The notes under the pieces were generated by a model, which worked only from the letters and a program-made list of their open reading frames with translations, was not told the origin of the DNA and did not search any database. The translations under genes were made by a program, and so were the position numbers. Shown in pieces: positions 1-62,042 of a stretch of 62,042 bases of DNA (the stretch's first letter is position 1; each line of letters begins with the position of its first letter). Where the stretch lies: assembly GCA_035411585.1 (NCBI GenBank), contig DAONTI010000028.1, positions 1-62,042 on the forward strand, read 5' to 3'. This stretch comes from Verrucomicrobiota bacterium. Lineage in GTDB: Bacteria > Verrucomicrobiota > Verrucomicrobiia > Limisphaerales > MWDV01.

Positions 1-364
1 ACGTGCGGGTGCGCGGGTCCAGGCCGGGCAGGCGGCGGACCTTGTTCCAGAGATCAAACTGTTGGGCCAACGCTTCGAGGGCTGGCAGCCCGCCCAGAGT
101 GGACTGCCGCCGGGCCGGGACAAATTGGAAGCGAAGTTTAGGTGATCGTTTGCGATAGCAGGGCATGGAGTTAGAAACCCTCCCGCAGCCGATTCGTTCA
201 ATCTTTCTGTCAAAAACTTCACCCGCCGGTGCATCCCCCAAAGCATACGCTAATGTCTGGGGTAAAAATTCCCCCCGACGAAGGCCGGGATATTTTTCAC
301 CCGCCGCGCGAAAAAAACCGGGAGAAAAGGCATTTTCCCCCGCCCGGTCGCAACGCGGCGGCGG

Positions 365-1825
365 CTATTCATTGTGGGGAATCTTGATGGTGCTCCCGCC
401 GATGAATTCCCGAATGACCGCATCCCCGGGAATCACCTCGCACGCGACCGCCTCCGGCACCCCGGCCACCGATTCCAGCAGCCGCTTCACGCGTTCGTAA
501 CGAATGCGCGCATCCAGGAAGCCGGCGTATGGCGTAAAATCCTCCGGCGCCGGCAAGTGGCCCTCGGCGCCGATGAAATACGGTTGCAGAAGGGGCAGAT
601 CAAAGGGGAAGCCGCCGTTCACCACGTAATCCGCCAGACCTCGCAGTGGAATGATGCTGAACAATTCCCCCGCCCGGACGTAGTGCCAGTGCAGCAGGGT
701 CAGCAGGGGCCGGTGCGCCCGGTGTTTCATGTCACGCAACATCCGCCGCACCAAGCGCACGTCGGTGAACTTGACCAGCCGTTGACTGGTACCATCGCCT
801 TCGTAAAGCGGATTCAGGGTTTCGATATAAAGCCGGAACTGCGCCCGCGCCTCAATGCCTTCCGTGAGCGGCGGATACAATCCGTGCAGACAATCGAGCA
901 GCAGAATCTGCCCCGGCTCCAACCGCACGGGCTTGCTGCCCACCCGGCGGCCTTCTTTGAAGCTGTAAATCGGCTTGTCAATGGTCCGGCCCGCCAGCAG
1001 GTCGGTGAGATGCCGGTTGAGCAACTGGATGTCCAGCGCCTCGGGCGTTTCGTAGTTGCGATCGTTGATCCAGTCGGTCGGATGCTCCACCAAGGACCAG
1101 AAATAATCGTCCAGATTGAGCATCAAAAAGCGCAACCCCTGGCGCTCCAAGCGCTCGGTCAGCTTGACGGTCGTGGTCGTTTTGCCGGATGAACTCGGCC
1201 CGCTGATCCACATCATGCGCAGGGGATCGCCCGCGTGGAGCCGCGCCATGACTTTCCCGGCTGCCTCGTCCAGGGAGGCTTCGTAAACGGCCAGGGATTC
1301 TTCCACCAACGGACGCAGCCGGCCGCCGCAGATGATTTCATTCAACCCCGCCACCGTGTCGCAGCTGCGTTGCTGATTCCAAGCCAGCGCCGCTTGGATT
1401 TGTTCTTCCGGAAAACCATTCCCCACGAATTGTTCGGGTGCGATTTCCCCCAGGCGCAGCCAATGCCGTCCCCACCGGTAACATTCGTAAGCGTCCGCGG
1501 TGTTTTGAAAACCGTAACTCCGCAGGACGTGCAACACGTCGTCCTGAATAACCTCGATCGTGGGCGGGAAATTGGTGATGAGATGATGCGGGTCGGCGTT
1601 GAGCGACACCACCACCGCCTCGGCCAGAAATTCCGCGAGCGACTCGCCATCGCCGTAAGCGTCAAACAACCGGCCGTTGATGGCCGGCAAATGATCCTGT
1701 CCAAAACCGCCAATGGATTGCGCCGCCTTCAGAATCGCCCGGCGGATGCGGTCGCCATCGAACGTGACGAGCGCGCGATTGCGTTTCTGAATTTTGACGA
1801 TGCGGTTTTGAACAGCCATAAGCAA
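365..1825 (-). CDS. ATP-cone domain fused to a uridine kinase/phosphoribulokinase-family P-loop nucleoside kinase, with a C-terminal domain of unknown function
   Basis: The N-terminus MLMAVQNRIVKIQKRNRALVTFDGDRIRRAILKA resembles the ATP-cone of NrdR and ribonucleotide reductases. The central Walker A, ISGPSSSGKTTTTVKL, is followed by LNLDDYF, which fits the Udk/PRK family. The clean 486-aa ORF is on the correct strand of a dense region. Confidence 0.6.
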   Translation of the reverse strand: MLMAVQNRIVKIQKRNRALVTFDGDRIRRAILKAAQSIGGFGQDHLPAINGRLFDAYGDGESLAEFLAEAVVVSLNADPHHLITNFPPTIEVIQDDVLHVLRSYGFQNTADAYECYRWGRHWLRLGEIAPEQFVGNGFPEEQIQAALAWNQQRSCDTVAGLNEIICGGRLRPLVEESLAVYEASLDEAAGKVMARLHAGDPLRMMWISGPSSSGKTTTTVKLTERLERQGLRFLMLNLDDYFWSLVEHPTDWINDRNYETPEALDIQLLNRHLTDLLAGRTIDKPIYSFKEGRRVGSKPVRLEPGQILLLDCLHGLYPPLTEGIEARAQFRLYIETLNPLYEGDGTSQRLVKFTDVRLVRRMLRDMKHRAHRPLLTLLHWHYVRAGELFSIIPLRGLADYVVNGGFPFDLPLLQPYFIGAEGHLPAPEDFTPYAGFLDARIRYERVKRLLESVAGVPEAVACEVIPGDAVIREFIGGSTIKIPHNE

Positions 1826-2322
1826 ACCGAGGCTAGCACAGCGCCCCGCGACGTGCCAGCGGGTTTCCTGAAGAACGACCGGTTATGCGCTGGCGAAAAA
1901 AGTTGATTCAGCACCGGCTTGATCATCCGAAGCCCTGCGGAATGGTGGCAACGCCGCCTTCTGCTTTTAGATTGCCCTCAAACGTGAGCTCTCATTTTCG
2001 CATCAAAACCCCCATTTATTCGTAAATATTTGCAATGAAGAGGGTTGCCGCTTGGCAAGCGTGTCGAAAAATCGTTGGATTTGCCCGGTTTACCAAGCAG
2101 AAGTAACTCAAATCGGGTTTCGTCCGCCAATTTACAGGGCAACCTAACCGGCATGAGATAGCAGGGCCTTTTGTCCGGCCCCGCGGCAGAAAAGCCAAGT
2201 GGAAGCGCATCCGGCAAGGCAATGAAGCATCCTCGCCAACCGGGCGGCGATCCGGTAAAAGGCGGGTCTGCACCCGTATTTCGATTGCGTCGGCAGCCAG
2301 CATTTTTTTCTCGAAAAATTGG

Positions 2323-2350
2323 TTGACAAGGTTGTTCAGGGGCTTAGACT
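2323..2350 (+). promoter_or_regulatory. Putative sigma70-type promoter: -35 TTGACA (2323-2328), 16-nt spacer, -10 TAGACT (2345-2350)
   Basis: Seen directly in sequence. The element lies about 40 nt upstream of an AGGAG Shine-Dalgarno (2379-2383) and the ATG at 2389. Confidence 0.35.
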
Positions 2351-2388
2351 TGCGCGTAGAAAGTGAACTTTTTAGATCAGGAGCACAT

Positions 2389-3168
2389 ATGAAAAAATTG
2401 GCTACTTTGATTCCGACAGCCGTCGTCGCTGGTCTGGCACTGGCATTTGCGTTCAGCGTTGCGGCACAACCCCAACAGGTCACAGCCAAGGTAACCCGGA
2501 TAAATGGGTCAGCCCGCTACAGCACGGACGCGGCGAATTGGATGCCGCTCAAGGTAGGCATGGAACTCGGCAGTGGCACCGTGATCCAGACCGCCGCCGG
2601 TTCGATTGTGGACTTGGTTTTGGGCGACTTGGATGTGGTGGCCCAGCCCACTCCCAAAGTTGGCGACACCCTCAGCTATCAGCCGATGGCCGAGCAGGAC
2701 GCCCTGCGGCTTTACGGGGACACCGTGCTGGCCTTGGACAAGATGACGGCGCTCAAGACCGGCATGGACGAAGTGCGCGAGACCCAGCTTGATCTGCGCG
2801 CGGGCAAGCTCTTCGGCAAGGTGAAGAAACTTTCGCCTGCGTCCAAATACGAAGTCAAACTGCCCAATGGCGTGGCCGGGATTCGCGGCACGATTTATTC
2901 CATCACCGCGCAGGGTATTGTTTCCGTGTTGGAAGGCACGGTCGTGCTCGCTTACGTGGGTGCGGACGGCACGGTTGTCACCCAGGTGATCAATGCGGGA
3001 TACCAGTTTAACGTGGGAACGGGGCAGTTGATCCCGCTTCCGGCGATTGAGCAACGCGAATTGGCCTCGGCCGCAGGAGAAATCGTCGCCGTGCCGGGTC
3101 TGATCTCGGAGCCGACCGTCATTACGGTGGACCAAAATCAGTACTTCATTTCGCCCGTGTCCGACTAG
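2389..3168 (+). CDS. Secreted FecR-domain protein with a signal peptide
   Basis: The start was moved to MKKLATLIPTAVVAGLALAFAFSVAAQ, a typical Sec signal peptide with AGGAG placed 5 nt upstream. The central region YEVKLPNGVAGIRGTIYSI...VSVLEGTVVL matches the FecR pattern of beta-strand repeats. Confidence 0.55.
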   Translation: MKKLATLIPTAVVAGLALAFAFSVAAQPQQVTAKVTRINGSARYSTDAANWMPLKVGMELGSGTVIQTAAGSIVDLVLGDLDVVAQPTPKVGDTLSYQPMAEQDALRLYGDTVLALDKMTALKTGMDEVRETQLDLRAGKLFGKVKKLSPASKYEVKLPNGVAGIRGTIYSITAQGIVSVLEGTVVLAYVGADGTVVTQVINAGYQFNVGTGQLIPLPAIEQRELASAAGEIVAVPGLISEPTVITVDQNQYFISPVSD

Positions 3169-3200
3169 GACCGATTGGTTGACAAAACACTGGTCTTTCC

Positions 3201-3237
3201 GGCCAGAGCAGCCTTGAGTTGCTCTGGCCTTTTTGTT
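3201..3237 (+). terminator. Rho-independent terminator
   Basis: A perfect 10-bp stem, GGCCAGAGCA...TGCTCTGGCC, encloses a 9-nt loop and is followed by TTTTTGTTT. It lies 33 nt after the stop of the FecR-like gene. Confidence 0.6.
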
Positions 3238-3249
3238 TAGTTCGCCCGC

Positions 3250-5499
3250 GTGAGACGCCGCTTAACCTGTCTCTTTCCCGTACTGATCGCCGCCGGCGTG
3301 GCGACGTTGCTGATTGGGGCCGCCGCCGGACGGCTGGAATTGGTGGAGCGTATTGAGGCGATCACGTTTGACTGGCGCGTGCGCCTGGCGCAACACCAGG
3401 CATCGGCACCGGCGGAATCGCTGGGATTCGTTTACATCAACGACGCCACGATTGACGCGCTCAAGAACCGGTCGTTGGGATTCAGCTACGGCCTTTATTG
3501 GCCGCGCCATATTTACGGACGGGTCTTGCGTGAATTGGAGCGGCAGGGGGCGCGGGCGGTGGCCTTTGACGTGTTGTTCGGTGAATTGCGGGAGGATCAT
3601 GCCCCGGTTCAATTTGCCGGCCAGCCGCCCATCGAATCCGACGAATTTTTCGCCCAACAAATCCGTGCGGCCGGCAACGTGATTTTGGCCGCCGACCGGG
3701 GAATCTTGCCGCCGCCGTTGCTGGCGACGAATGCGTATGCGCTGGGAGACATCTCGGCGGAAAAAGATCCCGATGGCGTGCTGCGCCGGGCCCGGGCATT
3801 TCAGCTTTATCGCCAGTGGCATCCGCTTTTTCTCCAGGCGGAAGCGGAATACGGAGTGAACCTGGCCGAGGCCCGCATCGAGCCCAACCGCATTCTTCTC
3901 TCCCTGCCCGATGGCTCGTCCCTACCCGTTCAACTGGATGAGCACGGCAATTTTTCGGTGGCCGATTTCATCGGGGACAATCTCCCGCCCGGAATGCCGG
4001 CACGCGCCAAGCCCTTCACCGATCAACGGGTCTGGCACATGGGTATTGTGCTGGCGGCGCGCGCGCTGCAACTGGATCTGGCGAAAGCCACGGTGGATTT
4101 GGCGGACGGGCGCATCACTTTGCCAAGCAATGATGGTGCGCAACGCGTGATCCCTGTGGATCGGGAGGGATACTTCTTCATTGATTGGTCGCTCAAAGCC
4201 TTTGACTCGCGCATGACGGCGCAAAATTTTGCCGACTTGTTGCGCCGGGACCGCGATTGGGCGCGCGGCCAGACCAACGATATTCCGGCGCTCTGGAAGG
4301 AGAAGCTCGTGGTTATCGGCTCCACTGCCACCGGAAACGACCTGACAGATTTAGGAGCGACGCCATTGGAAAAAGAAACCTTCCTCCTCAGCAAACATTG
4401 GAACGTGGCCCACGCCATCTTGAACAACCGGTTCATCCGCCGCCTCACCCTTGCCGAGGAAATCGCGGGATTAATCCTGCTCGGCGCGCTCGCCACCGGA
4501 CTAACACTCTGGCTGCGTTCGCCCTGGTCCTCGTTGGCGGTGACAACAGCCGGTGTGGTTTATCTGGGACTGGCGGTGTGGGTTTATCTGGCAGCCCGGT
4601 GGTGGCTGCCGCTGGTGTTACCGTTGGTGGGCGGATTGGCACTGACGCATGGCAGCGTACTGGCTTACCAGGCCTTTTTTGAGCAGCGGGAAAAACGACA
4701 CATCAAGTCGGTCTTCAGCAAGTTGGTTTCCCCCAACGTGGTCAATGAACTGCTGCGCTCCCAGAATCTATCGCTCAGCGGCGCGCGCCGCGAAGTGACG
4801 GTCTTTTTTGCCGATGTGCGCGGATTCACTGCGTTGACCGATCAAAGCCAGGAACGGGCTGAGCAATACGTCCGGGAACATCAACTGACCGGGGAAGCCG
4901 CCGAAGCCTGCTACGCGAATCAAGCCGGCGAAATTCTGGCCACAGTCAATTTATATCTGGCCCAAGTGGCGGACATGGTCATCAAACATGACGGCACTCT
5001 CGACAAATACATCGGGGATTGTGTCATGGCGTTCTGGGGCGCGCCCACGTTCTCCCCGCATCACGCGCGGGCTTGCGTGCGCGCGGCGGTGGATGCCCAA
5101 CGCGCCATCCACGAACTCAACCAACGCCGCCAGGCCGAGAACCAAGCCCGCGAGGCGGAAAATATCCGTCGTGCCAGCCGCGGTCAGCCGCCGCTGCCGT
5201 TGCGTCCGCTTCTCGCCTTGGGGACCGGCATTAATACGGGTGTGGTCACTGTGGGATTGATGGGATCAGAACAACACCTGCGCAACTATACCGTGTTTGG
5301 ACGCGAGGTGAATCTGGCCAGTCGCTTGGAGGGGATTTCCGGACGCGGTCGTATTGTCATCAGTGAAGCGACCTACCGCCACCTAGAGCGGGATGCCCCC
5401 GCGCTCGCCGCCACTTGCGTCGCCCTGCCGCCGGTTGCCGTGAAAGGCATCCGGGCCGCGGTAAGCGTTTACGAAGTCCCGTGGCAACAACCCGCTTGA
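3250..5499 (+). CDS. CHASE2 sensor-domain class III adenylate/guanylate cyclase
   Basis: An N-terminal TM is followed by a large extracytoplasmic region and a cluster of TM helices (residues about 400-470), which is CHASE2 topology. The C-terminal catalytic core carries the class III cyclase motifs VTVFFADVRGFTALTD and GDCVMAFWGAP. Confidence 0.8.
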   Translation: MRRRLTCLFPVLIAAGVATLLIGAAAGRLELVERIEAITFDWRVRLAQHQASAPAESLGFVYINDATIDALKNRSLGFSYGLYWPRHIYGRVLRELERQGARAVAFDVLFGELREDHAPVQFAGQPPIESDEFFAQQIRAAGNVILAADRGILPPPLLATNAYALGDISAEKDPDGVLRRARAFQLYRQWHPLFLQAEAEYGVNLAEARIEPNRILLSLPDGSSLPVQLDEHGNFSVADFIGDNLPPGMPARAKPFTDQRVWHMGIVLAARALQLDLAKATVDLADGRITLPSNDGAQRVIPVDREGYFFIDWSLKAFDSRMTAQNFADLLRRDRDWARGQTNDIPALWKEKLVVIGSTATGNDLTDLGATPLEKETFLLSKHWNVAHAILNNRFIRRLTLAEEIAGLILLGALATGLTLWLRSPWSSLAVTTAGVVYLGLAVWVYLAARWWLPLVLPLVGGLALTHGSVLAYQAFFEQREKRHIKSVFSKLVSPNVVNELLRSQNLSLSGARREVTVFFADVRGFTALTDQSQERAEQYVREHQLTGEAAEACYANQAGEILATVNLYLAQVADMVIKHDGTLDKYIGDCVMAFWGAPTFSPHHARACVRAAVDAQRAIHELNQRRQAENQAREAENIRRASRGQPPLPLRPLLALGTGINTGVVTVGLMGSEQHLRNYTVFGREVNLASRLEGISGRGRIVISEATYRHLERDAPALAATCVALPPVAVKGIRAAVSVYEVPWQQPA

Positions 5500-5583
5500 G
5501 TTTGGATTTCCCGATCCAACCTCTTTCGACAAAAACACCATCGTCCGGCGACGATCAAAAAAGTGCGCCCACGACGCCGGGCT

Positions 5584-6510
5584 TCAGCTCAGCGCTTTGA
5601 CTGTGGCTTCCAAGCTGGCGAGGTCAGCCACGTTGAACAGTTGCACCTCTTTGGTAATGCGTTTCATAAACCCACTCAGGGCGGTACCGGGGCCGAACTC
5701 GATGAAGCGGGTGAAGCCTTGCGCCACCAGATAACGCATGGATTCCTCCCAACGCACCGGGGCGGTGACTTGTTCAACCAAGCGCGCGCGGATGGCGTCG
5801 GGGTCGGTGTGGGGTTGGGCGGTGACGTTGGAAATGACCGGCATTATCGGCGCGGAAAATGTCACGCTCGCCAGTTCGGCCTGTAACTTGGGCTGCGCGC
5901 TGGCCATGAGCGGCGAATGGTACGCGCCGGCCACCACCAGGGGAATGGCGCGTTTGGCACCCTTGGCTTTGGCGAGTTCAACCGCCTGTTCAATTCGATT
6001 GGCTTCCCCGGAGATGACGATCTGCCCGGGGCAATTCAGGTTGGCCAGCGAAACCCCGGCTTCGGCGCACACCTCGCGGGTAGGCGCTTCATCCAAACCA
6101 ATAACCGCCGCCATGCCTCCCTGGGTGACATCACAAGCCTCCTGCATGAATCGGCCGCGTTGACGCACCACCCGCAGACCGTCTTCAAACGACATCACCC
6201 CGGCGGCGGTCAGGGCGGTGAATTCGCCCAACGACAATCCCGCCGCCGCCGCGCCGGACAACGCCGGCACGCGTTCCTTGAGCAGTGCCAGGGCCAACCA
6301 GCTCACAAGAAAGATGCCTGGCTGGGCGTGCTCGGTTTTTGTCAGTTCAGCTTCCGGGCCGTCGAAACAAATGGCGCTCAGGTCATATCCCAGCGCGGTG
6401 TTCGCGCGGTCAAACCACGCGCGACTGGAGGGAAACGCCGCGGCAAAATCTTTGCCCATGCCCACAACCTGCGCCCCCTGCCCGGCAAACAACAATGCAG
6501 TTTTGCTCAT
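5584..6510 (-). CDS. fabD: Malonyl-CoA:ACP transacylase
   Basis: The N-terminus LLFAGQGAQVVGMG and the active-site motif GLSLGEF (the FabD GHSLGE nucleophile elbow) are present. Length is 308 aa. Confidence 0.9.
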   Translation of the reverse strand: MSKTALLFAGQGAQVVGMGKDFAAAFPSSRAWFDRANTALGYDLSAICFDGPEAELTKTEHAQPGIFLVSWLALALLKERVPALSGAAAAGLSLGEFTALTAAGVMSFEDGLRVVRQRGRFMQEACDVTQGGMAAVIGLDEAPTREVCAEAGVSLANLNCPGQIVISGEANRIEQAVELAKAKGAKRAIPLVVAGAYHSPLMASAQPKLQAELASVTFSAPIMPVISNVTAQPHTDPDAIRARLVEQVTAPVRWEESMRYLVAQGFTRFIEFGPGTALSGFMKRITKEVQLFNVADLASLEATVKALS

Positions 6511-6680
6511 AACAAAGGCCAGCTAACCACGAACGACCGGCAGAAGAAAGCCCGGAGAAAACGTTGGTATCAGCGACCGCGCGCGCCTGGCCCGCACCCG
6601 TCATCCGAGTGAAGCCGGCCAGCGACCGATTGACCGGGAAGAACCCGATCGGGCCGGCGCAATTCCCGCGCGGCGGCGTT

Positions 6681-7475
6681 TCAGGATTTTCCCCGTACTG
6701 CCTGCAACCAAAAATACGCCATCAACGAAGCCCCGGCGGAACTGGGATGCACGCCGTCCTTCGCCCAATGATCCGGCGGGGCAAATTTGATCGCTTCATC
6801 GAACATGGATTGAAACGGAACGAACACGGCTTGGTGCCGGTCGGCCACGCGCCGGGCGGCGGCGCGATACCGGTCAAACTCGGGGAACCACCGGTCATTC
6901 ACCGCGCCGCAGCGCAAGACAAAGGGTTCGCAGATGACCAGTTTCACGCGGGGCAACGCACGGCGGGTGCGTTCCACCAAGGCTTGATAATCGCGCTCGT
7001 AAATCTCCACGGTCCCGTTGTAACCGATCCGGGGATCGAGCGTGTGCCAGAGATCGTTGACGCCGACCAAAATGCTCAACACATCCGGTTGCAAGGCGAG
7101 GCAATCGGTTGTCCACCGTTCTGCGAGTTGGAACACCTTGTTCCCGCTGATCCCGCGATTGTAAATCTTGAATCCGGCGGCGGACTGACTCACCAGCAGT
7201 GCCGCCGCCGCCAAGCTGGCGTAGCCCGACCCCAACGCCGGGGACTGATTGGGCTGGGCGGTGAGCGCCGGATCCCGACTGCGCCCCGCATCGGTGATGG
7301 AGTCCCCTTGGAAAAGGATCACAGCCCCTTGGGTCATCCCGGATGACGACGAATCTTGGAGACTCCGGCAGGCGGAGGCCAGACCGGCGACACTGGCGGC
7401 GCCCAGAGCGGCGCCCGAAGTTTTCAGAAAACCGCGACGATTCAGAGCATGGGTTTCAACCGTTTGGTGCTTCAT
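6681..7475 (-). CDS. Tat-exported SGNH/GDSL hydrolase
   Basis: The twin-arginine signal NRRGFLKTSGAALGAA is followed by ILFQGDSITDAGRS (GDSL block I), and a DxxH block lies near the C-terminus. Confidence 0.75.
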   Translation of the reverse strand: MKHQTVETHALNRRGFLKTSGAALGAASVAGLASACRSLQDSSSSGMTQGAVILFQGDSITDAGRSRDPALTAQPNQSPALGSGYASLAAAALLVSQSAAGFKIYNRGISGNKVFQLAERWTTDCLALQPDVLSILVGVNDLWHTLDPRIGYNGTVEIYERDYQALVERTRRALPRVKLVICEPFVLRCGAVNDRWFPEFDRYRAAARRVADRHQAVFVPFQSMFDEAIKFAPPDHWAKDGVHPSSAGASLMAYFWLQAVRGKS

Positions 7476-7617
7476 GGTGCGCTTACCATAACAGGACCTC
7501 CGACCATCGGAAGCCTCAAATTGACTTCAACCCGACCGCGTCGCGAGCAGGCAGCACCGGGCGAAATTGGGCAGGGAGAGCCCGAATGGAGAAGCGCCGA
7601 AAACCGATGTGAATGTG

Positions 7618-7650
7618 GAAAAATCCGGCGTGCCCCAAGCACAAAGGCAC
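7618..7650 (-). terminator. Possible terminator downstream of tRNA-Pro
   Basis: On the minus strand a GTGCC / GGCAC hairpin (5-bp GC-rich stem, 13-nt loop) is followed by TTTTT. The stem is weak. Confidence 0.3.
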
Positions 7651-7690
7651 ATTGACCGGGTCATTCGTCTCCGCCCTCCGAATGAGTCAA

Positions 7691-7767
7691 TGGTCGGAGC
7701 GACAGGATTTGAACCTGCGACATCCAGCTCCCAAAGCTGGCGCTCTACCAAGCTGAGCTACGCTCCG
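7691..7767 (-). tRNA. tRNA-Pro (anticodon UGG), with an encoded CCA
   Basis: The reverse complement gives CGGAGCGTAGCTCAGCTTGGTAGAGCGCCAGCTTTGGGAGCTGGATGTCGCAGGTTCAAATCCTGTCGCTCCGACCA. It has a 7-bp acceptor stem (CGGAGCG/CGCTCCG), a D-loop AGCTCAGCTTGGTAGAGC, an anticodon stem CCAGC/GCTGG around the loop TTTGGGA (anticodon TGG), and a T-arm GGTTCAAATCC. Confidence 0.85.
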
Positions 7768-7837
7768 ATACCGGGGGGCATGATGTCACCCCGGCGGGGG
7801 CAGGCAAGCTTTTCCCGGCTTTACGCCTCCCCAACCC

Positions 7838-9085
7838 GTGCTAAAGTGGTGCGGTATGCCAAACCCAGCTCCCGCAACGCCGCAACGAGTGAATCTGCGC
7901 CGTCCCGACATCATGGCGGCGGTGCAGGCGCAGGTGCTTTCCCATTACCGGAGCGAATTGGTGGATCGCATCCGGGCCACCGGCAACGTGTTGTCTGCCG
8001 ACCAATTGACCATCAAGCTCGCCAAGGAATTCGGTTTCTGCTACGGCGTCGAGCGGGCTATTGACCTGGCGTATGCGGCCCGCCGGGCGTTTCCCGAACA
8101 ACGCATTTTCCTGTTGGGAGAGATCATCCACAACCCGGAGGTCAACGATCAGATTCGCGCGCTGGGCATTGTGAGCATTTCCCCCAAACCCACCGACGCG
8201 GAACTGGCGGGTCTGCAACTCACCGCCGAGGATGTCGTGCTGATTCCGGCCTTCGGCACGGAAGTAGGAACACGCCAGAAACTGGAAGCCAGCGGCTGCC
8301 GGCTGGTGGATACCACCTGTGGCGACGTGATGAGCGTCTGGAAACGCGTGCGGCAATATGCCCGGGAGAACGTCACCAGCATCATCCACGGCAAGGCGCG
8401 GCACGAGGAAACCAAAGCGACCACGTCACAGGCCACGGCCACCGGCACCGGTCATTATCTGGTTGTGTATAACCTCGAGGAAACCGATTACATCTGCGAT
8501 TACATCGTGCGGGGCGGCGACAAGGCCGCGTTGCTGGAAAAATTCAAGGGCGCGTATTCCGAGGGCTTCGATCCGGACCGGCATCTGCGGGCTGTCGGGG
8601 TGGCGAATCAGACCACCATGTTGCGCGGGGAAACCGAGGAGGTGCAACGGCGCCTCCAGCAGGCCATGATCCAGAAATACGGCGCCGCCCATCTAAACCA
8701 GCATTTCCGTTTTTTCGACACCATCTGCGGCGCCACCCAGGACCGGCAGGAGGCGCTGGGAAAACTCCTGCGCGAACCGCTCGATCTGCTGTTGGTGGTG
8801 GGCGGCTACAATTCCTCAAACACGTCGCACCTGGCGGAAATGGGCGAGGCCAGGCTGCCCACATATTTCATCAAAAACGCCGGCAAGATGCGGAGCGAAG
8901 CCTTGATCCTCCATTACAATTTGCATCAGCAACGCGAGGTGGAAACTCGCGATTGGCTGCCGGCGGGGCCGGTCACCGTCGGGATCACCGCCGGCGCGTC
9001 CTGCCCCAATAATCTTATCGAAGACGTCATCCGCCGCTTGTTTGAATTGCGCGGGATTTCCGTGCAACAGTTGCTGGCGAACTGA
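7838..9085 (+). CDS. ispH: 4-hydroxy-3-methylbut-2-enyl diphosphate reductase, long plant/cyanobacterial-type form with an N-terminal extension
   Basis: AKEFGFCYGVERAI corresponds to the IspH GFCxGVxRAI motif, and the conserved Cys-containing blocks follow. The start is uncertain, with in-frame ATGs at 7838, 7856 and 7913. Confidence 0.85.
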   Translation: MLKWCGMPNPAPATPQRVNLRRPDIMAAVQAQVLSHYRSELVDRIRATGNVLSADQLTIKLAKEFGFCYGVERAIDLAYAARRAFPEQRIFLLGEIIHNPEVNDQIRALGIVSISPKPTDAELAGLQLTAEDVVLIPAFGTEVGTRQKLEASGCRLVDTTCGDVMSVWKRVRQYARENVTSIIHGKARHEETKATTSQATATGTGHYLVVYNLEETDYICDYIVRGGDKAALLEKFKGAYSEGFDPDRHLRAVGVANQTTMLRGETEEVQRRLQQAMIQKYGAAHLNQHFRFFDTICGATQDRQEALGKLLREPLDLLLVVGGYNSSNTSHLAEMGEARLPTYFIKNAGKMRSEALILHYNLHQQREVETRDWLPAGPVTVGITAGASCPNNLIEDVIRRLFELRGISVQQLLAN

Positions 9086-9090
9086 CGCCG

Positions 9091-10071
9091 TTATTTGCGC
9101 CGCCGGCGCGGGTCTCCCGGCCCAATCCGGGGTGGCAGTGGAATCGGGGCGGGCAACGGCGGCGGTGCGGGCACGGACGGCGGTTCGGTTGGTTTCGGCC
9201 AGTGCTGGTCCGTAAATTGAATCACCTTCTCCGCGACATGGATCACCCGTGCGGCGGGTGGCGGCGGCAGCGGCGGTGGTGGTGGCGGTTCCGGGACGGC
9301 GGGTGCCGGCGCCGGAGATGGCGGTCCCGGGGGGGCTGGCGGGGAGATCTCCAGCGCGCCAACCTTCTGGGACAACCAATCTGCGGTGGAACTCACGGTC
9401 TGGCCGATTTTCGTTTCCGGTAATTTCAGGTGGCCGATCTGGAAATCGCCGAGCGCCCGTAATTTGTCCACCGTTTCGCTGGCGGAGCGCACGGCTTCGT
9501 TCCAGCGGTCGCTCAAGGGGGTGGTCGTCTGGTAGCCGTTGACCAACCATTCGAGCCGGCCGGTTTCCAAGTCGAGCAACAACCCATGCACCGGCGTCTG
9601 CGGTCCGATGAGCGGGCTGCCGCGGATCAGGGCGCACGCCTGGTGAACATTCTGGCGCTCGCCGGCAATCTGCCCGAAGTATTGATGGACATTCTCCGGC
9701 AGCAACGCGCGTTGCACCCCCAAATCCTTGAACCGTTCCAGCAACTGCAGCGGCGTGGTCCGGCACACCGGGCAATCCGTGTGGCCGATGACGCAGATTT
9801 CCTCCGCGCCTTCCACCGCGCAGGCCAGCGCCAGTGACCGCAGCGTGCTGGACAACGGTCCGGTGACCATGTTCCCGGCGTTGCGCAGCCAGATGAACTG
9901 GTCCCCGGGCAGGCCCATCACCGCGGGCAGGAGTGGATTCAGGCGCACGTCAATACACGTCAACGCCGCAATCGGCAGCGCCTCCGCATATTCGGCGGGG
10001 CGCAGTCCGGCTTGGGGATCGCCCGCCACCGCGCGATGGTTGGCATCAAAAATGGCTTCAAAAAGACGCAT
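9091..10071 (-). CDS. Beta-class carbonic anhydrase with a proline-rich C-terminal tail of about 100 aa
   Basis: CIDVRLNP and VIGHTDCPV are the beta-CA zinc ligands (Cys, His, Cys). The tail PAPPGPPSPAPAPAVPEPPPPPPLPPPPA...RRRRK is low-complexity. The start ATG at 10071 lies 3 nt after the stop of the upstream membrane-protein gene. Confidence 0.8.
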   Translation of the reverse strand: MRLFEAIFDANHRAVAGDPQAGLRPAEYAEALPIAALTCIDVRLNPLLPAVMGLPGDQFIWLRNAGNMVTGPLSSTLRSLALACAVEGAEEICVIGHTDCPVCRTTPLQLLERFKDLGVQRALLPENVHQYFGQIAGERQNVHQACALIRGSPLIGPQTPVHGLLLDLETGRLEWLVNGYQTTTPLSDRWNEAVRSASETVDKLRALGDFQIGHLKLPETKIGQTVSSTADWLSQKVGALEISPPAPPGPPSPAPAPAVPEPPPPPPLPPPPAARVIHVAEKVIQFTDQHWPKPTEPPSVPAPPPLPAPIPLPPRIGPGDPRRRRK

Positions 10072-10074
10072 GGT

Positions 10075-10737
10075 TTAGCTCGCTCCGAGGGTTAACAATT
10101 CCTGTTTCAGATCGCTGGACAGCGTGAGACCCTGTTCGAGAAACACGACCCGGTCCAGATGCCGCAATTGATCCATCCAATCCGCCCAACCACCCGCCCG
10201 CAATACATCGTAAGTCACCGCGTGGCTGGAGCGAGCGAGGAAAGCCAGCAACACGGCACAATTGACAGCATCCATTCGTAACCAAGCCCCAGCCTGCCGC
10301 CCCAACGCGGCGGCACCGGCGATCAGCCGGGGGCCGTTCAACAGGATGTCTGCAGTCATATTGCTCGCGGCACCCGGGTAAACCAGTAACGCTCCCAGCC
10401 CCAGAACGAGTCCCACCGGACCCGGATACTTGCGTTTCGGATACTCACCCCAGTGCCACGGATCGGTGCGGAAATATTGGAGGAACAACAATACGATGAA
10501 CACCCCGCTGCCAATCAACCTTCCACCGTGCGGGAACGAAAACCGCCGGCCAAAAAGCAGCTCCGTTACCGCGGCAATCCCCTGCCACCCCACCCAGATC
10601 ACCGCATAGGCCAGCCAGAAGGTTGCTAACAGGACGACCAGTCCCGCCACCAGCGCGACTAGGGCCAGCAGGCTGTTGCGCACCGCATCCGCAGTCTTCT
10701 TGCGCTTCAGCCAGTGCTGGACCGCGTCCTTGTTCAT
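10075..10737 (-). CDS. Hypothetical polytopic membrane protein
   Basis: The ORF has about 5-6 hydrophobic helices and no recognisable family motif. I prefer the start at MNKDAVQ (10737), whose ATG overlaps the stop of an upstream small ORF as ATGA. It is tightly coupled to the downstream beta-CA. Confidence 0.5.
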   Translation of the reverse strand: MNKDAVQHWLKRKKTADAVRNSLLALVALVAGLVVLLATFWLAYAVIWVGWQGIAAVTELLFGRRFSFPHGGRLIGSGVFIVLLFLQYFRTDPWHWGEYPKRKYPGPVGLVLGLGALLVYPGAASNMTADILLNGPRLIAGAAALGRQAGAWLRMDAVNCAVLLAFLARSSHAVTYDVLRAGGWADWMDQLRHLDRVVFLEQGLTLSSDLKQELLTLGAS

Positions 10738-10934
10738 GGCTTCTCTCCGCCCGCCACAAGGCGTATTCGCCACCAACCACCTTGCCCGGCGACAATCTTC
10801 ACCTGCTCGTTCGCCATGGTGACAACCACGGATTTGCCGGTCTCACGATTGGTTTCAGGCATAACGTGTTTCCCCAATGATTCAGGCGGGTCGCCACGGT
10901 TGGGAAACTGCCGACTCGAGTCCATGGGGTTCAC
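10734..10934 (-). CDS. Small ORF (66 aa or shorter) translationally coupled to the membrane-protein gene
   Basis: Its TGA stop overlaps the ATG of the membrane-protein gene (ATGA). The protein character is only moderate. It may be spurious, or the membrane gene may start at 10776 instead. Confidence 0.2.
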   Translation of the reverse strand: MNPMDSSRQFPNRGDPPESLGKHVMPETNRETGKSVVVTMANEQVKIVAGQGGWWRIRLVAGGEKP

Positions 10935-11008
10935 CCACGGCGATTCAGACTCGGCCCCTTCGTGACCGCCAAGGGCAGCCGGTCATGACCTTCTACCCAG
11001 GCCTGTAA

Positions 11009-12532
11009 TCAGCCGTTCTTTACGTTGTCCTTCTCCATCGCCCTTTTCAGCGCGGGGACTTGTTCCAACAATTTTTCAAATTTCACGCCGGTCAAACTCT
11101 CCAGCATCGGCGGCAGTTGGGCGATGATCTGGGTGACGTCACCGGTCAGCTTGCTCGCGCCGCCGGGGCTGTTGCCGGAGTTGATGATGACCATTTTCTC
11201 CGTCTTACTGAGGGGCTCGGCGATCTTGCCGGCCAGTTCCGGCAGCACCTTCACGAGCAGTTCGATCACCGCCGCTTCGTTGTATTTCTGGAAGGCCTCG
11301 GCTTTGAGCCGGGTGGCTTCGGCATTGGCGCGGCCTTGCGCTTCGATCACGGCGGCTTCCGCCAGCCCGCGCGCCTTGTTCGCCTCGGCTTCGGCGATGC
11401 CGGTGGCCTTTTGCACGTCAGCGTTGGCAAACCCTTTCGCCTTGGCGGCGGACGCGGCCCCAGAGGCTTCCGTTTCCAGTTGGAACTTGGTGGCGTTGGC
11501 CAGGGTTTCGACCTTGTAACGCTCGGCGTCCGCCGGTTTCTGCACGGTGGCCTCCAGCTCGCGTTGTTTGCGCAGGATTTCCTGTTGTTGCAGCTCGATC
11601 TGCTTCTGCTTTTCGATGATGCTGACCTGGACTTCCTCGGCCTTGACCAACTGGCCCGTCTTGAATTTTTGCAGGTCGTAGGCGAGATCGGCTTCGGCCT
11701 TCTTCTGGTTCACCGCCGCCACGTATTGCGCGACGTTGCTTTCATAATCGCGTTGCGCCTCGGCGATCTTGGTATCCGCGGCGAACTTAGCCTCCTGCCC
11801 GGCCTGTTGCGCCTGGGCGCTCTTGATCATGGCGTCGCGGTCGGCCTCGGCCTGGGCGATCTGGGCGTCGCGTTTGACCTGGGCGATGCGCGGTTTGCCG
11901 AGGGCTTCGAGGTAGCCTTGGGCGTCGCGGATGTCGCGGATGGTGAAACTGACGATTTGCAGGCCCATGTTGGCCATGTCGCCGGCGGCCACTTCCTGCA
12001 CCTTGGTGGCAAAGGCGTCGCGGTTCTGGTAAATCTCCTCGACCGTGAGCGTGCCGAGAATGGCGCGCAAATGACCTTCCATGGTCTGCGTGGCGATGTT
12101 TTTGACCTCGTCGGTGCCTTTGCTCAGGAACTGCTCGGCAGCGGTGGCGATGGAGATGTCATCGCCTTTGACCTTGATTTGCGCCACCCCGTCCACCCGT
12201 ACCGGCACGCCTTTGCTGGTATAAACCTCGGGCGTGTTGACATCAATGGTCAGCAATTCGAGGGAAAGAACGTCCACCTTCTCGAACACCGGCCAGACGA
12301 ACACCCCGCCGCCCTTGACCACGCGGAAGCCGACCTGGCTGATCGTGCCATCCGGGTCCATCACGCGGTGTTTGCGTCCGGAAATGACGAGCACCTGGTT
12401 CGGCCCGACCTTGGTGTAGCGGCTGGCCCAGATGCCAATGAAGATGAAAAAGACAATCAGGATGGCGACAACGCCGCCAATCACCGGGATCCAGGGAATA
12501 TCGCCGAGGGCGAGGAGGGGATGAGTATGCAT
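11009..12532 (-). CDS. Flotillin-like SPFH/band-7 protein (YqiK/FloT type)
   Basis: An N-terminal TM is followed by an SPFH domain (VISGRKHRV...) and a long Ala/Glu/Gln-rich coiled-coil tail with EA repeats. It lies immediately downstream of an NfeD gene. Confidence 0.85.
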   Translation of the reverse strand: MHTHPLLALGDIPWIPVIGGVVAILIVFFIFIGIWASRYTKVGPNQVLVISGRKHRVMDPDGTISQVGFRVVKGGGVFVWPVFEKVDVLSLELLTIDVNTPEVYTSKGVPVRVDGVAQIKVKGDDISIATAAEQFLSKGTDEVKNIATQTMEGHLRAILGTLTVEEIYQNRDAFATKVQEVAAGDMANMGLQIVSFTIRDIRDAQGYLEALGKPRIAQVKRDAQIAQAEADRDAMIKSAQAQQAGQEAKFAADTKIAEAQRDYESNVAQYVAAVNQKKAEADLAYDLQKFKTGQLVKAEEVQVSIIEKQKQIELQQQEILRKQRELEATVQKPADAERYKVETLANATKFQLETEASGAASAAKAKGFANADVQKATGIAEAEANKARGLAEAAVIEAQGRANAEATRLKAEAFQKYNEAAVIELLVKVLPELAGKIAEPLSKTEKMVIINSGNSPGGASKLTGDVTQIIAQLPPMLESLTGVKFEKLLEQVPALKRAMEKDNVKNG

Positions 12533-12553
12533 GATAAGGAGTGGTTAATGGGT

Positions 12554-13114
12554 TTACTGGGTAGGTTCGACGAAAAACTGCGTGCCGACAATGCGGGTGA
12601 TTTTGACCGGTTGCCCGACAGGAATCGCGATGTTCCCTTCCGCGCGGGCGGGCGCGGTGTAACGGCTGTTGGCCTGCACATAGGCGATTTCGCCAACGCC
12701 ATTCTCCGGAATCGGGGTGATGATGGACGCCGGCAGCCCCACCACCGTGGCCACACGGGATTCGCTGGAGCTTTGGGTCTTCTTGAACATGGTGTTGAAA
12801 AACCACAAGGTGCCTGCGGCAATCGCGCCGCCGGAAACGACCGCCAACGGCGCGCTCAACCACACGCTGCGCGTGGCTTCGATGCGGGTGAAAATCAATC
12901 CAAACGCGCCAAACGCCGTGATGAAGCTGGCGAGAACGGTGGGACTGAAGAACGAAATCCCGGGCAATCCCGCGCTGTCCGCCCCCGCTTCCGCGTGCCC
13001 GCCGGTCCCCACATCACCCCCGTCATCCCCGCCAAAAAAATGGCCGGCGATGGCGCTGATGAGGGAGAAAAGCAGTCCAAGGACCAAGCAGATGCCGTAG
13101 ATGAGTGAATCCAT
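12554..13114 (-). CDS. NfeD-family membrane protein (YqiJ-like)
   Basis: An N-terminal hydrophobic segment, a Gly/Asp-rich linker, further TMs and a C-terminal OB-fold-like beta region are present. NfeD genes canonically pair with flotillin genes. Confidence 0.7.
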   Translation of the reverse strand: MDSLIYGICLVLGLLFSLISAIAGHFFGGDDGGDVGTGGHAEAGADSAGLPGISFFSPTVLASFITAFGAFGLIFTRIEATRSVWLSAPLAVVSGGAIAAGTLWFFNTMFKKTQSSSESRVATVVGLPASIITPIPENGVGEIAYVQANSRYTAPARAEGNIAIPVGQPVKITRIVGTQFFVEPTQ

Positions 13115-13413
13115 AAAACCTCAGTCCGTTGTTTCGCGATAATTAAAGCTCATTCCCGCCCGCTGGCAAGTCCGAATGCGGGCCGGACCACCGCTCCGCC
13201 ACGGGCCGGGGACCGGCGGCGGGCGCGGAATCGAGCGCCGGGGGCGCGGGATGCGTGGTGCCCGTTTCATGCTGGGTTAAGCTAAGCAGAAGTTGCGCGG
13301 TTGCGCAGTTACAAAGCCACGGAAAAATTGTAAGCACCCAATCGCGCCGGGACGGAGCAGCGGCAATCAATCTCTCCGGCCGCCGCCTGCGCGCCGGCTG
13401 GCAATGCCAAACG

Positions 13414-13842
13414 TCACAACGTCAGCATCTCTTCCCGGGTAAGCACACGCAGATTTTGCTGCTGAAGAATTTCGCGGGCGCGCGCCAGGTCGGAAACCTC
13501 CAGGACCAGAATGGCGCGTTGGTTGGCGACAAAACCGGAGGTGTTTTCGAGATTGATCTGGTGGAAGGCCAGACATTCCGCCACCGCGTGCAACGCGCCG
13601 GGTTGGTCGGACACCTCCACGGCCAGCACTTCCAAGAGGGTGGTGACATATCCCTCGTGTTTCAGCGCTTCGTAAGCCAGTTGTGCGTTGTCCACCAGGA
13701 ACTTCATCACACCGAACGCGCCCACGCTGGCGATGGTCACCCAGCGGATGTTCAGGTTGGCGTGGGCGAGGATGCGGGTCACGCGGGCGGTCTGGCCCGG
13801 TTTGTTTTCGGCAAAAACGGCGACCAGTTTGACGGCGTTCAT
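13414..13842 (-). CDS. Tandem ACT-domain protein
   Basis: Two beta-alpha-beta-beta-alpha-beta units of about 70 aa are present (VAVFAENKPGQTARVTRILAHANLNIRWV; VLAVEVSDQPGALHAVAECLAFHQINL). The gene is the last in an operon with PaaK-type ligases. Confidence 0.75.
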   Translation of the reverse strand: MNAVKLVAVFAENKPGQTARVTRILAHANLNIRWVTIASVGAFGVMKFLVDNAQLAYEALKHEGYVTTLLEVLAVEVSDQPGALHAVAECLAFHQINLENTSGFVANQRAILVLEVSDLARAREILQQQNLRVLTREEMLTL

Positions 13843-13857
13843 GGGGGCTCTCCGGGG

Positions 13858-15150
13858 TTAGAGTTGGCGACGATCCACCACGCGCTTGGCCTTGCCCTCG
13901 CTGACGGGCAGGTCGCCGGGGGGGACGAGTTGCACGGTGGGTTTGCAGAGGATTTCCGCCCGTAATTTTTCGGCGAGCTTCTTTTGCAGGGCGATGAGTT
14001 GTTCCACCTGGCCGCCAAAGCCGGCCTCGGCCAGTTCCACTTTGACAGTCATTTCGTCCAGACCGGTCAGTTCGATGAGGTAATTGCGTCCGATCCCCGG
14101 TTGGGCCATCAACACCCGCTCAATCTGTTGCGGGTAGATGTTGACGCCCCGCAGAATAAGCATGTCGTCCGCGCGTCCGGTGATGCGGTGGAGTCGCCGG
14201 TGCGTGCGTCCGCAGGCACAGGGCGCCGTAATCAGCGCGGTGACATCGCGCGTGCGGTAGCGCAGCAACGGCATGGCCTCCCGGCACAAGGTGGTAAGCA
14301 CCAGCTCCCCGGATTGTCCTTCGGGCACGGGTTCATCGGTCTCGGGATCGAGAATCTCAACCAGAAAATGATCCTCCCACAGGTGCATCCCCTGCTTTTG
14401 TTCGCATTCAAAGGCGACCCCGGGGCCGTTCATTTCGGACAACCCGTAGGAATTGTACACGTCCAAACCCAGCCCCTCCTCAATCTTCCGGCGGGTTTCC
14501 TCGGTGTAGGGCTCGGCTCCGACGAAGGCCTTGCGCAGTTGCAGATCACGCCGCGGCTCGACGCCGTGTTTTTCGAGAAAAGTCGCCAGATAGAGGGCGT
14601 AGCTGGGGGTCAGGTGAATCACCGTGCTGCCAAAATCCCGCATCAACATGACTTGCCGCTCGGAATTGCCGGGGCCGGCCGGGATGACCAGGCACCCCAC
14701 TTTTTCCGCACCGTAGTGTGTCACCAACGCGCCCGTGAACATGCCGTAGGTCATCATGTTCTGGAACACGTCGCCGGCGCGGACGCCGGTGGCAATGAAG
14801 GCGCGCGCGCACAGTTCGGCGGCGTTGTTGACATCCTGGCGCGAGAAGAACAGGGCCTTGGGTTTGCCCGTCGTGCCGCTGGAAGTATGCAACCGCAGGG
14901 TTTGATCATACGGCACGGCCAGCAATCCGGCGGGATAATTCGCGCGTAAATCGGCGTTGGTCGTGAAGGGCAGCCGCCGCAGATCAGCAAGGGAACGAAT
15001 CGCCTCCGGCGTCAAACCCAGGTCGTTAAACTTCCGCTGGTAAAAGGGGACCCGCGCAAAGACACGGCGGACGGTTTCTTGCAGACGCTGCAATTGCAGC
15101 CGTTCCAAGTCCGGGCGGGGGAGGGTTTCGTGGGTTTCGTCCCAAAACAT
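13858..15150 (-). CDS. paaK: Phenylacetate-CoA ligase family aryl-acid-AMP/CoA ligase (PaaK-like)
   Basis: LPRPDLERLQLQRLQETV and the AMP-binding motif TSSGTTGKPK match the family, as do the C-terminal blocks. I set the start at MFWDETHET (15150) because the upstream 72 in-frame codons (G/R/P-rich) are not protein-like. Confidence 0.85.
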   Translation of the reverse strand: MFWDETHETLPRPDLERLQLQRLQETVRRVFARVPFYQRKFNDLGLTPEAIRSLADLRRLPFTTNADLRANYPAGLLAVPYDQTLRLHTSSGTTGKPKALFFSRQDVNNAAELCARAFIATGVRAGDVFQNMMTYGMFTGALVTHYGAEKVGCLVIPAGPGNSERQVMLMRDFGSTVIHLTPSYALYLATFLEKHGVEPRRDLQLRKAFVGAEPYTEETRRKIEEGLGLDVYNSYGLSEMNGPGVAFECEQKQGMHLWEDHFLVEILDPETDEPVPEGQSGELVLTTLCREAMPLLRYRTRDVTALITAPCACGRTHRRLHRITGRADDMLILRGVNIYPQQIERVLMAQPGIGRNYLIELTGLDEMTVKVELAEAGFGGQVEQLIALQKKLAEKLRAEILCKPTVQLVPPGDLPVSEGKAKRVVDRRQL

Positions 15151-15395
15151 GATGTGCGTCAAGGCAACCGGGTGGCGGACGGCGGGCGGAACAACGTCGC
15201 CGGCACCGGAGAGAATTGATTCAGGAACCGGGGGCCGCCAACCGCAAGCGCGGACGCCATAACCGCGCCCTGATCGAAGGGCGCCTGGCGTGTTCCAGCG
15301 GTCCCTGTCCGGGGGGCCAGACTGAAAAAAACACCCGCGCTGCGTGCCCCATTTTTCATCGGTCAACCGCAGGATTTCGCAAATTCATCCGGCAA

Positions 15396-16643
15396 TCAAG
15401 ACTGGATTAGCGGACGCCCCGTTTCCGGCGGGGACAGGGTCGGGCCGCCGGTCTCATCGGGGACCGCCTGCGAGCGGGGATTCACAAAACGCACTTCCGC
15501 CACCAGATTGAGCCGGGCGAGGAAGTCGGATTCAATCTGGCGTTTGAGATTTTCGACAAACCACACCGTATCAGCGAACAGCGCCTCGGACAGTTCCAAG
15601 GAAACCACGATGTGCCGCTCGGAAACCTTGAGCGTGAACGGCTGGCCGGCCGCCCGCGTGTGCGCCAGGACTTCCGCGATCTGGGTTTCGTAAAAGGGTG
15701 TTTCCTTGACCCGCAACCGGCCATCCAAGCGCGGGCCAGGCACAATTTGCACGCCGCTGCGACCGCAGGCGCATTTGCCCTGGACCAGTTCGCAGGCCAC
15801 GCGCGTTTGATAACGCAAGAGCGGCAGGGCCTCCCGGCACAGGGTGGTGAGCACTAGTTCGCCGTTCTGCACCTCGGCGAGGAATTGGTCCTCGTGAAGG
15901 TGGAAGGTACCGGCCGGACACGCCACGCACAAACCGGGATCGAGAATCTCCCCCAGACCAAAGTTGCATTGCACCGGCGCGGACAATCCGGCGGCCAGAC
16001 GGTCGCGGGTTTCCCGATCCACCGGACGCGAGAGCAAAACGGTGCGCAACTGGAGCGATTGCGGGTCGAGCCGGCGTTGCTCGATCACTTCGGCCAGTTC
16101 GAGCGCCATGGTGGGCGTGGTGATCAAGACGGTGGGCCGGTAGTTCCGCAGCATGGCGATCTGGTAATCCGCATGCGCGGGTTCCTCGGCAATCACCGAG
16201 GCTTCCAACACCTGTGCGCCAAAGAGATAACCCGCCGAACCGTACGCCCCGCCGCCGAAGCAGACTTGGATGACGTCATTGGCCGTGACCCCGCTGGCGG
16301 CGAGCTGGCGCGCGGCCAGCCGGCCCCATTGACTGAGATCATTGCGTGTGTGGCCGATGACCAGCGGTTTTCCCTGCGGCCCCAGGGTGGTGTGCAAGCG
16401 GATAATCTCGCGCATCGGGCAGGCGAAGAAGCCGTAGGGAAAACTCTCCGCCATTTCCTCCGGCGTGGTGAAGGGCAGCCGCGCCAGGTCCGCCACCGAC
16501 TCGACGTTCAGGCCGGCGAGTTTTTCCCGGTAACGGCGGACGTGGCGTTTCAAGCGGGCGAGCAAGGCCTGCAACCGTTCCAGTTGCAGTTGCTCCAGCT
16601 CCCCGCGGGGCATCAATTCGTGGCGATGATCGAACACATTCAT
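15396..16643 (-). CDS. Divergent PaaK/coenzyme-F390-synthetase-like adenylate-forming enzyme
   Basis: ELEQLQLERLQALLARLK, LPFTTPEEM and HTTLGPQGKPLV (a degenerate P-loop) are present. It is the same length class as PaaK but much less conserved. Its ATG overlaps the livF stop (ATGA). Confidence 0.7.
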   Translation of the reverse strand: MNVFDHRHELMPRGELEQLQLERLQALLARLKRHVRRYREKLAGLNVESVADLARLPFTTPEEMAESFPYGFFACPMREIIRLHTTLGPQGKPLVIGHTRNDLSQWGRLAARQLAASGVTANDVIQVCFGGGAYGSAGYLFGAQVLEASVIAEEPAHADYQIAMLRNYRPTVLITTPTMALELAEVIEQRRLDPQSLQLRTVLLSRPVDRETRDRLAAGLSAPVQCNFGLGEILDPGLCVACPAGTFHLHEDQFLAEVQNGELVLTTLCREALPLLRYQTRVACELVQGKCACGRSGVQIVPGPRLDGRLRVKETPFYETQIAEVLAHTRAAGQPFTLKVSERHIVVSLELSEALFADTVWFVENLKRQIESDFLARLNLVAEVRFVNPRSQAVPDETGGPTLSPPETGRPLIQS

Positions 16644-17359
16644 AGTAAGGCCTCCCTGCCGGTGCTGCCGAGGTAGGCGCGTTTGACTTCGGGATTGTGC
16701 AACAGTTCGGCAGCGTCCCCCTCGAGGATGATTTCCCCGGTCTCCATCACGTACGCGCGGTCGGCGATTTGCAGCGTGGCGGTGACGTTTTGCTCAACCA
16801 ACAGCACGGTGACGCCCAACTCACGCAGCTTGCGAATCTCGGCAAAAACTTCCAACACCATCAACGGCGCCAATCCGAGCGAGGGTTCATCCAACAAGAG
16901 CAGCCGGGGACGACCCATCAGGGCGCGACCCAACGCGAGCAACTGCTGTTCGCCGCCGGAGAGGGTGCCGCCCAATTGACGCGCGCGCTCCCGCAGGCGG
17001 GGAAAACGGTCCAGCACAATGTCCAATTGCAGCAGGCGATCGGGATTATGGTAGCCGCCGATGAGCAGATTTTCGCGCACGGTGAGGTCGGCGAAAATCA
17101 TTTTGCCCTCGGGAACGAGCACGGTGGCGTTGCTGATGCTCCGCCACGGGGGTTGCCCGAGCGTGGACCGGCCATCCATCAGAATCTCGCCGTGCCGGGG
17201 CGGGAGCAGGCCGACCAACGAGCGGAGCAGCGAGGTCTTGCCGGCCCCGTTGGCGCCGAGCAATCCGACAATCTCCCCCCGGCTGACGTGCAGACTCACG
17301 CCCCGCACCACCTCAAGGGCGCCGTAGGCGGAACGTAGATTTTTGACTTGAAGCAACAT
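16640..17359 (-). CDS. livF: Branched-chain/hydrophobic amino-acid ABC transporter ATP-binding protein (LivF type)
   Basis: Walker A GANGAGKTSLL, the signature LSGGEQQ, and Walker B LLLLDEPS are present. Confidence 0.85.
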   Translation of the reverse strand: MLLQVKNLRSAYGALEVVRGVSLHVSRGEIVGLLGANGAGKTSLLRSLVGLLPPRHGEILMDGRSTLGQPPWRSISNATVLVPEGKMIFADLTVRENLLIGGYHNPDRLLQLDIVLDRFPRLRERARQLGGTLSGGEQQLLALGRALMGRPRLLLLDEPSLGLAPLMVLEVFAEIRKLRELGVTVLLVEQNVTATLQIADRAYVMETGEIILEGDAAELLHNPEVKRAYLGSTGREALL

Positions 17360-17435
17360 CGTTATCGTCCGTTGAGCGTTGCCGAACCCGAGCCGGGCCG
17401 CCGCTGGGCGTCGAGGAGGATCAAGCGCGGAGGAT

Positions 17436-18272
17436 TCATCGGGGTCGCGTCCATTTCAAGTTGAGTTCGCCGGCGGGCGGAATGCCGTCGGGTTCACCGC
17501 CCAAGTACACCTGAATGACGTTGGGATCGTTTTGAATGGTGGCGGGCGGTCCGTGGGCAATGGGCGTGCCATTGTGCAGAACGACGATGTCATCCGCCAG
17601 GTCCATGACCAGGGCCATATCGTGTTCCACCAGCAACAAGGTAACGCCGCTCGCGCGGATTCGCCGGATGACCTGGTTCAAGTCGGCTTTTTCGCGGGTG
17701 TTCAGTCCACTGGCCGGTTCATCCAGCAGCAAAAGCTCCGGTTCGGTGGCCAGGGCGCGGGCCAGTTCAACCATCCGTCGTTGACCAAAGGCCAGCGACC
17801 CCGCCGGGCGGTCGGCCAACGCCGCCAACCCAAGCGGTTCCAAGTGCCGCCAGGCCTCCGCCCGGATGTGTTGTTCCTCCCGGACCTGTCCCGGCAGGCG
17901 GAGGCTGCTGGACAGGAAACTCGCCCGACTGCGCAGGTGCCGTCCCACCATGACATTTTCCAGGACGGTCATGCGCAGAAACAGACTCGGATTTTGGAAG
18001 GTGCGGGAGATGCCCAGCCGCGCGATTTGAAAGGGTTTCAAGCCGGTGATCGTCCGGTCTTTGAACCGGATCTGCCCCACCTCCGGCGCCAGGAGCCCGG
18101 ACACCATGTTGAACAAGGTGGTTTTGCCCGCGCCATTGGGACCGATCAATCCTTTAATCTGGCCCCGGCAAACCGTGAAACTCACGCGATCCAGCGCCAC
18201 CAAGCCGCCGAAACTGCGCCGCACATTTTCCACCTCGAGGAATGCCATATCAGTGAATGCGGGGCGCTCCAT
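17436..18272 (-). CDS. livG: Branched-chain/hydrophobic amino-acid ABC transporter ATP-binding protein (LivG type)
   Basis: GPNGAGKTTLFN, a signature, and LLLDEPASGLN are present. An alternative start MAFLEV lies 1 nt after the livM stop. Confidence 0.85.
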   Translation of the reverse strand: MERPAFTDMAFLEVENVRRSFGGLVALDRVSFTVCRGQIKGLIGPNGAGKTTLFNMVSGLLAPEVGQIRFKDRTITGLKPFQIARLGISRTFQNPSLFLRMTVLENVMVGRHLRSRASFLSSSLRLPGQVREEQHIRAEAWRHLEPLGLAALADRPAGSLAFGQRRMVELARALATEPELLLLDEPASGLNTREKADLNQVIRRIRASGVTLLLVEHDMALVMDLADDIVVLHNGTPIAHGPPATIQNDPNVIQVYLGGEPDGIPPAGELNLKWTRPR

Positions 18273-19374
18273 CGGAGGCCCCCGGCGGCGCGCCGGTGGT
18301 TTCGTCGCGGGGGTGGTGATTTCGGTTAAGGCCGTGGCGCAGCCATTGGCCGAGCGGTTTCAGCGGCCCTTCCGGGGCCAGGGAGATGATGAGAATCAGA
18401 ATGGCGCCAAATACCGCGTTGTCGTAGCTCCCAAAGAAACCGCGTAAAGACAGATAATTCAAAATCACGCTCATTGCGGTCACGCCCCAGAGACTGGCCA
18501 TGCCGCCCGCCGCCGCAAGCGCCAGGTAACGCACCGACTTGAGCGCGCCCGCTTCGGACGGGCTGATGCTGCCGGTGTAATGCGTGAAGAACACGCCGGC
18601 CAAGGCCGCCAGCAGCGCGCTGAGCACGAAGGCGCCCAGCTTGTAAGCCGCGGTGTTGATGCCCATGGCGTTGGCGGCGGTTTCCCGGTCATGAATGGCT
18701 TGCAACGCCCGCCCCACCCGTGAGCGGATCAGATTTCGCAGCAACACCAACGTCAGGAGCAACAAACCGCAGGCGATATAGTAATTCTCCACGCGCAACG
18801 TCCGCCGACCGGAAACAGTCAACCCGAAGCCTAAAGGCCATTCCGGCACTCCGGTGATGCCGTCGGAGGCGCCCAGCTGGGCGGTGCCCACTACAATTTT
18901 GCTGACAATGAGACCGAACCCGAGCGTCGCCATGGCCAGGTAATGCCCTTTCAACCGCAGCGCCGGATAGCCAATGAGATGCGCAACCACAAAGGTCAAC
19001 AAGAGCGCCACCACCACAGCGGCCCACGGAGAGACGCTCAAAGCGGTGCCCCCGTATAAATCCGAGTGCTCGATCAGAACGCGGGCTTGTTTCAAGCCGG
19101 TGGCCCACGCTGGCTCCGGGAGCGGCCCGAAATCGTGCGTGGTCAGGAACGCCGAAGTATAGCCGCCAATCGCGAAAAACGCCGCATGCCCCAGCGACAC
19201 CTGACCCGCGTGCCCCGTCACCAGGCAAAGCCCCAGCACGACCAGGGCGTAATACAAGGCCATTGTCAGTTGCGTCAGGCAATACTCCATCCCCGCCGCG
19301 CGCAATACGAGCTGCGTCACCACCGCCAGGACGGCGAAGGTGGCGAACGGCGTGTTGCACTGAAGAAAACGCAT
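18250..19374 (-). CDS. livM: LIV-type ABC transporter permease (LivM type)
   Basis: The polytopic membrane protein has permease topology and sits between livH and livG. Confidence 0.8.
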   Translation of the reverse strand: MRFLQCNTPFATFAVLAVVTQLVLRAAGMEYCLTQLTMALYYALVVLGLCLVTGHAGQVSLGHAAFFAIGGYTSAFLTTHDFGPLPEPAWATGLKQARVLIEHSDLYGGTALSVSPWAAVVVALLLTFVVAHLIGYPALRLKGHYLAMATLGFGLIVSKIVVGTAQLGASDGITGVPEWPLGFGLTVSGRRTLRVENYYIACGLLLLTLVLLRNLIRSRVGRALQAIHDRETAANAMGINTAAYKLGAFVLSALLAALAGVFFTHYTGSISPSEAGALKSVRYLALAAAGGMASLWGVTAMSVILNYLSLRGFFGSYDNAVFGAILILIISLAPEGPLKPLGQWLRHGLNRNHHPRDETTGAPPGASDGAPRIH

Positions 19375-19389
19375 GGCCTCAAGTATGGT

Positions 19390-20286
19390 TCAATGCTCCC
19401 GCACCGCTTCCCCGCCGGGCCGGCCCAATAATCCGTGCGGCCGGACAAACAACACCAGCAACAGCACGACAAATGCGGCCACATCGTTGAACGCGGCCGG
19501 CAACCGGCTGACAGCGAACGCTTCCAAAATCCCCACTGTCAAGCCGCCGATCACCCCGCCCATCGGGTTGCCCAGTCCGCCGAGGATTGCTGCGGCGAAC
19601 CCTTTGATGGCCAGTGGTGCGCCCATTTCGTAATGGGTCATGGTGATGGGCGAAATCACGCATCCGGCCAATCCGCCCAGGGCCGCGCTTAAACCGAAGG
19701 AGAGGGTGCGCATGTTGGGAATATTGATGCCCGCCAGCATGGCCGCTTCGGGATTTGAAGCACAGGCGCGCATGGCCCGGCCCTGCAACGTGTACCGCAG
19801 GAAGATATGCAGCAGGACCACCGACACCGCAATGGCGCCGAGCACCCACAAGACCTGCGGGGAAATGGCCGCGCCGAAGAACTTGAGGGACGACACCTCG
19901 TTGCCGGTGAAATAGGGCAGGGAACGGACTTTTTCGTCCCAGATATGCAACGCGATTTCCTGGATCACAATGGAGAGGCCGATGGTGATGATGATCATGT
20001 GCAGAATCGAATGATGCCGCAGCTTGCGGAAAAAGGTGATCTCCAGCAGACACCCCACCGCGCTGACGACGATCACAGCCGCGCCCACGGCCACGACCAA
20101 GGGCAGCCCCAGTTGCGCCAGCATGATGGCCACCATGCCCCCGAGCATGACAAACTCGCCCTGGGCAAAGTTCAAGACGCCGGTCGCGCTGTAAATCAGG
20201 TTGAACCCAATGGCGACCACGGCGTAGATGCTGCCCTTGGTGATGCCCGAGAGCAGATATTGCAAGGCCATGCTGCCGTTTTCCAT
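19390..20286 (-). CDS. livH: LIV-type ABC transporter permease (LivH type)
   Basis: The 298-aa polytopic permease lies directly downstream of the substrate-binding protein gene. Confidence 0.8.
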   Translation of the reverse strand: MENGSMALQYLLSGITKGSIYAVVAIGFNLIYSATGVLNFAQGEFVMLGGMVAIMLAQLGLPLVVAVGAAVIVVSAVGCLLEITFFRKLRHHSILHMIIITIGLSIVIQEIALHIWDEKVRSLPYFTGNEVSSLKFFGAAISPQVLWVLGAIAVSVVLLHIFLRYTLQGRAMRACASNPEAAMLAGINIPNMRTLSFGLSAALGGLAGCVISPITMTHYEMGAPLAIKGFAAAILGGLGNPMGGVIGGLTVGILEAFAVSRLPAAFNDVAAFVVLLLVLFVRPHGLLGRPGGEAVREH

Positions 20287-20368
20287 GAGGTCTTCAGTGT
20301 GCGAAAAAGCCCCGGACAGTCAACCCGCCGGGGCTTGGTGATCCTACCGACTGCAATACCATCCCCCG

Positions 20369-21520
20369 TTAGGGCTGGTAGATGGTAAATTTACCGTCCT
20401 TCACGACCAGCATCAAAAAGGCGTCCAACGTCAGCCCGGTGTGGTCGGTGGGCGAGAAATTGAAGACGCCGGTGACGCCGGCGTAGTTGCTCAGATGCTC
20501 GATGGCCTCGCGCACTTTACTCCGATCCGGCTCGCCCGCCCGCCGCAGGCCTTCAAGGACAATCATGAGCGCGTCATGGGCATAACCGCCAAACGCGCTG
20601 ACGTCTTCTTGATAGCGGGATTCATACGCCTGCCGGTAAGCGGTCAGGACCTTTTTCTGTGGATGCGTGTCGGGAAGTTGTTCGCACACCATCAAATGCC
20701 CCAAGGGGAACAGAATGCCTTCCGCTGCCACACCGGCTTGCTCGACATATTTCAGGTTGCCAAACCCGTGGCTCTGGAAGAGCGGCACAGTCATGCCGAG
20801 TTGTCTCATGTTCTTGGCCACGATGGATTGCGCGGGAACGATGGACCAATTGACCACGGCCTGCACGCCCGGCGTGCCTTTGATCTTGGTCAGAATATCG
20901 GTCAAATCGGTGGCGGCCTTGTCGTACACCTCGTTCGCCAGAATCTCAATCCCCTCCACCTTGGCCAGGTCTTCGAGTTGTTTTTTGCCGGCGGCGCCGA
21001 ATCCGTCGTTGCCGGTTACCACGGCGACCTTGGTGATGCCTTGGTCCTTCATCGTGCGGTAAATCCAAGTGGCCGCCTGACTGTCCTTTTGCGGAGTCTT
21101 AAAGACGTACCGGGCCACCGGGTTCACAATCACTTCCGCTGCGGCGCAGGAGACGAGGATCATCTGGTTTTGTTCGCAGAGATCCTTGATGGCCATGGTC
21201 TCGCCGCTGGTGGACGGACCAATAATGGCCAGCACCTTGTCCTCCTCGATCAACTGTTTGGCAAACGACACGGCCTTCTCGGGATTGCCGCCGCTGTCCT
21301 TGGCGATAAACTCAATCTTCCGCCCGTTGATGCCGCCCTGGGCGTTGATTTGATCCACGAGCATGCGCGCCGTTTTTTCCTCCGGCGCCCCCAAAAAGGA
21401 AGCGGGGCCGGTCACGGAAAAGATCGCGCCGATTTTGACGGTTTCACTGGGAGGCCGGGAACAGCCCCAGAAGAGGGCCAGCCCGCAAAGCCCCACGGCT
21501 AGGAGAGCGCTGTGTTTCAT
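20369..21520 (-). CDS. Periplasmic substrate-binding protein of the LIV ABC importer (LivJ/K-like)
   Basis: An N-terminal signal/lipobox (LALFWGCS) precedes a type-I periplasmic binding fold (IGAIFSVTGPASFLG...). It is the first gene of the transporter operon. Confidence 0.8.
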   Translation of the reverse strand: MKHSALLAVGLCGLALFWGCSRPPSETVKIGAIFSVTGPASFLGAPEEKTARMLVDQINAQGGINGRKIEFIAKDSGGNPEKAVSFAKQLIEEDKVLAIIGPSTSGETMAIKDLCEQNQMILVSCAAAEVIVNPVARYVFKTPQKDSQAATWIYRTMKDQGITKVAVVTGNDGFGAAGKKQLEDLAKVEGIEILANEVYDKAATDLTDILTKIKGTPGVQAVVNWSIVPAQSIVAKNMRQLGMTVPLFQSHGFGNLKYVEQAGVAAEGILFPLGHLMVCEQLPDTHPQKKVLTAYRQAYESRYQEDVSAFGGYAHDALMIVLEGLRRAGEPDRSKVREAIEHLSNYAGVTGVFNFSPTDHTGLTLDAFLMLVVKDGKFTIYQP

Positions 21521-21624
21521 GATGATCCTTTCAGGTTAAGCCAGCCATCAACCGGTCCGCCTCCCGGCCCCCGCCGGCGACGGGGAGGAACACGCCGCCG
21601 CCTGCGGGCCCGGGATTTCGGCAG

Positions 21625-23142
21625 TTAGAACGTGAACATGATTTCGGGACGAATGAACACCATCAGATCGCGCTGATTGTAGTAATCGCCCTGCCAGATG
21701 AATTCCCCCCACAGGTGAACGTTGCAATGCTTGTTGAACTGATGCTTGAGCACCGTTTGCAGATAATGACCGCGGAAATGGCCGTCGCGGCTGAAACGCG
21801 GCGTGGCCATCACCCGGGTGGACGTGTCTTCGGGCGCGAACAGCGCATTGTAGGTCGCGCTGAAGCTCATGCCTTTCATGGGATTGAAACTCCAACTGGG
21901 ACCTATCCGCCAGAGGTTGTTGATCTGGGCGACTTTGCCGCTGGTCTCCGCCGCATACGAATAAATGTAAAGCTCACTCCACCGCGGCCAGCGGCCCCAT
22001 AACAGATCGAACATCTCATCCTTGCCGGTCTTTGGATCGTCACCCGAGAGGTATTCGGTCGCCAGGCTGAGTTGGTTGTTCAGGCTGTCCTTGAACTGGT
22101 AGGTGAGCTTGGCCTTGCCGCCGTACGCACTGATGTCGCGGCGGTGGTTGGCGGCGCCGGCGGGGAATTTCACGGTCGGATCGTTTTTGCTGCCAAACTG
22201 GTAAGCCCCCTCCACGGAGTATAGCCAATGCTCCGCCGGAGTCCCGGTGATCTTGCCGCCCAGCGTGTAGATGTCCGCGTAATCGCCGGGCCGGGTTTTT
22301 GCCCCCCCGGCCTTCAGGGTTTCCGGCTCGTCCGCCTTGTAAATGAAATAGCCGTCAATCGTGGTGTTCTTGATGGATTTGTTGGAGACATAAAAAACCA
22401 CGCCCTGCTCGTTTTGCTCGGTCACGTTGTAATCCGTGCCCCGGTACTTGGGTGAATCGGAATAACGTGTCCGGCCCAGCGTGGGAAACATCCCGTCCGG
22501 AAGCGCCGTCTGGTAGATGTAAATCAGGTCAAACTTCGTCTTGATGTCCTGCGCGTCATAGGTCAGGCGGATGCTGTCAAAGTAAAATGTCCACGAACCA
22601 TCCCCCGGCGTGCCATCGGAAATCAGCCACCAATCATAGAAATCGCCGAACATGATGTCCTGCCGCCCCACTGTGAGGGTCAACGGTTGGCCGCCAAGAT
22701 TGCTCCATTTGAAGTTCAGATTGTCAAAAATGCCATAGCGCCATTCCATGCCTTCGCGCGGGGTGCCGAGATTGGGTTTTCCGTAAGGTCCAAACCCGGC
22801 CTTTTTGGTCCAATAACGCGGCTCGGCGGAGAGACGGGCGTTGATGCTGATGTCCTCCGATAATTTGGCGGTGGCCCACAAGCGGCCGCGAAAACGCACC
22901 ACGTTCTGTTCAGAATAAGGCACGGACTCATCCAAGCTGACCACGCTATCCAGATACTCGTCGCGCACCCGCAGATCCGCGCCCCAAGTCAGCCAGTCCA
23001 CCGGCTTTTTCATGGCATCCGCCCATTTGTCAAAACCGCTGGGCGGGGGCGGACTGGTTGTCGCCGGAGTTTGAGCGGTCAGCGGAGAGACAGCTGTTGC
23101 CAGCACCGCCAGACAGATCAGGACTTTGGAATTCATGCGCAT
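21625..23142 (-). CDS. Outer-membrane beta-barrel protein (alginate-export/AlgE-like porin family, tentative)
   Basis: A signal peptide (MRMNSKVLICLAVLATAVSPLTA), alternating amphipathic beta-strand character throughout, and a C-terminal aromatic residue (…IMFTF) indicate an OM barrel. Confidence 0.55.
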   Translation of the reverse strand: MRMNSKVLICLAVLATAVSPLTAQTPATTSPPPPSGFDKWADAMKKPVDWLTWGADLRVRDEYLDSVVSLDESVPYSEQNVVRFRGRLWATAKLSEDISINARLSAEPRYWTKKAGFGPYGKPNLGTPREGMEWRYGIFDNLNFKWSNLGGQPLTLTVGRQDIMFGDFYDWWLISDGTPGDGSWTFYFDSIRLTYDAQDIKTKFDLIYIYQTALPDGMFPTLGRTRYSDSPKYRGTDYNVTEQNEQGVVFYVSNKSIKNTTIDGYFIYKADEPETLKAGGAKTRPGDYADIYTLGGKITGTPAEHWLYSVEGAYQFGSKNDPTVKFPAGAANHRRDISAYGGKAKLTYQFKDSLNNQLSLATEYLSGDDPKTGKDEMFDLLWGRWPRWSELYIYSYAAETSGKVAQINNLWRIGPSWSFNPMKGMSFSATYNALFAPEDTSTRVMATPRFSRDGHFRGHYLQTVLKHQFNKHCNVHLWGEFIWQGDYYNQRDLMVFIRPEIMFTF

Positions 23143-23641
23143 GTTGTTATTTGAGGTTCACTATCCATCCACAGCAGCCTTGCGTCACCGGCCCGCCATC
23201 ATCGCGAGGCTCCGGTTCGCCGGGACCGCTTGACCACTCCAAGCCATCCGGGCCGCCAACCGTGGCCATCCTAAAAAATCACCCCCACCTGTCCAGTCCG
23301 GAGAGTAATTTTTGACAGAATTTAGTATAAGAAATGAAAAACATGAAATCTGCTGATTTACAGAAAAACGCGCCGTGTCAAACTTTACCCGGCTGGATTA
23401 CTCCCTACGACCGTTCGGGAAAACCTCGTGAAAATTGGGCTTTTTGCGATTTTTTGCCGGATGAAATCGCTCTTCATTATGGCGGGACGCCGCGCTGATT
23501 TCAGGTTGGGCAGGGTGAGATCACCCATAAATTTGATTGGATGGCCGGGATAAAAGCGGCTTGTCTTGGAAAAAGTTTTTTGTTCGACTGGTTCGCGGAA
23601 CTTCCCACCGCCGCAGGCGCGGAGGGTCAGCGCAAACAAGC

Positions 23642-25261
23642 ATGTCCACTGAAAAACGACAACTCCTCAGCGGCGATGAAGCCATCGCCCTTGCCGCGCG
23701 CGACGCCGGCGTGGCACTTGGGGCCGGCTATCCCGGCACTCCCTCCACGGAAATCCTGGAACGCTTCACGGCCCTCGGCGGGCGCGGCCAATGGTCGCCC
23801 AATGAAAAGGTCGCGTTGGAGGTCGCCTTGGGGGCGGCATTCACCGGCGCCCGGGCCATGGCCACGATGAAACACGTTGGCCTGAACGTCGCCGCGGATC
23901 CACTGTTCACCGCGGCCTACACCGGTGTGGTGGGCGGGCTGGTGATCATTTCCGCGGATGATCCGGGCATGGCCTCCAGCCAGAACGAGCAGGACAATCG
24001 CCGCTACGCGGTGGCGGCGGGGGTGCCGCTGTTGGAACCGTCCGATTCCCAGGAAGCCTACGATTTTGTTTTCGCCGCGCTGGAGATTTCGGAGCGCTGG
24101 CGCATCCCGGTCATTCTCCGTCCCACCACCCGCGTGTGTCACAGCTATACCTTGGTGCAACCGCGCGGGTCGAACGGAGCGTCGGTCACCCCCAAGTTCG
24201 AGCGCGATATCCGCACGCTGGTCATGATCCCGGCGTACGCGCGCCCCGCGCACCGGCGGTTGCGGCAAAAGCTGGCCGAGATTCAGGAGTGGAACGAGAG
24301 CGCGCCGCTGAATCAAATTGTGCCCGGCGACAAATCCCTCGGAATCATCACGAGCGGCATTTCGTTCATGCACGTGCGCGAGGCGGCCCCCCACGCGAGC
24401 GTGTTGAAGCTGGGGTTCACCTATCCGCTGCCCTTGCGCAAAATTGCTGCGTTCGCCAAAAGTGTGGACCGCTGTCTGGTCGTGGAGGAAGGTGATCCCT
24501 ATCTGGTGGACGCCATCCGGGCGGCGGGCATCCCCGTCGAAGGCAAACCGGAAATGTACCGCTTCGGCGAACTCGATGTGCCCCGCGTACGGCGCATCCT
24601 GAATAACGACACCAGCCCCGAACCCGTCAAGCCGCCGGGCAAACCACCGCAACTGTGCGACGCCTGCCAGTACCGGGTGGTGTTTGAGAGCCTGCGCCAG
24701 CGGGGCTGCATCGTGGCGGGGGACATTGGTTGTTATACCCTTGGCGTGTTGCAGCCGTTCGAGGTGATTGACACCTGCGTTTGCATGGGCGCCAGCTTGG
24801 GCGTGGGTCTGGGCATGCGGCACGTCCTGCCGTCCGACCAGGCGCGCCGGGTGGTCAGTGTGATCGGGGACAGCACCTTCATGCACAGCGGCATCACCGG
24901 TCTGGTGGAGATGGTGTATAACCCGCCGCCCGAGGGGCATGTATTGATCATTCTCGACAACGCCACCACGGCGATGACCGGGCACCAGGAGCATCCCGGC
25001 ACGGGCCGCTCGCTGGCGCATGAGCCCACGAACAAGATTGTGATGGAAGACCTCGCGCGGTCGTTGGGCATTCAACGCGTCCACGTCGTCGAACCGCGGA
25101 TCGGATCGGGGGAATTTGAACGGGTGCTCGATGAGTGCCTCGCCAGCCGGGAACTCTGCGTGATCATCGCGCGCCGTCCGTGCATTCTGATTGTCAAACA
25201 ATTGCGCGAATACGAGAAACGCGCCTGCCAAATCCAAGGAAGCTCATGTCCAACCGCCTGA
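23642..25261 (+). CDS. iorA: Indolepyruvate:ferredoxin oxidoreductase alpha subunit
   Basis: N-terminal TPP-enzyme motifs (LSGDEAIALAARDAGV...GYPGTPSTEI) and a Cys cluster (CDACQYRVVFE...GDIGCYTLG) match IorA. I set the start at MSTEKRQ (23642). Confidence 0.85.
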   Translation: MSTEKRQLLSGDEAIALAARDAGVALGAGYPGTPSTEILERFTALGGRGQWSPNEKVALEVALGAAFTGARAMATMKHVGLNVAADPLFTAAYTGVVGGLVIISADDPGMASSQNEQDNRRYAVAAGVPLLEPSDSQEAYDFVFAALEISERWRIPVILRPTTRVCHSYTLVQPRGSNGASVTPKFERDIRTLVMIPAYARPAHRRLRQKLAEIQEWNESAPLNQIVPGDKSLGIITSGISFMHVREAAPHASVLKLGFTYPLPLRKIAAFAKSVDRCLVVEEGDPYLVDAIRAAGIPVEGKPEMYRFGELDVPRVRRILNNDTSPEPVKPPGKPPQLCDACQYRVVFESLRQRGCIVAGDIGCYTLGVLQPFEVIDTCVCMGASLGVGLGMRHVLPSDQARRVVSVIGDSTFMHSGITGLVEMVYNPPPEGHVLIILDNATTAMTGHQEHPGTGRSLAHEPTNKIVMEDLARSLGIQRVHVVEPRIGSGEFERVLDECLASRELCVIIARRPCILIVKQLREYEKRACQIQGSSCPTA

Positions 25262-25731
25262 CCAATGTGGTGGTCGCCGGCCTCGGCGGCCAAGGAGTGC
25301 TCAAAGCCTCGGATATTCTGGCCGACGTGGCCGTCCGGGCCGGCTTTGAGGTGAAGAAAAGCGAGATCAAAGGCATGAGCCAGCGCGGCGGGTCGGTCAG
25401 CAGCGACGTGCGGTTTGGCGACGCCGTCTTCAGCCCGATGGTGTCGCCGGGCGAAGCGGATTATCTGCTCGTCCTGGAAGCCACTCAAGTGACGCCGAAC
25501 CAACATTACCTCAAGGCCGGCGGCACGTTGATCACCCCGGACGTCATCAACCCGGACCAATTGCCGAACAAAAAGGCGCTCAACGTGGCGCTGCTGGGCG
25601 CCCTGAGCAAACATTTGCCGTTGCCGGAAAACGACTGGCTCGAAGTTCTGCGCCAGGCGTTTCCCCCGGCCTTTTTCGCGCACAACCGGGAAGCGTTCCG
25701 TTTGGGGCGTGCCGCCGTTTCCCAATCCTGA
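25246..25731 (+). CDS. iorB: Indolepyruvate:ferredoxin oxidoreductase beta subunit
   Basis: VVAGLGGQGVLKASDILA is the IorB/POR-gamma GGQG motif. The start MSNRLTNV overlaps the end of iorA, and AGGAAG lies upstream. Confidence 0.8.
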   Translation: MSNRLTNVVVAGLGGQGVLKASDILADVAVRAGFEVKKSEIKGMSQRGGSVSSDVRFGDAVFSPMVSPGEADYLLVLEATQVTPNQHYLKAGGTLITPDVINPDQLPNKKALNVALLGALSKHLPLPENDWLEVLRQAFPPAFFAHNREAFRLGRAAVSQS

Positions 25732-25746
25732 AAACTTGTTACCCGC

Positions 25747-27072
25747 ATGAGCAAAAACCACGACATTCCGCCGATGCATCCCGCCAGCGCCATGGATTTT
25801 CTGCCGCTCGCGCAACTGCGGGACGTGCAATTCATCCGCCTGCGCGACATGGTCCAGCGCGCCTATGATCATGTGGCGCTGTTCCGGCAGCGGATGGATG
25901 AACGCAAGCTCAAGCCCGCCGATCTGCGCTCCATGGATGACATCGTGAAACTGCCGTTCACGGTGAAGTCCGATTTGCGCGATGCGTATCCGTTCGGCTT
26001 GCTGGCCAGTCCCTTGCAGGATGTGGTGCGTTTCCACGCCTCCAGCGGCACGACCGGCAAGCCCATCGTCGTCGGTTACACCCGGGAGGATATTCAGGAT
26101 TGGACCCAGGCGATGGTCCGCAGCTTCGCGGCGTGCGGGGTGCATGCCGGGGATGTCATTCAGAACGCCTACGGCTACGGCCTGTTCACCGGCGGCCTGG
26201 GGGCGCACTACGGCGCGGAAGGCATCGGGGCGAGCGTGGTGCCGATTTCCGGCGGCAACACCGAACGCCAGATCATGCTCATGAAGGATTTTGGCGTGAC
26301 GGTGATTTGTTGCACGCCGAGCTATTTCCTGCACCTCATGGAACGGGCGGTGGAATCGGGGGTAAACCTGAAGGATCTGCCCCTGCGCACGGGCGTCTTC
26401 GGCGCCGAACCGTGGACCGAAGGCATGCGGGAACGCATTGAAGCCGGCACTGCGATCCGGGCTTACGACATCTACGGCCTGACGGAAATCGTCGGTCCCG
26501 GTGTGGCAATGGAATGTGTGCATCAGACCGGCCCGCACATTTTTGAAGACCTGTTTTACCCGGAAATCGTTGATCCCGAGACCCTCGAACCGCTGCCCGA
26601 CGGCACGGAAGGCGAACTGGTGCTCACCACCTTGTGCAAGCGCGCGATGCCCATGATCCGGTATCGCACGCGGGACATCACCGCCGTCACCTCGGCGAAG
26701 TGCCCCTGCGGGCGCACGCTCCGGCGCATCTGCCGGATTGGCCGGCGCAGCGACGACATGCTCATCATCCGCGGCGTCAACCTGTTTCCGTCGCAAATCG
26801 AAGCCGCGTTACTGCGGGTGGAGGGCACCCTGCCGCATTACCAAATCATTGTGGACCGCCAGAAGGGGCTCGACACGTTGGAGGTGCAGGTGGAGGTCAC
26901 CAACGAGGCGTTCAGCGACACGGTCGGCGCTCTGGAGCAATTGCAAAAACGGCTGGCCCATTCCATCGAAAGCATCACCGGCCTGCGCCCCGCGGTGAAA
27001 CTCGTCGCCCCGCGCACGCTCCAGCGCAGCGAAGGCAAGGCCAAACGAGTCATGGACAAACGGCTGATGTAA
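25747..27072 (+). CDS. paaK: Phenylacetate-CoA ligase family aryl-acid CoA ligase
   Basis: The PaaK N-domain, FHASSGTTGKPIVVGYT and C-terminal blocks are present. It is a paralog of the 13858..15150 gene. Confidence 0.85.
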   Translation: MSKNHDIPPMHPASAMDFLPLAQLRDVQFIRLRDMVQRAYDHVALFRQRMDERKLKPADLRSMDDIVKLPFTVKSDLRDAYPFGLLASPLQDVVRFHASSGTTGKPIVVGYTREDIQDWTQAMVRSFAACGVHAGDVIQNAYGYGLFTGGLGAHYGAEGIGASVVPISGGNTERQIMLMKDFGVTVICCTPSYFLHLMERAVESGVNLKDLPLRTGVFGAEPWTEGMRERIEAGTAIRAYDIYGLTEIVGPGVAMECVHQTGPHIFEDLFYPEIVDPETLEPLPDGTEGELVLTTLCKRAMPMIRYRTRDITAVTSAKCPCGRTLRRICRIGRRSDDMLIIRGVNLFPSQIEAALLRVEGTLPHYQIIVDRQKGLDTLEVQVEVTNEAFSDTVGALEQLQKRLAHSIESITGLRPAVKLVAPRTLQRSEGKAKRVMDKRLM

Positions 27073-27103
27073 CCGGCGATTTTCCACCCCAAGGCATACG
27101 CGC

Positions 27104-27544
27104 ATGAAACTCAAACAACTCTCCGTCTTTCTCGAAAACAAACCGGGCGCGCTCAGTGCTCCCTGTCGTCTGCTGGCCAAGGCCGGCATCAACATTCAAA
27201 CCTTCGCCCTCGCCGACACCCGGGAGTTTGGGATCCTACGGCTCGTGGTTGAAGACCCGGACCGCGCCCGGCGATTGCTCATCCGCAACGGCTTCGCCGT
27301 GAAGCTCACGGAGGTCGTTGCCTTGGAAGTGCCCGATGTCCCCGGAGGATTGGCGGCCATTCTGGATGCGCTGGACGGCTCCGGCATCAACGTCGAATAC
27401 GCCTATGCCTTCACCACCAAGCATCAGGGGCACGGTTTGCTGGTGTTCCGGTTTGATGATCCCGACAGCGCCATCAAGATCCTCAAGAGCCACAAGATCA
27501 GCGCCGTGGACAGCGAGGAATTGTCCAAACGTCTGAAAGGCTGA
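27104..27544 (+). CDS. Tandem ACT-domain protein
   Basis: Two ACT units are present (LSVFLENKPGALSAPCRLLAKAGINIQTF; ALEVPDVPGGLAAILDALDGSGINV). It is a paralog of 13414..13842. Confidence 0.75.
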   Translation: MKLKQLSVFLENKPGALSAPCRLLAKAGINIQTFALADTREFGILRLVVEDPDRARRLLIRNGFAVKLTEVVALEVPDVPGGLAAILDALDGSGINVEYAYAFTTKHQGHGLLVFRFDDPDSAIKILKSHKISAVDSEELSKRLKG

Positions 27545-27619
27545 ATCCCGGAACGCTTGCTTGCTTCTTACGCTGGCGCCCCGCCGTTCACCGCGAACGG
27601 GGCGCCGACCGTTTCCCCC

Positions 27620-28033
27620 ATGAAAACCATCAAAGACTATTTCAAAAAGGACCAGTTTGCCGCCCACAACAACATTGAACTGGTGGACGCCGCGGACGGC
27701 CGGGCCCGAGCCCGCATGACCCTGCAACCCCATCACTTGAACGCCTTGGGCACGGTCCAAGGAGGCGCGCTCTTTACCCTGGCGGATTTCTGCTTCGCCG
27801 CCGCCTGCAACTCGCACGGCACCGTGGCGGTGGCCATTGACGCCAACATCACTTTCATGAAAGGCATTGCCACCGGCACGCTCCACGCCGAGGCGCGCGA
27901 GATCGCCAAAAATTTCAAACTCGGCAGTTACGCCGTGGAAGTCCGCAGTGACGCGGGAGAGTTGATCGCCCAATTTCAAGGACTGGCCTACCGCAAGAAG
28001 GACGCCCTGCCGTTCATCAAAGCACCGGCGTAA
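27620..28033 (+). CDS. Hotdog-fold acyl-CoA thioesterase (PaaI/4HBT-like)
   Basis: GTVQGGALFTLADFCFAAA is the PaaI-type catalytic region. The size is about 137 aa. I set the start at MKTIKDY. Confidence 0.7.
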   Translation: MKTIKDYFKKDQFAAHNNIELVDAADGRARARMTLQPHHLNALGTVQGGALFTLADFCFAAACNSHGTVAVAIDANITFMKGIATGTLHAEAREIAKNFKLGSYAVEVRSDAGELIAQFQGLAYRKKDALPFIKAPA

Positions 28034-28093
28034 CGGCCCGGCACGCCGACTCGCGGCTCGACGGCCGCCGCGCCGCCCGCTACCGTTTCCGTC

Positions 28094-29353
28094 ATGGAAC
28101 TTCGCTGGATCAGTCTGCTGGGACTGGTGACCATGCTGGCGGCTGCGTGGGCGATCTCCCGCCATCGCCGCCTGTTTCCCTGGCGCACGGTGGGGTGGGG
28201 GTTGGGGCTGCAATTCACCTTCGCGCTGCTCATTCTCAAAACCTCGTGGGGCGCCGCGGTGTTTTCTTTTGCGGGCGCGGTGATCCGCAAGCTCCTCGAA
28301 TTCGCCAACGAAGGCTGCCAGTTTGTGTTCGGCCCACTCGCCGCGGATGCCGCGCTGCAACGCGTGTTCCCGGAGCAGCCGCTGGTGTTCGCCGTCCTCG
28401 TGACCGGCACCATCATCCTCGTCTCGGCGCTTGCGTCCCTGTTTTATCACTGGGGGGTGCTCCAAAAAGTGGTCTATGCGATGGCTTGGGTGATGCGCCG
28501 GGCCATGGGCACGAGCGGCAGCGAAACGCTGGCGGCGGCCGCCAATATCTTCATGGGCCAGACCGAGGCGCCGTTGCTGGTGAAACCTTACCTCGCCCGC
28601 ATGACCCGCAGCGAACTGCTTTGCCTGATGACCGGAGGCATGGCGACCATCGCCGGCGGCGTGGCGGCGGTGTACACCAAAATGGGCGTGGACGCCGGCC
28701 ACCCTGATATTGCCGGTCACTTGTTGACGGCCTCAGTGCTCAACGCCCCCGCCGCGCTGCTTATTTCCAAAATCATGCTCCCGGAAACCGAGGTGAGCGA
28801 AACCGCCGGACGCGCCCCGGCGAACCCGCCGCGCACCAGCGTCAACAGCCTGGACGCCCTTTGTCGGGGCGCCGGCGACGGCATGCAACTCTCGATCAAT
28901 GTTCTGGCCATGCTGATTGCGTTTGTGGCCGTGGTGGCACTGGTCAATTTTCTGCTCACCGGATCCCAGGAATGGCTCGGTGTAACGACGCCGATCACCC
29001 TGCAAAAGCTGTTGGGCTGGCTCAACGCCCCTTTTGCCTGGCTCATGGGAATCCCGGCGGCGGACTGCGTGACCATTGGCGGCATTCTGGGGGAGCGCAT
29101 TGTGCTCAACGAGTTCATGGGCTACCTCGCGCTGACGCATCCGGACACCGTGGTGGCGGAACGCAGCTTTGTCATCGCCACCTATGCGCTATGCGGTTTC
29201 GCGAACTTTTCCAGCATCGCCATTCAGATTGGCGGCATCGGCTCCCTGGCCCCCGAACGCCGCGGCGACATGGCCCGGCTGGGAGGACGCGCGCTGATCG
29301 GCGGCTTGCTGGCCACCTATCTAACCGCCACTATCGCGGGCATTTTATTGTAA
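28094..29353 (+). CDS. nupC: Concentrative nucleoside transporter (NupC/CNT family)
   Basis: The blocks GSETLAAAANIFMGQTEAP and MTGGMATIAGG are conserved in the CNT family. It is a 419-aa polytopic protein. Confidence 0.8.
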   Translation: MELRWISLLGLVTMLAAAWAISRHRRLFPWRTVGWGLGLQFTFALLILKTSWGAAVFSFAGAVIRKLLEFANEGCQFVFGPLAADAALQRVFPEQPLVFAVLVTGTIILVSALASLFYHWGVLQKVVYAMAWVMRRAMGTSGSETLAAAANIFMGQTEAPLLVKPYLARMTRSELLCLMTGGMATIAGGVAAVYTKMGVDAGHPDIAGHLLTASVLNAPAALLISKIMLPETEVSETAGRAPANPPRTSVNSLDALCRGAGDGMQLSINVLAMLIAFVAVVALVNFLLTGSQEWLGVTTPITLQKLLGWLNAPFAWLMGIPAADCVTIGGILGERIVLNEFMGYLALTHPDTVVAERSFVIATYALCGFANFSSIAIQIGGIGSLAPERRGDMARLGGRALIGGLLATYLTATIAGILL

Positions 29354-29518
29354 GAACACGGCGGCAAGCCCTCGGTCGCGCTCGTCGCGCTCGTTCCCAC
29401 CCCGCATTTTTTCTCCGCCGTTTTTGCCTCCGACGGAACCGGCGCGCCCCGAGGCACGCTGCGGGCTGAAAAAACACGTGGACATGGCCCCCAGACGCGC
29501 TACAGTGCGTCCCAGCTT

Positions 29519-29797
29519 ATGAACAAGAATCTCGCCATCCCGATCTTGATCACGGTGTTGCTGGTCAGTGCCTTGAGCGCGCTAGCGCTGACCTATTTCA
29601 ACATCCAATATTCGCGCAAGGGCCGCTCGCTCCAGTTTCAGGCGGCCGCCATGAACAACACCCGTATGGTCTTGGACTCGCTCGCCAAGGACACGTTGAT
29701 TTACAGCCAGACCAACCGCGCGATTGATCCGATCCTGATTTCGCTGGGGCTCAAGTCGAGCAACGCCCCGGCCGCCACCCGACCCGCCACCCGTTGA
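29519..29797 (+). CDS. Small hypothetical membrane/secreted protein
   Basis: A single N-terminal hydrophobic helix is present, with no recognisable motif. Confidence 0.35.
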   Translation: MNKNLAIPILITVLLVSALSALALTYFNIQYSRKGRSLQFQAAAMNNTRMVLDSLAKDTLIYSQTNRAIDPILISLGLKSSNAPAATRPATR

Positions 29798-30208
29798 TTG
29801 GCCATGAATAATACTCCCGACCTCCTCTCCCCTGTTGTCACGCCGGATTCCAACCAGCTCGCCCAGGCGGTGGAAACGCTGCGCCGGCAATTTCAAACCA
29901 CGTTGATCATCCTCATCATCCTGAGTGGCGCGATTAATCTTTATCTGTTGCGGCAGTTCACCACCCTGCGCAAAGAGATTGCCGTGGTCGAACCGCAGGT
30001 GAAAAAAATGGCGAGCGATTTCGAGCGGGTGACCCGGCCGTTGATGAATTCGTTCCTCAAACAACTCACCGACTACGCCCAAACGCATCCGGATTTCCGG
30101 CCGCTGCTCGCCAAATACAATATCCAAAGCACGCCGGCGAGCGCGGGGACAGCCACACCCATTCCCGCCCCGGCCACACCACCGCCCGCGATCCCGGCCC
30201 CGAAGTAA
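29798..30208 (+). CDS. Hypothetical membrane protein
   Basis: It has one TM helix (TTLIILIILSGAINLYLL). It starts at TTG or the ATG 6 nt later, directly abutting the previous ORF. Confidence 0.4.
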   Translation: MAMNNTPDLLSPVVTPDSNQLAQAVETLRRQFQTTLIILIILSGAINLYLLRQFTTLRKEIAVVEPQVKKMASDFERVTRPLMNSFLKQLTDYAQTHPDFRPLLAKYNIQSTPASAGTATPIPAPATPPPAIPAPK

Positions 30209-30420
30209 ATAGGCGGCGAGCGGGCGTCATCCTTGCATTCGCATTGGTTGTCGTCCGTAGCGGCGACAAACAGGCGTGATGCGGTTTGCCCCATTGCCTT
30301 TTGTAAAGGGGCTGCAGCAAGGAAATCGGTAACGCGCGGTCTGCAGTTAAACTGGGGATGCGCCTGTCCGTGCTGGTTTCAGGGTTGAGATTGGGAGAGT
30401 TCCCCAGTTAGGCTGCGGCC

Positions 30421-31299
30421 ATGAAAATTCTATTGGTCGCACTGGCGTTGCTGGCCCAAGTGGCTGCCGCACAACAACGGCAAGCCGCCATTCCGCTCTG
30501 GGCCGGAGGTGCACCCGGGGCGTTGGGGAATTCCACGAATGACATTCCCACCCTCACTCCTTATCTGCCCGATCCGGCCATCGCCACCGGTGCGGCCATG
30601 GTGATTTGTCCCGGGGGTGCCTACGTGCATCTGGCCGAACTGGAAGGGGATCATTACGCCCGCTGGCTCAACGAGCAGGGCATCGCCGGTTTCGTGCTCC
30701 AGTACCGCCTCGCCTCCGCCGGGTACCGGCATCCGGCAATGTTGCAGGATGCGACCCGGGCCGTGCGCACGGTGCGCGCCCGGGCGGCCGAGTGGCAATT
30801 GGATCCCCAACGCGTCGGGATCATCGGCTCCTCCGCGGGCGGCCATCTCGCCTCAACCTTACTCACCCACTTCGATGCCGGCCAGCCGGACGCCGCCGAT
30901 CCCATTGAACGCCACAGCTCACGACCCGATCTCGGCATTCTCTGTTATCCCGTGATCAACCTGGACAGCGAGTTCACCCATCAAGGATCCAAACGCAATC
31001 TGCTCGGGACGAATCCACCGCCCGCCTTGGCGCGGGAACTCTCCAGCGATTTACAGGTCACCAAAGACACCCCGCCGTGTTTCGTGTGGCACCGGGGCGA
31101 AGATCAAGGTGTACTGGTGGAAAACTCGCTGCTGTTCGCCGCCGCCCTGCGCCGGCACGGCGTCCCGTTTGACCTGCACGTCTATGAACGGGGCCCGCAC
31201 GGCCTCGGCTTGGGGACAACGGAATGGAATCCGGCGCGCCGCCATCCGTGGACACGCGACTGTGAGTATTGGCTAAAGCAGCGCGGGTTTGGCCGGTAA
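30421..31299 (+). CDS. Secreted alpha/beta-hydrolase (esterase/lipase, Aes-like)
   Basis: A signal peptide is followed by VICPGGAY (an oxyanion-hole HGG-like region), the nucleophile elbow GSSAGG, and a C-terminal His. Confidence 0.75.
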   Translation: MKILLVALALLAQVAAAQQRQAAIPLWAGGAPGALGNSTNDIPTLTPYLPDPAIATGAAMVICPGGAYVHLAELEGDHYARWLNEQGIAGFVLQYRLASAGYRHPAMLQDATRAVRTVRARAAEWQLDPQRVGIIGSSAGGHLASTLLTHFDAGQPDAADPIERHSSRPDLGILCYPVINLDSEFTHQGSKRNLLGTNPPPALARELSSDLQVTKDTPPCFVWHRGEDQGVLVENSLLFAAALRRHGVPFDLHVYERGPHGLGLGTTEWNPARRHPWTRDCEYWLKQRGFGR

Positions 31300-31377
31300 C
31301 ATCCGGCGCAACCGCAACGCGCCTCTGATCCCCGCCAGGATCACACGCCCCGTCACTTGGCCGGCGCGGGGCGCGGC

Positions 31378-33402
31378 TCAGTTGACCGCCGCCGCGGTGT
31401 TCAGCGCCGCCCGTTTTTTGCGCAGCCCCGCCACGGTGCGGGCCATGGTCTGATTTAATTCCTCCAACCGGGGCGGCTTGCTGACCAGCGCATCCACCTT
31501 GGACGTCTGCTTTTCGTTGCCGCCATCCAGCATCGTGCCCCACCCCGTCAACATGATGACGGCCGTTTCCGGCGAAGCCACTTTGATGCGTTCGGCTACT
31601 TGCCGGCCGTCCATGTGGGGCATCCCTAGATCCGTGATCACCACGTCAAATGGCCGGCCGCGCTGGCGGGCGACGAAAAACGTGTCCAATCCCGCCTGGC
31701 CCCCGTCGGCCGTCTCGACTTCGTGGTGGCAAAAACTCAACAATTGCTGCAGCAGTTCCCGCAGGAGCGGCTCGTCATCAATGCACAACACGCGCAAGGA
31801 AATCTGCGCCGGCGTGTCGGTCGGGGCCGGGGTCGTTTCCACGGCGGGCGGAGTGCGGAGCGGGAAGATCAAACGCATGGTGGTGCCTTTCCCCAATTTG
31901 CTTTCCACCTCAATGCTCCCCTGATGCCGCTCCAAGGTGCCGTAAACCATCGCGAGTCCCAATCCCGCGCCGCCGCTCTGTTTCTTGGTGGAGAAAAACG
32001 GCTCCAAACACCGCTGCCGCGTGGCTTCGCTCATACCGGTGCCATTGTCGCGGACTTCCAACGCAATGTGATTGGGAGCCTCTTTGCCGGACGGGTCCTG
32101 CGAATTGAAGGGATGGGTACGGATCTGAATCCGCCCGCCCTCGGGGAGCGCGTCCACGGCATTTAAGACCAGGTTGGTCAGGGCCTCTCGGATTTCTGAT
32201 GCGTTGCCATACAACGCGGGCATGTCAGAAGCGAGGACAGTTTCGATGTTCACCGCCAGGCCGTGGCTTTGCGGAATGTCATGCCAGCCGGGGCGGGTCA
32301 GGTCCACTACTTGTTGCACCAGGTTGTTCAGGTTCACCAACTGCAGGCTCTCGTCATCCTCCCGCCGCCGATAGAATTCCCCCATCCGGGCCACGATATG
32401 CTCAATGTCGCCGGCCGCCGTGCGGATGTGCTCCAGATTTTTGCGGGACTCGGGCTTAAGTTGCGGCTCTTTTTTCAACAATAGATCCGCGAAAGCCACG
32501 ATGGGCGACAGCGCGTTGTTGAGGTCATGCGCCACGCCGCTGGCCATCTGTCCCAGCGCGCGCAACCGCTCCTGCTGCACCACGGATTGCTGGGTCTCGC
32601 GCAGGCTGTCGTATGCCTTCTGCAAATCGTCGCGCAACCGCGCCGCTTGAAACAGACTGGCGCATTGCGCCTCGGTCGAGATGATTTTGGATTCCAGTTC
32701 GCGTTTTTCCGTGTTCACCGCCTGAATCTGTTGGGTCACCTGCTCGGTGAGCTGGCGGGCCTCCTCCAACACCAACACGATCATGCTCACCGCAATGAAC
32801 AGTTGCAGCACTGCCGAAAACAGAAAACCGGCGACCACCAGCGTATCAAAGGCTTGGGAAAACGGATAAGTGACCAGGTACACGCCCCACAACGCAAATC
32901 CCAGACACAACATGCCCACCCCGACAAATTTGCGCCGCTGGCGGTGCTGATAGAAGCTCATCGCCGCAAAGAAACTCGCCATCCCAATCAGCAGAAAGAT
33001 GGGCAACTGAATCAACAGCGTGCTCTGAATGACTTGGGCGCCCACGTAACTCCACGTCAGCAGGAACGCCATGAACAGGCCGAACAAGATCTGGCGGGTG
33101 TGAATTTCCAGAAACGACAAACTCCCCCAAAGCAGAAATACGGCGGAGACAGAGACGCACCATTGCCGGACAATGTCCAGGAAGGAACGGGGGGGCACGT
33201 CGGGGAAGCTGATGCCGATCGTCAACCAAAGCGCGTAGAATAGCCACGCCGCCGTCCAAATGGTGAAATACTTCCGTTTCGTGTAGCGATTGAGGTAGTG
33301 AAAAAGGCCCACCAACACCCACACGCTCAACAGCGACACCAGCAGGGCCGCGCGCAGGTATTCCCGCGGGAACACCAGTTCAAATCCGGGTAGTTCAGGC
33401 AT
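31378..33402 (-). CDS. Hybrid sensor histidine kinase (7-TM sensor - HisKA - HATPase - REC)
   Basis: About 7 N-terminal TM helices precede the H-box GQMASGVAHDLNNALSPI. The HATPase N, G1 and G2 boxes follow (…DNGTGM…GGAGLGLAMV), and the C-terminal receiver is LRVLCIDDEP...VITDLGMPHMDG. Confidence 0.85.
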   Translation of the reverse strand: MPELPGFELVFPREYLRAALLVSLLSVWVLVGLFHYLNRYTKRKYFTIWTAAWLFYALWLTIGISFPDVPPRSFLDIVRQWCVSVSAVFLLWGSLSFLEIHTRQILFGLFMAFLLTWSYVGAQVIQSTLLIQLPIFLLIGMASFFAAMSFYQHRQRRKFVGVGMLCLGFALWGVYLVTYPFSQAFDTLVVAGFLFSAVLQLFIAVSMIVLVLEEARQLTEQVTQQIQAVNTEKRELESKIISTEAQCASLFQAARLRDDLQKAYDSLRETQQSVVQQERLRALGQMASGVAHDLNNALSPIVAFADLLLKKEPQLKPESRKNLEHIRTAAGDIEHIVARMGEFYRRREDDESLQLVNLNNLVQQVVDLTRPGWHDIPQSHGLAVNIETVLASDMPALYGNASEIREALTNLVLNAVDALPEGGRIQIRTHPFNSQDPSGKEAPNHIALEVRDNGTGMSEATRQRCLEPFFSTKKQSGGAGLGLAMVYGTLERHQGSIEVESKLGKGTTMRLIFPLRTPPAVETTPAPTDTPAQISLRVLCIDDEPLLRELLQQLLSFCHHEVETADGGQAGLDTFFVARQRGRPFDVVITDLGMPHMDGRQVAERIKVASPETAVIMLTGWGTMLDGGNEKQTSKVDALVSKPPRLEELNQTMARTVAGLRKKRAALNTAAAVN

Positions 33403-33432
33403 GATGATTCATCTCCTTACGCATTGTTCAAT

Positions 33433-36400
33433 TTAAGCAACCTCCGCTAAATGGGCCGCCGGAACGTGCGCCGCCGGCGTGGTCGTGGATGTTTCCGCCG
33501 AAGAATCCGGAGCGGCCGCCTTCTCGATCGGCGGCGTTCCGTTGCGCCCCGCGACCGCAGGGGAAACGACGGTTTGCACCGGCAGCGTGGCGCGCACCCG
33601 CACCGCGCCATTATCGGGAGGCTCGACCCGCACTTGGCCGCACAGTGCCCGGGCTAGTTGGGAACACACGGCCATGCCGGACTCCGCTTCGCCGTAGGCG
33701 GCAACGGACGGCGTCGCCCCCGCTGCGTCAGTGAGCGAAGCCAATCGTTCGCTCGTCGCTTGGGAATGGCCGTTGGTGTGCAGCACCACATCCAAGGCGA
33801 ACTGCGCCGGGCCGGAGTCCCCGGGTTCCACCGCCACCCGCAAATCCACCCGATCCGTATCCACCAGCTTGAACAGTGACGTCGTCAACAAGGTGATGAG
33901 TTGATGCAGATGCGCGGCGCTGGCTTGGATGCGCTCCGGGGTGTTGGGCGCAATCGCGGTTTTCACTTCGATGCCGGCAATTTGGGCGGTGCGTTGGATC
34001 ACTTGAAAAGCCACTTTCGTTGCCTCGGCGACATTGAATTCCGCGGTGGCAAAGTTGGGCGGGGCCACGCGGAAATCCAGTGTGTTCAGGGCGTGAGCCT
34101 GGTGTTTCATCCAATTTTCCAGCGCCTCTTGCAGCGCCGAAGCAAGCGCCCGTTGCACTCCGGAAAGCGGCGTGTTCAACAGCGCGCCGACCGTCTGGTT
34201 CAAACTTTCCGCATCCCGGCGGGCGGCTTGGAATTGTTCCCGGGCCAGTTGGCCCATCCACCGCGTCGCTTCCAGCACCGCGTAGTGCAAGGCCGCCCGG
34301 GTCTGTTGCTCTTCTTTGATCCGGGCTTCCGCCGTCTGGATTTGCTGCTCCCGTTCGCTCAAGGTTTCGGATAGCGATTCTTCGGTCGCCGTCAATTCCT
34401 TGATCTTCACGCACAAGGCGTTTTCCACAACTCCCTGGCGCTCGAGCTGTTCCTTCGTCGCCTGCAATTCGGTGTTCCGAATGGCAAGCGTGGCGCCAAA
34501 CTCGGCGTTTTGCTGCTGCAAGCGTTGCAGGCGAACTTCTAGGGCAGTTTCCCGCTCGTGCCACGCCTGCTCAGCGGCAATTTTTCGCTCCAACTGACCT
34601 TCGGCTTCCCGCCATTTCGCCTCGAACTCCCGGGCCCGCCGCTGGGTTTGACGATGGCCCGTCGTCTCGGCCAGCAAGGAGGTTTCCAATTTCTCCCCAA
34701 CGGCCTGGCGGCGTTTGACCTCGGCTTCCAAAGCTTCGATCCGGGCTTGTTCCGTAGCCGATTGCGCGCGTGCCGCCTCCAGTTGTTTGGTCAATTCGGT
34801 TTGCGCATTTTCGGCGGCCACCACTTTCTCCGCCAGCCGTTGGCGGGATCGGGCGTCTTCCTCTCGCTGCGCGTTCAACTCGGCCACCTGCTCCTGCACA
34901 GCCTGCAATGCCAGAGTTTGCGTCGCCAGCTTCTCCTGCTCGTCACGCAAGACCTGTTCTTGATCCACCCGCTTCGCCTGTTCCGCCGCCAAGGACGTCC
35001 GCAACGCCGCCTCGGCTTTCCCTCGAGCCGCCAGTTCCGCTTCCAGCGAACGCCGCACATCAGCCAATTCCGCAACCGTGCTCTCGACCTTGGCTCGGTC
35101 GGCGAATTCTTGTTCCAACTGTGCGCGGGTTTGCTCCAGCGTGGCGGTCAAGCTCTGCACCTGTTGGTCCATCACCTGACGCTGCCCTTCCAGCGCCGCC
35201 ACTTTCTCCTGCGTGGCTTGTAATTCTTGGGTCTGCGCCTCCAGCTTCTTCTGTTCGTCGCGCAACACCTGCTCTTGATCCGTCCGCTTCGCCTTTTCTG
35301 CGGTCAGCTCCTGGCGCAGGTGTGTTTTAATGGATTGAGCTTTGTCTTCCGCGGCCTCGTGCAATTTCCGCGCTTCGGCAAGCTGACGCGCCAACTGTTC
35401 GCGTTCCTGGCTTTCCACTTGCAGGCGTTGCCGGTCCTCCGCCTGGGCCTTTTCCAGTTGTCCGGCTTTGCGGGTGGCATCGGCCAAGGCCTGCTGCAAC
35501 CGGGTTTGCTCGGCCACGAGTTGAGCCTTGCTCTGCTCCGCCTCGCGCAACGCCTTTTGTTCGGCTTCCAAGGCCGAAGTGATCCGCGCCAGTTCGGTTT
35601 CCTGTTGGTGAAGCTGCTGCTCGAGATCCTCCTTGGCCTGGCGCAGTTCCTTCACCGAAGCTTGGGCGCTCTCCAACTCCCGCGCCCGTTCATCCAACCG
35701 GCTCTGTTCGACGGTCAATGTTTCGCTTTGAGATTGCAGACGAGCCTTTGCGTCGGCCAGGGTCTGCTGCAACTCGATCTCGGCTTGCTGGTGCGCGGCG
35801 AGGTCTGCTTCCAACGAACGCCGGACGCCGGCCAATTCCTTAACCGTATTCTCGGCCTGGGTCCGGGCGGCGGACTCTTGCGCCAACTGCGCACGGGTTT
35901 GTTCCAGCGTGGCGGTCAGGGTCTGAACCTGTTGGTCAATCGCCTGACGCTGTTCTTCCAGCGTCGCCACTTTCTCCTGCGTGGCCTGTAATTCCTGAGT
36001 CTGCGCCGTCAGCTTCGTTTGCGCGTCACGCAACGCCTCGACCTGCGCCGTCAACTTCGCTTGCTCAGCGGCTAAAGCCTCACGCAATTGCGCCTCCGCC
36101 AATTCGCGGGCCGCCAAGTCTTCTTCCAGCGAACGCCGCACATCAGCCAATTCCGCAACCGTGCTTTCGACCTTAGTCCGGTCGGCGGATTCTTGTGCCA
36201 ACTGCGCGCGGGTTTGTTCCAGCGTGGCGGTCAGGGTCTGAACCTGCTGATCCACCACCTGACGCTGCTCTTCCAGCGCCGCCACTTTGTCTTGCGTGGC
36301 CTGCAATTCCTGGGTCCGCGCCGTCAGCTTCGTTTGCGCGTCACGGAACGCCTCGACCTGCGCCGTCAACTTTGCCTGCTCGGCGGCTAAAGCCTCACGC

Positions 36401-39400
36401 AATTGCCCCTCCGCCAACTCGCGGGCCGCCAGGTCTTCTTCCAATGAACAGCGCGTGCCGTTCAATTCGGCAACCGTGCTTTCGGCCTTGGCCCGGTCGG
36501 CAGATTCTTGTTTCAACTGCGCGCGGGTTTGTTCCAGCGTGGCGGTCAAGGTCTGAACCTGTTGATCCACCACCTGACACTGCTCTTCCAACGCGGCCAC
36601 TTGATCCCGCGCCGCCTGCAATTCCTGATGCTTCGCCTCCAACTGGGCGTGTTCACCCGCGAGGGTTTCTGTTTGTGTCTGTAATTGGGTTTGCCGGGCG
36701 GCCAATTCGTCGCGGAGCCGCGCTTCACCGGCCGCGCTTTCCGCGAGTGCCTGCTCCAGCGAACTCCGCAACGCAGCCAGCTCGGCGGCTTTGGCCTCCG
36801 CCGTCGCGGCCCGGGCGACGGCTTCATCCTGCGATTGCGCGGTTGCCGCCAACTCCGCAGCCACCCGTTCGCGTTCCTCGATTTCCCTCCGCAGATTTTG
36901 TTGCGCCGCCTCCTGTTCTTCGCGCCACCGGGTCGCCTGGTGCGTGAAGTTTTCCACTTCCTTACGCAGATGTTTCTGCTCGGCAACGAGCGTCTCCCGG
37001 ACTTTTTCCGCCGCGCGCAAAGCCTCCCGCTCGGCTGCCAACGTAGCGGCGCTCCGCGTCAATTCGGCAAGTTGATCCTGAACCTGCTGCTCCAGGGCTT
37101 CCTTGGCCTGGCGGAGTTCTTCGATCGTCGCCTGCAGACTCTGCAAATCCTCCTTTTGAACCGCCAGTTTTCCTTGTTCCGCCGTGAGCGCTTCGACTTG
37201 TTCCTGCAGGCGGGATTGGGCCGTGTTAAGAGCCTGCTGCAACTCCGTTTCCACTTTCATCCGGGCGGCCAATTCCTCTTCCAAAGACTGGCGCACGCCG
37301 GACAATTCCTCCGCCCGGGTCTCGGCGCTCATACGTCCTTCCGCCTCCTGTTGCAACTGCGCCCGCATCTGCGTCAACGTCTCATTCAACGTCCGCACCT
37401 GCTGCTCGGTGACGCGGCACTGTTCGTTCAGCGCCGTCACTTTATCTTGGGTGGTCCGCAACTCCTGCGTGCGCGTTTTCAGTTCCCCTTGCGCGGCGGT
37501 GAGCGCTTCCGTCCGGGCTTGGAGGGACTCCTGCCCGGCGCTCAATTCCCGGCGCAGTTGCTTGACCGCCTGCGTTCGCTGTTTCAGTTCGGTTTCCAAA
37601 GCAGCGCGCTGGGTGGACAACTCCCGAGCTTCCGCTTCAACCGTCCGCACCCGGGTTTCGGATTGCAATAATTCCTCGAACGCCTTCTGGTCGCGTTGCC
37701 ACTGTTCGGCCTGCCGCGCGTAGGTGGCCAACTCTTGTTGCAGACGGGTCTGTTCGGCGGTCAACTGGGCCGCGGTTTTCCTGGCTTCCCGCAGCGCGCT
37801 TTGCTCGGCTTCCAAAGCCGAGGTCACCCGTGCCAGTTCGGCATTTTGTTGGGCGGCCTGTTGCTCCAGCGCCTCTTTCGTCCGGCGCAGTTCCTCAACC
37901 GCGACTTGGGCGCTGCGTAAATCCTGGCTGCGCGCGTCGAGCTTGCCTTGTTCGAGGCTGAGCGCCTCGGTCTGGGCTTGGAGCCGCGCTTGGGCTTCGT
38001 TCAACGCCTGCCGCAATTCTCCCTCGGCTTGCGTGCGCTGGGCCAGTTCTTCCCGGAGTGAATCGCCCACGCCAGCCAGTTCATTGGCCTTCGACTCGGC
38101 GCTCTGACGACTCTCGGTTTCCTGGGCCAGTTTTTCCCGGGCCTCGGCCACCGCCTGGGTCAGCGTCTCCACCTGGCTTTCAATGACGCGGATCCGTTCC
38201 TGCAACGTGGCCACGGTGGCGCGGGTGGCCTCCAATTCCCGCAACAATTCCGCCACGCGGTTTTGTTCGCCGGACAACGTCTCCGCCTGGTTTTCCAAGC
38301 GGGCTTGCGCGGCTTCCAATTCCGCGCGCAACTCGGCTTCAGCCGACTCGCGCTGGCTCAACTGTTCCTCCAGCGAATCGCGCAGTTGGGTTAATTCCGC
38401 GGCTTTGGTCTCGGCGGTCTGGGCCTGGGCGGCCGCGGCATCGCGCAGACGAATGGTTTCGGCCAATTGCGTCGCCACCCGCTCGCGCTCGGCACTCTCC
38501 GCGCGCAATCGTTCCTCCGCGGCTTGTTGATCGCGCTGCCATTGTTCCGCCTGGCGGCTGTAGGCCTCCAGTTCTTGTTCCCGACGGGCGGCCGTGGAAA
38601 TGAGCCGGGCTTTGGTTGCTTCAGATTCGCGGAGCGCCTCCTGTCCAGTTTTGAGGCCGGACGCCACCCGGGCCAGTTCCGCCGACTGGCCTTCGAGTTG
38701 TTGTTCGAGCGCCTGCTTGGCGCGTTGCAATTCCGCCACCTTGGCCTGGCTTTCCTCCAATTCACGCGCCTTGGCCGCCCACGCCGCCTCATCATCGGAA
38801 AAGATTTTGGCCTGGGCTTCCAGTTGCGCGTGGGCCGTGTTCAATTGCTGACGCAGTTCCGCCTCGGCCGCGGTTTGACGGGTCAGTTCGGCCTCCAACT
38901 TCAAGCGTTGGTCCGCCAATTCTTTCGCCCGGGCTTCCGCTTGGCGAACCTTGGCTTCCGCCTCGTCACGGTGTTTGGCGGTTTCCGCCATCTGGGCGAG
39001 CAACTGTTGCCGCGCATCCGACTGGGTGCGGAGCATGGCGGCTGCGGGATCATCGTCCGGTTGCCCGCCTTGATGTTTTTTGCGCAGCACGGCCGCGCGC
39101 CGCTCCAAGTCCGCCGACCGGTAGGCGTAATCCTCCAGCTCCATGCGCAGACGATCCGCCAGCGCCTGCAATTCCGCCGCCCGATCGGCGGCGGCTTGGA
39201 GGGCCTCCTGTTCGGCCAGCAACATTTCGGTGGCGCGATCCAATTCCGCCGATTGTTCCAGAACCTGGTGTTCCAGTTGCTCGGTGACCTGCTCCAACTC
39301 GGTTTTGGATTTCTGTCGCGCCTCCAAATCCGCCCGCGCGTTATCGCGTTTCTCAGTCAGGTCGGCCAGTTGTTGCTGCGTGCGTCCGCTGACTTCAAGG

Positions 39401-40791
39401 GCCTCCCGCAACTGTTCATCAATCGCCGCCAATTCAGTGGCCGGATGATCAGCGGCCGTTGAAGCAGTGTCCAATTCAGCGGAAGGGACAAAGGCCTCCG
39501 CTGTGTCCGCGTCGGCGGTGATTTCCTCCGGATCTTCACCTTCAACCGCCATCGGAACGGCGGATGAGGGGGCCGCCGGAACTTCACGCGGGAGGGCGTT
39601 GGTCTGCTTGAGTTGGAAATCCAAAATCATCGCCACCGTTTTCAACGCCAGTTCCAGCGGGATCACGGGCTTGGTGATGAACTCGTTGCCGCCGCTCAAT
39701 ACGCTTTGGACCCGGTTTTCAAACTTGCCGTCGCCCGTGATGAACACGACCGGAATTTTTTGGTGCCGGGGGATCTGACGCAGGCGCTTGCACAACTCAA
39801 ACCCGTCCATGTCCGGCATGTTGATGTCGAGCAGGGCGATGTCGAACCGCTCGTGGTTGAGCAAGTGGAGCGCTTTTTTCGGGTCCTTGGTGCCGGCGAC
39901 TTCCAGCCCCATGCGGCGCAGGGTGGCGGTGACAAAGAAATTACAGACGTCATCGTCGTCCACCACCAGCACTTTGGTGCCGTTAATCCCCACGGCGCCT
40001 TCCTCGGGTGTGCATTCCAGCAGACGCCCCAAGGAGTCGGTGGCTTGGGCAATCGTCCGGAATACCGATGGCGTAACCGTGGCGGGCTTGGCCATCAACT
40101 CAAAGAGCAAGGCTTCAAATGCGCTCGCCAGAATGTCCACCCGGTTGAGCCCCGCCAAACCCGCCCGGGCGCTGATGAAATGAACGCGCTGAAACAGTTT
40201 GCTCAAATGAACGCGGCCGGCGGGGGTGGCCGCGCTTTTCATATACTGGGCGCCCAACTCGCGGATTTTGAGCATCTCTGCGGCCGCATGATGCAGGAAA
40301 GCGGCCCGCGCCCGCTCCAACGACTCCCGCTCGGATTCCTCGTCATCCACCAGCGCCGAGGCGCCGGTTTTCCCGCCCGATTCTCCGTTGGCGCCGTCCG
40401 TGTCCGAAGCCGATTCGGTGGCGGTTTCCGGAAGCAATTCGTGAATGGCCCGCAGCAAATTGCTGGGGGAAGCCTGGTTTTTCAACAGAACCTTGGTGGC
40501 CCCCGCCAGCATCGCCCGCGTCGCCACATCTGACAGGTAAACATTGGAAAGCACCACGACCGGCAAATCCTTCAGCCCCAACTCTTGCCGCACGTATTTG
40601 AGGACTTCGACTCCGTTGGCCTTGGGCAACATCAGATCGAGAACGACCAACGCCGGCTGACGCTGCTTGAGCACCTCGGTTGCGGCGAGCCCGTCCGTGG
40701 CCACTTCCACTTCATAACCCGCCCGTTGCAGCCACCGCTGGTAGTGCCTGATCACGACGTGGTCGTCGTCCACAAATAAAATTTGCTTCAT
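33433..40791 (-). CDS. Giant multidomain signalling protein of about 2,450 aa: REC - HPt - REC - about 1,800-aa coiled coil - degenerate HATPase-like C-terminal domain
   Basis: REC1 is ILFVDDDHVVIRH...LVVLDLMLPKANG. The HPt-like segment is LSKLFQRVHFISARAGLAGL. REC2 is VLVVDDDDVCNF...ALLDINMPDMDGFELCKRLR. A very long Ala/Glu/Gln/Leu/Arg-rich heptad region with 104-aa repeats follows. The C-terminus has N/G-box-like motifs with substitutions (HQLITLLTTSLFKL; SGMAVCSQLARALCG). I prefer the start at MKQILFVDDD (40791). The ORF extends in-frame to 40899. Confidence 0.8.
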   Translation of the reverse strand: MKQILFVDDDHVVIRHYQRWLQRAGYEVEVATDGLAATEVLKQRQPALVVLDLMLPKANGVEVLKYVRQELGLKDLPVVVLSNVYLSDVATRAMLAGATKVLLKNQASPSNLLRAIHELLPETATESASDTDGANGESGGKTGASALVDDEESERESLERARAAFLHHAAAEMLKIRELGAQYMKSAATPAGRVHLSKLFQRVHFISARAGLAGLNRVDILASAFEALLFELMAKPATVTPSVFRTIAQATDSLGRLLECTPEEGAVGINGTKVLVVDDDDVCNFFVTATLRRMGLEVAGTKDPKKALHLLNHERFDIALLDINMPDMDGFELCKRLRQIPRHQKIPVVFITGDGKFENRVQSVLSGGNEFITKPVIPLELALKTVAMILDFQLKQTNALPREVPAAPSSAVPMAVEGEDPEEITADADTAEAFVPSAELDTASTAADHPATELAAIDEQLREALEVSGRTQQQLADLTEKRDNARADLEARQKSKTELEQVTEQLEHQVLEQSAELDRATEMLLAEQEALQAAADRAAELQALADRLRMELEDYAYRSADLERRAAVLRKKHQGGQPDDDPAAAMLRTQSDARQQLLAQMAETAKHRDEAEAKVRQAEARAKELADQRLKLEAELTRQTAAEAELRQQLNTAHAQLEAQAKIFSDDEAAWAAKARELEESQAKVAELQRAKQALEQQLEGQSAELARVASGLKTGQEALRESEATKARLISTAARREQELEAYSRQAEQWQRDQQAAEERLRAESAERERVATQLAETIRLRDAAAAQAQTAETKAAELTQLRDSLEEQLSQRESAEAELRAELEAAQARLENQAETLSGEQNRVAELLRELEATRATVATLQERIRVIESQVETLTQAVAEAREKLAQETESRQSAESKANELAGVGDSLREELAQRTQAEGELRQALNEAQARLQAQTEALSLEQGKLDARSQDLRSAQVAVEELRRTKEALEQQAAQQNAELARVTSALEAEQSALREARKTAAQLTAEQTRLQQELATYARQAEQWQRDQKAFEELLQSETRVRTVEAEARELSTQRAALETELKQRTQAVKQLRRELSAGQESLQARTEALTAAQGELKTRTQELRTTQDKVTALNEQCRVTEQQVRTLNETLTQMRAQLQQEAEGRMSAETRAEELSGVRQSLEEELAARMKVETELQQALNTAQSRLQEQVEALTAEQGKLAVQKEDLQSLQATIEELRQAKEALEQQVQDQLAELTRSAATLAAEREALRAAEKVRETLVAEQKHLRKEVENFTHQATRWREEQEAAQQNLRREIEERERVAAELAATAQSQDEAVARAATAEAKAAELAALRSSLEQALAESAAGEARLRDELAARQTQLQTQTETLAGEHAQLEAKHQELQAARDQVAALEEQCQVVDQQVQTLTATLEQTRAQLKQESADRAKAESTVAELNGTRCSLEEDLAARELAEGQLREALAAEQAKLTAQVEAFRDAQTKLTARTQELQATQDKVAALEEQRQVVDQQVQTLTATLEQTRAQLAQESADRTKVESTVAELADVRRSLEEDLAARELAEAQLREALAAEQAKLTAQVEALRDAQTKLTAQTQELQATQEKVATLEEQRQAIDQQVQTLTATLEQTRAQLAQESAARTQAENTVKELAGVRRSLEADLAAHQQAEIELQQTLADAKARLQSQSETLTVEQSRLDERARELESAQASVKELRQAKEDLEQQLHQQETELARITSALEAEQKALREAEQSKAQLVAEQTRLQQALADATRKAGQLEKAQAEDRQRLQVESQEREQLARQLAEARKLHEAAEDKAQSIKTHLRQELTAEKAKRTDQEQVLRDEQKKLEAQTQELQATQEKVAALEGQRQVMDQQVQSLTATLEQTRAQLEQEFADRAKVESTVAELADVRRSLEAELAARGKAEAALRTSLAAEQAKRVDQEQVLRDEQEKLATQTLALQAVQEQVAELNAQREEDARSRQRLAEKVVAAENAQTELTKQLEAARAQSATEQARIEALEAEVKRRQAVGEKLETSLLAETTGHRQTQRRAREFEAKWREAEGQLERKIAAEQAWHERETALEVRLQRLQQQNAEFGATLAIRNTELQATKEQLERQGVVENALCVKIKELTATEESLSETLSEREQQIQTAEARIKEEQQTRAALHYAVLEATRWMGQLAREQFQAARRDAESLNQTVGALLNTPLSGVQRALASALQEALENWMKHQAHALNTLDFRVAPPNFATAEFNVAEATKVAFQVIQRTAQIAGIEVKTAIAPNTPERIQASAAHLHQLITLLTTSLFKLVDTDRVDLRVAVEPGDSGPAQFALDVVLHTNGHSQATSERLASLTDAAGATPSVAAYGEAESGMAVCSQLARALCGQVRVEPPDNGAVRVRATLPVQTVVSPAVAGRNGTPPIEKAAAPDSSAETSTTTPAAHVPAAHLAEVA
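34950..36660. repeat. Tandem repeats of about 312 bp inside the giant coiled-coil gene (at least 4 copies, two of them >90% identical)
   Basis: Seen directly in sequence. The motif ttccagcgaacgccgcacatcagccaattccgcaaccgtgct recurs, together with gcgggtttgttccagcgtggcggtcagggtctgaacctg..., near 35041, 35810, 36121 and 36433. They encode repeats such as QELQATQDKVAALEEQRQVVDQQVQTLTATLEQTRAQL. Confidence 0.7.
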
Positions 40792-41450
40792 TGCCAGATT
40801 TCTTCGGTTCGCGCCGGCGCAAAAAGCCCGCCAAGCTTGATGGCTTTTTACTACGGCACGGCAACTGAACTGCATCCATGACAGCAACAGGCGGGCCAAT
40901 GATTTCTAAATTACCGTTGGCGGCACCTTGCCTTTCCCGAATCCCCGATTTTTGGTTGGTAAACACATCGGACTCGGCTGATTTCATCATTTTTTCTCCT
41001 TGGGAAATCCTTGAGAAACTTGTGGCACTAGACTTTTTCCTTCTGCTTTTTGAACAAGAACCCGACACCATTCTTTGTCTATCCCATTGAGCATCAGAAA
41101 GATGAATCGTGATGCCTAGCCGCTTCCTTCCTCCTTGGCCACGCAAACATGGATGATTGAAAAAACGCAGACCGGATAGACAGTTGCGGGAAGGGGGGCA
41201 CGGTTTTCCGCGCTTTTGTAATTGATGGCGAAAGCGGCCCTGGGAATTCAGATCTTGAGGGGTGGCCTCGTGGCTTTCATTGCGTCCTCGTGCGGGATTC
41301 GCTCAAGGGATTTTCCGGTCTCCGCAGTCTAAAAGTGAGGCACCCGCCGGCGATGGCCAGCAACTGGTTACAAAAGCCGGGGCAAAATGTAATTGCCGCC
41401 GACACCAGTTTGGCTTAGCTGTGAGCGCACATTCAACGAAAGGACAGATT

Positions 41451-42053
41451 GTGAAAGGAATAACACTGATTATCGGACTGGCTCTGCTGGGGCTGTTGGC
41501 AGTCGTTGTCATGGCGATCATCGGCATCTACAACAAGCTCGTGACCCTGCGCAACCGGTTCAAAAACGCCTGGGCCCAGATTGACGTGCAACTCAAGCGC
41601 CGATATGACCTCATTCCGAACCTGGTCGAGACGGCCAAGGGCTATCTCAAGCACGAACGGGGCACACTGGAAGCCGTCATTGCCGCGCGCAACGCCGCGT
41701 CGCAGGCCAACAGCCGCGTCACCGCCGACCCCACGAATCCCGAGGCGATGAAGCAGTTGATCGCTGCGGAAGGCACGTTGACCGGCACGTTGGGCCGGTT
41801 GTTTGCACTGGCCGAGGCGTATCCCGACCTTAAGGCGAACACGACCATGAACCAGCTCATGGAGGAACTCACCTCCACGGAAAACAAGGTCGCGTTCGCC
41901 AGGCAGGCGTATAACGACAGCGTGATGATGTACAACACCCAGCGCGAAGTGTTCCCCAGCAATATCATCGCCGGCATGTTCAACTTCGGTCCGGCCGAAT
42001 TGTTCAAAGTCGAAAAAGCCGAAGAACGCGAAGCGCCGAAAGTGCAATTTTGA
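41451..42053 (+). CDS. lemA: LemA-family protein
   Basis: An N-terminal TM (ITLIIGLALLGLLAVVVMAI) is followed by the LemA core YNKLVTLRNRFKNAWAQIDVQLKRRYDLIPNLVETAKGY. I chose the GTG start, which has AAAGGA 6 nt upstream. The upstream in-frame part of the ORF is not protein-like. Confidence 0.75.
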   Translation: MKGITLIIGLALLGLLAVVVMAIIGIYNKLVTLRNRFKNAWAQIDVQLKRRYDLIPNLVETAKGYLKHERGTLEAVIAARNAASQANSRVTADPTNPEAMKQLIAAEGTLTGTLGRLFALAEAYPDLKANTTMNQLMEELTSTENKVAFARQAYNDSVMMYNTQREVFPSNIIAGMFNFGPAELFKVEKAEEREAPKVQF

Positions 42054-42126
42054 TCCGGCCGGAATGTCGTCGCCGGCAACCGGAGGCAAATTGCGGGACC
42101 GCAGTGGGGCGCGTGCGGACGGCTGA

Positions 42127-44076
42127 TTGGACATGAACTTCTTTGAACGACAGGACAAGGCCCGTCGCAACACAAAGTGGTTGGTGTTTTATTTCGTGTT
42201 GGCGGTGTTGTGCATCATCGCCACCGTGTATCTGGTCGCCCTGCTGATCTTTGGAGGGGCAAGCTTGGAAAACGCTCCCCGCGGTGCGCCGCCCGCGTTC
42301 ACCCTCTGGAATCCCACCATTTTTTCCTGGGCCGCACTCGGGACCCTGGCGGTGGTGGCCACCGGGAGTCTGGTCCGCCTGTCCCAATTATCCGCCGGCG
42401 GGCGGGCGGTGGCGGAATCGCTTGGCGGCCGGCTCATTCCGCCCAACACCACCGATCCCGACGAACGCCGGCTCCGCAACGTGGTTGAGGAAATGGCCCT
42501 CGCCTCCGGCGTGCCCGTGCCGCAAATCTACGTGATGGACCAGGAGGACGGCATCAATGCCTTCGCCGCCGGGCACACGCCCAGTGACGCCGCCATCGGC
42601 GTCACGCGCGGCTGCATGCAGTTGCTCAAGCGCGATGAATTGCAGGGCGTCATCGGACACGAGTTCAGCCACATCCTGAACGGGGACATGCGGTTGAACC
42701 TGCGCCTCATGGGCATCATTTTCGGCATTCTTTGCCTGACGATCATCGGGCGCATCCTTCTGCGCACCCGGGGGCGGAACAATCCGCTGCCCCTGCTTGG
42801 TCTGGTGTTGGTGTTGCTGGGCTGGGTGGGCGTGTTCTTCGGACGATTGATTCAAGCCGCCGTGAGCCGGCAACGCGAGTTTTTGGCGGATGCCTCCGCG
42901 GTGCAATTCACGCGCAACCCGCAAGGCCTGTCCAGCGCTCTGCAAAAAATCGGCGGTCTGGTCCACGGCTCCACCCTCCACACCGAACGGGCGGCGGAGG
43001 CCAGCCACATGTTCTTTGGCAATGCGGTGGGCAAATCGTTCCTCGGCGCGTTCGCCACGCACCCGCCATTGGCGCAACGCATCCGGGCGATTGACCCCAG
43101 TTGGGATGGACAGTTTCAACGCGTGCAGATACCGGCTTCAACGAAGACGGCAGAACCGGCTCAGCGCCCGTCCGCAACACGTCTTCCGCCGATTATTCCG
43201 CTCCCGCAACGGATGGCCGCCGCCATGGCGGCGGGGTTCGCCCCTGAATCGGTGCGGGCCCAAAGCATCCTGCCCAGCTTGGGGAATCCCACCCCGTTGC
43301 ACCTGCGGTATGCCGAGGAATTACGCCAGGCGTTCCCGGAATCGGTGCAGACCGCCGCCCGCAAACCCGCCGGGGCAACGGCTTTGATCTACGCCTTGCT
43401 GTTAAGCGACGATCCGGCTTTGCGCGAGCGGCAACTGGCGCATCTGGCGACGGAACAGGGCGACCCGGTGCGGGAACAAACGACCGTTCTGTATTCAGCG
43501 GCGGCCCACGTGGCCACGCGCGCCCGGCTGCCGCTGGCCGACCTCGCATTGCCCGCGTTGCGGCAATTGAACCGGGACGAATTTGCGCGTTTCAACCAAA
43601 CGCTCGAATGGCTGGTCGCCAGTGATCAGCAGGTGGATTTGTTTGAATACGTCCTGCAACGGGTCGTGCGCCGCCATCTCGAACCGCATTTCCGCTCCGC
43701 CCGCCGGCCGGTGGTGCAGTATTATTCACTCCGCCCGCTGGCGCCGGATTGCGGGGTGTTGCTCTCCGCGCTGGCGCACGTGGGCAGCACCAACACCGAA
43801 GAAATCCAACGCGCGTTTGCGCAGGGTCTGCCCTATTTGCGCGCGGCCGGAGAGACGATCTGGCTGCTGCCGCGGGAACAATGCGGGCTGGCGCAGATTG
43901 ATCAGGCGCTCAACCGGCTGGCCCTGGCCACTCCGCAAATCAAGAAGAACCTGCTGGCGGCCTGCATCCAAGTCAGCGGCGCGGACGGCGTCCTGCAGGA
44001 ACGCGAGGCGGAGTTGCTCCGCGTCATTGCCGATTCCTTGGATTGTCCGTTGCCGCCGTTTGTGATGCAAAAATAA
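42127..44076 (+). CDS. M48-family zinc metallopeptidase (HtpX-like) with a C-terminal extension of about 350 aa
   Basis: TM helices and the HEXXH motif GVIGHEFSHIL are present, with a downstream Glu. The long C-terminal region ends in a TerB-like stretch (SGADGVLQEREAELLRVIADSL). It lies directly after lemA. Confidence 0.8.
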   Translation: MDMNFFERQDKARRNTKWLVFYFVLAVLCIIATVYLVALLIFGGASLENAPRGAPPAFTLWNPTIFSWAALGTLAVVATGSLVRLSQLSAGGRAVAESLGGRLIPPNTTDPDERRLRNVVEEMALASGVPVPQIYVMDQEDGINAFAAGHTPSDAAIGVTRGCMQLLKRDELQGVIGHEFSHILNGDMRLNLRLMGIIFGILCLTIIGRILLRTRGRNNPLPLLGLVLVLLGWVGVFFGRLIQAAVSRQREFLADASAVQFTRNPQGLSSALQKIGGLVHGSTLHTERAAEASHMFFGNAVGKSFLGAFATHPPLAQRIRAIDPSWDGQFQRVQIPASTKTAEPAQRPSATRLPPIIPLPQRMAAAMAAGFAPESVRAQSILPSLGNPTPLHLRYAEELRQAFPESVQTAARKPAGATALIYALLLSDDPALRERQLAHLATEQGDPVREQTTVLYSAAAHVATRARLPLADLALPALRQLNRDEFARFNQTLEWLVASDQQVDLFEYVLQRVVRRHLEPHFRSARRPVVQYYSLRPLAPDCGVLLSALAHVGSTNTEEIQRAFAQGLPYLRAAGETIWLLPREQCGLAQIDQALNRLALATPQIKKNLLAACIQVSGADGVLQEREAELLRVIADSLDCPLPPFVMQK

Positions 44077-44176
44077 GCGCGCGATTCGCGCTCACCACCC
44101 ATTTCTCTTTCCGGGCTGCGGTTTCCCTCCGGGATCAGCGGAAGGCACAAAACCCGCGGCGCAACGACCGCGACTT

Positions 44177-45472
44177 TCATTTCTTCTGCCGTACTTCCGC
44201 TGATTCTCCGTGCGCGTCCAAGCCTTCCAGTCGCGCGAACTGACGCACCGCCGGCAGCGCCTTCCGGAGCGAACCGCGGTTGTATTCGACGATGCTCGTG
44301 CGGCGTTGAAATTGATCCACCGTCAGGCCGGCGAACGAACGGCCCGCGCCTCCGGTTGGCAAAGTATGGCTGGGGCCGGCCACATAATCGCCCAACACCG
44401 TCGGCGACCACGGTCCCAGGAAAATGGCGCCCGCCGTCCGCAGGCGCTCAGCCACCCGACGCGGCTGGCGCGTCATGACTTCGCAATGTTCCGGCGCCAG
44501 TTGATTGGTCAAAGCCACCGCCTCCTCGAGCGACTTCACCTGAATCAGCCAGGCGTTGTTCTCGAGCACCCGTTCGATATATTCCCGCCGCGTCAGTTGC
44601 GGCAATTGCTTCGTGATTTCCCGCTCGACCGCCCGGAGCACCCGGCCCGAAGTGGTCACCAGCCAGACGCGTTCGTGGCCGGAACCATGTTCCGCTTGCG
44701 CCAGCAAATCCGCCGCCGCAAAGCGCGGATTCGCCGTGGCATCGGCCAGCACCAGCACTTCGCTCGGGCCCGGCAACAAATCAATCGCCACCCGGCCCAC
44801 CAGCAGCCGCTTGGCGGTCACCACGTAGGCATTACCGGGGCCGAAGATTTTCTGCACGCACCGGATTGTCGGCGTGCCATACGCCATGGCCGCGATCGCC
44901 TGGGCGCCGCCCAACCGGTAGAGCTCCGTGGCCCCCGCCGCCCGCGCGGCAAACAGCAACGCGGCATTGATGCACCCCTCCTTGTTGCCCGGTGTGCAGA
45001 CCACGATTTCCGGACACCCCGCCACCCGGGCGAGCGTCACCGTCATCAGCGCGGTGGAAACCAGCGGGGCCGTTCCGCCCGGGATGTAAACCCCCACGCG
45101 CTGGAACGGGTCAAATTTTTCACCCACCATCGCGCCGTGTGCGTTCTTCATTTGCCAGTTCCGCCGGCGTGATTGCCGGGCAAAGGCGGCGATGTTTTTC
45201 TCCGCTTCGGCGACGGCGGCGCGAAGGGCCGGGTCCGCTTTAAGCGATGCCGTCAGCCACTCGGCTTGCGTCACGGCGAGTTGGTCGGCGGTGAGACGGG
45301 CCCCGTCAAACCGCGCGGTGAATTCCAGCGCCGCGTCATCGCCGCGGGATTGCACCGCTTCCAAAATCGCGCGGGTGCGTTGTTCGATGGCGGCGTCGAA
45401 GAGACTGGACGGCGCCGCGACTTCGCGCAGGCGATGGGCAAAATCGGCGTCGGTATGGCGGATCACTCTCAT
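44177..45472 (-). CDS. hisD: Histidinol dehydrogenase
   Basis: The 431-aa protein starts MRVIRHTDADF. Conserved HisD blocks are present, including YIPGGTAPLVSTALM and the AEHGSGHE zinc/His region. Confidence 0.9.
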   Translation of the reverse strand: MRVIRHTDADFAHRLREVAAPSSLFDAAIEQRTRAILEAVQSRGDDAALEFTARFDGARLTADQLAVTQAEWLTASLKADPALRAAVAEAEKNIAAFARQSRRRNWQMKNAHGAMVGEKFDPFQRVGVYIPGGTAPLVSTALMTVTLARVAGCPEIVVCTPGNKEGCINAALLFAARAAGATELYRLGGAQAIAAMAYGTPTIRCVQKIFGPGNAYVVTAKRLLVGRVAIDLLPGPSEVLVLADATANPRFAAADLLAQAEHGSGHERVWLVTTSGRVLRAVEREITKQLPQLTRREYIERVLENNAWLIQVKSLEEAVALTNQLAPEHCEVMTRQPRRVAERLRTAGAIFLGPWSPTVLGDYVAGPSHTLPTGGAGRSFAGLTVDQFQRRTSIVEYNRGSLRKALPAVRQFARLEGLDAHGESAEVRQKK

Positions 45473-45577
45473 GGCCGCAGACTAAGCCAAGCCGGGAACC
45501 GAGTCAAAACCACGCCGCGCGCCGGAGCCAGCCAAGCATTGCTTTTCCCCAACCCAACCCGTTAGCATGGCACGCCC

Positions 45578-45955
45578 ATGAGCCCCTGCTTGGAAAAACT
45601 GCGGCGCCTGGCGCTGGCCGAGGTGGAGACCACAGTGGCCGCATTGCCGGGCGCCTTGCGCGAGCAGGCCCAGCGGTTGCCGTTGACCTTCGAGCGTCGT
45701 CCCAGCCGGGCCGTGCAGGCCGATGGCATTGCGTCGGATACGTTGGGATTGTTCGTGGGCCCGACCCATGCGGAAGACGGCAGCGCCGCCTGGCCGATTC
45801 CCTCCCAGATCATTCTTTACCTCTACAACCTGTGGGATTTCGCGGAGGGCGATGAAACAATTTTTCAAGAGGAAGTACGCACCACTTACCTGCACGAACT
45901 GGGGCATTACCTGGGATTGGACGAAGACGATCTCAGCGAACGTGGTTTGGAGTGA
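45578..45955 (+). CDS. Small zincin-like metallopeptidase-fold protein (minimal MMP-like, DUF1025-type)
   Basis: The 125-aa protein carries YLHELGHYLGLDEDDL, an HExxH + G motif. It sits immediately upstream of the ABC ATPase gene. Confidence 0.55.
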   Translation: MSPCLEKLRRLALAEVETTVAALPGALREQAQRLPLTFERRPSRAVQADGIASDTLGLFVGPTHAEDGSAAWPIPSQIILYLYNLWDFAEGDETIFQEEVRTTYLHELGHYLGLDEDDLSERGLE

Positions 45956-46032
45956 CTTGCCAAGGGGGGACGCTGTCGCGCCTCGACGCTTTTTCTTTCG
46001 ACCGCCCCGGTGCCTTCGCCATAATCCCTGCC

Positions 46033-47010
46033 ATGCCGGCGATTGAAGTCAGTGGACTGACCAAAACCTTCCGCACCTACAAAAAGCAACCCGGATTCAC
46101 CGGTGCGTTGCGGGGGTTGTGGCGGCGGCAATACGAACCGACCTTCGCCGTCAAGGATGTCAGTTTTCGCATTGAAACCGGGGAATTGGTTGGCTTCCTC
46201 GGTCCCAACGGCGCGGGCAAGACCACCACCCTCAAAATGCTCTCCGGCCTGCTCTATCCCACGCACGGCACCGCGCGGGTGCTCGGTTACGTTCCGTGGG
46301 AACGCGCCGACGGTTACCGCCGCCAATTCGCCCTGTTGCTGGGCCAGAAAAATCAGCTTTGGTGGGACCTGCCCGCGCGGGAATCCTTCGAGTTGAACGC
46401 CGCCATTTACGGCCTGACCCGCGCGCAACTCGACCGCACGGTGGCCGAGATGACCGACCGGCTCGGCGTACGGGACAAACTGGACGTGGTGGTGCGCGAA
46501 ATGTCCCTGGGCGAACGGATGAAAATGGAACTCATCGCCGTCCTGTTGCATCAGCCCAAGGTGTTGTTTCTGGATGAACCCACGCTGGGCTTGGACGTGG
46601 TCTCGCAGAAAATTGTCCGGGAATTTTTGCGCGATTACAATGCGCGACGGCACACCACCATCCTGCTCACCAGCCATTACATGGCGGACATCGAGGAATT
46701 ATGCGAGCGGGTCATTATCATTGATCATGGGACAATCTTTTTCGACGGTCGACTCGAGGAGGTGCTGGACCGGTTTGCCGATTTCAAGTTGATCACCATC
46801 CAGTGTGATCCGACGAATCCGGGCCCGGCCACGGGCTTGGAAAAATACGGCGAAGTGGTGGAACGCACGCCGGCGAGCGTTCAACTCAAGGTCAAACGCG
46901 ACCGCGTCATTCCCGTGTGCAAGGCGTTGTTGGACGAATTGCCGGTGCGGGATATTGACATCCAGGAAGTACCCATCGAGGACGTCATCCGCACCATTTT
47001 CGCGCGTTAA
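46033..47010 (+). CDS. ABC transporter ATP-binding protein (ABC-2/export type); no permease gene in the window
   Basis: Walker A GPNGAGKTTTLKMLSG, an LSGG-like signature MSLGERMKM and Walker B VLFLDEPTLGLD are present. I set the start at MPAIEVSG. Confidence 0.8.
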   Translation: MPAIEVSGLTKTFRTYKKQPGFTGALRGLWRRQYEPTFAVKDVSFRIETGELVGFLGPNGAGKTTTLKMLSGLLYPTHGTARVLGYVPWERADGYRRQFALLLGQKNQLWWDLPARESFELNAAIYGLTRAQLDRTVAEMTDRLGVRDKLDVVVREMSLGERMKMELIAVLLHQPKVLFLDEPTLGLDVVSQKIVREFLRDYNARRHTTILLTSHYMADIEELCERVIIIDHGTIFFDGRLEEVLDRFADFKLITIQCDPTNPGPATGLEKYGEVVERTPASVQLKVKRDRVIPVCKALLDELPVRDIDIQEVPIEDVIRTIFAR

Positions 47011-47034
47011 CCGGCGGGCGGCGCCGCGGCCGTG

Positions 47035-48561
47035 TCAGCCCCAAATCTGTCGGTCCAGCGAGCGCAGTTGCACCGCTTCGGAAACGTGATCGGCGGTGAT
47101 GTTCTCGGCGCCCGCCAAATCGGCAATGGTGCGCGCCACTTTCAAAATACGATCGTAAGCCCGGGCGCTGAGGTTCAAATCCGTCATGGCAAACTTCAGC
47201 AGTTCCATTGTCGGCGCGTCCAGCCGGCACCACGCCTTGATTTCGCGCGCGCCCATGCGGGCGTTGCACGTGACCTTGGGCCGGTCGCGAAACCGCGCTT
47301 GTTGACGATGGCGCGCAGCCATGACCCGCTCGCGAATCCGGGCCGAAAGCTCCCCGGGACGGGCATCCGTGATTTCGCGGAATTTCACCGCCGGCACTTC
47401 CACGTGCAGATCAATGCGATCGAGCAACGGACCGGAAATACGGTTGAGATAGTTATGGATTTCGCGGGGTGAACAGCGGGATTCCCCGGGCATTTTGCCA
47501 TCCGGCGTCGGGTTCATGGCCGCCACCAGCATGAACTGGGCGGGAAAGGTCATCGTGCCCGCCGCCCGGGAGATGGTAACGTGCCCTTCCTCCAACGGTT
47601 GGCGCATGGTTTCGAGGACGCTGCGTTTGAATTCGGGCAATTCATCGAGAAACAACACGCCGTGATGCGCGAGTGAAATTTCGCCCGGCGTGGGATTGAT
47701 GTTGCCGCCCAACAACCCGGCGTCGCTGGCGGTGTGATGCGGCGCGCGAAAGGGGCGGCGTGTCACCAATCCCTGCCCCGGCGTGAGCAGGCCCACGATG
47801 CTGTGAATTTTGGTGGTTTCCAGCGCTTCCGGGAGGGTCAACGGCGGCAGGATCGTGGGCAGACGTTTGGCCAGCATGCTTTTGCCCGTGCCGGGAGGGC
47901 CGATGAGCAGCACGTTATGCCCGCCCGCCGCCGCGATTTCGAGGGCGCGCTTGACGGATTCCTGACCCTTCACTTCCGCGAAGTCCAATTCATCCTCCGC
48001 CAGCGGCTCGAATACGCGATCCAAATCCACCTTGACCGGCGCAATCCTTACCGTGCCTTCCAGGAAACTCGCCGCTTCGCGCAGATTTTGCACGGGAATG
48101 ACCTGCAAACCCGCCACCACGGCGGCTTCCGCCGCATTTTCCGCCGGTACGAGTACACCGATTTTTCCCTCCGCTTGCGCCCGCAAGGCGAGGGGTAAAA
48201 CCCCTTTGACCGGACGCACGCCGCCGGTAAGCGCCAGTTCGCCGACAATGACGAAATGGTCCAGTTGATCGGTTTCAATCTGCTCACTGGCAGCCAGCAT
48301 CCCCAACGCGATGGGCAAATCAAAACTGGGGCCTTCCTTCCTCACGTCGGCGGGCGCCAGGTTGATGGTGGTGCGGCCCATGGGGAATTTGAATCCAGAA
48401 TTCGTAAGGGCGGTGGACACCCGATCCCGCGATTCCTTCACCGCCGCATCCGGGAGGCCGACAATGACCACCACTGTGTCGCCCCAACCGGCGTTGACCT
48501 CAACCTCGACCGGGTAGGCCTCAATGCCGTTGACGGCGGCGGAACAAACCCTGGCTAGCAT
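47035..48561 (-). CDS. YifB/ComM-family Mg-chelatase-like AAA+ ATPase
   Basis: The N-terminal ChlI-like domain (MLARVCSAAVNGIEAYPVEVEV), Walker A LLIGPPGTGKSMLA and Walker B LFLDELPEF are present. I set the start at MLARV. Confidence 0.85.
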   Translation of the reverse strand: MLARVCSAAVNGIEAYPVEVEVNAGWGDTVVVIVGLPDAAVKESRDRVSTALTNSGFKFPMGRTTINLAPADVRKEGPSFDLPIALGMLAASEQIETDQLDHFVIVGELALTGGVRPVKGVLPLALRAQAEGKIGVLVPAENAAEAAVVAGLQVIPVQNLREAASFLEGTVRIAPVKVDLDRVFEPLAEDELDFAEVKGQESVKRALEIAAAGGHNVLLIGPPGTGKSMLAKRLPTILPPLTLPEALETTKIHSIVGLLTPGQGLVTRRPFRAPHHTASDAGLLGGNINPTPGEISLAHHGVLFLDELPEFKRSVLETMRQPLEEGHVTISRAAGTMTFPAQFMLVAAMNPTPDGKMPGESRCSPREIHNYLNRISGPLLDRIDLHVEVPAVKFREITDARPGELSARIRERVMAARHRQQARFRDRPKVTCNARMGAREIKAWCRLDAPTMELLKFAMTDLNLSARAYDRILKVARTIADLAGAENITADHVSEAVQLRSLDRQIWG

Positions 48562-48655
48562 GCCGGTATTCTCGGGCAGTTCGGCGCCGAAGGCAATGCG
48601 GTTTTCCGTCCGCATCCTTGTTCCCGCCAATGGGTCCTCACCAACATTGGGTACA

Positions 48656-48682
48656 TGAAAAAGGGGCAGCTTGCGCTGCCCC
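48656..48682 (-). terminator. Rho-independent terminator after the PEP-CTERM gene; hairpin usable in both directions
   Basis: The 8-bp GC stem GGGGCAGC/GCTGCCCC (loop TTGC) is flanked by AAAAA on one side and a T-rich run on the other. Confidence 0.55.
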
Positions 48683-48720
48683 TTGTGATTCGTTTTTAAG
48701 CGACAAATGCCTCGGTCAAC

Positions 48721-49398
48721 TTACTTGCGGATCCGGCGCATTCCCGCCAAGCCAGCCAAGCCCATCCCCAAGAAAGCCAGCGTCAAACCGCCATCGGGAA
48801 CTTGAAGGACGTCTTGGGCATTGCCACCGCTACTGTAAGTGATATTCAACACCTTTACACCGTACTCACCGTTTGCATCGGCTTTCCAATAGTCCCAGTC
48901 CTCTTTTTCACTCCACAGCAAACCCAAAAATGCATTGGCTGCAGGGCTGCGGAGGTCAATCTCATCTTCCAGCCACCAAATAGCCGTCTGCAGTATTTGG
49001 GCATCACTTTCGCGACCACTCCCCGGCACGTAATCATAACCACTGAGGGTGCCTTTCGTGAACATGCTGAACAGATACGCCGTCCCCAAGGAAATAGGAT
49101 CGTGTCCATGCTCATCCTGCCCGCCAAAACCGCCAGCCACAGCAGCATCATCCGGATTGATCTGGTAATTGTAAATATAATTAGGATCGCTGCTATGATA
49201 CTCGTTCCTTTCGACACAGAACGTTTGAAAACTGAATGCCTGATCGGGATCAGCACTGGTCACCGTCAATTCCCCACGCTCTGCACCGTAGTAACCGGGC
49301 TCGTGAGTGATGTACACCGTTCCACTCGCCGGGATCGCCCACACAGAAGTTGCGGCCATTGCGCCAGCCAGGATTGTTGCTGCTAGTATCTTTTTCAT
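48721..49398 (-). CDS. PEP-CTERM sorting-domain secreted protein (VPDGG variant)
   Basis: The signal peptide is MKKILAATILAGAMAATSVWA. The C-terminus VPDGGLTLAFLGMGLAGLAGMRRIRK has the PEP-CTERM architecture: a motif, a TM helix and an Arg-rich tail. I set the start at MKKIL. Confidence 0.7.
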   Translation of the reverse strand: MKKILAATILAGAMAATSVWAIPASGTVYITHEPGYYGAERGELTVTSADPDQAFSFQTFCVERNEYHSSDPNYIYNYQINPDDAAVAGGFGGQDEHGHDPISLGTAYLFSMFTKGTLSGYDYVPGSGRESDAQILQTAIWWLEDEIDLRSPAANAFLGLLWSEKEDWDYWKADANGEYGVKVLNITYSSGGNAQDVLQVPDGGLTLAFLGMGLAGLAGMRRIRK

Positions 49399-49540
49399 AA
49401 ACTTCGTCTTTCCGTTATTTGTTTTGTCGCTTCGTTGATTTATTCGTTCAACTCGCCTCAGTTTAAGCATGGCTGGTGCCAACCGAAGCGAAGCCGACCA
49501 AACCGAGTATTTCGATTTACTGACTTCGTCTCTCTGAACA

Positions 49541-49588
49541 GTTGTAAATTGCTTTTGTTCACAAACTTACAACGTTGCCAATTTACAG
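49541..49588. promoter_or_regulatory. Inverted repeat GTTGTAAATTGC ... GCCAATTTACAG (9-10 bp arms, about 25-bp spacer) in an AT-rich intergenic region
   Basis: Seen directly in sequence. It lies about 145-190 bp upstream of the PEP-CTERM gene start and may be an operator or an RNA stem. Confidence 0.3.
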
Positions 49589-50046
49589 AACCTCTGCGTT
49601 TTAATCCACACAAATTTTTCTGAGCTGTCCCTGAGTTTTCCCCCGTCTGCTTTGAAAGTGTAAGACAGACCGACGGAAAAAATGGATTTAACCGACATTG
49701 AATGCGTAACTTGCTTTTGACGAGGATGTTACGACGAAAAATGGCAGTCGCAAAAAAGTGTAAAGTCGGCTGACAGTTTTTACCCGACAACCCGACAACA
49801 GACCTCGCCGAGTCACATCCCATTTATTATCAATATATTACGTCGCGTTGAAATCGTTTTTCCCCTTGGCTGAGTCCGTATAATCCCCGATATCGTTGTT
49901 TTTCAGCCGACAAGGCTGAGGAGCGGGAATGGGAAGAGAAGACCCGATGGATGGGCGATTTCTCGCAAACCCCGTTTGATAAGGGCCATATCAGACGGCT
50001 GTCAAATCCAGCGTGCCTAGGCCGGCGATTCTGCTATGCTGCGTTC

Positions 50047-51159
50047 GTGCGCATCGGATCGCTAACATTGGCTTCCAATCTTTGCCTTTCTCCGTTGGCG
50101 GGTTACACTTCCCTGCCGTTTCGGCTCGTGGTGCGTGAGTTGGGCGGTCTTGGCCTGGCGACCACGGATCTGGTTAACGCCCGTTCGCTGCTCGAAAAAC
50201 GCGCTCCCGCTTTCAAACTCATCGAAACCCGCCCCGGCGATGAGCCGCTGGCGGTTCAGCTTTTTGGCAGCGTCCCGGAGGAAATGCGGGAAGCCGCGCT
50301 GATGGTGGAAGCGCGGGGCGCGGCTAGTATTGACGTCAACATGGGCTGCCCGGTGCGAAAGGTCTGCCGGGTCGGCGGCGGCAGCGCCATGATGACCGAG
50401 CATGCCCGAACCGCCGCCTTGGTCAAAGGCATGGTGGAGGCGGTGAAAATTCCTGTCACCGCTAAAATGCGGCTCGGCTGGGATGACACCAACATCACCG
50501 CTCCGGATTTGGCCCGGGAACTGGAAGCGGTCGGGGTGGCGGCGATTTTCGTTCATGGACGCACCCGCGAGCAGGGGTTCGGCGGAACGGTGAATCTGGC
50601 CGGCATCCGCGCCGTGGTGCGGGCGGTCCGCCACATTCCGGTCATTGGCAACGGCGATGTGACCACTCCCGAAGCCGCGCGGGTCATGCTGGAACAAACC
50701 GGATGCACCGGCGTCAGCATCGGCCGGGGAGCTTTTTATGATCCGTGGATTTTCCAGCGGACCCGTCATTATCTCGCCGCTTCCAGTCCGGGCGAACTAC
50801 TGCCGGAGCCGTCCTTTGACGAGCGCGTGCGGTTGATGTGCCGGCACTTGGATCTGATGATCGAGGTGTTTGGTGAAGAATCCGGTTGCCGTATGTTTCG
50901 GAAGATTGCGCCTTGGTATGCGCGACGCTTTGGTCCCAGCCATGCCTTCAACCAACGCGTCGCCCGGTTGTCCTCGCGCGCGGAATTTGAGGAAATCCTT
51001 GCTGATTACCGGCGTTACCGGCAGCGGTTTTTGGATGCAAACGGCGAACTGCTGCCGCGATTCCGGCCCGCCCCGTTAACCGCATCGTTCATGCAGCACA
51101 GCAACCCATCGGCCTCGGCTCACATTCCTGTTCCCTCAGGGCCGGTGGACCGATGGTGA
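50047..51159 (+). CDS. dus: tRNA-dihydrouridine synthase (DusB-like)
   Basis: VRIGSLTLASNLCLSPLAGYTSLPFRLV matches the Dus N-terminus (...PMAGxTDxPFR). The catalytic region is NMGCPVRKVCRVGGGSAMM. A GTG start at 50047 is inferred. The ORF is open back to 49951. Confidence 0.8.
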   Translation: MRIGSLTLASNLCLSPLAGYTSLPFRLVVRELGGLGLATTDLVNARSLLEKRAPAFKLIETRPGDEPLAVQLFGSVPEEMREAALMVEARGAASIDVNMGCPVRKVCRVGGGSAMMTEHARTAALVKGMVEAVKIPVTAKMRLGWDDTNITAPDLARELEAVGVAAIFVHGRTREQGFGGTVNLAGIRAVVRAVRHIPVIGNGDVTTPEAARVMLEQTGCTGVSIGRGAFYDPWIFQRTRHYLAASSPGELLPEPSFDERVRLMCRHLDLMIEVFGEESGCRMFRKIAPWYARRFGPSHAFNQRVARLSSRAEFEEILADYRRYRQRFLDANGELLPRFRPAPLTASFMQHSNPSASAHIPVPSGPVDRW

Positions 51160-51249
51160 TTAGCCGACCGCCGCCACATTCGTCGGGAAAAACACGGCAT
51201 TCACGACAACAACGGCACGCTTCCCAACCGGGAGCACGATGCACAGCCG

Positions 51250-52665
51250 TCACTCCTTCTTGGCCGCTGCCATTTTTGTTCCGGACAAATCACGCGCTCG
51301 GGCCCCGCCTGAACTGGAAAGCGCGGCGGCGGATGATTGGCCCTGATGGTTGCTGCCAGGAATGGCGCTGGTGGGCGCCGCCGTTTTCGCTTTCGCGAGA
51401 TGGCCCTGGCCGATGGAGACGCCGTTGAAGACGCGTTTGGTGAGTTCGGCATCGGCGGGATATGCGGGCGGGCGCGGCCAGAAATTATATTTGAAATTCT
51501 TCCAGTTGTCGCCGCGCTGGTAGTTGGTGCCGAGCGCGCCGCTGGGATCATAGCCGCAATGCACCATGCAATTCTCGCAGCGCGGATCGCGCGCCACGCC
51601 GTTCACCACGCCGTACCGGTCCCAATCCACCTGCGTCAGCATTTCCTGATAAGTGGGATAATGCCCGGCGCTGTGGAGGGTATCGGTCATCAAGTAGCAC
51701 GGCGCCTTCCAGCCTTGCACGTTGTAAGTGGGAATGGCCCACGCGGTGCAGGTCAACTCCCGTTTGCCGGCCAGGAACTCCTGATAAACCGGGGTGCCGA
51801 AGATGGTGAAGGCTTTGCCCCATTCCTCAATTTTCGCGAACTTCTCAATGGTCATCTTCCGCGTCAGGAAGAATGCCTCGGGATTTTTCCCCAAGCGTTT
51901 GACCATGTCCTGCTTTGCGGCGTCGTAATCGTAGCCCGGCGAAATCGTGTGTCCATCGCAGCCGAGTGAAGAGAAGAACTTGAACATCTCCTCGATTTCG
52001 CGCACGTCGGTTTCGCGATAGACTGTGGTGTTCGTGGCGACCTGGTAGCCGAGTCGCTTTGCCAGTTTGATCGCCGCCACGCACTCTCGGAACACGCCTT
52101 CGCGCTCGACGATCAGGTCGTGCGTGTATTCGAGGCCGTCCACATGGACGTTCCAATAGAGCCATTTGCTGGGGCGGATGACCGGGCGCTGATCTTCCGG
52201 TCCCCGGCGGATGATCGCCGCGTCCGCCTCGGCGATGAGTTGTTCGGCGAGCAGTTGCCGCAGCCGGGCTTCGTCGGCGGGATGCTCCGGACGATGCACC
52301 GCCGCCAGATAATCTTTCAGCTTCTTCCGCATGAAGACGCCATTGGTGCAGATGTACACAATGCGGCCCTGGCGCCGGAGACCTTCCACCAAGGCCTCGA
52401 TCTGGGGATAGATCAGCGGTTCGCCGCCGCAGATGGAAACCATGGGCGCGTCGCATTCGTCGGCCACCGCCAGACATTTCTCCAGCGGCACCAGGTTTTT
52501 GAGCGACGTGGAATACTCGCGAATCCGGCCGCAGCCGGTGCAGGTGAGATTGCAGGTGTGCAGCGGCTCCAACTGCAACACCAACGCAAACTTCGGCGTG
52601 CGGCGCAGCTTGTGCTTGAGAATGTGCCCGGCGATTTTGACCGAAAGAGCGAGCGGAAAACGCAT
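51250..52665 (-). CDS. Radical SAM enzyme of the HpnH (adenosylhopane synthase)-like family with a C-terminal DUF3463-like domain
   Basis: LQLEPLHTCNLTCTGCGRI gives the CX3CX2C cluster in the HpnH-like context. Downstream blocks (ICGGEPL, YICTNG) follow. The start is set at MRFPLAL, because the upstream in-frame codons are not protein-like. No other hopanoid genes are nearby. Confidence 0.65.
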   Translation of the reverse strand: MRFPLALSVKIAGHILKHKLRRTPKFALVLQLEPLHTCNLTCTGCGRIREYSTSLKNLVPLEKCLAVADECDAPMVSICGGEPLIYPQIEALVEGLRRQGRIVYICTNGVFMRKKLKDYLAAVHRPEHPADEARLRQLLAEQLIAEADAAIIRRGPEDQRPVIRPSKWLYWNVHVDGLEYTHDLIVEREGVFRECVAAIKLAKRLGYQVATNTTVYRETDVREIEEMFKFFSSLGCDGHTISPGYDYDAAKQDMVKRLGKNPEAFFLTRKMTIEKFAKIEEWGKAFTIFGTPVYQEFLAGKRELTCTAWAIPTYNVQGWKAPCYLMTDTLHSAGHYPTYQEMLTQVDWDRYGVVNGVARDPRCENCMVHCGYDPSGALGTNYQRGDNWKNFKYNFWPRPPAYPADAELTKRVFNGVSIGQGHLAKAKTAAPTSAIPGSNHQGQSSAAALSSSGGARARDLSGTKMAAAKKE

Positions 52666-53007
52666 GGTTACAAGGTGGCGGCTGGGGCCGGGTGCGCGGC
52701 CAACGGTAACGCGGCCTCCGCTCCCGGCGCCGGCGGGGACGATTGCTGCATGAACATCAACGGACTGATCGGCACGCTGGTGTTCACCCCGCTGCATCCG
52801 ACCGCGCCTAACAGCAGGACCAGCGCGACGACGGCAGCGCACAACTGGCAAACGGATCTTTTCACGAAGCTGCGACTATACGCCCCTCCGCCGGGGCTGC
52901 AACTGTTTATTCTTGGCGCCACATTGCGAATCAATCCACAGACATCGGCCACAATCGGCTTGTTGCGCAGTTCGCCGCCTCCGTAACATGGGCGGCAATT
53001 GACAAAC

Positions 53008-55008
53008 ATGAAAACGCTTGCTCGCCCGCGCCCACGATCAAATCGTCCGTCGGGACGATTTCAATTTTTGACTTGGTTCATCGGCTGTTGGTTCGTGGCG
53101 GTGGCGACGGCATCCGGCGCGGCCGAGCCGGATCTGGCATTGCTGCGCGGGCGGGTGCTGGAAGATATCTTCGTCTTGCGCGACTATCGTCCGGGCAAAA
53201 ACAGCTTTGTTGAAAGCGCCGAGCGCCATCCCGGCGCGTGGACGAACATCGGTTATCGCTACACGTTGCTTGACGTGCGCGGCCAGGGATCGCTCCGTCA
53301 CCTCTGGACAACGCGCCAGGCCGGCGAACCATTCTTCGACTGGGAATTTTTTGTGGATGGCGAAACCCAGCCCAGTCTGCGCGGCACGGACGTGGGACTG
53401 GTGGAAGCGACGCGTCGGCTGCCGACGCCGGTGGGACCGGTGAATTACTTTCCGGTGGATAACCAGGCCTTCAACCTTTTCCTGCCCATTCCCTTTGAAC
53501 GCAGTCTGCGCGTGGACGTGGTGCAGCGGCTGCCGCAATTCTGGCTGTGGTTCTGTCAACTGGATTACCGGTTAAACGACGATTCCCTCCGGGGCGCGCG
53601 CTTGTTCAGCCAGGGCAGCGGAACGAACTTGTCCCTTGCGTACGTGGGATTGCCCCACCAACCACTCGCCCAGCCGCCCTCCAGCCTGCCGCGCGTGCCT
53701 CATGCTTTAGAGTCCAAGACAATTCCGCCCGGACAACACCGCACGCTCGCGCAACTGACCGGCCCGGCGATTGTGCGGGAGTTGCGCCTGCGCTGGCCCA
53801 CCAATGCCGTGTTGCGTCTGCGTGTGCGTTACGATGGTGCGGCGGGCGACGCCATCAACTCGCCGGTGGCGCAATTTTTCGGTCCATTCCGCGGGGTGTC
53901 TTACTTTGAACACACTCCCGGCGACGCAAGTTGTTATCTGCCCATGCCCTTTCGCGAGAAGCTCGAACTCATCCTGGCCAACGAGGGCGACGCGGCGGCC
54001 GACGTGGCGGGCGAGGTCGTCGTGGAAAAGGTGCCCGGCTTCGCGCCGTCGTGGGGTTACTTCCATGCCCGCCATCAACGCACGGAACGCACGGACGGAC
54101 ATCGTCTGCATCAGGTGCTGTACGCGCGGGGACGCGGGCATTGGCTGGGCATGACCCTTTACCGGACGGGCCACGATCACGGTGGCGGTGATTTTGCGGT
54201 CTTGGACGGTGAGGGCGAGACGCCGGCATTTTTGCATGGAATCAACGGCGAGGATTATTTCACGTTCGCCTGGTTTGGCCGGGGAGCGCATCATCCCTAC
54301 GCCATCGCACACGCGAATGACGTGGGTCGTTACCGGCATCATTTCGAGAACGTTTACCCCTTCCAAAAATCCGTGGCCATCGAGTGGGGGGCGTTTGCGG
54401 ATCTCAGTCCGGAAAGCGTGGCCGTGTGGTATCAGGATTCACCGGAGGACACCACCCTCGCGGACGGCGCGCGCGCGGAATCCGCCGTCTGGGACGTATT
54501 CGGGCCGGTGGCTATTCTGCATGACGCCGTGGGCCGGGCGACGGCGGATCCGTTTTCGGTCCTGCCCTCCGTGGCCGATCTTGACGCGGGCAAACAGTTT
54601 GAGTGCCGGCTGGTGAAAGAGCGTTTCCGGTCCGGCTGGCAAAAAGAATGGACGGTCGGGCCGATGTTGAATCTGACCTACATCGCGCGGCACGGCACGA
54701 AAGTGGATCCGGAGCGGGAACTGGGCGGCATGGGCCACGCGTTTCTGGCGCGACGGTTTGTCGTCGCAGACACGGCCCGCACCGTGCCGTGCCTCTTCGC
54801 CCACGATGATCCGGCGGAAGTGTGGGCCAACGGCGAACGGATTTACACCGGCGCGCAGCATTTCAACGGGTTTGAAACCACAACGCTTCAACTGCCCCTG
54901 CGCGCGGGTAAGAACGAAATCGTCGTGCGCCTGACGAATTACTTCAACCGGAACTTCAACTGGACCGGATTTCTGCTGCGACCGAAAACCGGGGACGGCT
55001 GGCGTTGA
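53008..55008 (+). CDS. Hypothetical secreted protein (possibly a DUF2961 / jelly-roll glycoside-hydrolase-like fold)
   Basis: The signal peptide is MKTLARPRPRSNRPSGRFQFLTWFIGCWFVAVATASGAAEP. It is a large beta-rich protein with no catalytic motif I can assign confidently. The DUF2961 resemblance is only a recollection. Confidence 0.5.
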   Translation: MKTLARPRPRSNRPSGRFQFLTWFIGCWFVAVATASGAAEPDLALLRGRVLEDIFVLRDYRPGKNSFVESAERHPGAWTNIGYRYTLLDVRGQGSLRHLWTTRQAGEPFFDWEFFVDGETQPSLRGTDVGLVEATRRLPTPVGPVNYFPVDNQAFNLFLPIPFERSLRVDVVQRLPQFWLWFCQLDYRLNDDSLRGARLFSQGSGTNLSLAYVGLPHQPLAQPPSSLPRVPHALESKTIPPGQHRTLAQLTGPAIVRELRLRWPTNAVLRLRVRYDGAAGDAINSPVAQFFGPFRGVSYFEHTPGDASCYLPMPFREKLELILANEGDAAADVAGEVVVEKVPGFAPSWGYFHARHQRTERTDGHRLHQVLYARGRGHWLGMTLYRTGHDHGGGDFAVLDGEGETPAFLHGINGEDYFTFAWFGRGAHHPYAIAHANDVGRYRHHFENVYPFQKSVAIEWGAFADLSPESVAVWYQDSPEDTTLADGARAESAVWDVFGPVAILHDAVGRATADPFSVLPSVADLDAGKQFECRLVKERFRSGWQKEWTVGPMLNLTYIARHGTKVDPERELGGMGHAFLARRFVVADTARTVPCLFAHDDPAEVWANGERIYTGAQHFNGFETTTLQLPLRAGKNEIVVRLTNYFNRNFNWTGFLLRPKTGDGWR

Positions 55009-55023
55009 GCGGACGGCGACCGC

Positions 55024-55839
55024 TCAGAGCGCCAGAATCTGATCGAGTTTTTCGGAGATGACGCGGAGGCGCGCCTCCGGCGAGACCCCTTTGGGCTCGT
55101 ACGCCGGCTCAACGGTCACCCAGCCGGAATAACCGATATCGTCGAGCGCCTTCATCACGGCGGGCCAGTCATTGTCGCCTTCCAGAAACTCGACGTTGAA
55201 TCCAGCGTAGGGACCGCCCGCCGCCATTTTTTTCCGGCTGAATTCCTTGATGTGAACATGGACGATGCGCGGTCCGAGAATGCGAATCCAATGCTCCGGC
55301 CACCCGAACGCCACCACATTGCCGACATCGAATTGCCAACCCACCGCCGGACTGTTGAACTCGTCCACGTACCGCGCGGCTTCGAGCGGGCTAAGCAGAA
55401 AATTGTTCCAGACGTTTTCAAAGGCGATCTTCACGCCGAGTTCCTCCGCCAGCGGCACGGCCTGGCGGAACCCTTCCTGCGTGCGGGCGTAGTTTTCGGC
55501 GTAGGTCGTGGCTTCGTTGACCCCGCCGGCCACTGCCAGCACGGAATGCGCCCCGTATTGCTTGGCCTCGCGCAAGGCCTGTTTGACGCCCTCCACCGCC
55601 GCGAGCCGGTCGGCCGCCGAGGCGGAGGCGAGGTGGCGTGATTTGGAGGCGCAGACCACGCTGTGAATAAGCACGCCTGTTGCATCACGCGCGCGCAACA
55701 GCGTTTCCACGTCGAGATCCATCGGCGGCTCAATCCCATGGAAGCCCGCGTCCTTGAGCGCCTTAAACTTGTCCAGCGGTTCCCGGCCCGGGACGGAGCC
55801 GTACCAAAATCCTTTTTTCCAGTTACGTTTCATACGCAA
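55024..55839 (-). CDS. Sugar phosphate isomerase/epimerase (xylose-isomerase-like TIM barrel)
   Basis: FENVWNNFLLSPLEAARYVDEF and HIKEF with metal-binding Glu/Asp/His are typical of this family. It is a paralog of the next gene. Confidence 0.8.
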   Translation of the reverse strand: MRMKRNWKKGFWYGSVPGREPLDKFKALKDAGFHGIEPPMDLDVETLLRARDATGVLIHSVVCASKSRHLASASAADRLAAVEGVKQALREAKQYGAHSVLAVAGGVNEATTYAENYARTQEGFRQAVPLAEELGVKIAFENVWNNFLLSPLEAARYVDEFNSPAVGWQFDVGNVVAFGWPEHWIRILGPRIVHVHIKEFSRKKMAAGGPYAGFNVEFLEGDNDWPAVMKALDDIGYSGWVTVEPAYEPKGVSPEARLRVISEKLDQILAL

Positions 55840-55848
55840 ACCCGCAGG

Positions 55849-56760
55849 TTACGACGCCAAGATTTGGTCCACCCGCTGGGCGAGGTCCTGGAGGCCCTCC
55901 GGGGTGTCGCCACCCCCCTGTTCGGTAATGACCCAGTCGCGATAACCAATTTCATCCAGCGCCTTCATGATGGCGGGCCAGTCGTTGTCGCCCTCCCGTA
56001 ATGAAACCTGGAACCCCTTCCACAAGCCCTCGCTGTCCCGTTTTTTCCGGCTGAATTCCTTGATATGCACCTTCGCGATGCGTTTGCCGAGGATGCGGAT
56101 CCATTGTTCGGGCCAGCCGTAGTTGAGGATGTTTCCGCAATCGAAATGCCAGGCCACGGCGGCGCTTTGGAACTCGTCCACATACCGCGCGGCCTCAAGT
56201 GGACTCAGGAGAAAATGATTCCACACATTTTCCAAGGCGATCTGCACGCCCAACTCCTCCGCCAGCGGCACCGCTTTGCGGATTTCGGTTTGGGACCGTG
56301 CATACGCCTCGGCATAGGTAACCTCCTTCTTCACCGTGCCGGGCACGAGCAACACGGAGGTCGCTCCGTAACGCTTGGCTTCGCGGAGGCATTGTTCCAG
56401 CGCAGCAAGCCCCTCGGCGCGCACTTTCGGATCGGGATCCGTCAACGGTTTGCTCCAGTGATGCGCGCCGCAGACGCTGGGGATTTCCAAGCCGACCTCG
56501 TCCCGGGCCCGCAGGACTTCCTCCACATTCATGTGGCTCATCATTTCGACTCCGTCGAAACCGGCCGCCTTGACCGCTTTCATTTTTTCGAGCACGGAAC
56601 CTTTGAGCCCGATGGTGGCCCACATGATGCCTTTTTTGAGCGGGCGCCCCGCCGGCTTGGTGGCGGCTTGGGCGCGGGCAGAGAGAGAGGCAAAGCCGAG
56701 GGTGGCGGCGGCCAGGCCGCAACCACCGCGATGCAGGAATTGGCGTCGAGTCATGATCAA
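55849..56760 (-). CDS. Tat-exported sugar phosphate isomerase/epimerase (xylose-isomerase-like TIM barrel)
   Basis: The twin-arginine signal is TRRQFLHRGGCGLAAATLGFASLSARA. LENVWNHFLLSPLEAARYVDEF is nearly identical in motif to its neighbour. Confidence 0.8.
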   Translation of the reverse strand: MIMTRRQFLHRGGCGLAAATLGFASLSARAQAATKPAGRPLKKGIMWATIGLKGSVLEKMKAVKAAGFDGVEMMSHMNVEEVLRARDEVGLEIPSVCGAHHWSKPLTDPDPKVRAEGLAALEQCLREAKRYGATSVLLVPGTVKKEVTYAEAYARSQTEIRKAVPLAEELGVQIALENVWNHFLLSPLEAARYVDEFQSAAVAWHFDCGNILNYGWPEQWIRILGKRIAKVHIKEFSRKKRDSEGLWKGFQVSLREGDNDWPAIMKALDEIGYRDWVITEQGGGDTPEGLQDLAQRVDQILAS

Positions 56761-56776
56761 GATGGATGAGTGGGGT

Positions 56777-58099
56777 TTATACGAATTTGGTGCGGCCCGG
56801 CATCGCCATCGGCGCCACCGGCAACGGAGTTTTCCAGTCCAAGGTTTCCGGCACGAGCTGTTCCTGTGAATTCTGCATCATCTCCCAGGTGATCTCCTGG
56901 CCGGTGTAGGCGGCCATGCGCCCCATGATGCCCGCCAGCGTGCTGTTGGCTTCCCAGATGCCGTCGTTGATCGGTTTGCCGCTGCGGATGGAGGCGAACA
57001 ACTCGTCATGCTCGGTTTGATACATGTTGTTGGGCTGCCCGCGGAAGCGCCAGGTTTGCGCGCCGGTGATGCGCGGACCGCGTCCGTCAATGATCCCCTG
57101 GCCGGTGCTGCCCATCAGGAAATCGGAGTTTTCATTGAAACATCCACTGATCTGCCGCTGCCCCAAGAAAGCGCGCACACCGCCCTCCCATTCATAAACA
57201 ACATTGATGTGATCGAAGATGTTGCCTTCGTTATTGGGCGTCTGGCGTCCGCCGCTGGCCACCGCCTTGAGCGGCGGCACATCCTGCATCGCCCACATCA
57301 CCTTGTCCACGCTGTGTACCGCTTGTTCCACCAACCCATCGCCGCAAACCCAGACGAAATTGTACCAATGCCGCAACTGCCATTCCACGTCGCCCATGCC
57401 GGCAGGGCGCTGACTGGCGGGAGGCATCGGCTTGACCGGGCCCGTGAGATAAGTCGCATAAATGGCGCGTATGTCGCCGATCGCGCCGCTGTGAATCTGC
57501 TGGAAAAATTCCCGGCGCGCGGTGTCGTAGCGCCAGCACAAGCCCGCCACCCAGGCGAGTTTCTTTTCCGCCGCCATCCGCGCGGATTCGAGCACCGACC
57601 GCACTCCGACGGCATCCGTGGCAATGGGTTTTTCAACGAATTGATGTTTGCCGGCGATGACCGCGGCGCGCACATGCGCCGGACGAAATCCCGGCGGCGC
57701 CCCCTGCAACACCACGTCCACTCCGCTGTCAATGAGCTTTTGATAAGCGTCCAGCCCCACAAACTGTTTTTCGGGGGGCACTTTCACGCGATCCGCAATC
57801 GCCTTCTGTTTTTGGAGTGAATCCAGACTTTTGGCGACCGGTTCAGGAAACGCATCGGCCAAGGCGACCAGGACGGTGTTCGGATCCGCCTGCAACGCCT
57901 GGCTGGCCGCACCGGTGCCGCGGCCTCCGCAACCAATCAACCCGATTCGCAATGTTTCTCCGTTTTCCGCCGCCCCGGCGTTCCGGGAGAGAATGGCGGG
58001 CATGGCGAGCGCGGCACTCGCCACAGCGGAGGTTTTCAGGAATTGGCGGCGGGAAGTCGGCTGCCCTTGGAAATTTGAATGGCCCCAGTTCATATTCAT
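56777..58099 (-). CDS. Tat-exported Gfo/Idh/MocA-family NAD(P)-dependent oxidoreductase
   Basis: The Tat signal is SRRQFLKTSAVASAALAMPAILS. The Rossmann motif is IGLIGCGGRGTGAAS. The C-terminal alpha/beta domain is typical of glucose-fructose oxidoreductase-like enzymes. Confidence 0.85.
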   Translation of the reverse strand: MNMNWGHSNFQGQPTSRRQFLKTSAVASAALAMPAILSRNAGAAENGETLRIGLIGCGGRGTGAASQALQADPNTVLVALADAFPEPVAKSLDSLQKQKAIADRVKVPPEKQFVGLDAYQKLIDSGVDVVLQGAPPGFRPAHVRAAVIAGKHQFVEKPIATDAVGVRSVLESARMAAEKKLAWVAGLCWRYDTARREFFQQIHSGAIGDIRAIYATYLTGPVKPMPPASQRPAGMGDVEWQLRHWYNFVWVCGDGLVEQAVHSVDKVMWAMQDVPPLKAVASGGRQTPNNEGNIFDHINVVYEWEGGVRAFLGQRQISGCFNENSDFLMGSTGQGIIDGRGPRITGAQTWRFRGQPNNMYQTEHDELFASIRSGKPINDGIWEANSTLAGIMGRMAAYTGQEITWEMMQNSQEQLVPETLDWKTPLPVAPMAMPGRTKFV

Positions 58100-58277
58100 A
58101 AATCAGTACAGGAGTGATACGTCCTTGGCGCGACGGGGTCAAGCCATCGCTTGCCGGGTGCTCCGCTACGGACAGGCCGCTGAACCTTCGGCAAGCGTGG
58201 TTCCCAACCGGAACCGGCTAGCCGGGGTATTCCATTGACGGTTTAAGCCCATTTTTTCCACTCTGGAGCGGTCTGGC

Positions 58278-60344
58278 ATGAGCGCGTTACGGTGCGGCGT
58301 AATTTTCTGGGTGGCGTGGTTGTTCGGCTGGGGGCCGATGTTTTCCGCGTGCGCCGGGTCGCCCCCTAAACAAGCCTCGCTGGATGAATGGCGGGCGTTG
58401 ACTTCCCCCACATCGCCACCGCCCTGCGTGCGGGTGAAAGGCGACCGCGTCCGGATTTATTTTCCGCGCGCGGACGGCTGGGAGCTTTTCCAAGCGGACT
58501 GGCAACGGACGCGCGTTCCGACCGATCACTATCGCATCGCCTCCGCGCTGCTGCGCTGGCAACAAAAACTGGCCGCGCCGGCGGATCCGGAGAGCGGCTG
58601 GCGCGAAGCCCGGGTGATCGCCGGTGCGGAATGGCGGGAAATCTCTACCGGCCTATTTGAGCATTTGACGCCGGAGACACCCCTGCACGGCGCCTACTAT
58701 CAGGCGTTCTTTGCCGATGGTTTATTTTTCCGCGACGCCCAGGGCCGTCCACATTATGTGCCGGCCTCGGAACCTCAACCCGAGATCACCGTCGTCCGCC
58801 GATTCTCGATTGAGGAAACGCTGCAGGCGCTCTCCTCCGCGTTGGAAACCCACCTGCGGAAGATCCCTTCAGATGATTCGCTGTTTCTGATTCTGCCCAC
58901 CCGAACGCGTCGCGCGGTGCAACCGCTGCTGCTGGATCAAAAACATCGCCGGTGCGTGTTGCTCTCCCCCGCAGCGCTTTACGACACCACAGATCGCGGC
59001 CTGACTTGGGGCGGCGCGGCCGAGGGATTGGGCGCCTTGGTATTTGAAGGGCATGGCTTGGCGTTGCTCAAAAATCCGGTCTCCAGCGCGTTTCGCTTGG
59101 TGGATCTCGGCCTGCAAACCACCACCCGGTTTTTGCGGCGTCCGCTGCCGCGCCTTGCCCGGCAACGTCCCCTCACCGGACCGGAAAACACGATGGATCT
59201 GACTGAATGGGAGCGCTGGCTCGACACCTACACTGGCACCCGCCGGGAGGCTGGCTCGTTGAAATTGTTGATTGACGGCGAACAATTCTTTCCCCGCCTC
59301 CAACAGGCGATTGCCGTGGCTACCAACCACGTGCATCTCAACGTCTATATTTTCGATCGCGACGACGTGGCGGTAGCCTTCGCGGATCAACTCCGGGCGC
59401 GCGCGACGGAGATCGAAGTGAAAGTGCTCTCGGACCGGATCGGCACCCTGACCGCCGGCCTCTCGCCGCCGGCGACGGCGTTGCCCGAGAATTTTACCAT
59501 GCCGGCCTCGATCAACACCTATCTTAAACGCACATCCGACGTGCGGAAACGGTCGTTCCTCAATCCCTGGCTGAGCACGGATCACAGCAAGGTGTGCCTG
59601 GTGGACGGTTGTTACGCCTGGATGGGCGGGATGAACCTGGGCCGCGAATACCGCTATGAATGGCACGACCTGATGGTTGAATTGCAAGGGCCGGTGGTCC
59701 AGTCGCTGGAGGCGCAGTTTCGCGCGGATTGGGCGCATGCCGGTCCGCTCGGCGATTGCGGTTATGCCGTTAGGGCCCTGGCGGGGGACCATGCGGCGGT
59801 CCCGGTTGCCGCTTCCGGCGATTTTCCCGCCACCGTTCGCTTGTTGCCCACCCGGACGCTGTGGAAACCGATGGGCTCGGCGGTGCTCACGGCGATTCGT
59901 CGGGCGCGCGGTTACATCTATGTGGAAAATCCGTATCTCTACGATAAAAAAGTGACGGCGGCCCTGGTACGGGCCCGGCGGCGGGGCGTGGATGTCCGCG
60001 TGGTTCTGTCGCGCGTCAACGATTTTCCCGCCGGCGCCCGGAGCAACCTAGTCACCGCCAACTACCTTCTCGCGCACGGCATTCGCGTTTATTTTTACCC
60101 CGGCATGACCCACGTGAAAGCGTTGTTAGTGGATGACTGGGCCTTGGTGGGCTCCGGCAACCTGGACCACTTGAGCATGCGACTTTGTTTGGAACAAAAC
60201 ATCGCCACTTCAGACCCGGACTTCGCCGCCCAACTGAAACGCGATCTGTTCGAAGCGGATTTCCGCCGGTCCTATGAATTGACCGAACCGATCTCCGTGA
60301 CTTGGATGGATTTCATCGCCGACATAGTCATGGAGAATTTGTGA
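58278..60344 (+). CDS. Phospholipase D-family lipoprotein (two HKD motifs) with an N-terminal domain of about 300 aa of unknown function
   Basis: The lipobox-like signal is ...GWGPMFSAC. HKD motif 1 is HSKVCLVDGCYAWMGGMNLG. HKD motif 2 is THVKALLVDDWALVGSGNLD. Confidence 0.75.
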   Translation: MSALRCGVIFWVAWLFGWGPMFSACAGSPPKQASLDEWRALTSPTSPPPCVRVKGDRVRIYFPRADGWELFQADWQRTRVPTDHYRIASALLRWQQKLAAPADPESGWREARVIAGAEWREISTGLFEHLTPETPLHGAYYQAFFADGLFFRDAQGRPHYVPASEPQPEITVVRRFSIEETLQALSSALETHLRKIPSDDSLFLILPTRTRRAVQPLLLDQKHRRCVLLSPAALYDTTDRGLTWGGAAEGLGALVFEGHGLALLKNPVSSAFRLVDLGLQTTTRFLRRPLPRLARQRPLTGPENTMDLTEWERWLDTYTGTRREAGSLKLLIDGEQFFPRLQQAIAVATNHVHLNVYIFDRDDVAVAFADQLRARATEIEVKVLSDRIGTLTAGLSPPATALPENFTMPASINTYLKRTSDVRKRSFLNPWLSTDHSKVCLVDGCYAWMGGMNLGREYRYEWHDLMVELQGPVVQSLEAQFRADWAHAGPLGDCGYAVRALAGDHAAVPVAASGDFPATVRLLPTRTLWKPMGSAVLTAIRRARGYIYVENPYLYDKKVTAALVRARRRGVDVRVVLSRVNDFPAGARSNLVTANYLLAHGIRVYFYPGMTHVKALLVDDWALVGSGNLDHLSMRLCLEQNIATSDPDFAAQLKRDLFEADFRRSYELTEPISVTWMDFIADIVMENL

Positions 60345-60516
60345 ATGCCCCGACGCGACCACGGGGCTCTCCGCTCCAACGCCGAATAGAAGCAGCACAG
60401 ATTGCCGGGCGGACGGAAGAAGTGGAAAATTCCTCAACTAAAAACACCCCCCAACCGACCGGCGGAAACGCCACGGCTTAACCCCCACCAGGTTAATCGT
60501 GCCCGCAGGCCGCGCT

Positions 60517-61257
60517 TCACTGGATCGGCGGCTCTTCAAGCAGCCGGGCCAAGGTTGGTTCCATGGCCTCGGCCCAAACCCGGTAGCCCGCTTCGGTGGG
60601 ATGTAGAAAATCGCGCATCATCGCCCGGGAAATTTTGCCGTCCGGTTCGAGGAAGCGATGCCCGAAGTCGAGGAAAAATACGCGCCGACCATCCTCAAGA
60701 TGACGCAACGCTTGATTGATTTGCAGCGCCCGGCCGCGTTGGGGATTGAAATCTTCGCGGAACGGGAAAATGCCCAGTACCAGCACCTTGGTTTCCGGAC
60801 ACTTTTCGCGGATGCATCGGACCACCGCTTTCACGCCGTCGAGAATCTGGCCGGTGGTGTTGGTTTCGTGCGGGATGTTATTAACGCCGATCAACACCAC
60901 GGCAACCGCGGGGCTGAGGCCGTCCAAGTTGCCGTGTTCCAGGCGCCACAGCACGTGCTGGGTGTGATCGCTGCCGATGCCCAAATTCAACGCGTGACGG
61001 GGCGCGTAATACTGGGCCCACACCGCTTTGCCGTTGCCTTCCCAGCCTTGCGTGATGGAATCGCCCACAAAAATCAACCGGGCCGCGGCGCCGTTCTCTT
61101 TGACGCGCTGGTTCAACGTTAGGAACCGCTCGTGCGCCGCGCCCTCCCGGGGGACCGGGACGACGCATTGGTTTACGTCGGCATTGGTTGGTTGAGCGAT
61201 GGCCGGGACAACCAGCGCGAGCGCCAGGCTCCAAGCCAGAACGGAGGCGTATTTCAT
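60517..61257 (-). CDS. Secreted SGNH/GDSL hydrolase (PAF-acetylhydrolase-like)
   Basis: The signal peptide is MKYASVLAWSLALALVVPAIA. Block I is LIFVGDSITQGW, block III GVNN, and block V DFLHPT. I set the start at MKYASV. Confidence 0.7.
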   Translation of the reverse strand: MKYASVLAWSLALALVVPAIAQPTNADVNQCVVPVPREGAAHERFLTLNQRVKENGAAARLIFVGDSITQGWEGNGKAVWAQYYAPRHALNLGIGSDHTQHVLWRLEHGNLDGLSPAVAVVLIGVNNIPHETNTTGQILDGVKAVVRCIREKCPETKVLVLGIFPFREDFNPQRGRALQINQALRHLEDGRRVFFLDFGHRFLEPDGKISRAMMRDFLHPTEAGYRVWAEAMEPTLARLLEEPPIQ

Positions 61258-61550
61258 GCGCAAATAATTTTCAGCCAACTCCGCTTTGGCAAGCCTGAGA
61301 ACGCGTTGCGATCGGCCAACGATCGGGACACCCAATTGGCATTGGTGACAACGGCGTATTGGGTGGGATCACTTCCCGGCTAACCTGACAGCGTCGCGTC
61401 GAAAAGGAAAAGGCAAGGCGCGGGAGACCGGTGGCCGCCACGGCCTCGTTCAACCAAGGGTAGCTTCGGCGCTCCGTTCACGCGGGCCGCCCCCCTGTTC
61501 CATTTCACACCGCATCCCGCGCCCGCTCCGGCCAAAGCGATCGCGTTTCG

Positions 61551-61799
61551 TTAGCACGCGTTGTCATGGCTTTTGAACAGGCCGACCTCGGAGGCAATGA
61601 TCTGCAACTCGGAGTCACAGAGCAAAACCTGCAAATCGCCGCAACCATCGGTAAAATGAACCTCAGCGTAGAGCCAAATGTCGCCCGCCGCTGAGTCGGG
61701 AATCCGTACATCCCGCACCCCCAGAAACTGCAGTGTGTATATGCCCTCCCCGGGCACGGCAAGACGCAAGATGACCTCCGTGGGGTTCGGGCGTTCCAC
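61551..61799 (-). CDS. Hypothetical small ORF (possibly a fragment of a frameshifted gene)
   Basis: The 82-aa ORF has ordinary protein-like composition (ILRLAVPGEGIYTLQFLGVRDVRIPDSAAGDIWLYAEVHF...). It overlaps a less protein-like 155-aa ORF in another frame (61505..61972). Confidence 0.2.
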   Translation of the reverse strand: MERPNPTEVILRLAVPGEGIYTLQFLGVRDVRIPDSAAGDIWLYAEVHFTDGCGDLQVLLCDSELQIIASEVGLFKSHDNAC

Positions 61800-62042
61800 G
61801 GCAAGAATCTCGGCATCGTGAAAGTCCGCATCGCCAACTCACGCCAGCCCGGGGTGAACTGGTCCCGCGTGCGCGCCAACTCCTGACTATACCGCGCCCA
61901 AAGGCTGTTCCAGCGCGACTGGCCCCTCCAGTGGCTCAACTTCTGGCTTGCTTCACGGGTGAAGTATTTCATGGCATGTGCCGTAGCCTAACCCGAAAAC
62001 TGCATTAAAAAAAGTCGCAACGGAGGTTTCGGCCCAATATCT

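Follow-up and report, generated by a model that had tools for sequence, protein, structure and literature searches.

The indolepyruvate:ferredoxin oxidoreductase (IOR) route of M. maripaludis takes aryl acids into aromatic amino acids (Porat 2004, as cited in PMC4162585); there, the two-subunit IOR encoded by iorA2/iorB2 (MMP0713-0714) lies beside a PaaK-type ligase. In characterised oxidative arylpyruvate pathways, ATP-conserving enzymes, either Pta with an acyl kinase or an ADP-forming ligase, accompany the oxidoreductase (PMC13285125). The short two-subunit IorAB homologue of B. thetaiotaomicron (BT0430-0429; IorAB/PPFOR) is genetically required for 4-hydroxyphenylacetate (4-HPA) production, i.e. 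it is oxidative in vivo. We take a PaaK-type ligase, the one crystallised as 4R1L, to adjoin BT0429; to our knowledge, the BT0430-0429 operon contains no transporter or ACT gene.

We analyzed a window of 62,042 nucleotides, i.e. the whole stretch of DNA considered here, from a Verrucomicrobiota genome derived from anaerobic digesters. Phenylacetate, 4-HPA, and indole-3-acetate are abundant in such digesters. In this window, a locus of ~15 kb (13414-28033) consists of a porin-ABC importer arm on the minus strand and, divergent from it, an iorA arm on the plus strand, with the following features:

13414..13842, minus strand: ACT2, stand-alone tandem-ACT protein (142 aa; PF19571, 64.6 bits)
13858..15150, minus strand: paaK2, predicted AMP-forming ligase of the 4R1L (Bacteroides) clade (430 aa; catalytic motifs intact)
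15396..16643, minus strand: PaaK3, degenerate PaaK paralogue that closes the ABC transporter unit (415 aa)
16640..17359, minus strand: livF-like ABC ATPase (PF00005), overlapping the PaaK3 gene by 4 nt
17436-18272, minus strand: livG-like ATPase (PF00005 and PF12399; public gene calls)
18250-19374, minus strand: livM-like permease (PF02653; public gene calls)
19390-20286, minus strand: livH-like permease (PF02653; public gene calls)
20369..21520, minus strand: periplasmic solute-binding protein (SBP; Peripla_BP_6)
21625..23142, minus strand: AlgE/Alginate_exp outer-membrane beta-barrel porin (PF13372; public gene calls), first gene of the divergent operon
23143..23641, no strand: intergenic region that the divergent porin gene (minus) and iorA (plus) have in common
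23642..25261, plus strand: iorA, fused alpha/beta-type subunit of a two-subunit indolepyruvate-type 2-oxoacid:ferredoxin oxidoreductase (539 aa; Pfam POR_N and TPP_enzyme_C)
25246..25731, plus strand: iorB, gamma-like IOR subunit (161 aa; Pfam POR; gene call on public contigs)
25747..27072, plus strand: paaK1, predicted AMP-forming arylacetate-CoA ligase of the canonical PaaK clade (441 aa; Pfam AMP-binding and AMP-binding_C_2)
27104..27544, plus strand: ACT1, stand-alone tandem-ACT protein and candidate ligand-sensing partner of PaaK1 (146 aa; PF19571 ACT_8, 98.8 bits)
27620..28033, plus strand: PaaI-like hotdog acyl-CoA thioesterase (137 aa; Pfam 4HBT)
28094..29353, plus strand: CNT/NupC-family transporter (Pfam Nucleos_tra2_N/Gate/Nucleos_tra2_C; public gene calls)

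The five genes of the iorA arm, which the earlier note had described at 23642-28033, are all present there on the plus strand, and their spacing is operon-like, with iorA and iorB overlapping by 16 nt and subsequent gaps of 15, 31, and 75 nt. The same note correctly located a second PaaK-ACT pair at 13414-15150, which is on the minus strand; however, it assigned this pair to a separate operon and pictured the two ligase/ACT sets as flanking the IOR. Rather, the porin and an aromatic-acid-type ABC importer, both of which it missed, lie in between, and the pair forms the tail of the divergent porin-ABC-PaaK3-PaaK2-ACT2 operon, which is separated from iorA by a 499-bp spacer and has a 245-nt gap ahead of paaK2. 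Because this operon shares its upstream region with iorA, we regard the two arms as a single locus. The suggestion of a partial duplication holds to the extent that there is a second pair; however, PaaK1 and PaaK2 are only 48% identical, ACT1 and ACT2 only 33%, and they fall into separate cross-phylum clades, arguing that they are old paralogues rather than products of a recent duplication. Public gene calls on six contigs with the identical PaaK1 agree with these gene models.

The gene order recurs across phyla. Locus L008 reads porin-paaK2-ACT2-iorA-iorB-paaK1-ACT1-paaI in one direction throughout, Nitrospirota and Desulfobacterota have the order iorA-iorB-paaK-ACT-SBP-livHMGF-paaK', and porin homologues adjoin PaaK2-ACT2 or iorA in L007, L008, L018, L024, and others. 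The shared intergenic region is AT-richer than the window (52% versus 61% GC); it matched no Rfam family, and promoter and terminator scans of it performed no better than on shuffles. The CNT/NupC-family transporter gene starts 60 nt downstream of the thioesterase gene; a transporter of this family was found beside the module in no other species locus compared, and it is doubtful that it is part of the unit.

IorA matches the IOR_alpha model TIGR03336 over positions 2-552 of 595 with 549.5 bits (E 8e-165; cut-off 650.9) and has the TPP motif GDS-x27-DN and a Cys cluster at positions 339/342/356/364. It is a short form, as in B. thetaiotaomicron, without the ~60-aa C-terminal extension; homologues are 530-540 aa long in the PVC group and ~600 aa in Nitrospirota/Desulfobacterota. 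IorB has IOR subunit beta models as its top NCBIfam matches, none of which reaches its cut-off, and for IorA and IorB the IOR models beat those for VOR, KOR, and POR (549 bits versus ≤65). The thioesterase scores 92 bits against TIGR02286 (cut-off 118.9), and its best PDB matches are PaaI of E. coli and Thermus. Its Asp56, within the conserved LAD motif, aligns to position 61 of E. coli PaaI; thus, the counterpart of that Asp in the aerobic phenylacetate catabolon is kept. A thioesterase in the operon would also fit an oxidative route in which arylacetyl-CoA is converted to arylacetate. The earlier assignments to the IOR, PaaK, and PaaI families stand as best family matches; because all NCBIfam equivalog matches at the locus score below the curated cut-offs, the models do not secure exact function or substrate identity.

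The two ligases with intact motifs are related to phenylacetate-CoA ligases. PaaK1 scores 554 bits against TIGR02155 versus 139 bits for the F390 synthetase model, and PaaK2 scores 473 versus 182 bits. In a neighbor-joining tree, PaaK1 shares a clade with PaaK1 and PaaK2 of B. cenocepacia, and PaaK1 and PaaK2 from the locus both cluster with crystallised phenylacetate-CoA ligases, apart from the F390 synthetases; clustering with the latter, which the earlier note had named as evidence against an aryl-acid role, was not observed. PaaK1 is 49% identical to each of the two B. cenocepacia enzymes and matches PDB 2Y4O with 447 bits and 2Y27 with 442 bits; the closest solved relative of PaaK2 is 4R1L (481 bits, 51% identity). 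In PaaK1, the P-loop SSGTTGKP and the C-terminal GKAKR are intact; in the N-terminal region, the P-loop, and the A10 lysine it can be aligned with ligases of the aerobic phenylacetate catabolon known from B. cenocepacia and E. coli. The ATP-phosphate-binding residues, which correspond to Ser94/Thr96/Thr97 of B. cenocepacia PaaK1 (PMC8388817), and the A10 lysine are kept in both PaaK1 and PaaK2. In contrast to the aerobic catabolon, the window is without paaABCDE epoxidase, other ring-opening, or other downstream catabolic genes, and the ligase is coupled to an IOR and an ACT protein.

Regarding substrates, the pocket segment AYGYGLFTGGLGAH of PaaK1 is identical to that of B. cenocepacia PaaK1. 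PaaK2 reads MTYGMFTGALVTH where PaaK1 and 4R1L read YGYGLFTGGLGAH, a segment that, based on the B. cenocepacia structures, we take to line the acyl pocket. This difference, together with the below-cut-off equivalog scores, would be compatible with the same architecture acting on different carboxylic acids from the digester, for instance branched-chain acids or further aromatic ones such as phenylpropionate, derivatives of benzoate, or compounds resembling isophthalate, either for assimilation or for catabolism encoded elsewhere; moreover, the PaaK family also holds isophthalate-, 2-hydroxyisobutyrate-, and naphthoate-CoA ligases, and VOR-like enzymes may take aromatic substrates and vice versa. 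However, the fit of IorA/IorB to the IOR models, the similarity of PaaK1 to true phenylacetate-CoA ligases including the identical pocket segment, PaaI as the closest relative of the thioesterase, and the lack of downstream catabolic genes in the window make such substrates quite unlikely.

The importer points to aromatic acids as well. The best PDB match of the SBP is 7YLT (E 7e-37), followed by 3SG0, 3UK0, 4DQD, 3UKJ, 3TX6, and 4JB0, and Leu/Ile/Val-binding proteins rank below these aromatic-acid binders. 7YLT is the IAA-specific SBP IadK2/AdgB of Variovorax, and 4JB0 is CouP with ferulate; subcluster B-III, which contains IadK2/AdgB and the CouP-type phenylpropanoid binders, has been described as specific for aromatic acids. 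CouPSTU of R. palustris and IadK2/AdgB are Liv-type ABC systems for aromatic carboxylates and contain the best solved relatives of the SBP; however, identity is only modest, none of the three alignable residues of the IadK2 pocket is identical (Phe168 to Gly, Trp172 to Phe, and Arg199 to Lys), and the importer here has a gene for a PaaK-like pseudo-ligase in addition.

Most likely, the cluster imports aromatic acids, makes their CoA esters, and feeds these to the IOR. The IOR is accompanied by importers and AMP-forming ligases, and not by the Pta and acyl kinase or ADP-forming ligase of the characterised oxidative pathways. Compared with M. maripaludis (as cited in PMC4162585), the locus has the same pairing of a two-subunit IOR with a PaaK-type ligase and would carry out the same proposed chemistry, from arylacetate via arylacetyl-CoA and arylpyruvate to the amino acid; it differs in belonging to a bacterium and in also encoding a porin and an ABC importer, a second ligase, a thioesterase, a pseudo-ligase, and two ACT proteins. 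In B. thetaiotaomicron, by contrast, BT0430 makes 4-HPA in vivo, while the reductive direction suggested here comes from gene content. Because BT0430-0429 is oxidative and yet presumably lies beside a PaaK-type ligase, a ligase neighborhood alone cannot fix the direction. In an oxidative fermentation, aromatic amino acids would be imported and transaminated, the IOR would generate arylacetyl-CoA and reduced ferredoxin by oxidative decarboxylation of the arylpyruvates, and arylacetate would be released by the thioesterase or by PaaK running backwards (AMP + PPi to ATP). The role of the ACT proteins would then be to switch the route on in response to the supply of amino acids. The reversibility of the IOR reaction, the BT0430 precedent, the thioesterase gene within the operon, and the Pfam placement of the ABC system in the branched-chain amino-acid (HAAT) transporter superfamily agree with this scheme. 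Nevertheless, we consider it fairly unlikely because the ATP-conserving enzymes of the characterised oxidative clusters are absent here, the SBP is nearer to aromatic-acid binders than to Leu/Ile/Val binders, two or three activation-type ligase genes with a porin and an importer would be odd for an excreted product, and the thioester energy would be lost upon release by the thioesterase.

The ACT proteins are strongly backed by gene order as belonging to the ligases. Of 71 evaluable species loci, which span many bacterial phyla, 69 have a PaaK gene immediately upstream of the ACT gene and in the same orientation; the median gap is ~30 nt (15 nt for paaK2 and ACT2). IorA was found in just 38 of 64, and the pairing holds with or without an IOR or a transporter. 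These counts bear out the earlier suggestion that the stand-alone ACT protein is tied to the ligase. Moreover, ligase clade and ACT type co-vary: PaaK2-type ligase genes are followed by ACT2-type genes in L008, L018, L024, and L034. ACT1 aligns over its full length with PDB 2F06 (E 1.5e-29, 41% identity), and the glycine loops ENKxG and DxPGGL of the two ACT repeats are kept across 87 homologues. 2F06 is Bacteroides BT0572, a structural-genomics "conserved hypothetical protein" of the ACT_8 family, whose gene, like that of ACT1, lies directly behind one for a PaaK1-like ligase and for which the searches made gave no function; however, the Bacteroides pair stands among unrelated genes with no IOR or transporter genes nearby. 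ACT1 and ACT2 also weakly match PF22629 (ACT_AHAS_ss) and structures of the small subunit of acetohydroxyacid synthase (AHAS; PDB E ~1e-3). Like IlvN/IlvH, the regulatory small subunit of that enzyme, they are separate small ACT polypeptides encoded beside a catalytic partner; the sequence likeness is weak, and the candidate partner here is instead an ANL-family ligase. In line with the earlier description of the ACT protein as not characterised, a search of open-access papers turned up none in which "ACT domain" and "phenylacetate-CoA ligase" occur together.

Alternatively, the ACT proteins could be independent small-molecule binders that merely share the operon and, e.g., buffer a metabolite or regulate the IOR or another enzyme. 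None of the best 150 of 2072 family clusters contains a PaaK-ACT fusion, which leaves physical contact without Rosetta-stone support. Only one published study has tested a small co-induced protein encoded beside a PaaK-like ligase (S. aromaticivorans 0374/0375); this protein, which may or may not be homologous to ACT_8, was dispensable for ligase activity. Still, the close adjacency to PaaK across phyla, the co-variation of the two partners, and the isolated Bacteroides pair render independence very unlikely.

The earlier note counted three PaaK-family proteins, of which PaaK1 and PaaK2 have the motifs of active ligases and PaaK3 does not. A Pfam search gave no AMP-binding match for PaaK3, its P-loop reads TLGPQGKP and, thus, has lost the hydroxyls of SSGTTGKP, the catalytic A10 lysine is missing, the hinge and A8 motifs are changed, and 12 aa are deleted. 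Nevertheless, the family is kept in Verrucomicrobiota, and its genes are always operon-linked to livF, even with no ligase, ACT, or IOR gene nearby. Based on these motifs, PaaK3 is predicted to be a conserved but non-catalytic pseudo-ligase that accompanies the ABC transporter. It would be translated together with the ABC ATPases and probably serves the transporter as a non-enzymatic accessory.

Altogether, we lean toward the view that the locus is one functional unit that salvages exogenous arylacetic acids, via their CoA esters and the IOR, to aromatic amino acids under the control of ACT proteins. According to this model, the AlgE-type porin and the ABC importer with its aromatic-acid-type SBP would take up arylacetates, and the two AMP-forming PaaK ligases, with differing acyl pockets, would spend ATP to form arylacetyl-CoA. 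The IOR, using reduced ferredoxin and CO2, would reductively carboxylate these thioesters to arylpyruvates, and Phe, Tyr, and Trp would be formed from these by aminotransferases encoded elsewhere. Much as the AHAS small subunit binds its enzyme, a dedicated tandem-ACT protein may bind each ligase and signal to it that a small ligand, most likely an amino-acid end product, is present, thereby throttling the ATP- and CoA-consuming activation. The PaaI-like thioesterase would cleave arylacetyl-CoA that has stalled or is of the wrong kind and, in this way, keep CoA available. Overall, the module is of a known kind; what appears to be undescribed is the cassette of ligase and ACT protein, as well as the pseudo-ligase linked to the transporter.

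The earlier note had described an operon of IorA, IorB, a PaaK-family ligase, an ACT protein and a PaaI-type thioesterase. All five genes are present, closely packed on the plus strand at 23642-28033, and the public gene calls contain identical gene models in six contigs with an identical PaaK1.

Features of the locus (the porin, SBP, permease and paired ATPase entries are based on precomputed Pfam matches and public gene calls)
13414-13842, minus strand: ACT2, tandem-ACT protein (PF19571, 64.6 bits)
13858-15150, minus strand: paaK2, ligase, 245 nt after PaaK3
15396-16643, minus strand: PaaK3, PaaK-like ORF, 4-nt overlap with livF
16640-17359, minus strand: livF, ABC ATPase
Between the SBP gene and PaaK3, minus strand: two BPD_transp_2 permeases and two ABC ATPases (livF being one of the two)
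20369-21520, minus strand: SBP, solute-binding protein, Peripla_BP_6
21625-23142, minus strand: outer membrane porin, AlgE/Alginate_exp type
23642-25261, plus strand: iorA, 539 aa, POR_N and TPP_enzyme_C in a single chain
25246-25731, plus strand: iorB, 161 aa, POR gamma domain, 16-nt overlap with iorA
25747-27072, plus strand: paaK1, 441 aa, AMP-binding and AMP-binding_C_2 (TIGR02155, 554 bits)
27104-27544, plus strand: ACT1, 146 aa, PF19571 "ACT domain pair" (98.8 bits)
27620-28033, plus strand: thioesterase, 137 aa, 4HBT hotdog, PaaI nearest

Since every NCBIfam equivalog score lies below the curated cut-off, these models do not certify exact functions; family placement is firm. A second PaaK and ACT pair had also been reported, in a separate operon. 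The pair is real; the operon is not its own. Because the porin-ABC genes fill the stretch between both sets, the pair is the tail of a minus-strand operon that begins with the porin gene 499 bp from iorA and is divergent from the IOR operon. Gene orders in other genomes support the unity of both halves: in L008, a locus fetched from another genome, porin-paaK2-ACT2-iorA-iorB-paaK1-ACT1-paaI all run in a single direction, and many Nitrospirota and Desulfobacterota have the order iorA-iorB-paaK-ACT-SBP-livH-livM-livG-livF-paaK'. Judged by gene content and order, the two halves appear to form a single uptake-activation-carboxylation locus that is larger than first described, and its recognition as such is new; the IOR-ligase module itself is of an already known kind. 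Altogether, the observation in the earlier note is real and its interpretation was for the most part sound.

The window as a whole has a GC content of 61%. Its remainder consists of unrelated housekeeping genes, and a search of this part for aromatic-metabolism genes found none. Identical or near-identical copies are present in contigs of anaerobic-digester metagenomes and in two NCBI MAGs, and the named sources of ACT1 and PaaK3 homologs are mostly Verrucomicrobia/Verrucomicrobiota. A gene for a CNT/NupC-family (nucleoside-type) transporter (28094-29353, plus strand) lies 60 nt 3' of the thioesterase gene on the same strand; no such transporter was found beside the module in the loci of other species, so that its membership of the operon is doubtful. 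Directly 3' of ACT2, a flotillin/SPFH gene and a small membrane-protein ORF without a Pfam match (11009-13114, minus strand) are probably a separate unit. Farther away, a giant ORF (33433-40899, minus strand; about 2,490 aa, without a Pfam match on record in the public gene calls) adjoins a hybrid histidine kinase/response regulator gene (31378-33402) and varies in length between strains, from 2452 to 2684 aa across six contigs.

IorA and IorB have a two-subunit architecture, in which alpha and beta (TPP) are fused and the gamma-like subunit is separate; a fused E+F architecture has been described for the IOR cluster (PMC13285125). IorA scored 549.5 bits with the IOR_alpha model TIGR03336 (cut-off 650.9), and IorB scored 162 bits with the best IOR beta model (cut-off 237). 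The IOR models were by far the best for both proteins, with the next non-IOR model at 65 bits or less, and the only strong matches of IorB were to IOR-beta models. The TPP motif GDS-x27-DN is present in IorA. Cys339, Cys342, Cys356 and Cys364 of IorA are clustered and are candidate ligands of a proximal [4Fe-4S] cluster; a search for a solved IOR structure to check these ligands found none. The window and most Verrucomicrobiota and Planctomycetota loci have a short IorA of 530-540 aa; the protein of the window covers TIGR03336, a model of 595 positions, only as far as position 552. In this short form, no CxxCxxCxxxCP ferredoxin motif was found. A form of ~580-615 aa with a C-terminal extension is found in Nitrospirota and Desulfobacterota (loci compared: L027, L029, L035 and others).

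The P-loop (A3) of PaaK-type ligases contacts the phosphates of ATP through Ser94, Thr96 and Thr97, and aryl-CoA ligases share a catalytic A10 lysine (PMC8388817). PaaK1 and PaaK2 both have an intact SSGTTGKP P-loop and C-terminal GKAKR, as well as the short architecture of ~430-440 aa with PF14535 (AMP-binding_C_2; 114 and 91 bits, respectively). PaaK1 shares 49% identity with each of the two crystallized Burkholderia cenocepacia phenylacetate-CoA ligases (2Y4O, 447 bits), while the nearest solved relative of PaaK2 is the Bacteroides ligase 4R1L (481 bits, 51% identity). Because identity to PaaK structures is ~50%, the predicted ligase folds are uncontroversial. The TIGR02155 scores of 554 bits (PaaK1) and 473 bits (PaaK2) are under the cut-off of 646.3. 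The earlier note had named coenzyme F390 synthetases as an alternative grouping. We rejected this identity: TIGR03335 gave only 139 bits for PaaK1 and 182 bits for PaaK2, so that the PaaK model scores three- to four-fold above the F390 synthetase model, and a crystallized PaaK enzyme lies in the clade of each ligase. The clades are those of a neighbor-joining tree built from 111 PaaK-family sequences of the fetched loci: PaaK1 falls in a clade with the B. cenocepacia enzymes (2Y27/2Y4O) and PaaK2 in a separate clade containing 4R1L; a third clade comprises ligases encoded 3' of the ACT gene in Planctomycetota, and a fourth those encoded 3' of livF. At 48% identity, and with orthologs of each in other phyla, PaaK1 and PaaK2 are old paralogs. 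The segment SYGYGLFTGGLGAH, which we take to line the acyl pocket in the B. cenocepacia enzymes, is the same in PaaK1 as in B. cenocepacia PaaK1, while PaaK2 reads MTYGMFTGALVTH. As a lead only, this difference suggests that PaaK1 and PaaK2 have different substrate preferences.

The non-coding gap between PaaK3 and paaK2 (15151-15395) is 245 nt long and GC-rich (64%), and a long ORF call for paaK2 (13858-15366) has an N-terminal extension without homology; based on this gap and this extension, paaK2-ACT2 may have its own promoter. The equivalent gap in L034 is 27 nt. Nine of the fetched loci (L011, L013, L015, L017, L019, L021, L023, L026 and L033) have a further intact PaaK gene ~100-700 nt after the ACT gene. 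Loci of the type iorA-iorB-paaK-ACT-paaK' occur in Planctomycetota, Kiritimatiellales and some Verrucomicrobiota, and their paaK' belongs to a separate clade and has no ACT gene of its own.

ACT1 and ACT2, which are 33% identical, score 98.8 and 64.6 bits with PF19571 (ACT_8), for which the Pfam cut-off is 23.5. Because ACT1 shares 41% identity over its full length with 2F06, the solved structure of Bacteroides BT0572 (E 1.5e-29 over residues 2-141), the predicted ACT fold is uncontroversial. The β1-α1 glycine loop is the usual ligand site of ACT domains. The glycine-containing β1-α1 loops ENKxG and DxPGGL of the two ACT repeats are at least 90% conserved among 87 sequences, and both are invariant in alignment A1. 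Scanning a genome collection with an ACT alignment yielded 588 relatives, and the 80 best loci, which we examined, are from Verrucomicrobiota, Planctomycetota, Kiritimatiellales, Desulfobacterota, Nitrospirota, Moorella, Pelotomaculum, Myxococcales, Chloroflexota and Rokubacteria. Of these 80, 71 extend far enough 5' of the ACT gene to be judged, and in 69 of the 71 a PaaK-family gene immediately precedes it on the same strand, with a median gap of about 30 nt; in contrast, only 38 of 64 loci encode IorA near the ACT gene, and 17 of 51 encode a Liv-type transporter. The Bacteroides 2F06 protein, described with its structure as a "conserved hypothetical protein," has the same ligase-then-ACT order as the window: it follows a 432-aa ligase with 56% identity to PaaK1, and its neighbors are otherwise unrelated. 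Moreover, each ACT type keeps to its own ligase type, with ACT1-type proteins encoded after PaaK1-type ligases and ACT2-type proteins after PaaK2-type ligases. The adjacency counts, the Bacteroides pair and this pairing by type argue that the ACT protein belongs with the ligase and not with IOR, and we consider it very unlikely that the two are unrelated.

At E ≤ 1e-10, the PF19571-type family comprises 2072 clusters (50% identity), and nearly all of the best 150 of these are 130-150 aa long. Among these 150 and the best 120 close homologs, we found no PaaK-ACT fusion, and the maximum length was 352 aa. ACT1 weakly matches the ACT model and structures of the small subunit of AHAS, which is the closest mechanistic precedent as a separate ACT polypeptide that gives its catalytic partner end-product control. 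A search for open-access papers linking ACT domains and phenylacetate-CoA ligase found none. The cross-phylum ligase-ACT cassette with a solved structure is a new element of this locus type.

The third of the PaaK-family proteins counted by the earlier note is a homolog only. PaaK3 has no PF00501 (AMP-binding) match, and its P-loop reads TLGPQGKP (Ser94 to Leu, Thr96 to Pro and Thr97 to Gln), so that the three phosphate-binding hydroxyls are lost. It also lacks the A10 lysine and has a 12-residue deletion; YGLTE is changed to FGLGE, the hinge RYRTRD to RYQTRV with loss of the hinge Asp, and the GRxDD (A8) motif from GRSDDMLIIRGVN to PRLDGRLRVKETP. Its relatives form more than 120 clusters at 65-87% identity, nearly all the named ones from Verrucomicrobia/Verrucomicrobiota; an invariant motif of their own replaces the P-loop, and PF00501 matches none of them. 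In the fetched loci L087 (10001-11185), L088 (10001-11203) and L089 (3674-4882), a PaaK3 homolog closes an SBP-livHMGF operon. It shares a 4-nt overlap with livF in L087 and L088, as in the window, and is 58 nt away from livF in L089; genes for a ligase, ACT protein or IOR were not found near it in these three loci. Given the same operon place in three genomes without these genes nearby, PaaK3 tracks the transporter. Outside this phylum, livF is followed by a gene for either an intact ligase or a further degenerate one (L034, L064 and L079). In this lineage, a ligase coupled to the transporter has plausibly turned into an accessory without catalytic function, and the transporter-bound pseudo-ligase is a new element. 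As a tentative and still doubtful proposal, PaaK-ACT would be a widespread two-protein enzyme, the first case of an ANL-family acyl-CoA ligase that has a dedicated ACT regulatory subunit encoded by its own gene, providing end-product (aromatic amino acid) feedback on aryl-acid salvage. By the same proposal, a dead PaaK paralog would have been recruited in Verrucomicrobiota as a fixed accessory subunit of the aromatic-acid ABC importer; it could be left over from a transport-coupled trapping of CoA and now serve to gate or regulate uptake.

The best solved relative of the SBP is 7YLT (E 7e-37), the IAA-specific binding protein AdgB/IadK2 of Variovorax, followed by the Rhodopseudomonas palustris CouP group, to which 4JB0, solved with ferulate, belongs; Leu/Ile/Val-binding proteins rank lower. 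7YLT and the CouP group are in SBP subcluster B-III, described as aromatic-acid-specific. At the residue level, support is weak: of the IadK2 contacts, which also include Phe308 and Tyr311, the comparison covered Phe168, Trp172 and Arg199, and these align with Gly, Phe and Lys under a numbering offset derived by hand. That the locus acts on different substrates is, in our view, quite unlikely. The best solved relatives of the thioesterase are the PaaI proteins of Escherichia coli and Thermus; it scores 38 bits with PF03061 (4HBT) and 92.1 bits with TIGR02286, under the cut-off of 118.9. Within a conserved LAD motif, its Asp56 lines up with residue 61 of E. coli PaaI (1PSU), presumably the catalytic Asp. 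PaaI-like genes accompany the module in the Verrucomicrobiota loci L007, L008, L018, L024 and L056.

Searching 12500-30500 against Rfam (E ≤ 1) produced a single match, at chance level, and no family; no riboswitch or leader was found in the 499-bp iorA-porin spacer. Scans for sigma-70 promoters and intrinsic terminators returned nothing above shuffles, and the repeats in the spacer are short and unremarkable. The 12-mer TTGCCGGATGAA lies 5' of paaK2 (15384-15395, minus strand) and iorA (23454-23465, plus strand) in the same orientation to the genes, with a third copy within a coding region (1182-1193). The 13-mer CGGTTGGCGGCCC lies 5' of paaK2 (15232-15244, minus strand) and the porin gene (23250-23262, minus strand). 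Both are commoner than in most shuffles. Among the related loci, neither was found in that of any other species, and TTGCCGGATGAA is missing in two strains (L001 and L005); with both words absent outside the species, we make no claim for an operator.

That IOR chemistry links arylacetyl-CoA and arylpyruvate is established. Methanococcus maripaludis uses the IOR route in the reductive direction, starting from aryl acids (Porat 2004, cited in PMC4162585). In fermenters, IOR is oxidative and clustered either with a phosphate acyltransferase plus an acyl kinase or with an ADP-forming ligase, an arrangement that conserves ATP (PMC13285125). Instead of these ATP-conserving partners, the locus has a porin, an aromatic-acid-type importer and two AMP-forming, ATP-consuming ligases, and this gene content favors uptake and assimilation. 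While a B. thetaiotaomicron IorAB homolog is required in vivo for 4-hydroxyphenylacetate production and the thioesterase is compatible with an oxidative route too, the AMP-forming ligases and the importer make us regard the oxidative direction as unlikely here. Rather, we lean toward reductive salvage. According to this model, the ACT partners would be feedback sensors that stop the spending of ATP and CoA when aromatic amino acids are abundant, and the thioesterase would be a safety valve that recycles CoA.

Where protein is broken down anaerobically, as in digesters, the rumen and the gut, arylacetates are among the major products. A module running in the reductive direction would allow uncultured Verrucomicrobiota, along with many other anaerobes, to build the three costliest amino acids out of waste acids, and would shape cross-feeding in digester, rumen and gut communities. 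PaaK3 offers a clean example of an enzyme paralog retained after the loss of catalytic residues. The ACT family is a large set of proteins annotated as "hypothetical" or "amino acid-binding," including those of human-gut Bacteroides.
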